NCBI GenBank assembly: GCA_032718475.1
Contig: JAUCBJ010000943.1
Location: 15,475 to 79,474, forward strand
Length of the DNA: 64,000 bases
Direction of reading: 5' to 3'
DNA from: Nemertoderma westbladi
Lineage: Eukaryota; Animalia; Xenacoelomorpha
Shown: positions 1 to 64,000 of the stretch, in pieces
Layout: the number at the start of each line of letters is the position of its first letter
Numbering within the stretch: position 1 is the stretch's first letter
The notes under the pieces: model-generated
What the model was told of the DNA's origin: nothing
The model's input: only the letters and a program-made list of their open reading frames with translations
Database searches by the model: none
Program-made: the position numbers and the translations under genes

Positions 1-250
1 CCTCATTGGAGTTTGATGACATGAACGTATCATTGGTGGTGCTGTTTTCATTTGACGTTGGGAACGACCCAGGCGATGTAAAAGGCGTTCCTTCTGATGT
101 GGTGTAGGATACCATACTGTTGCGGGATTGGATGCTATCTGAGTAGAACTCGTATATACCTGGGAGCGTTAATCGTTGGTTGCCATCAGAACCATTATCC
201 GGCTCCATTTCGACAGGGTAAAGCGTTAACGACGGATGGAAACAGATCAT
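1..250 (-). CDS. Possible 5' end of a host ORF running off the left edge (S/T/N-rich N-terminus)
   Basis: 83 stop-free codons from ATG at 250 (MICFHPSLTLYPVEMEPDNGSDGNQRLTLPGIYEFYSDSIQSRNSMVSYTTSEGTPFTSPGSFPTSNENSTTNDTF...), with three N-glycosylation sequons. Higher GC than the flank. No family recognised. Confidence 0.35.
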   Translation of the reverse strand, partial: MICFHPSLTLYPVEMEPDNGSDGNQRLTLPGIYEFYSDSIQSRNSMVSYTTSEGTPFTSPGSFPTSNENSTTNDTFMSSNSNE

Positions 251-719
251 AACGAAATGTACGCCACAGTGAGCAAGGGGAGTTTAACGAATGTATAACT
301 TTAAGGTTATGTTATATATTATTTGTAACCGTAAAATATATATATTAAAAAAATGATACCGTATATGCATATTGCAGATAGTGGCGCCACTTTACCGCAA
401 CTGAATTCAAGTTTAGTTTATTGTTTTGATTAGAACTGCCATTGTAACCTGCTCCTTACCCTTAATGTTTTCAATCAAATTAAATTAATTTGTAAACCCT
501 CCTAAAACATAGTTGGTGTTTAAAGTCATTTGCGCCATAAACTCGTGTATTGCCAATTTATTTACAAGGATAGTAACTTTTCCGCACTCAATTCAGAATA
601 ATATAGCTAGCTAATTACATTGTTGTTCGGTCATCGAATTGGTAGAAGGAGACAAGGGGGGAAACTGGACGCAAATCCCATCTTGGCGAATTGATATCCC
701 GCCTCAATGTGTCAATTGC

Positions 720-721
<2 letters not shown>

Positions 722-752
<31 letters not shown>
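722..752. repeat. Poly-C tract (31 nt)
   Basis: Homopolymer seen directly. Similar C/G tracts near 19670, 23090, 35500, 40886 and 60448. Confidence 0.95.
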
Positions 753-2530
753 TATCTGGGTGGAAGAGAAAGGAGCAAGGTAAATTGATGCGGTCGTATG
801 GAAAAGGGGATAAAGTATCCTACATTATAGCAAAACCGAGTTAGGTTCTGTAATCAGTTGATAATATTTACTTTGGAGGCAGTGGCCTTTAATATAACCT
901 ATTTGTGTAAAACATAATATAAAGATAATACTATTAATTGTAATTATCATTATTAAATTTTCTCAGGTATTTATTAATGCACCTATGTATGTAATGCTAT
1001 CTTATAATTAATATTGAACACTATTAAATTATTTTTTAAAGTTTGGCAAAGTTTTAAAATAATGATAGTCCCCTTTACGAAAAAGACAAGTATTCATGAG
1101 CTCTCAATGACGTACATGGAAGCCGCAATGACGCAGGTTCCACTGGTTTCTATGGTTTGACCAATGACGAGAGCCCTATGCCTGGAGAGTTGGCAGCATT
1201 AAGTCCTGGTCAATGACGTAGGTATACTATACCCTGGAACTGGCAAGAAATTCTATGCGGCTAGTGCTGCCGATTAGTGAGTGTATAGCTGGAGGCCGTC
1301 CTGCCAACCCCCCATCACTGATCCTGGTGGTGGATGCATATCAGGAAGCTGTTTTACGTCCTTGTTGTAAGGAAGTTTTCAAGGAGTACTAATGTAGATT
1401 CTAACTTGTTGTCTTTTAATGCCCTTTAATGAATGAATTCCTTTCAGATCTATAATAGTCGAGAAGACTCTAGAAGAATCACCTCCTGTTACAACTCATG
1501 CGATTGGCGAACACGATTTTTATAAATAGAAATTGTACGTAATGCCCCACATTTAGAAACGGCTGCTAAGGAATCTATTGGTGGATTATGAACATTTAAA
1601 GTACAATAGGTTAGTTTAGTGAATAACAGAGCATGCCAAACTATTATAATAAAACTGATTTATTCAAAATAATTGCTTTGTCAATTTCTCGTACACAATA
1701 TATGTCGTCGAACTTATCTGCCGTTCAGATTAATTGAAGTATATTTAATTAATACACAAGATCGGTGAATTAAAAGTTATCAACAAGTCATGTCGATTTT
1801 GGCACCTGCTATATGAAAAATAATTTTAATTAACATGTTATTTGGTCCTTGTGTTATGTATAATTCATTAGTTCTAGCCACGATTTTATTATTGTTTTGT
1901 GGGACGTTAGGAATCGAATATGATGTTATGGGAATATTGACTAAATAAATAAAATAAATGAAAAGTCATAATAAATAAATGATATGATTGTAGCTCGGTC
2001 TGCCTTTTTGTACACTCCGTCGTCGTACAAGCTGATACGATGCGTTATAGACCTGCACTACAGTAATATATCCTTAACCCCAAATAATATTTGACTACAT
2101 ATGGCTTTTATATTAGATATACAATATTAATATATTACAACTAACTCGTACTATTACTACTACTCGCATCTTAAACCACGGCTCCCCGAGACAATGAAAT
2201 GGTTAACTCTCAAACCATGCTTCATAATTGATTGTTTGAGGCATAGAGATGTACTAATCGTTACAGACATAGTCAGGGAGGCGGCATCACTGTCATATTG
2301 TATCCTACAGTATGTTACCATTATTATGTATGTCTGTTGTTGGACAAATGATGTCATTTAAGAATATGGTTTTCTATGTTATGTGGTGTTTAAACGAACC
2401 GATGAAGTGGTAGGCATTCACCGGTAACACAGTGTATGGATGATATGTACCGAGCGAGCGCAGCGCCGGAGGTTTACATAAATAAACAAGGGCCTTAAAC
2501 GCTGAAAAGTGACCTTTGCACACAATGATG

Positions 2531-3242
2531 TATGTAATTTTGTTACATTATGTCAACTTATCAGCGTTCGGTATGTGAAGAAAGGACTTTTTGGATGCTC
2601 ATTTAAACATTTTAATCATGTACTATTTCAAATATAAGTGAAATTTATAACAGGTACACAGTATTAATTAGACATTTTTATATAATTAAAGTTTATTGTT
2701 GTTATGTATCTCCTGCATGGACGTGATAAATCTTTGATCCATTGTCGACTGAAGCAAACTGAGTCACCGTCTGTGTCCGTTCAGTTTTACTGAACACTGT
2801 CGCCATATTTTCTTTCCTTATTTTCTCTAAAATGTCTTCTCAACAACAGTGTAGGACGTGTAGGGCGTGTAGGAAGTATAGGACGTGTATATGGAATACA
2901 GTCTTACACGCTAAACAATTATTTACATACAGTAGCTAGACCTGTCTCTTCAAACTGGACGCACACATTATGCAAACGTGCTGCTATATTGAATAAAGAA
3001 GCAAGCATTAATAATTAATTATTAATTTTTAATTTTTTTTAATTTCATTAATAATTAATTAATAATTATAAATGGAAATACAGTAATACATTCTGGAATA
3101 CGGTCATTGAAGTTGTTTTCATGTTATTGATTACTTTACAGCGTTCCGTCCTATAGGCCGCTACGCTGCAAAGTAGTACTTTGTAGCGTTACGAGAAATT
3201 CACCAGAACGCTGTTATGTTGACATAATGAAACAAAACATAC
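2531..3242. mobile_element. Degenerate MITE-like element
   Basis: ~40-bp imperfect inverted repeats (ttttgttacattatgtcaacttatcagcgttc at ~2537 vs gaacgctgttatgttgacataatgaaacaaaa at ~3206). True ends and TSD not resolved. Confidence 0.3.
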
Positions 3243-3307
3243 TAAATATTGAGGGTCTTTAGGTGGTTACATTATAGGCTACTACAGTAATTAATTAAAG
3301 ATACAAT

Positions 3308-3364
3308 AGTAAACGTTTTCGACCTACCGGTCTGATGCAGACCGGTACGTCGAAAATGTTTACT
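3308..3364. repeat. 57-nt near-perfect palindrome overlapping a degenerate hammerhead-like motif
   Basis: agtaaacgttttcgacctaccggtctg-atg-cagaccggtacgtcgaaaatgtttact. The right arm reads CTGATGCA-GAC...GTC-GAAA. Confidence 0.7.
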
Positions 3365-4099
3365 TTCCAGAGACTACTCATCCATTTTTATTTTCCAATA
3401 CCACATTTTTTGGAACCAGTATCTTCATTTTCATAATATTCTTCTCGCACTTTTTGTATTTTCGTTTTATATTTTTGATAATTGCCAATTATGTAAAAAA
3501 AATCAAGAATTTGAAAAAATCCTAAAAAAATTCTAAAAATGGGGAAATATTATTAAATTTAAAAAGTGCAAAAAATTAAAAAAAAAACGGTTAAGAAAAT
3601 GGTACATGCTATAAAATACAGTATAATGAGCTAGAATGACCTAGAATCAGCAATAATGACAATCAATTGCAGTTTGCGGACGAAATGAAATGCGGCACTG
3701 CTCATTTTTTTTATAATCCTTAATTTTGATACTTTTACTGGACAATCTTTTTATCATTACTTGCTACAAGAGTATATTGGTTAGCTACTGTACATACTGT
3801 ACCTGTCTGGATCTACTATATTGGTATCATCATGTTCTGCGACTATGACGTACTGTAATAATCATGTTATATCGCTAACAAAACAACTCCGCAGGAATAT
3901 GTAGTTCATCGGCTTTCTTTGAAGCACCGTCATATCTTCATTGGGTATACGATCAATGAAAATATCCGGATCAGGCATTCTTGTTCGCTTTGAAGAATGC
4001 GGCTTACTACCACTACCTGGTTTAAGTCCGGCACTAAATAGGCTTCCGGTACGAAAACCGAAGCGCTGTAACTAAATAACTTATCCACTGCTCTTTACT

Positions 4100-4266
4100 A
4101 GAAATCGCCATACGCCAAATCGCACGCCACTTTCACTCCTCTCATCTTCTCGGCTTTCGGAGGAATGGCGCCGCTGTGTCGCCAGTTTATCAAGCGCCTC
4201 GCTTTAAAACTGGCAGATAAGCGGCAGATCCCATACCCGGAGTGCATCTCGTGGGTGCGGCGACGA
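4100..4266 (+). pseudogene. CRE-clade (RLE-type) non-LTR retrotransposon 3' remnant, part 1 (interrupted by the LTR element)
   Basis: HATFTPLIFSAFGGMAPLCRQFIKRLALKLADKRQIPYPECISWVRRR continues in frame after the TSD at 17003 as ISFALLRSSLMCLRG, a typical CRE-type C-terminus. Confidence 0.8.
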
Positions 4267-5425
4267 TGTAAAAGCTTTTGCGTCATTAACCGGTTATTTT
4301 CCCTTAAAGTACTCTGTAGTTGGTTTACCAGGCATAAAAAGGCCGTGTCCTTGCTGTACTGGTGTTTTAGAGGACATAAAAGTCATTTCTTCTGTATTTG
4401 CACTGTATTCGTACTTTAGAGGACATAATCCGCAATCTCGTGACGCGATAAGCTAGATACTCTTGAAAACAGTGTCGCTACCATGACGACGGCTAACAGC
4501 TGATATTGCCACGTCGACATTTCTTTGTTTCTTTGTTCTCTAGTTGTTCGGTTGACCAATCAGAGCGTTTTTTGTCTCTGTGTTGGAGGTGTATACAGAA
4601 CTCAGTAGTTCAGTGTTATGTTTTTGCCCAGAGCCTAAGAACATCGGCTTTTGGCACCTCCGTGTTTTCAGTCTTTAGTCTTACATTAGTAGGCTTAATT
4701 ATAGAACGTATATCTGTTATCAAGCTATTCACTTATTCACTCAATATCCATAAATTACTAACATTACTGCTTTTGCTGTTGGTTATTCGTTATATTTGTT
4801 GATGAAATATTATATCGGAATACTGATCAATAGTCAGACACCCCACCTTCTTGATATACTAAAGGTTAGAGAGACCGGTTACAGATAAACGATTGCGACC
4901 TATGTTAAGTGGTTTGAAGTGAATCTAATGCTATTTCATATGCCCAACATAAATTGTCTGTTGCTCTCTTTATACGTGACTAAATTTAGTGAAGGTCGGC
5001 AGATTAGTGTGCAGTATTGTGCAGCATTGTGTATGAGTGTAACTGATAACAAAGCATCTCCTAAAGAATGCGCCATATACGTGAATCTATAGCCTTTTCG
5101 TTGTGTCTAGTTTAAGTCATAACTCTGTTTACATATTTAGAGCGCCACGTCCTAAAGGAACTGTTGATATTTCCCGAAAGTGAATAATATTTGTCAGAGA
5201 TTATATATTACGATCAGTCGAATAATACAGTAGGCTTACACCATCAATCATTAAGCTCCGAACTCAGTCTCCCGGGTATATCCAACGGGTGAATGATTGC
5301 GCATAGACTGGCTTCGGCTAATGTAGTGTATTAAATACTCGTCATAGGCTAAAGACTATCTATCATCCAAAAGACATTCTAATTTTGGCAGGTTAAACTG
5401 TCAAAGGTCTTCAAAAGCGCAAACA
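4267..5425 (+). repeat. 5' LTR
   Basis: tgtaaaagc...gcgcaaaca. Matches 15839-16997 with only 4 substitutions noticed by eye. Confidence 0.97.
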
Positions 5426-5436
5426 ATAACAGATAT
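5426..5436 (+). promoter_or_regulatory. Candidate self-priming primer-binding site
   Basis: ATAACAGATAT directly after the LTR is the exact reverse complement of ATATCTGTTAT at 4710-4720 in the LTR. No TGG-initiated tRNA PBS at the boundary. Confidence 0.6.
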
Positions 5437-5690
5437 TGCTTCTGGATTGCGGTGTAAGCAATCTAGTCGAAAGTACCGGTCGACCGGTAACCAGTAGGCC
5501 TGACTGCCTGATCATCCGGACCGGTACCTACTTACGGTACAGGTACAGCAGTATTATTCGATTGTGGTATTGTATACCGGTAGGCTGTTTAAGAGATTAG
5601 GGACTGTACACCCCTTGTTTCTTTTGGAGCTTACTTATTTCTGTCAGTTTTATTTATTTGTAGGCCAGTATTGAGCAGAAGGCGTGTAAG

Positions 5691-5976
5691 CCCGCTCAGA
5701 TTGTACAGATAATTTGTAGGCTCGACTGTTGGCTAACTGTTGATTAGGTCTGAACGGATTGCAGTGCATGTAGAGTGTATGTCCGATAAAGAACGGTTAG
5801 GAAGTAGGGGCAGCCATAGCTGTAAGGTAAACCCCCATCTAAAGAATAAGTCGTACTACTGGGTTAGAACGCATACTACTTAACCATTTCGGAGTCTGCA
5901 TGTCCTGTGGTTTATTTAGGCCTGATAGGAGTCCGCCAGCGTTTGGTCTGTACTTTGTTTGTGTAGTCTGTACGGG
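5691..5976 (+). ncRNA. Rod-like structured RNA element, copy 1 (retroelement 5' leader)
   Basis: Nested pairing cccg/cggg, tgtacagataa/ttgtttgtgta, tgtaggc/gtctgta, gcatgtaga/tctgcatgt, ccga/tcgg, ggtta-aagtag/ctactt-aacc. Many G-U pairs on the + strand. Confidence 0.7.
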
Positions 5977-5978
5977 TA

Positions 5979-6262
5979 GCGTATAATTTTATTTAGATAA
6001 TTTGTAGGCTGGATAGTTGTCTGACTGTTGTTGGGTTTGAGGAAATTTCGGTGTGTGTAAAGCATCTGTCCGATAAAGAACGGTTAGGAAGTAGGGGCAG
6101 CCATTGCTGTAAGGTAAACCCCCATCTAAAGAATAAGTCGTACTACTGGGTTAGAACGCATACTACTTAATCATTTCGGAGTCTGCATATACCTTAGTTT
6201 GTTTAGGCTTGATAGTAGTCTGTCAGTATTTGGTCTGCATTTTGTTTGAATAGTCTGTACGC
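5979..6262 (+). ncRNA. Rod-like structured RNA element, copy 2
   Basis: Tandem paralog: gcgtata/tgtacgc, tatttagataa/ttgtttgaata, ggtgtgtgta/tgcatatacc. The ~120-nt apical core is nearly identical to copy 1. Confidence 0.7.
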
Positions 6263-7236
6263 GTAGCATAATATTTATTATTCAGAGTTTATGCGATTAT
6301 TCGCAACATTCATATTCCCCAAGTTTGTTCCTACAGTAATTGTGTTTGTTATACATACCGTTATAGTTAAACTAACCCCGGTACTATACGGGCTGCTTGG
6401 CGTAGGTAAAGACTGGTGATTTTGTGCACCGGTCACTCCAGCAGATGCCGTGGTTCTTTTAGCTGTTCAAGTATTTTTAACTACTAATTATTTGTTATAC
6501 AAGTACTTGTACCTAATTTAGGGTTTAGTGTACAGTGCTTTCCGAAAGCAATTAGTGTGTAGGCAGTGTATTTGTGTTGTAAAGTGGTTAATAGGCACGT
6601 TGGTTCTGGTAGACCGCGGTAATTAACTTCTAGGTAGGGACACTCCGTGATACATAACGTAGTACCTATAGCGATACGGTTATAGGTCGTCAGGCGGTGG
6701 TATTTTCCTATCTGGACAACGCAGTATATTTACTACTACTTATTATTTTCAAATACCGTAGTAACCTGTCCGTTGTAATAACCAGATATTCTAACCCTTT
6801 GTTAGGCTGGTTAGTAGACTTCTTGTAAAATTACCCTAAAAATTTGTATTTGTGTATTTGTAATTAAATTTTTGTGTTTATTTAGAGATTGTAATCTCAA
6901 CCCGAATTGTACGTAATTTGTAGTATTAAGTAACTTAGGTAAATTAGAATTACTTGTTTTAGTGTCTAACAAGTAGCACTCCACTGAGAGCGCACAGCTT
7001 ATACGTAGTGACTCCCCCAGAAATAATAACATTTATTTCAAACATTGACAAAACCCATTAAACGGGTATATATATATTATAAATCAACTCAAACGATTTA
7101 TAAATAGTAGGCCTGCCATATAACAATTAGGTCTCAATATCAGTTGGACTACTGCTTAAATAACGGTAATAAAGTAAGTTAAAGTAACCAAGTAACCCTT
7201 AAAATTCAGAAATTCAATTATTCTAAAATAATTGAT

Positions 7237-7460
7237 ATACCGGTATTTACGATAGGCCTATTATATATTTATATACTTGTGCTGAAATCATACCGGTATT
7301 CTGTAATTAATTCTAGTCTGTAATTATACTTATATATATACATTATAGGTGTAAACTGCATACCGGTATTCACGATAGGCCTATTATATATTTATATATT
7401 TGTGCTAAAATTACCTACCGGTATTCTGTGATAAACTAGTCTGTAATAATACTTATATAT
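7237..7460. repeat. ~120-bp tandem duplication just upstream of ORF1
   Basis: ataccggtatt(t/c)acgataggcctattatatatttatata...ctagtctgtaa occurs twice. Confidence 0.8.
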
Positions 7461-7600
7461 ACTATAAGCATACCGGTATACTAATATATTATATATCACG
7501 CTACACTGAGTAGCAGTATCGGTAATTAATTACTAGGCTAGCAGTTAATTCTGAATTACTAGACTTGCTTAGACTGTAATATAGCAGTAGGCATTCAACT

Positions 7601-9766
7601 GTGCAAACCAACATGTCTGATACTAAACAGAACCTGTCAGACAGTTTATTAGATGTAACTATCTGCGACTCAGATAGAGGTGTAGAACCGTCTAGTCCTA
7701 AGTTCAGTTCACCTCCCACTGTGAGGAAGGTCATCCCTCCAGTAGTAATAACAGAACCTAGGCTGGTCCAACATCGTAGGTCTATCATAGGCACTCGAGC
7801 TCAGGTCAAGCGGGACCAAGAAGCAGCGGAACAGCAACAACCCGCGAGCCAAGAACTTATTTCTCAGCAGCCCGACAGCTCCAGTAGTGAAGATACTGTA
7901 GAACTGACACCCGAGCGCGGAGCAAAGATGACGGATGCGGTTTATTCGGATCCCCTTCTCATCCTTCCTGCAGCCGTACTCACTAGGTTATTGATCGCGG
8001 TGGAAGAACACCAGATCGATTGGGCGAGGAGTAAGCGATCAACTAAAGATAGTTATGAGGGATACACAAGGGAAGAACTGAAGTCTATGGTCGAGTCGCA
8101 ATGGAACTTCCCCGGACCCGGACTCCCGTTTGATTTATCAGAAGCTGCCTGGGAAGACATACACCGGATGGGAGTAGCCAAGGAAACCATCGATCCAGAT
8201 GTATGGAAGAGGTCCGCAGCCAGATATGCACAAGGATTCTTCAGCTCTATGGAGCGAGTAGAAAAACAACTGTTTCAACAACCTCAAGGACCTCAAGAGC
8301 AGGGACAACTGCTTTATCAAGTTAGAGAAAGAATTCTGCGAATTAGGCTAATCTTATCGGCCTTTGAGGAGGCTTCTAAAAGAAGACAAGACACGTCGTT
8401 GCAAGTTGCCGTAAAGACTTGGTTTCAACGGGTGAGTCGCCAGGTTCAAGGAACAGCTCAGTGGAAAGCTCAGCTGGAGGAGCGCTCAACCCATGGAGAA
8501 TCAACAGACGCTACTTTTTCCCAAGTGGAAAGTGAAGCGACAGCAGAGAAACCGCATAAGAGGGATGCCATTGACATCTATCTGTCAGACTATCAGCGTT
8601 TCGTAGGTGATGAAGAGTTGAGGAGAAGGTTGGACGGACTTAGCCCTAATAGTGAAGGAGCCCAGCGTGTGTTGGATGCAATCGTTGTGGATAGGTTAGC
8701 TGTGAACCAAGCTAAATTCAATGAAAGCATCCGCATCGCTAAGGTTCAAGAAGAACAAGTAAGGAAAAAACGTATAGAAGATAGAAAGAAAGCGGCCGAG
8801 GCAGCGGCAGAGGCAAAAGCGGCAGCGGCAGAGGCAAAAGCGGCAGCTGCAGCAGTAGAAGCCGAAAGAAAGGCGGTAGAAGCCGAAAGAAAGGCGGCCG
8901 AAGCGGAAAGAAAGGTGGCAGCTGCAGCAGTAGAAGCCGAAAGAAAGGCGGCCGAAGCGGAAAGAAAAATAGCAGTAGCAGAAGCAGAACGAAAGGCATC
9001 TGAAGAGACAACCCAACTAGAGTTGGAAAATCTTCAAGAGAAACAAGACAACTTTAATAAACAGTTAACAGCTAGTAATATGCAGATGATGAATCGATCT
9101 ACTCCCAAAAGACAGGGTTATACATCATCTGAGGAAGGAGATACCACCGACACTGAAGGCGGAGGAAATCGATCTCGCCTAAGCAGACGTAAAAGAACAT
9201 CCCACCGTCAAAAATTGCCTGATTTGCCTCCAGCTGTTAGAAGGCAACTAAATAACACCAACTTAGGTAGTACAGAACCCACAGACCAAATAATTACAAT
9301 AGAAAGACTCCCTACTATAGTAGATGAGCCTGAAATAATTAGGCCTGTTCCCGAAGCCACCCTTTCGGTGGTAGAGACACCTGTACTCCCTGAACCTACC
9401 TCTCAATTCCCTTTGCACAGCACTAAGCTACCTGTGCCCAGCAGAACGGCCCATGAGACAGTTCATGCCCTGGACTCCGAGCGAAATATTCATGATTTGT
9501 CGCCCGTTGTCCCTCGTCCGCCCGCTACAACGTTGGCGAATCCCGCTTCGGCGGTTGAATGGGTGGATGAGAGACGACGGGGGATGGATCTCCTGCTCGG
9601 ACAGATGCAGGAGACCGTTCAGCAATTCAAGGGCACAGTAAGGGAAAGTAGGCTAGAGTTGCAAGAGGTGCAGCAAAGTATCGCGCTAGAACGCGATAAA
9701 TTAGTAAATGCACAAAAGGGTATACCACCACCCCCTGTAACCATGTGTCAACCTGTTAGGTCTTAA
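7601..9766 (+). CDS. N-terminal part of the BEL/Pao Gag polyprotein (low complexity, coiled-coil AEAKAAA/AEAERKA repeats)
   Basis: 721-aa ORF inside the LTR element (first ATG 7613). Same frame as the next ORF, separated by a single TAA. Confidence 0.7.
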   Translation: MQTNMSDTKQNLSDSLLDVTICDSDRGVEPSSPKFSSPPTVRKVIPPVVITEPRLVQHRRSIIGTRAQVKRDQEAAEQQQPASQELISQQPDSSSSEDTVELTPERGAKMTDAVYSDPLLILPAAVLTRLLIAVEEHQIDWARSKRSTKDSYEGYTREELKSMVESQWNFPGPGLPFDLSEAAWEDIHRMGVAKETIDPDVWKRSAARYAQGFFSSMERVEKQLFQQPQGPQEQGQLLYQVRERILRIRLILSAFEEASKRRQDTSLQVAVKTWFQRVSRQVQGTAQWKAQLEERSTHGESTDATFSQVESEATAEKPHKRDAIDIYLSDYQRFVGDEELRRRLDGLSPNSEGAQRVLDAIVVDRLAVNQAKFNESIRIAKVQEEQVRKKRIEDRKKAAEAAAEAKAAAAEAKAAAAAVEAERKAVEAERKAAEAERKVAAAAVEAERKAAEAERKIAVAEAERKASEETTQLELENLQEKQDNFNKQLTASNMQMMNRSTPKRQGYTSSEEGDTTDTEGGGNRSRLSRRKRTSHRQKLPDLPPAVRRQLNNTNLGSTEPTDQIITIERLPTIVDEPEIIRPVPEATLSVVETPVLPEPTSQFPLHSTKLPVPSRTAHETVHALDSERNIHDLSPVVPRPPATTLANPASAVEWVDERRRGMDLLLGQMQETVQQFKGTVRESRLELQEVQQSIALERDKLVNAQKGIPPPPVTMCQPVRS

Positions 9767-9784
9767 GTATCTCATGCGCAAGGT

Positions 9785-12589
9785 GTGGAGCCTACACGCA
9801 TCTATACTGCTAGCGAAGTAGAAACTCCTATAGTGAACCCTATTAAGGGTAATTATAGACCTGTTGATAATGATATTCCCTATAGACCGGATCATAATCC
9901 GAGAAATTTATATACCGATAACTCGATATTAAATAACACGATGGCCCAAGAAAGTTTTACGCGTCAAATGGCTAGAACCGAAGCCCGGCAAGCGGTAAAG
10001 GTGGGAGAGATCGTCAAGTTCAATGGAGATGAGATGAAATGGTTACCTTTTAATGAATATTACAAAGATAACATACAGAACTCTGTGCTATCTAATGGAG
10101 AGAAACTTAGATTCCTCATCGAGTGCTTGGAAGGATGTCCCAAGTTAATGGCGTTAAAGTTTATTGGACATCCAGACGGATTAAGACAAGTTTGGGATAC
10201 ACTAAACATCAGGTATGGTAATAGGAATAACATAGCTGGGTATTTGTATGCAAAGTTGGTAGCGCCCCGAAAGTTTATTAGCAGCGGAATTATAGAGTTT
10301 TCCGATGAGATTCAGGAGATCTGCAGACAATTAGATTGGCTAGGTAAGTCTCATGAGTATCAGAATGCTATGGTTATTAGAGCAGTGGCTTCTACTTTAC
10401 CGAAGGGTGGAGTAGGTACACGCTGGGATAAGAAAGTGTTATATATGATGGAACAACAACGACGAGACCCTACCATGGCTGATCTCATGTCATTCCTAGA
10501 TGGAGAAGTGAAATTACAGCTCCTAAGGCAGTCCAGAGAGAAGACACTGGAAAACAAGGTAAGTGAGAAACCCGTTTCTAGGAGAAGGGTAATACCAGTG
10601 TGTTATACAGACGACAGCAAAAGCCAGACTTCTCAAGGAGAGGATAGCGGGAAAGACACTGAAAGATCTTACTATGACAACAAAACGCCTAAAGACCAGG
10701 TAAGTAAATTCAAGTCTCGAACCAATGACAGGAGAGAACAGGTAAGAAAAACTCCTCCTACGTCTCCCAAGAGAATTCAGGTGAGAAAGCCCGAGGAAAG
10801 AACGAACGTGCACCACACAGCACATGCTAAAGTAAGTAACATCAAGCCCAAATGTGTGCTGTGCGATGGGCCCCACCGTTTAAGTGCGTGTGATGAATTC
10901 CTGAGGAAATCTCTAAAGGACAGACGTGAAGTCATGTGGGATAAGCGGTTGTGTTATAATTGCCTCAGACGAGGACACCAACGGCGAACCTGTTACTCCG
11001 ACGCAAGGTGTGCAAAGTGCGGTGCGAAACATCATATCTTGTTGCACACTGAATTCGAGCGAAATAGTCCGAGTCAGGTGAGTGATTCCGAACTACATGT
11101 CCAATTCAGTGATGTGAACGACACTGATCAATCTGAGATGGAAGGATTCTATACGGACGAGTTCTCCGACGAAAACGAATCCTGTTACATGATAAATACC
11201 GCAGTGTATCGAGCACTCACTCATGAAAAAGATACAGACAGCGACCTCACCCTAACTACTTCAGATCAACAACAATCTTGGAAAGCGCCAACTTCAAATG
11301 TAGGAATCCGAGAATTTGCTGTAGTCCAGTTACGGGTCCACGGACCTCAGAAGAGCTATATAGTGAACGCCCTCCTGGACTCCGGCAGCACAGGAACATT
11401 CATCGATAAAGAACTAGCCGAAGACATCTTTGCTGGACAACCCAAGTTCCGAACCAAGCTAAACATGTCAGGGATCATGCAGGTTTGGAAATCTGCTGTG
11501 GCTGCCGACTATTATATAGGTGAGTTGTCCACTCCACAGGATAAACTAGGAGAATACAGTATAAGGTCAGTCAAAATGGTGGCAATAAAGAACTTCGCTA
11601 CCACCCAAGTGGAACCTTATAATTGGGACGAAGATGATCATGCCCAACAACTTAACATTCCTAGATTCGACACCGATTATCCTGGAGTACAAATATTAAT
11701 CGGTCAAAACGCGCATGAGGCGCTGGAGACATTGGAGAAACGACCTGCTCAACCGCAACCACTTCAGACCTATGCGGTAAGAACTAGAGTAGGTTGGTAC
11801 CTTACTGGACCTTCCCGAAGAACGCTCAGAGAAAGACTGCTTCAAGATCGCGTCTGCCAAGTGAGTGAATGGGAAGATGATACTAGTGAGGGAGACGACC
11901 CAACTGAGGGAACACCATACTCCTCAGATAATGACGATATTAGCTCCAATGTAGATCAATGGAGATATTGCCCCAAGAAGTTTAATCCAACTGACATCGC
12001 TTCCAGAGGAGCAACTCCTCAAGAACTGACAGATACTACAGACCGGTTAGGTGAACCCGACTTCCTGAGTAAGGAGGATGAATGGCCTCCCCATCTTACT
12101 CCGACTGAGATTAGACCAGCCAAGGGAGCGGAGAAAGTCAAACCTAAAACCCGGACGGGTGGATCGGAGTTATTTGAACCCGGGATAGATCTGTCGGTAT
12201 TACATATTGCCAGGGACGACGCCGTGGATCTGGACCTCCCCACTGCGAGTGGATCCTTCATGAAGATCAGAGAGAGCGATTGGAGCTCTGGAACATCAGA
12301 CGTCTCGCAGGGACTCTCACCTCTCCTGCAGGGAGCGACGGACCACTATAGCTCCTGGAATCGGCTTTGTAAGGCCGTCGTGTACCTAGAGCGATGTTTC
12401 TATCGTCACTATTCCAGGACGAAGAGGAAACCTGGAATTGTATTCGGGATGCAGCGACTCAATCACCCAGTCAGTCGTTTGTGTTTACCGGAAGGGAATG
12501 GAGGACTCTCCGGAAACTGTGGAAGGCAAGATTCTCTTCCCACGACCACCTCCCTAATCCTTCAAACATCTAGGGACTCCATAACGTAA
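9785..12589 (+). CDS. BEL/Pao Gag (DUF1759-like capsid region, 3 Zn knuckles) + aspartic protease + fused RNase H C-terminal remnant
   Basis: KFNGDEMKWLPF...LSNGEKLRFL. Knuckles CVLCDGPHRLSAC, CYNCLRRGHQRRTC, CAKCGAKHHILLH. Protease ALLDSGS, ILIGQN, TRVGWYLTGP. Then QWRYCPKKFNPTDIASRG and YSSWNRL. No YxDD RT motif or integrase recognisable. Confidence 0.9.
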   Translation: MEPTRIYTASEVETPIVNPIKGNYRPVDNDIPYRPDHNPRNLYTDNSILNNTMAQESFTRQMARTEARQAVKVGEIVKFNGDEMKWLPFNEYYKDNIQNSVLSNGEKLRFLIECLEGCPKLMALKFIGHPDGLRQVWDTLNIRYGNRNNIAGYLYAKLVAPRKFISSGIIEFSDEIQEICRQLDWLGKSHEYQNAMVIRAVASTLPKGGVGTRWDKKVLYMMEQQRRDPTMADLMSFLDGEVKLQLLRQSREKTLENKVSEKPVSRRRVIPVCYTDDSKSQTSQGEDSGKDTERSYYDNKTPKDQVSKFKSRTNDRREQVRKTPPTSPKRIQVRKPEERTNVHHTAHAKVSNIKPKCVLCDGPHRLSACDEFLRKSLKDRREVMWDKRLCYNCLRRGHQRRTCYSDARCAKCGAKHHILLHTEFERNSPSQVSDSELHVQFSDVNDTDQSEMEGFYTDEFSDENESCYMINTAVYRALTHEKDTDSDLTLTTSDQQQSWKAPTSNVGIREFAVVQLRVHGPQKSYIVNALLDSGSTGTFIDKELAEDIFAGQPKFRTKLNMSGIMQVWKSAVAADYYIGELSTPQDKLGEYSIRSVKMVAIKNFATTQVEPYNWDEDDHAQQLNIPRFDTDYPGVQILIGQNAHEALETLEKRPAQPQPLQTYAVRTRVGWYLTGPSRRTLRERLLQDRVCQVSEWEDDTSEGDDPTEGTPYSSDNDDISSNVDQWRYCPKKFNPTDIASRGATPQELTDTTDRLGEPDFLSKEDEWPPHLTPTEIRPAKGAEKVKPKTRTGGSELFEPGIDLSVLHIARDDAVDLDLPTASGSFMKIRESDWSSGTSDVSQGLSPLLQGATDHYSSWNRLCKAVVYLERCFYRHYSRTKRKPGIVFGMQRLNHPVSRLCLPEGNGGLSGNCGRQDSLPTTTSLILQTSRDSIT

Positions 12590-13137
12590 CAACATATGGA
12601 GTGGGTGTGTGACTCTATTATTTTGTATTTGTTTTATTTTTATATTTATGTATGTATTATTATGTAATTTTATTTTAATCGTTTTATTTAATTTTATTTA
12701 GTAGTATGGTATTTTAGAGATTATTTAGTAGATTAGTGCAATATATATTCGCGTTTATTATTTAATTACGTATATTATATATTTAGTGCGACGGCGAGAA
12801 ATAATTCTTTTTCTCTTTCCTTACTGCCCGTATCATATTATAAATACGTGACTACAGTAAGATGAAATATCCGTACTTATTAAAGTACAATAAAGCCACT
12901 ACTATATTCAAGTATTATTGGTAGGCAGAGTATTAGGAATGCAAAGTTCAGATCCTCGTGTCTCGGCTAAACCAAGCTCTGGGTAGACCTTGGAAACGAC
13001 TTGCCTCTTCACACTGACATTGTTTCGTGCGATATTGCTCTCATACCGTATATTAAATAATACATATAGTAGCGTGATGTCCCTTTAACAGTAGCGTATA
13101 ACGCAAAATAAATCTGTTAAACCCTTTGACCATCTGT

Positions 13138-13410
13138 AATTCTAGTCGATTAAGATATCGTGGCACCCACCGATATACTTGAAAGACAAATTTCTAGAAT
13201 CAGTGGTTAACGTCCCCAGACAAGTTCTGGAATAAACTGGTGCCCATCCTAAATATTAATTATTAATATTTACAAAAATCTGTCAAATATCAGGTCCTTT
13301 AAAATTCTAGTCAATTAAGATATCGTAGCACTTACCGATATTCTTAAAAAGACAAAATTCCTAGAATTAAGGATCCTATGTCCCCAGACCTGCTCTGGAA
13401 TCAAATTGTG
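13138..13410. repeat. ~165-bp diverged tandem duplication in the 3' internal region
   Basis: aattctagtc(g/a)attaagatatcgt...gacaaa...ctagaat...gtccccagac...ctggaat occurs twice. Confidence 0.7.
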
Positions 13411-14215
13411 TCAATTTTAACATCAAATAATAAAATTTACGGGAATAAATTTAAATTCATATATTTCAATGAATTTAATAAATTGTCATTTTGTACAATT
13501 TATAACATTCCCAAAATTCCATTAATTAATAGATCATGGGAGCGGAGATTCACTATATTAAGTGTATTTGTGTGCGAGAATCTCCAATGCATAGTCAATA
13601 GCCGATAAAATTCATAGAATCATGTATAAAGGGGATATTGACCATTAAAGAATTACTATTAAATAGCATCCCAGATCTGTATGCATGAGAATTACCCTAA
13701 TTCTACCGCTAGCTTTCCATAATGTCACCATGGCAACAACCACGCTAGAATTGGAGGTGAGTTAAAAGAACAATAGAAGGCATGCCCCATTGAATAGCAT
13801 AGGGAATAAATAACACACCGCTAGTATCCAAGGATACATAATAACAACGTGACATTCTGGAAGGCACTTGACTAACAGACAAATGACCCAAATGTGTGAT
13901 AGAATGTGTACCATTTGTGACTGTTACGTGGAATTTGTGCATTTGTAGGTGAATGTTACTACTAAGGTGTGTTTACAGTAGCGAGTCGCAATTGTGAAAG
14001 TAACCCTAACTCTCCAGTAAGAACCCGAAGTATATCTAAGCCTTTGGGACGGACGGTGGAGTGGCTCGTGCTGGTTGTTGTAGTCGTTGTGCAGCTACGA
14101 CGTTGGCGATAGGCACATCGGCGAAAGTACACCAGCGCTGAGGATCTCGCACTGTCCGGGGGCAGAGAGGGGTAGGCAGCGACGCCCGCTCGCCTAAATA
14201 TAAACTCATTATAAT

Positions 14216-15812
14216 ATGGATAAACTTATATAGCAGATAGGATTGAGTTGATAGAAGATGATCTTGGTATCAGGGAGCGATATACTCTACCTTTACAAGC
14301 GTTTGTTGATAGCTTGATACGCGGCGACGCTGGTCCAACTGCTGCGGAGGACGATGGTCGTTATATCAAACCGCCAATGTCCCAAGAGCAGCTCACGCGT
14401 GAGTTGGACTATAGAAAATTCACCGCTCGCTATACGCATCGTAATGGTACGTATGTAGACTTCTTAACTACTGGTCATCCTATCGACCTACACGATACGG
14501 ACGATATAGACACCGAAAGGGAAATGGTTTTATTTAAATATCATACCCAGCGGAAGCGGAACGATAAACTGAGACTCGAACACGAAAATTCTATTCGAAA
14601 CCGACTCGAAAGTGCAGATGTCGAAGAGCCGGATAAACGCAGCGACTCCACCAAATACCTGGAATGCTTGAGAGAAACCTATCTCGATATTACCAGTCAA
14701 CAGAATCTAGAAACTCGATATCCTCAAGGTATACATCATGACCGCATGGTAGAACTCAAACGGCTCTATTCCACTATGATGTATCTTACCGCCGATCGAT
14801 CGCTACCTGTTGTACCGGATAGCTTCGAACGGATGGAGGAATATTGTAAGCTGGAGAGAGATCACTCGCGTTTCCCCTACAAGACGTGCGTTTTGGTATT
14901 ATTGCGATGAATGCCCAAGACCCAACCAACAAACGGAAAGACATAAACATCCGCGGAAACGTTGCTTTAAACACGGTTTTACTCGCTATACTTACGGGAG
15001 TTTCGAGCGAAACTTGTTCGATGTATCACCTACGCTCGTTCGACTCAGACGATCCTTAAATAAACCAATGATCAGAGTTTCGGAATACTCGATCAGAACT
15101 CCTCATTCCCTAGTGAGACTTCAGACTCTTGATCCTATTAGTATGACGGATCCTCCCGAGCTGTACTCACTGCTCAAAGATCTAGTGTTACCTGAACAAT
15201 TAGTCGGTGGCACCCCAGTTGTGGGCTTCCTAGAGATTAGCCCATTCTACCTAACCGGATTGGGACGCGGACATTTAATATCGCCGTTTAACCCTTACCA
15301 TCGTCCCAGCTTAACACGATATAACCTGTCACCAAAGTGGCGGAGAACGTTGTACCAAACGAGTTAAACGCTATTCTACAAAGATCAGAAAGGAAACCTG
15401 CGTTTGTTCAGATAAACGTAAGTTGTAACAGCAAGTCCAAGCGATAAACGAATTGTCTTTATCTCAGTTCGATTGTGAAATCCAGAATCTCTAAGAAGAT
15501 ATCGAACTTAGACAACCCCATTCTCTGCGAGAGTTTTTGGATGAACGTATCCAGCTACGAGCGGAGGAAAATCAGCTCGAGGAGAAGCATATCGAAACGG
15601 CGGATACCCCGACCATAATCCTACACCTTCTGATGCAATCATATTGCACCCTTCACCCAGGATTTATAGCCCTCCTAGTAAAGTGGCTCGCCCCAAAGAG
15701 AAAAGGACTCTTGCTAGCCTCAAAAGGCTGCGTAAACGCCGTCCGCGTAAGAAAGACTAACTGTTTAGAGTATTTTTATATTTTAGAAACTGTGATTTGT
15801 TATATTTTATAG
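14216..15812 (+). pseudogene. Frameshifted orphan ORF in the env position of the LTR element
   Basis: ATG 14216 (MDKLI) joins ORF 14248-14910 if an extra TA is removed from a tatata run. Overlapping 14810-15367 frame has WYYCDEC...H...C..H. Further piece 15537-15812. TATAAA at ~14198. Confidence 0.5.
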
Positions 15813-15830
15813 ACTTAAATCCCATTTTCT

Positions 15831-15838
15831 GGGAGCGG
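15831..15838 (+). other. Polypurine-tract-like sequence
   Basis: GGGAGCGG immediately 5' of the 3' LTR. Confidence 0.55.
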
Positions 15839-16997
15839 TGTAAAAGCTTTTGCGTCATTAACCGGTTATTTTCCCTTAAAGTACTCTGTAGTTGGTTTAC
15901 CAGGCATAAAAAGGCCGTGTCCTTGATGTACTGGTGTTTTAGAGGACATAAAAGTCATTTCTTCTGTATTTGCACTGTATTCGTACTTTAGAGGACATAA
16001 TCCGCAATCTCGTGACGCGATAAGCTAGATACTCTTGAAAACAGTGTCGCTACCATGACGATGGCTAACAGCTGATATTGCCACGTCGACATTTCTTTGT
16101 TTCTTTGTTCTCTAGTTGTTCGGTTGACCAATCAGAGCGTTTTTTGTCTCTGTGTTGGAGGTGTATACAGAACTCAGTAGTTCAGTGTTATGTTTTTGCC
16201 CAGAGCCTAAGAACATCGGCTTTTGGCACCTCCATGTTTTCAGTCTTTAGTCTTACATTAGTAGGCTTAATTATAGAACGTATATCTGTTATCGAGCTAT
16301 TCACTTATTCACTCAATATCCATAAATTACTAACATTACTGCTTTTGCTGTTGGTTATTCGTTATATTTGTTGATGAAATATTATATCGGAATACTGATC
16401 AATAGTCAGACACCCCACCTTCTTGATATACTAAAGGTTAGAGAGACCGGTTACAGATAAACGATTGCGACCTATGTTAAGTGGTTTGAAGTGAATCTAA
16501 TGCTATTTCATATGCCCAACATAAATTGTCTGTTGCTCTCTTTATACGTGACTAAATTTAGTGAAGGTCGGCAGATTAGTGTGCAGTATTGTGCAGCATT
16601 GTGTATGAGTGTAACTGATAACAAAGCATCTCCTAAAGAATGCGCCATATACGTGAATCTATAGCCTTTTCGTTGTGTCTAGTTTAAGTCATAACTCTGT
16701 TTACATATTTAGAGCGCCACGTCCTAAAGGAACTGTTGATATTTCCCGAAAGTGAATAATATTTGTCAGAGATTATATATTACGATCAGTCGAATAATAC
16801 AGTAGGCTTACACCATCAATCATTAAGCTCCGAACTCAGTCTCCCGGGTATATCCAACGGGTGAATGATTGCGCATAGACTGGCTTCGGCTAATGTAGTG
16901 TATTAAATACTCGTCATAGGCTAAAGACTATCTATCATCCAAAAGACATTCTAATTTTGGCAGGTTAAACTGTCAAAGGTCTTCAAAAGCGCAAACA
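15839..16997 (+). repeat. 3' LTR
   Basis: Copy of 4267-5425, followed by TSD GACGA. Confidence 0.97.
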
Positions 16998-17002
16998 GAC
17001 GA

Positions 17003-17152
17003 ATTAGCTTCGCTCTCCTCAGGTCATCCCTAATGTGTCTGCGGGGGTTCCGGTCTGCCGCCAAGAGACCGGTACGGGCAGCAGATGTCGCTGACACCTC
17101 CATCGTGTTAGCGAACGCCGACTCAGAGCCAGGCGCAGGCATGTTTATATAG
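17003..17152 (+). pseudogene. CRE-clade non-LTR remnant, part 2 (C-terminus and stop)
   Basis: ISFALLRSSLMCLRGFRSAAKRPVRAADVADTSIVLANADSEPGAGMFI*, then a T-rich 3' UTR-like tract. Confidence 0.8.
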
Positions 17153-18919
17153 GTTACAGGCTGTTTGGTGGTGGTGCAGTTTACCTGTTTGTTGTTGTTT
17201 AAGTTTTTAAATTTCCCGCATTTCTGTAATTACTGTTTTTAATTGTTTGTTATAGTGCCTATAATTGTGTTTGTATTTCTGAAGGTTTTTATTATTTTGT
17301 GAATAAATGAGGCTTGTAAAGAAATCACCATACTACTGTACACCATTTTGCTGGATCAGCTGGTTGCTAGAATACTACAGGATTACAATACGGTACCGGT
17401 ACTGTTAACTGTTACATTGGTACAGAATTACCAGGCACGGGCAGGGCAGTAAGATTATATTTACTACACTGGGAATACGGCGGTCGGTCGGATCGTAATG
17501 CGGCCCACTGCCAAGTTCCTCATGCCTCAATCAGGCCACCCACCTTGGAGTGCGGTGGAAAGAGTCCGACTTACTTCGACGACTGGACGAATCGACGAGG
17601 ATTGTGATTTGCAGATTTGGGTTTAGCGGCGGCCCGGACAGCCGGATCATGGGATCGCCTGGGGGAAATTGTTGAGTCGGGCAGACGTGTATCGCACCGG
17701 ATTACATTCTCTGCCACGCGAAAGTGTGAGGCGAATTCGTTGTCGAATTTGGTCGGAAGCTGCAAGCTGCGGGAATTCTACTGTTATACGGGAATAAACC
17801 GCAGCGGTCCGGTGACTACGGACGGATACTGGGATGAGCAGGTATTTCGAACGAGTTTCTCGTATTCTCAATGCTCGAGCCTCGAGGCGGATAGAGAGTT
17901 CAGTTGGTTGTGTTGGGTGGAGATACCAATAGCTCCGATCTGTTTATAATTATGTTTTTTTGTTATTGTTATTTATTTATACTCCAGTACTCGGAATTTG
18001 AGGAAGTCGACATTGATGAAGTAATGTAGCGCTTTAGGCCTATATTGGACATAAAATACCAGGTAGTATTCAAAGAGACCACGATGATACTTATTGTAAA
18101 ATTTTATGAATAATAATCATGGTAATTATTGGAGGACTACAGTCGGGGAGGTTTAGTTATTCCTCCCGATTAGCCGATAGTCTTGTATTTTGTGTTACAT
18201 TTTTATATTTCTTATACAACAGGATGTAAGCCCGTTGTCATCTTGTGTAAAACTAACTGTATTTACAGCCGATATTTTTCTATTATTAACAACTGGCTGA
18301 CTGGGCTCAGCTAGTGCCATCTGATTATTTAAGCGAATGTTGTTCAATTCTATCAAAAATTTTAAATAATTGGTAAAATAATAAAAAAATATGGTAAAAA
18401 AAGGCCAAACTTACAATTTCCAAATAGATTATTCATATTATAAATATATTTTTGGTATTATTTTTGCAGATAGCGGGGAAAACTGGACGTAATAAAAATT
18501 CATCCCTTTCCAGGGGAAATTGGACGCAAATAACAGCGAATTACTCTCAAAAATAAAACTGTAACCTGTTCTATTGTGTGCTATCTCAGGTGACAGAAGA
18601 TATAATGACATAAATACTCATGGCTGTTGTAGGCTTATATCTGAAGTAGTTTATTCCGCAATATATTTGTCTGGTTATTTTTTAATTGAATTTTTGCAAA
18701 GTAGTAAAATTAATGTTCTTAATTAAAAATAATATTATTATTTTATATATAACCTAGGAAATTATCTACATATTTTCGCTGCAGTTTTAAGAGTGTACAT
18801 TGATTTAATAATATTTCAATACCCATATTACTACATCGGCATACGATGCGTTGGCGTTGTATCACACATCACCACATAGATGTATCAGCAGTTACTCGCA
18901 CAGTTTCGAAACTTTGCAT

Positions 18920-19180
18920 AGTTATAACTGTATAAAGATCGTCAGTCTTGGTTTAGGAAAAATATTTTAATGCAAAACAGGACGAGCGCAACGAGGCATA
19001 TAATGAAGACCAGTACTGCGTAGACTATGTTCCTATAAACCATACCTGGCTTCGCCTATTGAAGGCATCGGTAGTTATAAAGATCGTCCGTCAGTCTGCG
19101 TTTAGGAAATATGTTTAAATACAAAACAAGACGAGCACAACGACGTTTATAACAATGAAGACGAGTACTGCCTACTGCGT
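18920..19180. repeat. Diverged ~155-bp tandem duplication
   Basis: tataaagatcgtc...tttaggaaa...caaaacaRgacgagcRcaacga...aatgaagacSagtactgc occurs twice. Confidence 0.65.
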
Positions 19181-19192
19181 TGAAGACATCGA

Positions 19193-19645
19193 TACTACTA
19201 GGATCGGCATGCTGCATTGCAGCTGCATTTCTAAGAATGCTGTGCCGGCTTGTCAACAAAATTGCACCGCCACAACTCCCTATCACCCATGACATTTGCT
19301 AGATCATCCGCATCTTTAAGGCCAGTGTCCTTTAAGATACGTCTCAAGAAAGTCATGGGCTGTCCACCATGCTTATTCACTCCATGAGGCTGCCAAAGTA
19401 CAAGATTATGCACTGGCTGGTCCTCACGGCGAAAGCAATGTCCTGCAAAGCGGAGGCGATTTTGTTCTAGTGTCAAGCTTGGGGGAACCAATGAGACACC
19501 TCCAATGTTATATAGTGTCTGGTTGGAGATGTGTGCATTGTACTTGACACAATGAACCCGGCGTAGCATTCTTGTGAATGTGCCATCCAGAGATTTGGTG
19601 TCCTCAGCAGTTAGAGCCCAGCATGGACTCCCGTAGAGGAGTACT
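19193..19645 (-). mobile_element. 5'-truncated RTE-clade LINE 3' end with short (TAG)n-like tail
   Basis: The reverse complement matches 63750-64000 apparently exactly. Encodes ...RLRFAGHCFRREDQPVHNLVLWQP...DRELWR. Ends GATCCTAGTAGTA. Confidence 0.9.
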
Positions 19646-20352
19646 AATAGTTATAAATTACTGGTGGGTGGGGGGGGGGGGGGGGGGGGGGAGATAAAAG
19701 GGGTGAACTCGTACTGTCCCCCTTTCTTTGATTGATTGGTGGTATGGGTAAATTTCTCAAAACCTGATTTTGTGATACAGTCGCTCAATTTTAATCTGTA
19801 TCTGATAACTGAGCCTCGTCCTGCCCGATGGCCCCACAAACGTGTATAATAGTGAATATACATAACATATATACTGTACTGTACATACTTTCATAAGTAT
19901 TATTTAATTGCGTATCTGTCCAAAGTATCTAAATGCAACTACCTGACTACAGACAATGCTGCAATGCATAATACATGTCAAGGTCAACTCTGGTCGGACT
20001 AAAGCAATTATATACTCAGTCATGCAGCATGTAGGCCTAAATAATCCTTATTATCAAAACTTAAGAGCTTGTAATGAAGCTGAATGGTATTGAATAATGC
20101 TGACTTTCAACTCGCATGTCATGGGTCCTTATTTAAAAAAAAAATATTTATGCAAGATGAGGAGGCAACAAAAATATTTCTAGTGAACCATCATAAGCAT
20201 GCTGGCACGTATCAGTGTATGCAGCAAAACTGACATCCATTTTTAATCTGGCTGACTGTACATTTACTTAAATTTGCAATGTGCAGTTATGTCATTTCTG
20301 ATAGGCCTATAATAGCAGAATAGCTGCACGGACATAACAAATAGGAGTAGCC

Positions 20353-22395
20353 CATAGCGACCTTTAATAAAGGCCTGGCAGGCGTGCACAACTGGCCACT
20401 GACTGGAGGCTGAACATTTGTATGACGATTATTGTTGTTTTTCGACTTTCACCGTTATCTAAATGTAGCGAATTTTAAATATAGAACAGGCAAACTCTTA
20501 AAAATACATATTTTACAACGAAACGTACAGTAGTGGCCAAAATAATTAGCCCAGACAGCAATAATATGACTAAATAGTTAAAAAAAACGAATTGTTAATG
20601 TTACGGATGTTGGCTCAAGAAATCGATTTCTGTTTTTTTTTCATTAGGTTTTGTGCAGAATTCTTCAAAGAATCCGATTGTTCAGATCTTTTTTCGTTTT
20701 GGATATATCGTTCGATATGTATTCCCAGCACTTTTCATCCTAGTTGACGAAATTTTGACATTTTCGCATCGCCAATAGTTGGTCAAATGAATGTAATTTC
20801 CAGGTCTCTGAGGTTATTTGAGGTGGTGATTCGATCTGTAACATTTTCAAGTCATTTCGGATCTATGGTTACATGTTTTTTTCACTACCTTCACTACTTT
20901 TTCACTTTTAAAAATATATTTGCTAGAATCCTAGCGTTCATCTCACTAACTTCAAAGTTGTACTTGCTTCCAAGATCTAAAAATAATTCTGATAGTGATT
21001 TACGGCAAAACAATGAACAAGTACTTGAAAAAAATATGAAGCAGTATATGGTAAACTGGGACATGTTATCATTTGGCTTTCGCAGACCGCCACGGTCTAG
21101 TCGATTCAGATAGGTTCCATAACTATTGTAGTAATGAAATGTGCCATCTGCTGTCTCAGCATCTTTACGAGATACATAGCCAGCTATGTATATAAGAGCC
21201 ATTAAATTTTCTTTGGATACATACTCTTCCAAATCGCCGATATTATCCAACACTTCACAATCGTAATCTGAAAGATTAATATTGCACATGTCACACTCGT
21301 GGTGGAATGTAGGTCGAATTTCTTCATCAGATAACTGCAATAATAATTTTGTAGTCAGTATGGTTAGTCTCTCCAATCCTTGTTGACAACTTATGAAATA
21401 GTTACTCCCGGGTCCTTGACGTAAAATTCCGTACGACTTTTCGATTGGATCGCTGTTAATATCACCAAACTTCACATACTCAAAATGCAACTTAACTAAA
21501 CATTGTGGGATTCCTTGAATGAATTGAGAGGACTGAATGAATTTACTGCCACCAAGTCCACAAAACACCACAAATGAAAAAGGGAGTGAAGGAAATTTTT
21601 TCTTCAGGGAATCAGTATTAATCTCACTTACATTCATAGAATCCAACTGGTTAAATATTGCAAGTTCATCTTCCATAACATTCCGAGATGATGGCGCAGC
21701 TCGTTTGGTGGCTCTCGGTTTTGGAGGTGGGGTAGGAATTAAACTCGGTTTTAAACCTGGCCACACACTTGGTGGATCCGCTGGACGATCTTTACCTCTT
21801 ACCTGAACCATCTGACAATCTGAAGGCTAATGCAAAGCGCAGACGGCGGTGTATTTAGTATCCGGTGTGTTCTCTCGGGGGATAACAGCAAGCCACTCGT
21901 TCCGTTGTTCGAGGTTGTGTGGCAACCTATACATCGGTATTTTAAGTGTGATGCTTCCAGCAGCCTCCTGTCTCTCTTGCAGTCTTGAGTGACCTCGTCA
22001 TAGCCAGTCCGGCATTTAGGAACGCAACACTTCAAAGGCATAGCCTAGCTGCCTAGGTACTTCAATCAAACTACCTGCATAGGCCGTAGGCTAAAGTAGG
22101 CCTACTACAGTACTATCTTAGGGCACTCTACCGCCTACCGGTTGACGGTAGCGGTAGGCTGTCGCCGTAGCTATGGTCAGACGGTACCGGTACATTGACT
22201 GTGCTGTGCTTGGCAGGCTTCTACAAGCTTGTCTATAACATTTCTACAGTCACTACAGTCTACAATGGAAGTTGACAGTAGGCCTTCTACAGTTCTAACA
22301 TTCCAACTACGAACTACTGCAGTACTGCAAAATTTCAGCCTCCAGTCAGCAGCCAGTAGTGCACGCCTGCCAGGCCTTTATTAAAGGTCGCTATG
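20353..22395 (-). mobile_element. P-superfamily DNA transposon, internally deleted
   Basis: 37-bp perfect TIR catagcgacctttaataaaggcctggcaggcgtgcac (imperfect to ~70 bp). 8-bp TSD GAGTAGCC (20345-20352, 22396-22403). Confidence 0.93.
20894..22041 (-). pseudogene. THAP-domain P transposase remnant lacking the catalytic core
   Basis: MPLKCCVPKC, frameshift, then RNEWLAVIPREN...VCALH*P...PPSVW (THAP). Joined to the C-terminal motif SDPIEKSYGILRQGPG, then YIAGYV and LDRGGLRKP. Confidence 0.85.
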
Positions 22396-22660
22396 GAGTA
22401 GCCCTAGCTGCATGGAAACTTTCTGACTTTCTGGTTGTAAATACGGTACCGGTAAAATTTATGGCTGATCTCCAGCCAGATAGTGACCAATCCCGCAATC
22501 TTCCAGTATACCACTACCAGTGTTCCTAATCCTATAATCCTAACTGCAGAACTGCTACAGCAGTACAGTGCTAGGTCTATACCTGTATACTGCTATAGCT
22601 GTATAGGCAGATTGCAGATACTGAGATACAGAGATAGGCAGATAGGTACAGAGCTATTTG

Positions 22661-23856
22661 CACAAGTCCCTAAAAGGTGCCACCCTGCTCCATAGCGCGG
22701 GAAATTCAAATGATTGAAAGACATGTAATTTGTACTGGAAAGGGTGGCTGGCAGATCAGATCTGTTACCTATATTTTGGCGGTAAATTCAAATCTATTTT
22801 AACATTGAATACATGAATAGAGTAAGACTAAATGTAATTCATTGAATCAGAATAAATTATTTCTTTTCGGTTTAACTCACTCATCCGTTAATGTTGTTGA
22901 TTTATCTATTCTGGGACTTCGAGCAGCACGTGAACAACTAAACCAGCACGTTAATTAGTTTGGGGCTTCGAGCAGCACGTGTACAACTAAGCTCACTAGT
23001 TAACTTGTGTGGGACTTCCAGTAGCACGTGAACAACTAAGCTGACTGGTTAACTAGTCTGGGACTTCGAGCAAAATTGCAAATTGAGGAGGGGGGGGGGG
23101 GGGGGGGGATCGGGGGATTTGGCTTAACTTCTATTAGTAAAATGTAAAGAACATTTATTATTTGCTTGTATCAGTTATAATTACATCAGAACATTATAAT
23201 TATAACAATATAGCAGGGAACTGATAGTAAAATATATCACAGGTAGGCCTACTGTAATAATTTAGGTGAATAATGCCTCTGCCTGTACTGCTATATCTGT
23301 CCTTGACATGTCCCAGACTAGTTAACCAGTCAGCTTAGTTGTTCACATGCTGTTCAAAGTCCCAGACTAGCTAACCAATCAGCTTAGTTGTTCACGTGCT
23401 GCTCGAAGTCCCAGACTAGTTAACCGGTCAGCTTAGTTGTCCACGTGCTGCTCGAAGCCCCAGACTAGTTAAGCAGTCAGCTTAGTTGTCCACGTGCTGC
23501 TCGAAGCCCCAGACTAGTTAACCAGTCAGCTTAGTTGTTCACGTGCTGCTCGAAGCCCCAGACTAGTTAACGTGCTGGTTTAGTTGTTCACGTGCTGCTC
23601 GAAGTCCCAGAATAGATAAATCAACAACATTAACGGATGAGTGAGTTAAACCGATAAGAAATCATTTATTCAGATTCAATGAATTACATTTAGTCTTACT
23701 CTATTCATGTATTCAATGTTAAAACAGATTTGAATTTACCGCCAATATATAGGTGGCAGATCTAATCTTCCACCCTTTCCAGTACAAATAACATGTCTTA
23801 AAATCATTTGAATTTCCCGCGCTATGGAGCAGGGTGGCACCTTTTAGGGACTTGTG
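22661..23856. mobile_element. Foldback (Galileo-like) non-autonomous transposon with long TIRs containing 49-bp tandem repeats
   Basis: cacaagtccctaaaagg... inverted at ...cttttagggacttgtg. Arms ~410 and ~545 bp with 3 vs 6 copies of the 49-bp unit. Probable 7-bp TSD CTATTTG/CTCTTTG (1 mismatch). Confidence 0.85.
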
Positions 23857-24000
23857 CTCTTTGCTATAGGCCTATACCGGTACCTGTATACAGATAGATA
23901 TCAGGATGATATAGATAGGCCTATCAGCCTATGGCCTAGGCCTACTACAGTACTAAACTGCCTGACTGCTACAGTGCTAAAATACTGAAATAAACAGATA

Positions 24001-25023
24001 ATGTCATACGAACCACCTAAGGCCCCACCACCCTCATACGGGTTCGCTACTGATCCCAACGCAGCTTACCCTCCAGTTCAAGCAGCCTACCCTCCTCCGG
24101 GCCAACCACCTTACCCACCCGGTCAACCCCCTTACCCTCCGGGTGAACCCCCGTACCACCCTGACCAGTCGGCAGCATACCCTCCACAAGCACAACAACC
24201 CGCGTATCCTGGCTACACTGCTGCCGCTCCTCAATATACGTCACCCTCGACTGGGCCGGACCCCTCTAGCTATGGTGCCACCACCGCGTCCGGTCTCCAA
24301 CACCACGATTACACCACCGTCGGTGCTCCGGAACCCGGGTTCGCCAAAGCCTCATTCTCCGACCAAGACGTTCGCCGCGCTTTCATTAAACGGGTCTACA
24401 GCATCCTCTCGATACAGCTGATAGTTACCTGTGCGATCATCGCCCTATTCACTTTCCACGAGCCGACAAAGTTGTTCGTAAAAGCCCACAGCTATCTCTT
24501 GTGGGTTGCACTGGGTGGCACGCTGGTTATTATAATCGCGTTGGCCTGCTTCGACAGTATTCGACGCAAACACCCCCTTAACATCATCCTGCTGGCGGTG
24601 TTCACTTTGTTCGAAGGGTTTCTTTTGGGCGCAATTTCCTCCTCATACGACGTGGAGTCTGTGTTTATCGCGGCCGGCAGCACAGCTGCCGTTACCATTG
24701 GTCTCACTATCTTTGCGTTCCAAACCAAGTTTGATTTCACTAAGTTTGGTCCCTACCTTTTCGTCGCATTGATCGTTCTCATGCTCTTTGGTCTCTTTAT
24801 TTGGATATTCGGCGCCGGTAAAATCACCCTGATTATATATGGAAGTCTCGGTGCTCTGCTGTTTAGTTTCTATCTCGTTTTCGACACGCAGTTGATGCTC
24901 GGAGAAAAACACAAGTACTCGCTGTCTCCAGATGAGTACATAATGGCTGCGCTTAATCTCTACATAGATATCGTTCAGATATTCATGTATTTGCTGATGA
25001 TAATTGGCATTGCGAGAGACTAA
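24001..25023 (+). CDS. GRINA: Protein lifeguard / TMBIM family (Bax inhibitor-1 fold), GRINA/TMBIM1-3-like, intronless
   Basis: Pro/Tyr-rich N-terminus with PPxY-like motifs. FSDQDVRRAFIKRVYSILSIQL, multiple TM segments, QTKFDFT, VFDTQLM, SPDEYIMAALNLYIDIVQIF. The exact paralog assignment is tentative. Confidence 0.95.
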   Translation: MSYEPPKAPPPSYGFATDPNAAYPPVQAAYPPPGQPPYPPGQPPYPPGEPPYHPDQSAAYPPQAQQPAYPGYTAAAPQYTSPSTGPDPSSYGATTASGLQHHDYTTVGAPEPGFAKASFSDQDVRRAFIKRVYSILSIQLIVTCAIIALFTFHEPTKLFVKAHSYLLWVALGGTLVIIIALACFDSIRRKHPLNIILLAVFTLFEGFLLGAISSSYDVESVFIAAGSTAAVTIGLTIFAFQTKFDFTKFGPYLFVALIVLMLFGLFIWIFGAGKITLIIYGSLGALLFSFYLVFDTQLMLGEKHKYSLSPDEYIMAALNLYIDIVQIFMYLLMIIGIARD

Positions 25024-25891
25024 ACTCTATCGATGAGGTCGTCGGTTCATCCTGTAATCTGTACCATTATGGCTGTATGTATGGATGCAGGCAAAGCCGC
25101 GGAATATAACTTATACCATTACTGTAGTATATACTGCTGTACTGTTTTTTCCTTCTGTAATTGATACCAGCTCATTTAATCTGTTATCATAGAACATGGG
25201 ATGTTAGTACCTTTATTTCTCGCTGTTGCATAATTTATAATTGCGCTCAATGTTATTAATTATAGGACGTTTGATTTATTTATCTCATATTTTTTTGAGT
25301 AATAATAACAATAGTTTTGAGTAACTGGATGAAGGCTACACTATACTCTACACTACTGGTCACTTATTTACTACCAATTCACCCCATTTTCTCGAAATTT
25401 GAATTAAAATTTTTTGTAATTTGCACAGTCACGAATTTGTGTTACGTTTGCAGGTCGCTTTCTTTATATCGTATAATCTATGTCCATCTAATATTGATCT
25501 ATGGTAGCTCCCACTGGATAGGTGGATATTTATTTAAGTTATTTCTTATTGGTATTCAATATCACTACGACTACATTATAATTCACAGACACGCCACTTC
25601 CCTCCATTCGCATGCTATTTGCTCAGTATTATGTTATGTTGTATTTATAATTTCTAAATTTAATCTTTTTTTTATAGGCCTACATGATATAAATCGATAC
25701 TTGTACGTATATGGGCTAATTTTTTAGCCACCGCCCTACTACACAACACAGAGACAAACTTGTGCTATTATCTTCTAAATTTCATTACACTTCCAACCAC
25801 CAACACGTAATTTATCATTCAATATTATATTTATTCTGTCATTTTGTAAAGCAACACAATTTCAGAACCTCCGTGAGTATATTATATGTCA

Positions 25892-27847
25892 AGTATATAT
25901 ACAGTACACTACTCCTCGAGTATATACAGTACAGTACTCCTCGAGTATATACAGTACTCCTCGAGTATATACAGTACAGTACTCCTCGAGTATATACAGT
26001 ACACTACTCATCCAGTATATATACAGTACAGTACTCCTCGAGTATATACAGTACACTACTCATCCAGTATATATACAGTACAGTACTCCTCGAGTATATA
26101 CAGTACACTACTCATCCAGTATATATACAGTACAGTACTCCTCGAGTATATGCAGTACAGTACTCCTCGAGTATATACAGTACTCCTCGAGTATATACAG
26201 TACAGTACTCCTCGAGTATATACAGTACACTACTCATCCAGTATATATACAGTACAGTACTCCTCGAGTATATACAGTACACTACTCATCCAGTATATAT
26301 ACAGTACAGTACTCCTCGAGTATATACAGTACACTACTCATCCAGTATATATACAGTACAGTACTCCTCGAGTATATACAGTACAGTACTCATCCAGTAT
26401 ATATACAGTACAGTACTCCTCGAGTATATACAGTACAGTACTCCTCGAGTATATACAGTACAGTACTCCTCGAGTATATACAGTACAGTACTCCTCGAGT
26501 ATATACAGTACAGTACTCCTCGAGTATATACAGTACAGTACTCCTCGAGTATATACAGTACACTACTCATCCAGTATATATACAGTACAGTACTCCTCGA
26601 GTATATACAGTACAGTACTCCTCGAGTATATACAGTACAGTACTCCTCGAGTATATACAGTACAGTACTCCTCGAGTATATACAGTACAGTACTCCTCGA
26701 GTATATACAGTACAGTACTCCTCGAGTATATACAGTACACTACTCATCCAGTATATATACAGTACAGTACTCCTCGAGTATATACAGTACAGTACTCCTC
26801 GAGTATATACAGTACTCCTCGAGTATATACAGTACAGTACTCCTCGAGTATATGCAGTACAGTACTCCTCGAGTATATACAGTACAGTACTCCTCGAGTA
26901 TATACAGTACAGTACTCCTCGAGTATATACAGTACAGTACTCCTCGAGTATATACAGTACAGTACTCCTCGAGTATATACAGTACAGTACTCCTCGAGTA
27001 TATACAGTACAGTACTCCTCGAGTATATACAGTACAGTACTCCTCGAGTATATACAGTACAGTACTCCTCGAGTATATACAGTACACTACTCATCCAGTA
27101 TATATACAGTACAGTACTCCTCGAGTATATACAGTACAGTACTCCTCGAGTATATACAGTACAGTACTCCTCGAGTATATACAGTACAGTACTCCTCGAG
27201 TATATACAGTACAGTACTCCTCGAGTATATACAGTACAGTACTCCTCGAGTATATACAGTACACTACTCATCCAGTATATATACAGTACAGTACTCCTCG
27301 AGTATATACAGTACAGTACTCCTCGAGTATATACAGTACTCCTCGAGTATATACAGTACAGTACTCCTCGAGTATATGCAGTACAGTACTCCTCGAGTAT
27401 ATACAGTACAGTACTCCTCGAGTATATACAGTACAGTACTCCTCGAGTATATACAGTACAGTACTCCTCGAGTATATACAGTACAGTACTCCTCGAGTAT
27501 ATACAGTACAGTACTCCTCGAGTATATACAGTACAGTACTCCTCGAGTATATACAGTACTCCTCGAGTATATACAGTACAGTACTCCTCGAGTATACAGT
27601 ACAGTACTCCTCGAGTATATACAGTACTCCTCGAGTATACAGTACAGTACTCTTCGAGTATACAGTACAGTACTCCTCGAGTATATACAGTACAGTACTC
27701 CTCGAGTATATACAGTACAGTACTCCTCGAGTATATACAGTACAGTACTCCTCGAGTATATACAGTACACTACTCATCCAGTATATATACAGTACAGTAC
27801 TCCTCGAGTATACAGTACAGTACTCCTCGAGTATATACAGTACAGTA
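25892..27847. repeat. 25-bp minisatellite (tatatacagtacagtactcctcgag), ~78 units
   Basis: Direct tandem array with interspersed variants (cactactcatccag; 20-bp and 23-bp units). Confidence 0.98.
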
Positions 27848-29036
27848 TTCCCATACAGATAAACTTGATATTTACAAAATAATTATGTTTTGTGGTTTTA
27901 AATAAATCTATTTTAATATTCTTATCGTATAAATAATACGAAGAAATGTTTATAACTTTTTGTGATTAATTATTAAATTTTAAACATATTTATTGGAGAA
28001 ACTATGATAAATTTATTCGCGTATAATATTATTGACTCTAAACTATTATAAGTATATTTTTTCTAATTCCATAAACCTCGAAGCCTATATTTATTTAATG
28101 AAACCGCGACCATGAGTAAGGACATTGAAACAGAGATGTACTCCACATGGGTGGTGCAGCACCACCGTGTGCGGTGCTGGTGGTAGGACCTTTGAAATCA
28201 TTTTTGCATCTACGTACATTGTATATGTCATCGTATACTGTATATCTTTTTGGAAGGAGAACAATACTTACGGTGCACTATTAATATTGCTTGGCTTGTG
28301 TTAAAACCATTCAATTAATTGATGTTTAAATTTTTAATGAAAATATTTATAACAAGTTTGAATTCATAAAAAAATGTTGATTACATATAGCTTTATTATT
28401 CTTAATAAAAGATAGTATTGGTATTGGTAATGGTAAATTTAAATTAATAATATGTAATAACCGTAAACTAGTTTCAACATTCAACTAATAATAAAGTAAT
28501 AATTATTAAACCGATTTACTTTAAACTTCCCTCCCCAAACTCCAGTTAACCTTTGTATTGTAGTATATATTTTAAGCCATTGAGTTATTGTAGTATATAT
28601 TGTGCTATTGAGTTTGATTTATATGTTCTGAGTTTTATTTATTTTTATTCTGGTCCCAAAATATATATTCCGATTTAATGTATATCTCCATCACCCTTCC
28701 TACTATAATACAATTGTAGTAATCAGTTAGTAATGTTTGTGTTGAGTTGAATAACATTAAATATTTACTTATAGTGTTATAAACGTTCTCTTTAACATTA
28801 CAGTATGAGGTTTTACTATCCGATCGCATGCCATGTCTCGAGTCGAGAACAACCTGTATAATTTTATCACATTAATAGATAGATTGAAGTGAAGTGAAGT
28901 ATGCCTATAAATATTTAACGTTATTTAGCTAATTACAAACAATAGTATTATTACAAAATTTATTGATATTGGATATATTTATAATTTCATTCGACAATTG
29001 ATTTATAATGCGTAAGAAATAGTAATACGCACGTAT

Positions 29037-29070
29037 TTATGTATGTATGTATGTATGTATGTATACATAC
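29037..29070. repeat. (TATG)n microsatellite
   Basis: Seen directly. Confidence 0.85.
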
Positions 29071-30028
29071 AGATAGACGAGAAACTACTGTACGTAGATT
29101 CACTTCACGCTCACCACACCGTAAATAATAAAATATACATCCTGTTTTTCTATCGTAATATTTCAAATATTGAATACAAATTATGTTACCTATATCGTTA
29201 TTAAGGTAGATTTATGCTACAATGTATGTATGAATGGCTGCCTACAGCCATTATTATTATTAAATGTACTTAATATGCTTTAATATTATTATTATATTGA
29301 TTATGGATGTTGTTTAACGAATCAATTATTTTATCCATCTATCTATAGAGCGACCCATGACCCAGTCGAGGTCTATAGGATGGGACAATGGTCGCTACTA
29401 TAACTACTAACGACTGTCTTTCTTTGCTTCTGCTGAACGTGCTGCTGAACGTTATTTTGCTACGTTACAATAACATCTTTACTTGATTATACGTAGTGTC
29501 GTATTGCACATAAAATTGCCTTTGGGATGATGAACAATATTAGTTCTAGTTACACAATTAGAACAATAATTAGGCCTACTTCCCTACATGTATATGCATT
29601 GCCATGTGTATATGAGAACCAGTTAAATTACTGTAGTAATCAAAACATTGGATAAGAGTAGCGCCCACCCCTGCGTCTACCCTCGTGTAGCAGCTATCGA
29701 TAGGAAAGCTGTCGGGTCGCGTCCGGCTTCCGCCGACTATGTTTGCTTTTGCTTTGATTGTCATGTAGAAACGAAAATAAAAGTTCAACAAGCTATCACC
29801 AATTCATCTTTCGCAGAAAATACACGGGGGATGTCAATTACAGGCCCATAACTTCGGCATACCTTCATCAAACCCACACAGCCGCGGTGGCAGGCTAAAG
29901 CTAACACCATGTGATATGCCTGCACCAATGGTATCACTCATTGCTTGCACCAATTATTGGTGTCATACTGTGTATTACGCATAATGTACAAACTGTACGG
30001 CCGATATGCGAAACATCCCCAAAGGCGC

Positions 30029-33000
30029 GGAGGCAGGGGCCACTGACGCAAATACAGAGGCAGGGGCCACTGACGCAAATACAGAGGCAGGGGCCACTGA
30101 CGCAAATACAGAGGCAGGGGCCACTGACGCAAATACAGAGACAGGGGCCACTGACGCAAATACAGGCAGGGGCCACTGACGCAAATACAGAGGCAGGGGC
30201 CACTGACGCAAATACAGAGGCAGGGGCCACTGACGCAAATACAGAGACAGGGGCCACTGACGCAAATACAGAGGACGGGGCCACTGACGCAAATTCAGAG
30301 GCAGGGGCCACTGACGCAAATACAGAGGCACGGGCCACTGACGCAAATACAGAGGCAGGGGCCACTGACGCAAATACAGAGACAGGGGCCACTGACGCAA
30401 ATACAGAGGCAGGGGCCACTGACGCAAATACAGAGACAGGAGCCACTAACGCAAATACAGAGGCAGGGGCCACTGACGCAAATACAGAGGCAGGCGCCAC
30501 TGACGCAAATACAGAGGCAGGGGCCACTGACGCAAATACAGAGGCAGGGGCCACTGACGCAAATACAGAGGCAGGGGCCACTGACGCAAATGCAGAGGCA
30601 GGGGCCACTGACGCAAATACAGAGGCAGGGGCCACTGACGCAAATACAGAGACAGGGGCCACTGACGCAAATACAGGCAGGGGCCACTGACGCAAATACA
30701 GAGGCAGGGGCCACTGACGCAAATACAGAGGCAGGGGCCACTGACGCAAATACAGAGACAGGGGCCACTGACGCAAATACAGAGGCCGGGGCCACTGACG
30801 CAAATTCAGAGGCAGGGGCCACTGACGCAAATACAGAGGCAGGGGCCACTGACGCAAATACAGAGGCAGGGGCCACTGACGCAAATACAGAGACAGGGGC
30901 CACTGACGCAAATACAGAGGCAGGGGCCACTGTTGCAAATACAGAGGCATGGGCCAATGACGCAAATACAGAGGCAGGGGCCACTGACGCAAATACAGAG
31001 GCAGGGGCCACTGACGCAAATACAGAGGCAGGGGCCACTGACGCAAATACAGAGGCAGGGGCCACTGACGCAAATACAGAGGCAGGGGCCACTGACGCAA
31101 ATACAGAGGCAGGGGCCACTGACGCAAATACAGAGGCAGGGGCCACTGACGCAAATACAGAGGCAGGGGCCACTGACGCAAATACAGAGGCAGGGGCCAC
31201 TGACGCAAATACAGAGGCAGGCGCCACTGACGCAAATACAGAGGCAGGGGCCACTGACGCAAATACAGAGGCAGGGGCCACTGACGCAAATACAGAGGCA
31301 GGGGCCACTGACGCAAATACAGAGACAGGGGCCACTGACGCAAATACAGAGGCAGGGGCCACTGACGCAAATACAGAGGCAGGGGCCACTGACGCAAATA
31401 CAGAGGCAGGGGCCACTGACGCAAATACAGAAGCAGGGGCCACTGACGCAAATACAGAGGCAGGGGCCACTGACGCAAATACAGAGGCAGGGGCCACTGA
31501 CGCAAATACAGAGGCAGGGGCCACTGACGCAAATACAGAGGCTAGGGGCCACTGACGCAAATACAGAGGCAGGGGCCACTGACGCAAATACAGAGGCAGG
31601 GGCCACTGACGCAAATACAGAGGCAGGGGCCACTGACGCAAATACAGAGGCAGAGGCCACTGACGCAAATACAGAGGCAGGGGCCACTGACGCAAATACA
31701 GAGGCAGGGGCCACTGACGCAAATACAGAGGCAGGGGCCACTGACGCAAATACAGAGGCAGGGGCCACTGACGCAAATACAGAGGCAGGGGCCACTGACG
31801 CAAATACAGAGGCAGGGGCCACTGACGCAAATACAGAGACAGGGGCCACTGACGCAAATACAGAGGCAGGGGCCAAAATACAGAGACAGGAGCCACTGAC
31901 GCAAATACAGAGGCAGGGGCCACTGACGCAAATACAGAGGCAGGGGCCACTGACGCAAATACAGAGGCAGGGGCCACTGACGCAAATACAGAGGCAGGGG
32001 CCACTGACGCAAATACAGAGGCAGGGGCCACTGACGCAAATACAGAGGCAGGGGCCACTGACGCAAATACAGAGGCAGGGGCCACTGACGCAAATACAGA
32101 GGCAGGGGCCACTGACGCAAATACAGAGGCAGGGGCCACTGACGCAAATACAGAGGCAGGGGCCACTGACGCAAATACAGAGGCAGGGGCCACTGACGCA
32201 AATACAGAGGCAGGGGCCACTGACGCAAATACAGAGGCAGGGGCCACTGACGCAAATACAGAGGCAGGGGCCACTGACGCAAATACAGAGGCAGGGGCCA
32301 CTGACGCAAATACAGAGGCAGGGGCCACTGACGCAAATACAGAGGCAGGGGCCACTGACGCAAATACAGAGGCAGGGGCCACTGACGCAAATACAGAGGC
32401 AGGGGCCACTGACGCAAATACAGAGGCAGGGGCCACTGACGCAAATACAGAGGCAGGGGCCACTGACGCAAATACAGAGGCAGGGGCCACTGACGCAAAT
32501 ACAGAGGCAGGGGCCACTGACGCAAATACAGAGGCAGGGGCCACTGACGCAAATACAGAGGCAGGGGCCACTGACGCAAATACAGAGGCAGGGGCCACTG
32601 ACGCAAATACAGAGGCAGGGGCCACTGACGCAAATACAGAGGCAGGGGCCACTGACGCAAATACAGAGGCAGGGGCCACTGACGCAAATACAGAGGCAGG
32701 GGCCACTGACGCAAATACAGAGGCAGGGGCCACTGACGCAAATACAGAGGCAGGGGCCACTGACGCAAATACAGAGGCAGGGGCCACTGACGCAAATACA
32801 GAGGCAGGGGCCACTGACGCAAATACAGAGGCAGGGGCCACTGACGCAAATACAGAGGCAGGGGCCACTGACGCAAATACAGAGGCAGGGGCCACTGACG
32901 CAAATACAGAGGCAGGGGCCACTGACGCAAATACAGAGGCAGGGGCCACTGACGCAAATACAGAGGCAGGGGCCACTGACGCAAATACAGAGGCAGGGGC

Positions 33001-35158
33001 CACTGACGCAAATACAGAGGCAGGGGCCACTGACGCAAATACAGAGGCAGGGGCCACTGACGCAAATACAGAGGCAGGGGCCTACTGACGCAAATACAGA
33101 GGCAGGGGCCACTGACGCAAATACAGAGGCAGGGGCCACTGACGCAAATACAGAGGCAGGGGCCACTGACGCAAATACAGAGGCAGGGGCCACTGACGCA
33201 AATACAGAGGCAGGGGCCACTGACGCAAATACAGAGGCAGGGGCCACTGACGCAAATACAGAGGCAGGGGCCACTGACGCAAATACAGAGGCAGGGGCCA
33301 CTGACGCAAATACAGAGGCAGGGGCCACTGACGCAAATACAGAGGCAGGGGCCACTGACGCATATACAGAGGCAGGGGCCAAAATACAGAGGCAGGGGCC
33401 ACTGACGCAAATACAGAGGCAGGGGCCACTGACGCAAATACAGAGGCAGGGGCCACTGACGCAAATACAGAGGCAGGGGCCACTGACGCAAATACAGAGG
33501 CAGGGGCCACTGACGCAAATACAGAGGCAGGGGCCACTGACGCAAATACAGAGGCAGGGGCCACTGACGCAAATACAGAGGCAGGGGCCACTGACGCAAA
33601 TACAGAGGCAGGGGCTAAAATACAGAGGCAGGGGCCACTGACGCAAATACAGAGGCAGGGGCCACTGACGCAAATACAGAGGCAGGGGCCACTGACGCAA
33701 ATACAGAGGCAGGGGCCACTGACGCAAATACAGAGGCAGGGGCCACTGACGCAAATACAGAGGCAGGGGCCACTGACGCAAATACAGAGGCAGGGGCCAC
33801 TGACGCAAATACAGAGGCAGGGGCCACTGACGCAAATACAGAGGCAGGGGCCACTGACGCAAATACAGAGGCAGGGGCCACTGACGCAAATACAGAGGCA
33901 GGGGCCACTGACGCAAATACAGAGGCAGGGGCCACTGACGCAAATACAGAGGCAGGGGCCACTGACGCAAATACAGAGGCAGGGGCCACTGACGCAAATA
34001 CAGAGGCAGGGGCCACTGACGCAAATACAGAGGCAGGGGCCACTGACGCAAATACAGAGGCAGGGGCCACTGACGCAAATACAGAGGCAGGGGCCACTGA
34101 CGCAAATACAGAGGCAGGCGCCACTGACGCAAATACAGAGGCAGGGGCCACTGACGCAAATACAGGGGCAGGGGCCACTGACGCAAATACAGAGGCAGGG
34201 GCCACTGACGCAAATACAGAGGCAGGGGCCACTGACGCAAATACAGAGGCAGGGGCCACTGACGCAAATACAGAGGCAGGGTCCACAGACGCAAATACAG
34301 AGGCAGGGTCCACTGACGCAAATACAGAGGCAGGGGCCACTGACGCAAATACAGAGGCAGGGGCCACTGACGCAAATACAGAGGCAGGGGCCACTGACGC
34401 AAATACAGAGGCAGGGGCCACTGACGCAAATACAGAGGCAGGGGCCACTGACGCAAATACAGAGGCAGGAGCCACTGACGCAAATACAGAGGCAGGGGCC
34501 ACTGACGCAAATACAGAGGCAGGGACCACTGACGCAAATACAGAGGCAGGGGCCACTGACGCAAATACAGAGGCAGGGGCCACTGACGCAAATACAGAGG
34601 CAGGGGCCACTGACGCAAATACAGAGGCAGGGGCCACTGACGCAAATACAGAGGCAGGGGCCACTGACGCAAATACAGAGGCAGGGGCCACTGACGCAAA
34701 TACAGAGGCAGGGGCCACTGACGCAAATACAGAGGCAGGGGCCACTGACGCAAATACAGAGGCAGGGGCCACTGATGCGAATACAGAGGCAGGAGCCACT
34801 GACGCAAATACAGAGGCAGGGGCCGCTGACGCAAATACAGAGGCAGGGGCCACTGACGCAAATACAGAGGCAGGGGCCACTGACGCAAATACAGAGGCAG
34901 GGGCCACTGACGCAAATACAGAGGCAGGGGCCACTGACGCAAATACAGAGGCAGGGGCCACTGACGCAAATACAGAGGCAGGGGCCACTGACGCAAATAC
35001 AGAGGCAGGGTCCACTGACGCAAATACAGAGGCAGGGTCCACTGACGCAAATACAGAGGCAGGGGCCACTGACGCAAATACAGAGGCAGGGGCCACTGAC
35101 GCAAATACAGAGGCAGGGGCCACTGACGCAAATACAGAGGCAGGGGCCACTGACACAA
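30029..35158. repeat. 27-bp minisatellite (gaggcaggggccactgacgcaaataca), ~190 units
   Basis: Direct tandem array, homogeneous centre, variant-rich edges. Confidence 0.98.
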
Positions 35159-36098
35159 CCCGGACCATAATACCTTACTAATTTAGAAAATGCTTGAAAG
35201 TAATTCGGTTCAAAAATGTGAGAAGTACTTTGCAAAACATAGTAAGCTTAGAACATCCATTTTAAAATGCCTACCAAGTCTATAAAATTAGTTAAGGAAT
35301 TTGCAAGTTTTGTTAAGTTTATCAAATGTGTAATTATCTTGAAAAATGTATTAAGGAAAGTTATCAAGTTTTGCAAAGTTCTTATATAAAGTTATCAAGT
35401 TTTGCTAAGTTCTTATATAAAGTTATCAAGTTTTGCTAAGTTCTTATATAAAGTTAGCAAGCTTTTAAAATTTTGTATACATCCCGGAAGAGGGGGGGAG
35501 GGGGGGGGGGGGGGGGGTCGGGTCGTTAATTATTTTATACATGGGTCTATGAGGTTCTCCCTTTCTCCCTTTTATACAGGTCGTAGGTTCCAGAATTATT
35601 TCAGCCTCAGCGGTGGGAAACTAATATTAATATTGATTCAAGACATTTAAATTTAATTATAAAGCAATTAAACATCTTTTACATACTAAACAAGATAAAC
35701 ATTGCTGTTACTGTAACTGTAACGTTACTAAATGATACTAAGGGAATTGCGCGATACTCTGAAATATTTCACACCATTTGCATAACTAAAACTATAAAAA
35801 CTAAAACTAACAATTACTACTTTTTATGGTTTTATTTTGTTAAGATGAATACTAATTCACCAGTTTCAACACGGTTTGAAAGCAGTTAAACCCGGCAAGA
35901 TTACTGGTCATGGTATATCAAAATACTAAGCTATTTTATTGTAGAATTTACAGGGTTAGCCAAAAGTACGAAATTTATTCTAAAACTATTTCTGAGGTAT
36001 AAAAACATAAAAAAATAACACCAAACTTATTAGTTTTATCAGATACTCGATAAACAGATATTACTAAAATTTCTCGCAGCTGTTGTAGCAACACGTGT

Positions 36099-38444
36099 TC
36101 AATCATGGTCATTGTCGCTGATGCATGGTACTCCAAAATATTTTTCACCATATGAAAAACCAATAAAATAATTAACTAGTTTTGTACTTTCAACTACGAT
36201 TTTGCCAGAACTAGTTAATAAAAAAAAACGTGCATTCCTATATAAACACTGTTTCAAATCATCACTGAGATTGGATAAGTCGAGATCGCCTAGTATTGAA
36301 TTTCCTACAAATGAGCTACAAAGGCAATAAATTTTGCCACTGTTATGCACAATAATATAATCAATATTTAAAAATACAAAATCATTATGCTCATTTTTAG
36401 TAAAGGCCAAATATGACTTAGATCGCAATTTGCGTGTGTGTTGAAATGAGTGATACACTTTGCCATTAACAAATATTCTATAAGCTGTACCTTTTACTTC
36501 AGAGAGCCGAATATTATATACTAATAATTCATCATATAATTGAGGCAACAAGGCAAATAATTTCCCAAGAATCTTTCCATTAATGTCCTTTGGCACAGAA
36601 CGACTATTTCGTAAATTTAATTTATATCGAATAAACCTTTTTATTATAATAGATGCTTCACTTTTGCTTCCAGACACTAGACACTTGAGATAATGAAAGG
36701 CACTTTCAAACATAGCCGCCGAGGAACTCTGTAAAGGACCGAACATCTCTACTTGATTTGGCAGATGGGATATAGCATGAAGAGATAGAGTTTGAGATGC
36801 ATTACCAAAAAGTGTAGCCACAGCCTGCCGAAAAAACCGAATCAATCCTTCCGAATCAGCAATACCTTGTGGTTCAATACTCTCATTTAGGAGAATGTGC
36901 AGCATAGTGGAAAAGCACAATATTGTAATAATAATCTTATTATCAACAGAAGTGACAAGAAAGAGAAATACCGCATAGTATAAGTAGAAATTTTTATATT
37001 CAGTTGCTTTCCAATGGCGTATGTAGTCTAGAGACCGTGGTTTTCTAGTGAAGGACACTGGCAGTTCAATGGATTCAAGTAGAGGGGAAATATCAGTAGC
37101 GCTCACCAAGTCCCGTTTAGTTAGAAAAGTTAGAATAGTTTTTCCTATACCTAAGTGTAACAGGTGCATTGGATCAAAGGGAGCGGCGATAGGTGTTTCT
37201 ATAATATCCATGAGAGGTGTCCGACCTTTAACACCACATTGTGGGGTATTCAGGACTTCAGCCGTTTCTGCCAGAGTAATGTTTGATGCATGAGACCGTA
37301 AAATTGATGGTGTTTCTTGGTACGGAAAAGTCATTTTGCGATACTGATAATCATAAGTACCTACTATAAAGCACCATGGACATCCGTAGTAAGCATTATG
37401 GTGACAGATATTTAGAGCATCAGCTTTTGCTGGTAAATCAGCAATAAGAATGAAAGGTTTAATTTTAATTGTAATACGATTAAACTCAAGAGAGAAATTC
37501 ATAATATTGTCAGTAGCCAATTGACATAAATGTAAAATATTAGGTTTATCGAAGCCATGATACAATGAAATTAAAAGAAGATTTTCGAATTTTTTACGTA
37601 CTGCCAAAGGAAGATTTATCACACATGCCATTACAGGCCATAAACAACACCCCTTAGACTTATGAACGGGAACCACACCGTCGGTATTTAAGCAGATATA
37701 TATATAGTACTCGGAAAGATCATTATCCTGAAAATTGAACAAGCTTCCACTTGTAATATCCATCAAAACGTGTGAATTAATATAATTTCTAAAGTTTGAA
37801 GCAACAAATTTAAATACGTCCGGATGCAATCTGAGCAATGCTTTCACCTGCTCCTCTAAATCAATATTATAAAATGTATTAGTGCCAGATTTACTTGTAC
37901 TACAATTTGTAGAAATTATATCACAGTAATCCAAAATGTCTTGCTTCTGAAATTCAGAGAAACGAGGTGTTTGGTTTGGTAATGGCAATATTTCGGCAAT
38001 GAAATCTAATATGTCTTTTACAGCTGAATCACTCAAGTGATGCTTCACAATAATATCAGAAAATTTATTTATGAATATCTCCCTTGTTAACTGTGACCCA
38101 CAATACAGATAGTCATCTACTTCACTTGTGACACTACTGTCATTTATTGCACCATCAGTCAATTTACTAACATCAAGATCAAATGGTATAGGAGAAGAAG
38201 TAAGCTGCGCATTGTTTCCAAAAACGTTGGTTATACTGGAAGAAAATTGTTCATACTCAGGAATTTCCTGAAGTTTCGGGATATCATTATCATGAAAAGA
38301 GTTAGAGTAAATTGAATCACTACTTGATGATGATGGAGATGTACTGCTGTTAGTATACGAAACTCTTCTTTTATGAACTTTATTGTATTTTGTCATAAAG
38401 TTCACTTTAGATTTACGAAAGTATGGTCTTTTTCTTGCACTCAT
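36099..38444 (-). CDS. EnSpm/CACTA-family DDE transposase, 781 aa
   Basis: Motifs LNTDG..., LWPV, IADLPAKA...HNAYYGCPWC, FDPMHLLHLG, WKATEY, H...HLP.QV..FGPL...SAAMFES. Confidence 0.9.
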   Translation of the reverse strand: MSARKRPYFRKSKVNFMTKYNKVHKRRVSYTNSSTSPSSSSSDSIYSNSFHDNDIPKLQEIPEYEQFSSSITNVFGNNAQLTSSPIPFDLDVSKLTDGAINDSSVTSEVDDYLYCGSQLTREIFINKFSDIIVKHHLSDSAVKDILDFIAEILPLPNQTPRFSEFQKQDILDYCDIISTNCSTSKSGTNTFYNIDLEEQVKALLRLHPDVFKFVASNFRNYINSHVLMDITSGSLFNFQDNDLSEYYIYICLNTDGVVPVHKSKGCCLWPVMACVINLPLAVRKKFENLLLISLYHGFDKPNILHLCQLATDNIMNFSLEFNRITIKIKPFILIADLPAKADALNICHHNAYYGCPWCFIVGTYDYQYRKMTFPYQETPSILRSHASNITLAETAEVLNTPQCGVKGRTPLMDIIETPIAAPFDPMHLLHLGIGKTILTFLTKRDLVSATDISPLLESIELPVSFTRKPRSLDYIRHWKATEYKNFYLYYAVFLFLVTSVDNKIIITILCFSTMLHILLNESIEPQGIADSEGLIRFFRQAVATLFGNASQTLSLHAISHLPNQVEMFGPLQSSSAAMFESAFHYLKCLVSGSKSEASIIIKRFIRYKLNLRNSRSVPKDINGKILGKLFALLPQLYDELLVYNIRLSEVKGTAYRIFVNGKVYHSFQHTRKLRSKSYLAFTKNEHNDFVFLNIDYIIVHNSGKIYCLCSSFVGNSILGDLDLSNLSDDLKQCLYRNARFFLLTSSGKIVVESTKLVNYFIGFSYGEKYFGVPCISDNDHD

Positions 38445-39059
38445 AACTATAACTACTGTATATATAAAGTCAAATCAATCAACGATAAACAAACATAAAA
38501 TTATAGCGTATCATTTGAATTTGATTTTTCACTACTTAAAATATTCCAAACCCATTTTATATTTTATTGCAAATAAAACAAACACAATAATAACAAACAA
38601 AACAAAACAATAATTGCACAGAAAATAATAAAATGGTGTTAACGTATCAATTTGTATAAATTAAAAAAATCCAACAATTATAAAATAACCTTATCCGTTA
38701 TATTTTTCATTTACAAAAACATAAGTTTAATGAAAAAAAATGATCGTTTTTCGATAATAACCTAGAGTTAAAAAGGCACCAAATAAACTACCGGTAATAG
38801 TTTTTTCCTAAAACAATTAAAAAAAAAAAACAATTCGTTCTTTCAGTGTAGACAATTTATTATTGTCATACCTGGTCTCCATTGTATTGCATAGATTTTG
38901 AAAAACAACTGCTTGCAAATATATATATATATATATACATATATACATATACCTGTATATCGTTCATCGGGCAAAAACAGTCAAAATTATACGAATATGA
39001 AAATATAAGGACTGCTGTTCGTATACGAAACTCTGCGCTTTTAAAATATCTTTATTGCA

Positions 39060-40310
39060 TTAATTAACACTCTCAGAATTAACATCATCCTGTCCCTGAT
39101 GAATGGCCACAATGCGACGACGTTTCCCATTACTCAGATCACATCCCAGCTGATTCACGGCAGTAATACAAGAACGAATTAGATCCATGTCGTCATATTT
39201 ATCCAGGTTAAATCGACTGACCAACGCATTGAGGAAGATTTCGGACTTGACAGGATCCAATGGAATGCGTTTCGTTGAACTCATTCTAACAGGGAAAAGA
39301 ATTCCTTTACTAAGTTCAGCATCAGTCCACAGCTTCCGTGCAATCAGAGCCCCATAAGTAGTCGGATTCATATTGCGACTACCCAGAGCTACAATATTTA
39401 TTTCGCCAAAATAAACTGGGGTCGGATTTGCTGTTGTCAATGATATTGAGCCGGAATCGATAGGGGGGCTCGATTGATATGAAGACGAGGAACTTTTCAA
39501 AAGCTTGTATATACCCTTAGTAAGTTCACTGGACCTCTTATTCTGCTTTGCTTGCAGTTTAACAACCATATTCATCGCGGTGGTGTTTCTATTCAACGCC
39601 TTGATTATAGGCTTAAGCAATGCATTGGTGGTAGAACTGCCAGTCTCAATGATTTCGGCATCGTCAGTTTCTTCTTCAGACAGACCACCATCAGAGCTTG
39701 AATTGGTTGAATTCCCTAAACCAACCGAACTTGATTTATTAACTTGGTCTACATCTGGAGTAGTAATACCGGTACGATGAACCCTACCTTCCCTTTCTGA
39801 GTCCTGATCTAGCACATTGTTAAAAAATTGATTAACATCGAAATTACCAGAATGAATATCGTCAGTGTTTGTGGCATGTTGCGAGTGGCGTGACTCATCC
39901 AGAAACCCAAAGCTGCTGTTCTCACTGATAGACCGTTTGTTAGCCTCTATTTGTAATCGGCGTTCCTTCGCGCGTATCTCTTCCTCGATTTCAGAATGGC
40001 CAAGATAAAGTGATGAAACAAGTCCAGTGGGACTTTCCCTGTCTTTTAAGGCAATGGTATCTCTTAGTTTTAGAGATTTAAGATCCAAGTCTCTCGGCAA
40101 TAAAGTTGAATTGCTTGTTATAGAAGTGTAACGGTTCTCTTCTGGAAAATACAGCAGTATGTATTGACAAGTAGAATATTTATCTACCGTTGTCCCTGGA
40201 ATACGTCGTGGCCTTGAGGCGGAAATAGTAGAGATTCGCGCGGCTGATGGTGAATTGATGGATTGCAGAGGGATCCCACTCACACTTGCTAACGCATTTG
40301 AATAATCCAT
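39060..40310 (-). CDS. Transposon accessory protein with C-terminal BEN-like domain, 416 aa
   Basis: Acidic/Ser-rich middle and coiled coil, then YGALIARKLWTDAELSKGILF...RIPLDPVKSEIF...AVNQ, which resembles the BEN pattern. Same strand as and upstream of the transposase. Confidence 0.7.
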   Translation of the reverse strand: MDYSNALASVSGIPLQSINSPSAARISTISASRPRRIPGTTVDKYSTCQYILLYFPEENRYTSITSNSTLLPRDLDLKSLKLRDTIALKDRESPTGLVSSLYLGHSEIEEEIRAKERRLQIEANKRSISENSSFGFLDESRHSQHATNTDDIHSGNFDVNQFFNNVLDQDSEREGRVHRTGITTPDVDQVNKSSSVGLGNSTNSSSDGGLSEEETDDAEIIETGSSTTNALLKPIIKALNRNTTAMNMVVKLQAKQNKRSSELTKGIYKLLKSSSSSYQSSPPIDSGSISLTTANPTPVYFGEINIVALGSRNMNPTTYGALIARKLWTDAELSKGILFPVRMSSTKRIPLDPVKSEIFLNALVSRFNLDKYDDMDLIRSCITAVNQLGCDLSNGKRRRIVAIHQGQDDVNSESVN

Positions 40311-42252
40311 AGGATTGATTACTCACTTTGAGTTCAAATGTATATAATGATATAAAGCTAGGCCTATTTACATAAATTATTTAGCAGATTAAACATTTAA
40401 CACTACCTATGGACCTGCTGGTTCAATTATGGTTTAGGCCTATAAGAAATGAATGAAGAAAACTAAAACTAAATAGATTACCGGGTTGCCTACTAAATTT
40501 CTACCTACAATTCTACTACCGGTAAGGTTTTTGTAGGTTTTTGGAAGGTCACATTTGGTCAACTGGTCAAGATTATATTTTATAGATACCGGTACACTAT
40601 GATTGATGATACAAAATTGTTTGAAAGAATGAGTCCGTCAGGTTTCATTGTCATATTAGTTAGGGGGGGTTGGGGTATAATAGGCCAGATTTACACAACA
40701 AATTTAGGCATGTGCTACTAATAATTTTATCCTTTTATACTTCCTACCGCTACCAGGCAGCCAGGGCAGTATGAACTATGCAATATTCTTACTTGTTAAT
40801 TTCTATTAGGCCTATTTGTTAAATATAATAGTTTAGTTATATATTTTAATTAACTATTTATTACACTATTACAGTATTAGTGTAGCCCCCCCCCCCCCCC
40901 CCCCCCCCCCCTATAAGTTCAGTAGTCTATTAGTATCATTAGCATCAATCAATGCATGCAGAATGCAGGCACGCGATTCAGCGAATGCAGAATGCAGGAA
41001 TGCCACCCCATCCCACAGTCCCATACTGCCATACTGCCATAAAAGCATAACGCAAACCATACAGCCATAACCCGATAACCACCTGACTGCCTGTGACCAC
41101 CAGCTGACCAGAGCCAGAGCTGCAGAGACCACCCACTGACGCTGACCCAGCCACCTAGCTGCCTGGAGCCTGGACCACTGCTGCACTGTACGTGTACAGT
41201 TATCAGCAGCAACGTACATACTACATATGTCAGGATGTAGGTCTGTAGTCAGGTAGTTGAGTTACCGGTCAGCCGGTACCGGACCATCTGACTGCTAACT
41301 TGCATCAGTCAGCTTGTCAGTCAGTCAGTAGTGACAAGACAACTGGACTGGACTGGAACTCATCAGCTGACAATGCTGCAATGCAAGTTGACTTGTTCAG
41401 TTGTTTTGAGTGTACAAATGAAATTAAAAGGCAAATTAAAGATGAAAAATCAAAAACCTAAAAACCCAGTTTCAGGCTTTTTTCAAATTTTAGGTTTTTG
41501 ACAAAACCTACAAAAACCTAGGTCTGTAGGTTTACAAAAACCTACTTTGCCAGCCCTGACTGGTTCTGGTGAGTGGTGGTCAGGTCAGGTGCAGGTGGTG
41601 GCGGTGTAGTGGCAGAGTGGTAGCTCGTCCGTCAGCCGGTCCGGTAGGGCCCATCGAACAGTCGAATGTAAAATGTAACCAATTTCAGAATTTCAACTAA
41701 CTGCTGACTGGCTGAACTGACTAACTTCAGAACTTACTCTGATTGCTGGATTGTCTGCCTGACAACACCAGCAAAGGTACCTGTACAGTACTGCAGTACA
41801 CTGCCTGACTGCAGTACTGATTAACTGAAATCACACTGCTGCACTGAAGCTACTGCCTGACTGCAGACTGCTGTACTGTGTACTGGTTGACAGGCAGACA
41901 GATAGGCTGACAGGGCAGGCCAGGCGTTACTCAGTACAGCAGTAGGCCTACTGCAGTCTGTGACACTGATCCCTAAACATTCCAACCAATAGGAAACCTT
42001 CACCATACACAATCATAGGGATAACTTACCAATTTTAATAAGTTTAATTCTCCTTCTAAATTTGTCAAGTTTATAACTAAATTTTTGATATGCACTTGTT
42101 ATGTTTAGAAAAATTTATATATCTTACAAACTTAATACAACTTGCTGTTTACATGCTAATATTGTAAAATTTATAATGTCGATCATTGGAAAATTGGGGG
42201 CATGCAAATTTTGTGTAAGTTTTACTAAATTAGTAAGGTATTTCGAACCGGG

Positions 42253-45200
42253 TAGAGCCGTTCTCGAGATATTGGGGTGGGGCAATAATAAATTATTAAT
42301 TAATACATAACTAATTAACGCTTACACTTTTTGCATTTTTTATTTTACCTACCCCCACTAAGTCGACCATTGCGAACATTTTTGCTGTGTTACGTTTTTC
42401 GATAGCTGCACTCCTTATAGGTTAAAATGCCTCCGAAACCGAAAATTCTAGAACATTGACCCCTGGAGGTCAAGGACAGGGTCGCAGCCCAAAACTAACG
42501 ACACTCTTCAGTAGCAACTCGTATACTGTCTACAAAATGGCGTCGGTCCCATCTTCGTAGCTGCAGCCATTCTCGAGATATCGGGGCGGGCCATATATTA
42601 ATTAGTAATTAACGAATATCTCATTAAGGGTTGGTCGTGCGGACTTGCCGCAGAAGACTTTTATACTCGAAATTCCATTCTCTACAACTTTGCCAGAGAA
42701 AATTTTTTCGTAGCTGCCGCCGTTTTCGAGATACAGCGCTAATGACATTTCGCTAATTAATAACTCATTAACGGTAATAGATATGGGTTCACCGTGACAG
42801 GGTTTTTTGTAGAGCTCGTCGAGACCAACAATATCGCCAGTCATTGTTTATATAAAAAGTCTTTTAGTTTTCGAGATATATCGATTAAAATTTTTCAATC
42901 GTTAATTACTAATTAATTAATTAACAAAATTTTTTGTAAAAAACTCCCAGATCTTAGATATTGGTCCTCTACACGATGCAAAAAACAGAATGACCGTAGC
43001 TATTTCCCTTCTATGAGATGTGCCTACTTGTCACCCCACTGCATAAGCCTGTAAATATTGAGCAGGATAGGTTGGTGTTATATGTTTTGTGCTCTCTGTG
43101 TTTCGTTCTCTGTGGCGTTTTCTATGGTCTATGAGGTCTCTATCGAGCCCTTTGGGCTCTATCCACGCCTGATCCCATCTAGAGTAGAGCGCAAATGAGG
43201 ACATTTGCGCATGCAAGCATCACTGCGTGGGGCAATTTAATTAATAGTACTTGTGGTTTTATTGTGTTGTACCAACCCAAACATTGTAAATATGAAGAGA
43301 TGTTATTATCTATACCCATGCATTTGGAATCATACACAGGTGATGCCTTCAATTATTCAATTCAAAATATTGAAGAAATCTAAGTCGATTTGTAAGGCAG
43401 GTTCAAGCATATACATTTATTGTATTGGTTAACTCCATTATACAAATGTAACGATTAATACCTCAGAAAACTTTTAACTACATGTAGTACTACTGGACCA
43501 GTATATTAGTAATAGCTTACAGACAGCTATAGCAAATACCCACCCACCACCCTTAACATGATTACTTTAATTTCAAATAAACCATGGGTGATTGTTTAAT
43601 GATGGTTCACCCAGCCATTTCATGTCTGGGTGAACCAAATGACTTTTGTATACAACCTGACTTCCAAATATCCTTATGTTTTATCACGAAAACTATGATC
43701 AAATATCTTTGACCTTTTGACCCTTAACATTTAAACTTTTTGCATTTTTTATTTCATCTACCCCCACTAAGTCGACCATTTTGAACATTTTTGCTGTGTT
43801 ACGTTTTTTGATAGCTGTACTCCTTATAGGTCAAAAGGTCACCGAAACGCTAAATTCTAGAACATTGACCTCTAGAGGTCAAGCACAGGGTCACAGCCCA
43901 AAACTAACGGCACTCTTCAGTAGCAACTCATACACTGCCTACAAAACGGCGTTGGTCCCATGTCCGTAGCTAAAGCCGTTCTCGAGATATTGGGGTGGGG
44001 CAATAATTAATTATTAATTAATACATAACTAATTAACACTTACACTTTTTGCATTTTTTATTTTACCTACCCCCACTAAGTCAACCATTGCGAACATTTT
44101 TGCTGTGTTACGTTTTTCGATAGCTGCACTCCTTATAGGTTAAAATGCCTCCAAAACCGAAAATTCTAGAACATTGACCCCTGGAGGTCAAGGACTGGGT
44201 CGCAGCCCAAAACTAATGACACTCTTCAGTAGCAACTCGTATACTGTCTACAAAATGGCGTCGGTCCCATCTTCATAGCTGTAGCCATTCTCGAGATATC
44301 GGGGCGGTCCATATATTAATTAGTAATTAACGAATATCTCATTAAGGGTTGGTCGTACAGACTTGCCGGAGAAGACTTTTATACTCGAAATTCGATTCTC
44401 TACAACTTTGCCAGAGAAAATTTTTTTGTAGCTGCCGCCGTTTTTGAGATAAAGCGCTAATGAGATTTCGCTAATTAATAACTCATTAACGGTAATAGAT
44501 ATGGGTTCGCCGTGACAGGGTTTTTTGTAGAGCTCGTCGAGACCAACAATATCGCCAGTCATTGTTTATATAAAAAGTCTTTTAGTTTTCGAGATATATC
44601 GATTAAAAGTTTTCAATCGTTAATTACTAATTAATTAATTAACAAATTTTTTTGCAAAAAACTCCCAGATCTTAGATATTGGTCCTCTACACGATGCAAA
44701 AAACAGAATGACCGTAGCTATTTCCCTTCTATGAGATGTGCCTACTTGTCACCCCACTGCATAAGCCTGTAAATATTGAGCAGGATAGGTTGGTGTTATA
44801 TGTTTTGTGCTCTCTGTTTTTCGTTCTCTGTGGCGTTTTCTATGTTCTATGAGGTTCTCTGTCGAGCCCTATGGGCTCTATCCACGCCTGATCCCATCTA
44901 GAGTAGAGCGCAAATGAGGACATTTGCGCATGCAAGCATCACTGCGTGGGGCAATTTAATTAATAGTACTTGTGGTTTTATTGTGTTGTACCAACCCAAA
45001 CATTGTAAATATGAAGAGATGTTATTATCTATACCCATGCATTTGGAATCATACACAGGTGATGCCTTCAATTATACAATTCAAAATATTGAAGAAATCT
45101 AAGTCGATTTGTAAGGCAGGTTCAAGCATATACATTTATTGTATTGGTTAACTCCATTATACAAATGTAACGATTAATACCTCAGAAAACTTTTAACTAC

Positions 45201-48200
45201 ATGTAGTACTACTGGACCAGTATATTAGTAATAGCTTACAGACAGCTATAGCAAATACCCACCCACCACCCTTAACATGATTACTTTAATTTCAAATAAA
45301 CCATGGGTGATTGTTTAATGATGGTTCACCCAGCCATTTCATGTCTGGGTGAACCAAATGACTTTTGTATACAACCTGACTTCCATATATCCTTATGTTT
45401 TATCACGAATACTATGATCAAATATCTTTGACCTTTTGACCCTTAACATTTAAACTTTTTGCATTTTTTATTTCATCTACCCCCACTAAGTCGACCATTG
45501 TGAACATTTTTGCTGTGTTACGTTTTTTGATAGCTGTACTCCTTATAGGTCAAAAGGTCACCGAAACGCTAAATTCTAGAACATTGACCTATAGAGGTCA
45601 AGCACTGGGTCGCAGCCCAAAACTAACGGCACTCTTCAGTAGCAACTCATACACTGCCTACAAAACGGCGTTGGTCCCATGTCCGTAGCTAGAGCCGTTC
45701 TCGAGATATTGGGGTGGAGCAATAATTAATTATTAATTAATACATAACTAATTAACGCTTATACTTTTTGCATTTTTTATTTTACCTACCCCCACTAAGT
45801 CGACCATTGCGAACATTTTTGCTGTGTTACGTTTTTCGATAGCTGCACTCCTTATAGGTTAAAATGCCTCCGAATCCGAAAATTCTAGAACATTGACCCC
45901 TGGAGGTCAAGGACAGGGTCGCAGCCCAAAACTAACGACACTCTTCAGTAGCAACTCGTATACTGTCTACAAAATGGCGTCGGTCCCATCTTCGTAGCTG
46001 CAGCCATTCTCGAGATATCGGGGCGGGCCATATATTAATTAGTAATTAACGAATATCTCATTAAGGGTTGGTCGTACGGACTTGCCGCAGAAGACTTTTA
46101 TACTCGAAATTCCATTCTCTACAACTTTGCCAGAGAAAATTTTTTCGTAGCTGCCGCCGTTTTCGAGATACAGCGCTAATTAGATTTCGTTAATTAATAA
46201 CTCATTAACGGTAATATATATGGGTTCGCCGTGACAGGGTTTTTTGTAGAGCTCGTCTAGACCAACAATTTCGCCAGTCATTGTTTATATAAAAAGTCTT
46301 TTAGTTTTCGAGATATATCGATTAAAAGTTTTCAATCGTTAATTACTAATTAATTAATTAACAAATTTTTTTGCAAAAAACTCCCAGATCTTAGATATTG
46401 GTCCTCTACACGATGCAAAAAACAGAATGACCGTAGCTATTTCCCTTCTATGAGATGTGCCTACTTGTCACCCCACTGCATAAGCCTGTAAATATTGAGC
46501 AGGATAGGTTGGTGTTATATGTTTTGTGCTCTCTGTGTTTCGTTCTCTGTGGCGTTTTCTATGGTCTATGAGGTTCTCTGTCGAGCCCTATGGGCTCTAT
46601 CCCCGCCTGATCCCATCTAGAGTAGAGCGCAAATGAGGACATTTGCGCATGCAAGCATCACTGCGTGGGGCAATTTAATTAATAGTACTTGTGGTTTTAT
46701 TGTGTTGTACCAACCCAAACATTGTAAATATGAAGAGATGTTATTATCTATACCCATGCATTTGGAATCATACACAGGTGATGCCTTCAATTATACAATT
46801 CAAAATATTGAAGAAATCTAAGTCGATTTGTAAGGCAGGTTCAAGCATATACATTTATTGTATTGGTTAACTCCATTATACAAATGTAACGATTAATACC
46901 TCAGAAAACTTTTAACTACATGTAGTACTACTGGACCAGTATATTAGTAATAGCTTACAGACAGCTATAGCAAATACCCACCCACCACCCTTAACATGAT
47001 TACTTTAATTTCAAATAAACCATGGGTGATTGTTTAATGATGGTTCACCCAGCCATTTCATGTCTGGGTGAACCAAATGACTTTTGTATACAACCTGACT
47101 TCCATATATCCTTATGTTTTATCACGAATACTATGATCAAATATCTTTGACCTTTTGACCCTTAACATTTAAACTTTTTGCATTTTTTATTTCATCTACC
47201 CCCACTAAGTCGACCATTGTGAACATTTTTGCTGTGTTACGTTTTTTGATAGCTGTACTCCTTATAGGTCAAAAGGTCACCGAAACGCTAAATTCTAGAA
47301 CATTGACCTATAGAGGTCAAGCACTGGGTCGCAGCCCAAAACTAACGGCACTCTTCAGTAGCAACTCATACACTGCCTACAAAACGGCGTTGGTCCCATG
47401 TCCGTAGCTAGAGCCGTTCTCGAGATATTGGGGTGGAGCAATAATTAATTATTAATTAATACATAACTAATTAACGCTTATACTTTTTGCATTTTTTATT
47501 TTACCTACCCCCACTAAGTCGACCATTGCGAACATTTTTGCTGTGTTACGTTTTTCGATAGCTGCACTCCTTATAGGTTAAAATGCCTCCGAATCCGAAA
47601 ATTCTAGAACATTGACCCCTGGAGGTCAAGGACAGGGTCGCAGCCCAAAACTAACGACACTCTTCAGTAGCAACTCGTATACTGTCTACAAAATGGCGTC
47701 GGTCCCATCTTCGTAGCTGCAGCCATTCTCGAGATATCGGGGCGGGCCATATATTAATTAGTAATTAACGAATATCTCATTAAGGGTTGGTCGTACGGAC
47801 TTGCCGCAGAAGACTTTTATACTCGAAATTCCATTCTCTACAACTTTGCCAGAGAAAATTTTTTCGTAGCTGCCGCCGTTTTCGAGATACAGCGCTAATT
47901 AGATTTCGTTAATTAATAACTCATTAACGGTAATATATATGGGTTCGCCGTGACAGGGTTTTTTGTAGAGCTCGTCTAGACCAACAATTTCGCCAGTCAT
48001 TGTTTATATAAAAAGTCTTTTAGTTTTCGAGATATATCGATTAAAAGTTTTCAATCGTTAATTACTAATTAATTAATTAACAAATTTTTTTGCAAAAAAC
48101 TCCCAGATCTTAGATATTGGTCCTCTACACGATGCAAAAAACAGAATGACCGTAGCTATTTCCCTTCTATGAGATGTGCCTACTTGTCACCCCACTGCAT

Positions 48201-48335
48201 AAGCCTGTAAATATTGAGCAGGATAGGTTGGTGTTATATGTTTTGTGCTCTCTGTGTTTCGTTCTCTGTGGCGTTTTCTATGGTCTATGAGGTTCTCTGT
48301 CGAGCCCTATGGGCTCTATCCCCGCCTGATCCCAT
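42253..48335 (-). mobile_element. Tandem array A of a non-coding Helitron-like element (one partial + three 1719-bp units)
   Basis: Junctions cccat|ctagagtagagcgcaaatgaggacatttgcgc at 43179, 44898 and 46617. On the minus strand each unit ends hairpin-TCTACT-CTAG. Internal ~300-bp subrepeats. No TIR or TSD. Confidence 0.7.
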
Positions 48336-51300
48336 CAAGTGGCAGTATTAACGTTTAGAGCGATATATGGGGCGCCATTCATACATAACGGATCTCATAA
48401 AACCCTGCATGAATAACCTTAAGGGCTAAAATACAAGGACAAAATCAACAAACTGTATCTAGAGTAGAGCGCAAATGAGGACATTTGCGCATGCAAGCAT
48501 CACTGCGTGGGGCAATTTAATTAATAGTACTTTTGGTTTTATTGTGTAGTACCAACACAAAAATTGTAAATATGAAGATATGTTATTATCTATACCCATG
48601 CATTTGGAATCATACACCGGCGATGCCTTCAATTATTCAATTCAAAACATTGAAGAAATCTAAGTCGATTTGTAAGGCAGGTTCAAGCATATACATTTAT
48701 TGTATTGGTTAACTCCATTATACAAATGTAACGATTAATACCTCAGAAAACCTCTAACTACATGTAGTACTACTGGACCAGTATATTAGTAATAGCTTCA
48801 GTATATTAGTAATAGCTTACAGATAGCTATAGCAACACCCACCCACCACCCTTAACATGATTACTTTAATTTCAAATAGACCATGGGTGATTGTTTAATG
48901 ATGGTTCACCCAGCCATTTCATGTCTGGGTGAACCAAATCACTTTTGTATACAACCTGACTTCCAAATATCCTTATGTTTTATCACGAAAACTATGATCA
49001 AATATCTTTGACCTTTTGACCCTTAACATTTAAACTTTTTGCATTTTTTATTTTACCTACCCCCACTAAGTCGACCATTGCGAACATTTTTGCTGCGTTA
49101 AGTTTTTTGATAGCTGTACTCCTTATAGGTCAAAAGGTCACCGAAACGCTAAATTCTAGAACATTGACCTCTAGAGGTCAAGCACAGGGTCGCAGCCGAA
49201 AACTAACGGCACTCTTCAGTAGCAACTCATACACTGCCTACAAAACGGCGTTGGTCCCATGTCCGTAGCTAGAGCCGTTCTCGAGATATTGGGGTGGGGC
49301 AATAATTAATTATTAATTAATACATAACTAATTAACGCTTACACTTTTTACATTTTTTATTTTACCTACCCCCACTAAGTCGACCATTGCGAACATTTTT
49401 GCTGTGTTACGTTTTTCGATAGCTGCACTCCTTATAGGTTAAAATGCCTCCGAAACCGAAAATTCTAGAACATTGACCCCTGGAGGTCAAGGACAGGGTC
49501 GCAGCCCAAAACTAACGACACTCTTCAGTAGGAACTCGTATACTGTCTACAAAATGGCGTCGGTCCCATCTTCGTAGCTGCAGCCATTCTCGAGATATCG
49601 GGGCGGGCCATATATTAATTAGTAATTAACGAATATCTCATTAAGGGTTGGTCGTACGGACTTGCCGCAGAAGACTTTTATACTCGAAATTCCATTCTCT
49701 ACAACTTTGCCAGAGAACATTTTTTCGTAGCTGCCGCCGTTTTCGAGATACAGCGCTAATTAGATTTCGCTAATTAATAACTCATTAACGGTAATAGATA
49801 TGGGTTCGCCGTGACAGGGTTTTTTGTAGAGCTCGTCGAGACCAACAATTTCGCCAGTCATTGTTTATATAAAAAGTCTTTTAGTTTTCGAGATATATCG
49901 ATTAAAAGTTTTCAATCGTTAATTACTAATTAATTAATTAACAAAATTTTTTGCAAAAAACTCCCAGATCTTAGATATTGGTCCTCTACACGATGCAAAA
50001 AACAGAATGACCGTAGCTATTTCCCTTCTATGAGATGTGCCTACTTCCCACCCCCCTGCATAAGCCTGTAAATATGGAGTCGGATAGGTTGGTGTTATAT
50101 GTTTTATGCTCTCTGTATTTCGTTCTCTGTGGCGTTTTCTATGGTCTATGAGGTTCTCTGTCGAGCCCTATGGGCTCTATCCACGCCTGATCCCATCTAG
50201 AGTAGAGCGCAAATGAGGACATTTGCGCATGCAAGCATCACTGCGTGGGGCAATTTAATTAATAGTACTTTTGGTTTTATTGTGTTGTACCAACACAAAA
50301 ATTGTAAATATGAAGATATGTTATTATCTATACCCATGCATTTGGAATCATACACAGGCGATGCCTTCAATTATTCAATTCAAAACATTGAAGAAATCTA
50401 AGTCGATTTGTAAGGCAGGTTCAAGCATATACATTTATTGTATTGGTTAACTCCATTATACAAATGTAACGATTAATACCTCAGAAAACTTCTAACTACA
50501 TGTAGTACTAGTGGACCAGTATATTAGTATTAGCTTCAGTATATTAGTAATAGCTTACAGACAGCTATAGCAACACCCACCCACCACCCTTAACATGATT
50601 ACTTTAATTTCAAATAGACCATGGGTGATTGTTTAATGATGGTTCCCCCAGCCATTTCATGTCTGGGTGAACCAAATGACTCTTGTATACAACCTGACTT
50701 CTAAATATCCTTATGTTTTATCACGAATACTATCATCAAAGATCTTTGACCTTTTGACCCTTAACATTTAAACTTTTTGCATTTTTTATTTCATCTACCC
50801 CCACTAAGTCAACCATTGCGAACATTTTTGCTGCGTTACGTTTTTTGATAGCTGTACTCCTTATTGGTCAAAAGGTCACCGAAACGCTAAATTCTAGAAC
50901 ATTGACCTCTAGAGGTCAAGCACAGGGTCGCAGCCCAAAACTAACGGCACTCTTCAGTAGCAACTCATACACTGCCTACAAAACGGCGTTGGTCCCATGT
51001 CCTTAGCTAGAGCCGTTCTCGAGATATTGGGGTGGGGCAATAATTAATTATTAATTAATACATAACTAATTAACGCTTACACTTTTTGCATTTTTTATTT
51101 TACCTACCCCCACTAAGTCGACCATTGCGAACATTTTTGCTGTGTAACGTTTTTCGATAGCTGCACTCCTTATAGGTTAAAATGCCTCCAAAACCGAAAA
51201 TTCTAGATCATTGACCCCTGGAGGTCAAGGACAGCGTCGCAGCCCAAAACTAACGACACTCTTCAGTAGGAACTCGTATACTGTCTACAAAATGGTGTCG

Positions 51301-54300
51301 GTCCCATCTTCGTAGCTGCAGCCATTCTCGAGATATCGGGGCGGTCCATATATTAATTAGTAATTAACGAATATCTCATTAAGGGTTGGTCGTACAGACT
51401 TGCCGGAGAAGACTTTTATACTCGAAATTCGATTCTCTACAACTTTGCCAGAGAAAATTTTTTCGTAGCTGCCGCCGTTTTCGAGATACAGCGCTAATGA
51501 GATTTCGCTAATTAATAACTCATTAACGGTAATAGATATGGGTTCGCCGTGACAGGGTTTTTTGTAGAGCTCGTCGAGACCAACAATATCGCCAGTCATT
51601 GTTTATATAAAATCCTTTTAGTTTTCGAGATATATTGATTAAAAGTTTTCAATCGTTAATTACTAATTAATTAATTAACAAATTTTTTTGCAAAAAACTC
51701 CTAGATCTTAGATATTGGTCCTCTACACGATGCAAAAATCAGAATGACCGTAGCTATTTCCCTTCTATGAGATGTGCCTACTTGTCACCCCACTGCATAA
51801 GCCTGTAAATATTGAGCAGGATAGGTTGGTGTTATATGTTTTGTGCTCTCTGTTTTTCGTTCTCTGTGGCGTTTTCTATGTTCTATGAGGTTCTCTGTCG
51901 AGCCCTATGGGCTCTATCCACGCCTGATCCCATCTAGAGTAGAGCGCAAATGAGGACATTTGCGCATGCAAGCATCACTGCGTGGGGCAATTTAATTAAT
52001 AGTACTTGTGGTTTTGGTTTTATTGTGTTGTATCAACACAAACATTGTAAATATGAAGATATGTTATTATCTATACCTATGCATTTGGAATCATACACAG
52101 GCGATGCCTTCAATTATTCAATTCAAAACATTGATGAAATCTAAGTCGATTTGTAAAGCGGGTTCAAGCATATACATTTATTGTATTGGTTAACTCCATT
52201 ATACAAATGTAACGATTAATACCTCAGAAAACTTCTAACTACATGTAGTACTACTGGACCAGTATATTAGTAATAGCTTCAGTATATTAGTAATAGCTTA
52301 CAGACAGCTATAGCAACACCCACCCACCACCCTTAACCTGATTACTTTAATTTCAAATAGACCATGGGTGATTGTTTAATGATGGTTCACCCAGCCATTT
52401 CATGTCTGGGTGAACCAAATGACTTTTGTATACAACCTGACTTCCAAATATCCTGATGATTTATCATGAATACTATGATCAAATATCTTTGACCTTTTGA
52501 CCCTTAACATTTAAACATTTTGCATTTTTTATTTCATCTACCCCCACTAAGTCGACCATTGCGAATATTTTTGCTGTGTTACGTTTTTTGATAGCTGTAC
52601 TCCTTATAGGTCAAAAGGTCACCAAAACGCTAAATTCTAGAACATTGACCTCTAGAGGTCAAGCACAGGGTCGCAGCCCAAAACGAACGGCACTCTTCAG
52701 TAGCAACTCATACACTGCCTACAAAACGGCGTTGGTCCCATGTCCGTAGCTAGAGCCGTTCTCGAGATATTGGGGTGGGGCAATAATTAATTATTAATTA
52801 ATACATAACTAATTAACACTTACACTTTTTGCATTTTTTATTTTACCTACCCCCACTAAGTCGACCATTGCGAACATTTTTGCTGTGTTACGTTTTTCGA
52901 TAGCTGCACTCCTTATAGGTTAAAATGCCTCCGAAACCGAAAATTCTAGAACATTGACCCCTAGAGGTCAAGGACTGGGTCGCAGCCAAACACTAACGAC
53001 ACTCTTCAGTAGCAACTCGTATACTGTCTACAAAATAGCGTCGGTCCCATCTTCGTAGCTGTAGCCATTCTCGAGATATCGGGGTGGGCCATATATTAAT
53101 TAGTAATTAACGAATATCTCATTAAGGGTTGGTCGTACGGACTTGCCGCAGAAGACTTTTATACTCGAAATTCCATTCTCTACAACTTTGCCAGAGAAAA
53201 TTTTGTCGTAGCTGGCGCCGTTTTCGAGATATAGCGCTAATGAGATTTCGCTAATTAATAACTCATTAAAGGTAATAGATATGGGTTCGCCGTGACAGGG
53301 TTTTTTGTAGAGCTCGTCGAGACCAACAATATCGCCAGTCATTGTTTATATAAAAAGTATTTTAGTTTTCGAGATATATCGATTAAAAGTTTTCAATCGT
53401 TAATTACTAATTAATTAATTAACAAAATTTTTTGAAAAAAACTCCCAGATCTTAGATATTGGTCCTCTACACGATGCAAAAAACAGAACGACCGCACCTA
53501 TTGTAGTTCTCCATAAGAGCCTACTTGTCAACCCCCCTCCTAAGCCTGTAAATAATAATCTGGATAGGTTGGTGTTATATGTTTTGTGCTCTCTGTGTTT
53601 CCTTCTCTGTGGCGTTTTCTATGGTCTATGAAGTTCTCTGTCGAGCCCTATGGGCTCTATCCCCGCCTGATCCCATCTAGAGTAGAGCGCAAATGAGGAC
53701 ATTTGCGCATGCAAGCATCACTGCGTGGGGCAATTTAATTAATAGTACTTTTGGTTTTATTGTGTTGTACCAACACAAAAATTGTAAATATGAAGATATG
53801 TTATTATCTATACCCATGCATTTGGAATCATACACAGGCGATGCCTTCAATTATTCAATTCAAAACATTGAAGAAATCTAAGTCGATTTGTAAGGCAGGT
53901 TCAAGCATATACATTTATTGTATTGGTTAACTCCATTATACAAATGTAACGATTAATACCTCAGAAAACTTCTAACTACATGTAGTACTAGTGGACCAGT
54001 ATATTAGTATTAGCTTCAGTATATTAGTAATAGCTTACAGACAGCTATAGCAACACCCACCCACCACCCTTAACATGATTACTTTAATTTCAAATAGACC
54101 ATGGGTGATTGTTTAATGATGGTTCCCCCAGCCATTTCATGTCTGGGTGAACCAAATGACTCTTGTATACAACCTGACTTCTAAATATCCTTATGTTTTA
54201 TCACGAATACTATCATCAAAGATCTTTGACCTTTTGACCCTTAACATTTAAACTTTTTGCATTTTTTATTTCATCTACCCCCACTAAGTCAACCATTGCG

Positions 54301-55751
54301 AACATTTTTGCTGCGTTACGTTTTTTGATAGCTGTACTCCTTATTGGTCAAAAGGTCACCGAAACGCTAAATTCTAGAACATTGACCTCTAGAGGTCAAG
54401 CACAGGGTCGCAGCCCAAAACTAACGGCACTCTTCAGTAGCAACTCATACACTGCCTACAAAACGGCGTTGGTCCCATGTCCTTAGCTAGAGCCGTTCTC
54501 GAGATATTGGGGTGGGGCAATAATTAATTATTAATTAATACATAACTAATTAACGCTTACACTTTTTGCATTTTTTATTTTACCTACCCCCACTAAGTCG
54601 ACCATTGCGAACATTTTTGCTGTGTAACGTTTTTCGATAGCTGCACTCCTTATAGGTTAAAATGCCTCCAAAACCGAAAATTCTAGATCATTGACCCCTG
54701 GAGGTCAAGGACAGCGTCGCAGCCCAAAACTAACGACACTCTTCAGTAGGAACTCGTATACTGTCTACAAAATGGTGTCGGTCCCATCTTCGTAGCTGCA
54801 GCCATTCTCGAGATATCGGGGCGGTCCATATATTAATTAGTAATTAACGAATATCTCATTAAGGGTTGGTTGTACAGACTTGCCCGAGAAGACTTTTATA
54901 CTCGAAATTCGATTCTCTACAACTTTGCCAGAGAAAATTTTTTCGTAGCTGCCGCCGTTTTCGAGATACAGCGCTAATGAGATTTCGCTAATTAATAACT
55001 CATTAACGGTAATAGATATGGGTTCGCCGTGACAGGGTTTTTTGTAGAGCTCGTCGAGACCAACAATATCGCCAGTCATTGTTTATATAAAATCCTTTTA
55101 GTTTTCGAGATATATTGATTAAAAGTTTTCAATCGTTAATTACTAATTAATTAATTAACAAATTTTTTTGCAAAAAACTCCTAGATCTTAGATATTGGTC
55201 CTCTACACGATGCAAAAATCAGAATGACCGTAGCTATTTCCCTTCTATGAGATGTGCCTACTTGTCACCCCACTGCATAAGCCTGTAAATATTGAGCAGG
55301 ATAGGTTGGTGTTATATGTTTTGTGCTCTCTGTTTTTCGTTCTCTGTGGCGTTTTCTATGTTCTATGAGGTTCTCTGTCGAGCCCTATGGGCTCTATCCA
55401 CGCCTGATCCCATCTAGAGTAGAGCGCAAATGAGGACATTTGCGCATGCAAGCATCACTGCGTGGGGCAATTTAATTAATAGTACTTTTGGTTTTATTGT
55501 GTTGTACCAACACAAAAATTGTAAATATGAAGATATGTTATTATCTATACCCATGCATTTGGAATCATACACAGGCGATGCCTTCAATTATTCAATTCAA
55601 AACATTGAAGAAATCTAAGTCGATTTGTAAGGCAGGTTCAAGCATATACATTTATTGTATTGGTTAACTCCATTATACAAATCTAACGATTAATACCTCA
55701 GAAAACTTCTAACTACATGTAGTACTAGTGGACCAGTATATTAGTAATAGC

Positions 55752-58707
55752 CCCGGGTTGAGATTCTTAGTATATTTCCTAAGTTCTAAACAAGTCTGCT
55801 TAGAAAGGCTTAGAACGCTTAGCAACGCTGGTGCAAAGGGTGAGTAAAGTACTTAACAAATTTTCCAATTTCATAAAAAGGACATTGCAAGTTTATAATG
55901 TTTAGCAAGTTGTTGCTATGTGACTGACAAGTATTACAGGATATATAAACGTGCTTTATATGTAACCGATGATATATGCAAGCACTTTGCAAGTGTAATG
56001 AACTAATAACATGCGCATTACAAATCTAGCATATATCTGTAACCTATATATTCCCGGCACTAGTTCGAACCTGCGTCGCAAATTTTTTTAAGTAATAATT
56101 ATTTTTGAAAAATAAATGTTGTGGGAAGAGTGGCGGTTAGCTTTCGAATGAAAGTAAATGATGACCCCCCCCCCCCCCCTCAGAGACAAGAGAAACAACA
56201 CACGGAACATCATAGTGAGTGATGTACTGTATGCTATGCACTTGTGTTTGGTTTGATACTCTTTGTTGCAACCCCCCCCCCTCCCCCATGACATATGTAA
56301 ACAAATTAATACAGAGACTCAATGTTTTTAATATAAACAACATATAAACAAACATATTATTACTGTACGTTACATAGATATATACACATCAGATATAAAC
56401 GCGCAAATACTGTAGGTCTACATTAAAACACAGTTACGTCGGAAAAATTTATCCAAAAAGTTCAAAAATGGTATTCCTCATTTCTGTTTATGCAATAAAA
56501 CTATTTAATTCAAATTTGTAATCTTATCAAGCGCTACAGTAGATTACGATTTGAGCACGAAATAAAATAGAAAATTTATCACCCGTCATATAAAGTTACC
56601 AATAACATCATCATATTATATTATAACTATATGGATTGCAGCAATTGTATTTTGAACATTAGGGTTAACTTTTCCCAACGAAAATAGTGGTTCAATGAAT
56701 AAATTAAAATTAGAAATACATACACAGAAACATTAAAAATGATTTTAGACATGTTCAAAATCATTAATACAAGGAATTCCAAATAATGAAGTGCTACGGC
56801 TACCATTCATAGTACTGGTATTGTAACACGATATAGATATAAGGTTATTATTGAGATTAGATGCAGGATAACTAGCGGTTCATTGTGGTGGTCCAGTTGA
56901 ATATTAGGGCATTTTTTTTACAATTTCGTTACCGGTACTACCCGGTGTCTGTGAGAAAAGACGGTTTCCTTGGGAAAATGTCTGGAAAAACAGAATAAAA
57001 AATCAGGGAAAATATTTTTAAAGTAGGCCTACTTTTTTATCTTCATTTTGTTATTTTTTATTGGGAGCTGCCGCTCCCATACCCCAGACCCCCGTTTAGT
57101 ACAATGAAACGGCTTTAACAATAATATAATATAAAGCAAAATTACAATTAATATTATACTCTGAGAGTTTTACAAGAACCTACAGTAACTATAATGCCAA
57201 ATAGATAACACAGATACAAATAAGAGAAAGCACAACACATTACATAGTTTACAGATTCAGTTTACAGCGTCAGACGAGTGGAGTGATCGGCAATCCAGCT
57301 CCATCCTCCGTACCCAGACCACTGTGCCACTTTAGCCTCGACTCCCTGATGCAATGAGAAGCCCCTCGAACTATGGCGAACTGCACACGGCGGCGAACCC
57401 ACTCCATGACGGTGCTATAAGGTCTGTCCCAGTTGTGGTGTAACCTATCAGCGAAGATACTCGGGAGCTTGTTGGCATGCGGTGCCAGAACTCCATTCTA
57501 CGGAGAGACAAGAGACTACGAAGGGTGCAAAGTTCGCTCTCCTCTGTCTCGCTGGTTCCACATATAGTGCGGTTTTAGCGTCCTCCACAGATTCTAGGAC
57601 CCTCATCGGGGGGCGTCCGCATATGGCTCGGCGTCAATGTTTACGACCCTGATATCTAACAACGCCTGAGTCTGCCGGTTGAATGCCCCCGAACTCATAC
57701 ATCACACCAAGTCCTGCCTCTCCACTTAATCCAGGCTGGTCTCTGACTATGGGTTCCGACTGTCACGTTTCGTGGTCCAAATGCTAGAGAGGCCAGATCC
57801 CCAACAACATCACGGAGTTCAATATATGTCTTTGGATTATGAGGCCTTTTTTAAATTCCAATTCTTCCAAAGTCAATTGTTATTAATCAAATTTCACTAA
57901 CATTCAAATAATTTGAATTTTAATTGTATCAATTAGGCATTAATTCAAATAAATTGTCAATTAGCAACAATCGGACAATTAGGCAAACCATAAATATTTC
58001 ATTAACGATATAGACAGTACAAACAAAACAAATAAACAATAAACAAAACAAGTATACAACAGGCACTAAACAATTAAAGATTACAAAACTCTATAAAGAA
58101 TAACAAAATTAAAGAGTACAAAATACAATAAACAATTGAATTGAAGTAAACAAACAGCAATAAAACTACCAGTATAAATTAAAGTAACAAAACGCTATAC
58201 ACTATTTATTTAAGTAAGCAAAACTCATTAAACAATTAAACGTAAATAAAGAAAACTAAATAAACGCAACTCTGCAGTAGGCCTACTGACCACAAAATGA
58301 CTGAATGAGTCATTTATTGGCGGTGGATCATGTGACTGATTTTTAATTGCAATGCGTGTCAAGCACCACTAAAGTTCTTATGAAATGTTTGTCAAGTTAT
58401 AAAGTCACCGAAAGTATGTTCTAGGTATACAAAATTTGTTAAAAATTTGCTAAGTGCATTGCATGATTATAAAGTCATCGAAATTATATTCTAGGTATAC
58501 AAAATTTGTTAAGAATTTGGTAAGTGCATTGCATGATAAGTGCCCACCCAAATATTTCTTAAAATCTATACTGTACTTGGCAAGTATTTTTTAATTCCTT
58601 AACAAATAATGCAAAATGTGGTAATTGTAAAAATTTAGTAAAATTATCATGCCAGTACCTTGCCATTAGGTAGTACTTTACTAATATGATACGATTCTCA
58701 ACCCGGG
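55752..58707. mobile_element. Non-autonomous CCC-ended (EnSpm/CMC-like) DNA transposon nested in a repeat unit
   Basis: TIR cccgggttgaga(t/a)tc. 2-bp TSD GC (55750-51, 58708-09). Removing the element restores the unit sequence agtaatagc|ttcagtat. Confidence 0.9.
57270..57853 (-). pseudogene. CRE-clade non-LTR fragment (restriction-like endonuclease region), frameshifted
   Basis: KKGLIIQRHIELRDV...GAFNRQTQALLDIRVVNIDA...NFAPF...PYSTVMEWVRRRVQFAIVRGASHCIR. Confidence 0.8.
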
Positions 58708-61700
58708 GCTTCAGTATATTAGTAATAGCTTACAGACAGCTATAGCAACACCCACCCACCACCCTTAACATGATTACTTTAATTTCAAATAGACCATGGG
58801 TGATTGTTTAATGATGGTTCACCCAGACATTTCATGTCTGGGTGAACCAAATGACTTTTGTATACAACCTGACTTCTAAATATCCTTATGTTTTATCACG
58901 AATACTATCATCAAAGATCTTTGACCTTTTGACCCTTAACATTTAAACTTTTTGCATTTTTTATTTCATCTACCCCCACTAAGTCAACCATTGCGAACAT
59001 TTTTGCTGCGTTACGTTTTTTGATAGCTGTACTCCTTATAGGTCAAAAGGTCACCGAAACGCTAAATTCTAGAACATTGACCTCTAGAGGTCAAGCACAG
59101 GGTCGCAGCCGAAAACTAACGGCACTCTTCAGTAGCAACTCATACACTGCCTACAAAACGGCGTTGGTCCCATGTCCGTAGCTAGAGCCGTTCGCGAGAT
59201 ATTGGGGTGGGGCAATAATTAATTATTAATTAATACATAACTAATTAACGCTTACACTTTTTGCATTTTTTATTTAACTACCCCCACTAAGTCGACCATT
59301 GCGAACATTTTTGCTGTGTTACGTTTTTCGATAGCTGCACTCCTTATAGGTTAAAATGCCTCCAAAACCGAAAATTCTAGAACATTGACCCCTGGAGGTC
59401 AAGGACAGGGTCGCAGCCCAAAACTAACGACACTCTTCAGTAGCAACTCGTATACTGTCTACAAAATGGCGTCGGTCCCATCTTCGTAGCTGCAGCCATT
59501 CTCGAGATATCGGGGCGGGCCATATATTAATTAGTAATTAACGAATATCTCATTAAGGGTTGGTCGTACAGACTTGCCAGAGAAGACTTTTATACTCGAA
59601 ATTCCATTCTCTACAACTTTGCCAGAGAAAATTTTTTCGTAGCTGCCGCCGTTTTCGAGATACAGCGCTAATGAGATTTCGCTAATTAATAACTCATTAA
59701 CAGTAATAGATATGGGTTCGCCGTGACAGGGTTTTTTGTAGAGCTCGTCGAGACCAACAATATCGCCAGTCATTGTTTATATAAAAAGTCTTTTAGTTTT
59801 CGGATATATCGATTAAAAGTTTTCAATCGTTAATTACTAATTAATTAATTAACAAAATTTTTTGAAAAAAACTCCCAGATCTTAGATATTGGTCCTCTAC
59901 ACGATGCATAAAACAGAATGACCGTAGCTATATCCCTTCTATGAGATGTGCCTACTTGTCAACCCACTGCATAAGCCTGTAAATATTGAGCAGGATAGGT
60001 TGGTGTTATATGTTTTGTGCTCTCTGTTTTTCGTTCTCTGTGGCGTTTTCTATGTTCTATGAGGTTCTCTGTCGAGCCCTATGGGCTCTATCCACGCCTG
60101 ATCCCATCCAGCATGTCCGAGCTGATATTAGGGAAGTAAAAATGCTCCTGGAGAGATTAGAGAAGTAAATATGTTGCTTAAATATAGTGAAAATGCTGGT
60201 TATGCTCATTAATGCAATTAGATCAGTTTCGACTGTTCCACAACTATCGTATTCACCAAGGAGACCCATTAGCCCCCTTCTTGATTATTGTGGTGGACTA
60301 TGTGAGAAATACCTAGTTTACCATTACGCACCAAATCATACTTTAAGTGCGCCTTGTCTCACTGTAAAATACTATAAGCTCCTTTAGAATCGGTAAAATG
60401 GCAGCTTCAATAATAAAATATTTGGTGGTTCCTCCAAAAGGTAACTCCACCCCCCCCCCCCCCCCCCCCCCCCGAAGGAGAGGAGAACTGCAAATTCCCC
60501 CCCACGCAAACTTTTGTCCAAAACTGTTTCGTTACTCAACAGCGCCGTTAGAATTGATACTTGTTAGTATTTGACAGTGGTTGTTATATTGCACATTATA
60601 ATTGTTACATTATAAATACTACAATGGATCTTCCATAAAGGAAGGACAATGATCTCTCAGTCTGCCATAAAGGTGTAAAGTAACACAAGTGTGACTTCAC
60701 ACATCAATATGTAACTAGTTCAACAATACAGAAATCAAAGGCGAATAAATTTTATTTTCTATTAATCTAAAATTAAATCTAAAATTATATTTTCTTCAAT
60801 CACACTTAGAGTTAAAAGCACTTCATACTATATCTTTCATCAGTGATAATATTGTTGAATCATTTTTGACTATCCTAAGCGACAATTCAACAATGATATT
60901 ATTATGTACACCTCCAAACCGAGGTAAATAATATAAGTAATGTTATATTTAGCACAATAAATAAATAGCTAGGAGCGACTAGTGAGACTGTGTTTGGAAA
61001 GAGCGGAGAGGGAAGGGCAAAGCTGCAAGTTAATGCGTGGTAGCGGTCGGAACAGGTTAGTGAACTATGGATGCACAAACAACAGGCATAAGTTTATGGA
61101 AAGGGCTAGAGTTCGAACATATTAAATGGTGATACCCATGTGATGTGGTACGGGTAATTACGTGGCGGTGTTATTGCCAAGTGTTATTGTGAAATGCCGG
61201 ACCTCGCTTATGCCGTATAGCTCTCCACAGTAAAGTTCGATTCACGTTCCGCGCAGAATTCTTTATATTGTACAATAATATTTTCGGATATGACTCCTGG
61301 AAAGTTATGGAGAATATCTTATGTGAGTGTTCGCTCGTTAACAAGATGTAAGGCTATAGTTGAGGAAGCCAAAGTATGTAGACGTAACATGCGTTTAATA
61401 TACGTAGCTTTAACTTTATTAATGTCTTTTAAGTTTCTCAGTGATAAAAAGTTGCCAATTTCCACAATGGAATATAAAATTATTGGTGCTATTTTGGCAT
61501 GAAAAATTGTTAAGCCAGTTTCAACTGAAAGTAAATGTAAATTGTTGATACATCCTATAGCACTGTAGGCTTTTTTTTAGTACATGACGTGATAAACAAA
61601 GAGAATGCTGTAATGTTATTCCGAGATTTTCATATTCGGTTGCCATGGACACTGGGGAACCTCAGTAAGTAAAATTATAAAGTTGACACAGTCACCCAGC

Positions 61701-61777
61701 ATTACGAAATTTATTTAGCTTTGTTTTCGCCATATTTACTGACATCCCATTATCTAGACACAAATGGTACAAAATAT

Positions 61778-61978
61778 CTAATGCTTGTTGAATACATTCC
61801 CTATCTTTAGAGCAAAATCATCCACATAAAACAGGAAGTTTAGCATGGCCGCCAGTTTTCTTAATCGGGTTGCTAAATCGGCTATGAATACCAAAAAACA
61901 TGTGGGTGAAAAGCAGTCGCCTTGAAGTACACCCCGCAGCTGTATAATAATGTTAGATAGACAGATGCCATTGAACAT
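61778..61978 (-). pseudogene. Degenerate LINE reverse transcriptase fragment
   Basis: RGVLQGDCFSPTCFLVFIADL...FLFYVDDF. Confidence 0.8.
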
Positions 61979-62080
61979 ACGGATTTTGTTATTAAAAATT
62001 TCCTATATTTATGCAGCATGCCAAGGACTTTTGCTGGACAAGAGAACTCACATGATTGTGCAGTCATCCTATGCATGTAT

Positions 62081-62111
<31 letters not shown>

Positions 62112-62200
62112 ATATTTTAAGAATTCAAAAAGTGACAACTTATATGATCAATCACTAAAAATTTATTTTTTTATTATTAGCTTTCGATAGCTCTCTCTAT

Positions 62201-62306
62201 CTTTTTCAAATAAACAATATTTTAGAATTATTGCACTACAAATAATAATACTGTAGTATTATTATTTGTAGTGCAATAATTCTAGAATATCGTTTATTTG
62301 AAAAAG
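62201..62306. repeat. 106-bp near-perfect palindrome
   Basis: ctttttcaaataaac...aataatact-gt-agtattatt...gtttatttgaaaaag. Confidence 0.9.
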
Positions 62307-62389
62307 CTCAACAGGATGTCTCGTTGACATGAGGCACAGCTATAGGTCCACGCTATAGAGTGAGCTCGCTGATAGACTGTATGGGAATC

Positions 62390-62710
62390 TCAGTAAACTT
62401 TATGAACGGTAAGAGATGGATTGCAGTCAAGATAAAAGGCTTGGCGTGTTGAAGTAGTGTTTATTTCATTGCTGCACACTTTTGTTAGCCCAGACATGAT
62501 ACGATTAGAGTCATCAAGCAAGAGTTTTTCCACTGTGATACCCATAGGGGTCCTTGACAAAATACATAGCTTTAGGGCAGATATAAGTGGTGCATGCAAC
62601 TCCTCATCCTCAAGCATACTGCACAGAAAGTTGTACTGCCTCTGCTTAATCCAGTATTCTGGTGGGGGGAACCCCGTTTCAAGTCTGGACTGTGTCATGA
62701 CATGTATCAT
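62390..62710 (-). pseudogene. Probable LINE ORF2 C-terminal fragment of a different family
   Basis: RLETGFPPPEYWIKQRQYNF...STRQAFYLDCNPSLTVHKVY resembles the post-RT region of non-LTR elements. Weak evidence. Confidence 0.45.
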
Positions 62711-62729
62711 CTATCATATCATCTATCCC

Positions 62730-64000
62730 ATCATAGTAGACATGTACCGAACAACAAGAGTCCCACAAGAAATGAAAACAAATAAGTTGGTGCCAGTTCC
62801 CAAGAAGGGCAACCTAACACTCTATGGTTCTTTTCGGGGAATCTCATTGATCTCGATTGCTGCAAAGCTATACAATAGGATTCTATTAAATCGCATCAGG
62901 GATCCCATTGAGAGACTGCTCCGTGGAAATCAGAATGGGTTCCGTAAAGGTCGTGGGACCATGGAGCCCATTTTGGCACTTAGAAGGATAATTGAAGAGT
63001 TATCAAAAAAGAAAGACAGGCATCTGGCTGTTATCTTTGTTGACTTCTTCAAGGCCTTTGATTCAGTCTCTCGCTCACGTATGTTCAGCATACTTTCATT
63101 ATATGGGATTCCTGATGAAATTATTGCAGCAATCAGATCAGTATACGATGGTTCGACAACATTTGTGTCTACTGTTGACGGGGACACAGAACCATTTGAA
63201 GTGTTATGGGGCGTCCTCCAAGGAGACACACTTGCACCATTCTTGTTCATTATTGTGGTTGACTATGTTCTACGCATGTCCTTAGATCATTATAATGATG
63301 ATAATGATGATGGGGTGATGATAACTCCACCAACTGGCTCCAGAAGTCGAGGAAATCCGGCCAAGTACCTAACTGATCTAGACTTTGCTGATGACTTAGG
63401 AGTACTCTCAGAATCATTAGAGGGAGCCCAACGGCTCCTCAGCTCATTAGAACATGCTGCTTCTAGTGTTGGTCTTTTTATTAACTCCAGAAAGACCAAA
63501 ATTCTGACAGTTAACTTTGAAAGCCCTCAGCAAGTCTCTGATCGGATGAGCATAAGCTCAAAGGATGGCATGCTTGAGCATGTGGACGACTTCTGTTACC
63601 TGGGATCATGGATCCGGAAGTCAGGTGAGGTCCTTCGAATACGTAAGGGAAAGGCATGGGCAGCCTTGAATAGGCTTTCCAGGATTTGGAAGTCACCGAG
63701 AATTAATCAGAAACTTAAGGTCCAATTATTTAGAGCAGCAGTAGTTCCAGTACTCCTCTACGGGAGTCCATGCTGGGCTCTAACTGCTGAGGACACCAAA
63801 TCTCTGGATGGCACATTCACAAGAATGCTACGCCGGGTTCATTGTGTCAAGTACAATGCACACATCTCCAACCAGACACTATATAACATTGGAGGTGTCT
63901 CATTGGTTCCCCCAAGCTTGACACTAGAACAAAATCGCCTCCGCTTTGCAGGACATTGCTTTCGCCGTGAGGACCAGCCAGTGCATAATCTTGTACTTTG
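62730..64000 (+). mobile_element. RTE-clade LINE, 5'-truncated, RT frame open to the window edge
   Basis: LVPVPKKGNL...FRGISL...NQNGFRKGRGT...FVDFFKAFDSV...GVLQGDTLAPFLF...LDFADDL...FCYLGS, with no stop through 64000. Confidence 0.93.

Follow-up and report, generated by a model that had tools for sequence, protein, structure and literature searches.

A BEL/Pao-derived LTR element of Nemertoderma westbladi that likely primes reverse transcription with its own RNA

An LTR retroelement of the BEL/Pao type in Nemertoderma westbladi likely uses its own RNA as the primer for minus-strand DNA synthesis. The element lies in a 64,000-nucleotide stretch of contig JAUCBJ010000943.1 (positions 15,475 to 79,474 of the forward strand, assembly GCA_032718475.1; "the window", to which all coordinates refer). 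Directly after its 5′ LTR, flush with the LTR end, is a primer binding site (PBS) without TGG (5426–5436, + strand), and within the LTR is an 11-mer, the candidate self-primer (4710–4720, + strand), which is its exact reverse complement. The core of the initial annotation of this stretch is confirmed by direct comparison: the complementarity is perfect, the 11-mer is kept in the 3′ LTR (second copy at 16282–16292), and the duplex ends at the LTR boundary, the match being 11 nt and no longer and the next pair (C4721/A5425) a mismatch. A TGG-type PBS is absent as claimed, the sole TGG within 55 nt past the LTR being at 5443, 17 nt off and inside a predicted stem of the leader. Self-priming itself, as proposed there, is something we infer; the proposal has gained from a predicted RNA fold, from conservation, from one contig with a compensatory allele and from distant loci that encode reverse transcriptase (RT), but co-variation of primer and PBS is partial.

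The element is an LTR insertion of 12.7 kb. Self-comparison delimits two 1159-bp TG...CA LTRs on the + strand (5′ LTR, 4267–5425; 3′ LTR, 15839–16997), and the identical five bases GACGA on both outer sides form a 5-bp target-site duplication (4262–4266 and 16998–17002). With four LTR differences in 1159 bp and an intact target duplication, this is a young insertion. A purine-rich tract (15831–15838, + strand), likely the polypurine tract (PPT), precedes the 3′ LTR, and G-rich tracts resembling it also precede LTRs in the metagenome BEL/Pao loci examined. On the + strand, an ORF of 728 codons (7580–9766, first ATG 7613), likely an N-terminal Gag extension and without a Pfam match, is separated by a stop from an ORF in the same frame (9767–12589) that encodes BEL/Pao Gag (DUF1759, E 4e-10; zinc knuckles) and protease, followed by remnants of the RNase H-integrase linker. 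Aligned with full-length BEL/Pao polyproteins, the latter ORF matches their Gag, zinc-knuckle and protease regions and then jumps from the protease straight to the linker between RNase H and integrase, so that it lacks RT and RNase H (gap about 11810 to 11945); neither a domain search nor alignment to the full-length polyproteins matched an integrase in the element's ORFs. The relatives that match the element's protein carry Pao-type domains. The initial assignment to BEL/Pao LTR elements thus stands for gag, protease, LTRs and duplication, but this copy is without RT, RNase H and integrase and is therefore classed as a non-autonomous BEL/Pao derivative rather than an intact member; having no such enzymes of its own, it would depend on those of a helper.

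Other parts of the element are out of the ordinary for BEL/Pao. The leader (5426–7612) is very long, at 2.2 kb, and holds internal repeats of 288 bp and 123 bp and many splice-like sites. The 3′ region (12590–15838) spans 3.2 kb and contains two overlapping ORFs of no recognised family (14224–15367, + strand; 228 and 195 codons); a search of the ESM Atlas with the element's 3′ ORF returned no credible family. Protein searches with the element found distant relatives only and no RT-encoding partner from its own family. DNA patterns of the family matched neither viral nor metagenome contigs (0 in each). In a gag-protease tree the element is on a very long branch grouped with TGG-bearing elements, a placement that is unreliable.

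The remainder of the window is rich in other repeats. A 252-bp inverted repeat, 100% identical, at 19394–19645 and 63749–64000, the latter reaching the window end, possibly marks the ends of a >44-kb DNA transposon enclosing several satellites; a weak DUF1258 ORF (36099–38474, minus strand) lies between the two copies. The satellites occupy 25896–27847, 30030–35154, 42253–55751 and 58708–60111, with unit lengths of 25 bp (in 79 copies), 27 bp (in 191 copies, both strands having long open frames) and about 1.73 kb (in 7.7 copies and a detached partial unit). A foldback element at 22660–23857 has 413-bp inverted arms that are 93% alike and 49-bp tandem repeats inside, and an uninterrupted ORF of the Bax-inhibitor-1 family (23989–25023; PF01027, E 1e-43), surrounded by repeats, is possibly a retrocopy or captured gene.

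Mature tRNAs all end in CCA. An 18-nt PBS complementary to a tRNA 3′ end is absent after the 5′ LTR; tRNA genes were found neither in the 64-kb window nor in the 56 metagenome loci scanned, and Rfam had 0 matches over 4200–7600. The complement of the post-LTR 11-mer was present in 5 of 5000 dinucleotide-shuffled LTRs, and an 11-nt match was reached by 1 of 1000 random internal 30-mers; of the element's 10403 internal 11-mers, four have a complement in the LTR, one of them being 5426–5436. The imperfect outward pairing (agaa/ttct) described initially does exist, but at chance level (−10.4 kcal/mol, with 32% of 2000 shuffles as good), and its leader bases are predicted to pair with 5234–5256 instead. 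Pairing between the bases adjacent to the primer, upstream or downstream, and the PBS flanks was likewise at chance in all four tests. Within the element's own LTR, no spliced primer reached 11 nt under loose GT-AG rules, and none exceeded the contiguous match under strict rules.

The PBS is embedded in a predicted fold. When the leader was scanned against 219 LTR tiles, the best duplex was at 5222–5270 (about −24.7 kcal/mol; 2 of 300 shuffles as good). In the predicted leader stem the LTR arm 5234–5256 pairs with the leader arm 5438–5459, and in a predicted U5 stem the LTR arm 5297–5302 pairs with the U5 arm 5417–5422 (all + strand); between the two, 5423–5437, holding the PBS 11-mer, is predicted to be unpaired. 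Folding of 5225–5468, bounds picked after the stem had been seen, gave z-scores of −4.5 for the + strand and −2.9 for the − strand (0 and 2 of 200 shuffles, respectively), and the segment starting at 5227 had the lowest z among 40 grid segments over 4267–7626 (20 shuffles each). With both 11-mers barred from pairing, the leader stem had a probability of about 0.9–1.0 in nine of ten folds and 0.5 in one; with the 11-mers free to pair, this ranged from 0 to 0.98. The primer duplex was mostly missing from nested folds with upstream starts (near 0 in 6 of 10); it crosses the leader stem, so that folds of this kind cannot show both at once. The stem arms are about 500 nt downstream of the candidate primer. 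Near the LTR end, 5377–5393 resembles a splice acceptor (branch motif, T tract, CAG) and is predicted to be hidden in a hairpin; an intron ending there would delete the LTR arms of both predicted stems.

Self-priming in Tf1 depends on three duplexes, the primer:PBS duplex and two in which sequence next to the PBS pairs with parts of the LTR downstream of the primer, as set out in the accessible part of the preprint (bioRxiv 2022.12.06.519325). The layout of the stems predicted here corresponds to this "pretzel" arrangement. A leader-LTR stem was not above shuffles in seven other BEL/Pao loci (best 25 of 300), and stems alone cannot tell which primer binds the PBS.

Variation within the element's family, which is abundant and diverse in public contigs, bears on both partners of the duplex. 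Contigs of four public runs were aligned to 4200–6000, with variants taken from the 40 listed of 287 rows, and to 4620–4770, where all 4 substitution rows and 19 of 41 loose ends were listed. A family-wide conserved block (4683–4721, + strand) ends one base past the candidate primer; across the four runs it has zero listed substitutions at 3% or more and two small listed insertions, in data from which contig-end variants can be filtered out. Directly after the primer follows a copy-specific, G-poor segment, recognised by a drop in depth (4722–4770, + strand, right edge approximate), of which 4722–4767 holds a single G. Depth past 4721 falls within 12 bases from 137,091 to 10,939 to 596 in X1 and from 83,068 to 6,683 to 582 in X3, and the loose ends listed include several distinct ones at 4721–4727, with differing sequences after the break. 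That conservation stops one base after the proposed cut is modest evidence: other stretches of the LTR are also variable, and taken by itself the boundary at 4721 might be fortuitous.

Seven of the listed variants fall in 5225–5468, and none breaks either core stem: three lie in unpaired stretches outside the PBS, one preserves its pair as a wobble, the PBS itself holds one and a peripheral 2-bp helix is disrupted by two. The common 5421 A>G retains its U5-stem pair as G-U. The PBS variant, 5433 A>T, accounts for 31% of depth in X1 and 51% in X3, and 5433T is present in both covering contigs of X5, which is from another, related organism. A prediction fixed beforehand was that 5433T copies should carry 4713A. 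Co-variation had been suggested initially as a test among related families; within the element's own family it is seen only in part. One X3 contig has 4713A together with an insertion close by that accounts for about 1% of depth in X1 and X3 and 7% in X4. However, 4713 T>A is not among the variants listed at 3% or more, although the position lies 8–10 letters from contig ends, where filtering may hide more, and in X5 one primer-site contig with 4715C gives a 9/11 match to the PBS contigs with 5433T, these pieces being unlinked. A depth step at 4712/4713 was rejected as a sign of a common 4713 variant, since the common variant at 4682 would produce the same step if contigs break 30 letters later, a distance derived from 31-letter words. 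The same contigs disposed of two candidate signals in the LTR: TCAGTC at 4668 as an initiator, since several contigs differ there, and ATTAAA at 5330 as a poly(A) signal, since 5332 is C in 97–99% of depth (X1, X3).

Other BEL/Pao elements were surveyed with a profile of 21 polyproteins, which yielded 79 metagenome loci, the top-scoring of at least 572 that were confirmed. Upstream DNA was present for 47, and these were examined; the loci described below are distant from the element, with protein identities of 20–28% where matches are longer. In five of the 47 the LTR end is fixed by two copies. In three (L016, L019 and L055) the PBS is complementary, over 12, 15 and 11 nt, respectively, to a GT-AG junction predicted within the LTR of the same locus (nulls 0, 0 and 1 of 1000; match offsets 3, 3 and 0), and none has a TGG within 10 nt of the LTR end, L016 having one at 11 nt. 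The other two (L029 and L049) have TGG sites, which we take to be tRNA-Tyr-like, and match their own LTRs over only 4 and 5 nt. Autonomous relatives with a normal tRNA PBS at this place had been named initially as evidence against self-priming; on this point distant families alone inform, with three of the five fixed-end loci lacking such a site but two having TGG. ORFs of >1300 codons with an RT motif are found in L004, L008, L019, L037, L043, L047, L055, L057 and L022.

Among 12 loci without a fixed LTR end, strict splice rules gave 11–12-nt spliced matches at ...ACA ends in five (nulls 6, 5, 6, 16 and 39 of 300), a 10-nt unspliced match in L037 (2/300) and no match in six. Relaxing the acceptor rule brought L044 and L045 to 10 nt (20/300 and 25/300), left L009, L034 and L035 at 6–7 nt and gave L037 an 11-nt spliced match (1/300). 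L022, of a sister family of L037, has an 11-nt contiguous match (3/300). With LTR ends that are themselves inferred, the PBSs of L037 and L022 have a 7-nt core in common and the remaining letters are changed in primer and PBS alike (primer regions: L037 2024–2440, predicted spliced; L022 1–290, contiguous). A 9-nt match in L032 was the same as in its controls. L052 (120–265) combines a TGG-type site, presumably tRNA-Val-like, with a 14-nt match to a predicted LTR splice junction 123 nt downstream; the locus may be in transition from one mode of priming to another, or the match may be fortuitous, and, being ambiguous, L052 is left out of the counts, although it is scored as "self" in the trees.

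The primers of several of these distant loci span a predicted splice junction and are thus internal to the RNA, so the 5′ end of the element's RNA need not be at 4710. A primer formed by the extreme 5′ terminus of the RNA, as it is in Tf1, is a tentative possibility, and a somewhat doubtful one; an internal primer has a chance that we put a little short of even, and the element's primer would then be an intron-free counterpart of those that splicing is predicted to build in other BEL/Pao families. By a narrow margin of belief we favour a general reading in which self-priming is a common, unreported mode among BEL/Pao elements: many lineages would splice an LTR intron to build the primer, intron loss would give ready-made primers, as here, and the present element would add to this an independent Tf1-like fold, as a Gag-protease parasite on helper RT. 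In such spliced lineages, only the processed 5′ copy would be able to pair with the PBS.

In the mechanism that we propose, the transcript would start at or upstream of 4710, carrying 4710–4720 near its 5′ end; no TATA-like motif was found about 30 nt upstream of 4710. The 11-mer would pair with the looped PBS, held open between the two predicted stems. By analogy with Tf1, RNase H of the helper would cut after 4720 and so free the primer 3′ end. RT borrowed from an intact relative would then extend the primer, copying 5425 back to 4721, and the resulting strong-stop DNA of about 705 nt (4721–5425) would transfer to the 3′ LTR, from whose copy the 11-mer would be restored. As suggested by the L037/L022 pair, loss of the intron may have turned a formerly spliced primer into the contiguous one.

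Priming at the looped 11-mer could instead be due to a host RNA in trans (a half-tRNA, tRNA fragment or other small RNA), the LTR match being chance or a side effect. Half-tRNA PBSs without TGG are known in copia elements, according to the available portions of two reports (PMC6317226, PMC5445492), and the ICTV account describes BEL/Pao as tRNA-primed (PMC8742986); moreover, the stems flanking the PBS do not identify the primer, and primer/PBS co-variation within the element's family is incomplete. We nevertheless regard a host primer as improbable: the PBS is itself variable (5433 A/T), the flush exact match has a chance of about 0.001, and a fixed host primer fails to explain distant non-TGG PBSs that are diverse in sequence yet match their own LTRs.

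The pairing might also have been selected for another role, such as RNA dimerisation or packaging, splicing control or a conformational switch, with priming by another route. The PBS with its flanks (5424–5438) is near-palindromic, more so with 5433T, and in the GalEa copia elements of fungi the PBS is replaced by a conserved palindromic hairpin to which the accessible text assigns no role (PMC5445492); splice-acceptor-like motifs are present in the conserved block, though eight such occur in the LTR overall. Against this, the LTR end offers no alternative primer site, the duplex terminates precisely at the required start of synthesis, and the elements with TGG sites are without a self-match (2 of 2 with a fixed end), so that a different function has a low probability. 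Chance complementarity in the AT-rich LTR of a defective element with a decayed PBS is very improbable: three further internal 11-mers have an LTR complement, the finding was drawn from a very large scan and the 14-nt match beside a TGG-type site in L052 indicates that long matches can mislead, but a young element of an abundant family must have a working primer, and the fold, the conservation and the pattern in other loci do not depend on the 11-mer count.

Self-priming by the element's own RNA, the reading that we prefer, has its closest precedent in Tf1 of Schizosaccharomyces pombe, which, in the accessible parts of the literature, self-primes via an LTR-encoded 11-nt primer and a PBS adjoining the 5′ LTR (PMC7175516, PMC4600332, bioRxiv 2022.12.06.519325), with the primer released by an RNase H cut (PMC7175516). 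The same partial texts treat self-priming as demonstrated in Tf1 and as a proposal for Tj1 and the Tf1/sushi group (PMC7175516, bioRxiv 2022.12.06.519325, PMC4600332). The element resembles Tf1/Tf2, Tj1 and the Tf1/sushi chromoviruses, as far as they are covered there, in having a PBS complementary to an LTR-encoded 11-mer, and Tf1 also in the two additional duplexes between PBS-adjacent and LTR sequence, which are predicted in the element. In contrast to the Tf1/sushi group, it is BEL/Pao by its proteins and not a Ty3/gypsy chromovirus; unlike Tf1, it is without its own RT and has about 700 nt from primer to PBS and about 500 nt from primer to stem arms. The Tf1 primer is the cleaved 5′ end of the RNA; for the element, cleavage is proposed by analogy, and a primer at the 5′ end is the less favoured of the two placements. 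By this comparison, the element likely works like Tf1 but outside the Tf1 lineage.

The ICTV describes Belpaoviridae as having an 18-nt PBS for tRNA-Arg or tRNA-Gly (PMC8742986). The element agrees with that account in gag, protease, LTRs within the range of 0.2–1.2 kb and a purine tract before the 3′ LTR, and departs from it in its length (12.7 kb versus 4.2–10 kb) and in having no tRNA PBS, RT, RNase H or integrase (PMC8742986). Self-priming has been predicted from sequence for the plant TAR copia and Tcn1 gypsy elements, which, in the available portion of that report, also lack a tRNA PBS, so that the mechanism spans more than one clade; these belong to plant hosts and to superfamilies other than BEL/Pao (PMC6317226). 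Fungal GalEa copia elements, with their Conserved Hairpin Site, likewise lack a tRNA PBS and have a palindrome at the LTR end, but a complementary LTR sequence was not found for them in the accessible text (PMC5445492), whereas the present element has an exact one. The literature searched, mainly open texts without supplements, contained no report of self-priming in BEL/Pao, and an earlier mention is possible; the parts available of PMC3601003, PMC5445492, PMC5443660, PMC8220671 and bioRxiv 2023.10.26.564294 make no such claim, and in PMC3118150 and PMC554778 the terms searched for PBS, tRNA and priming had no hit in the main text.

Animals have three main groups of LTR retrotransposons, of which BEL/Pao is one, and the official description has it primed by tRNA. 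If many BEL/Pao elements self-prime, some of them via host splicing, then self-priming has arisen or persisted far beyond the Tf1/sushi group. Annotation tools that demand a tRNA PBS would, if this is true, miss or misjudge such elements, and control by PBS-blocking tRNA fragments would not reach them. A convergent pretzel fold would also be a direct test of the RNA features that self-priming requires.
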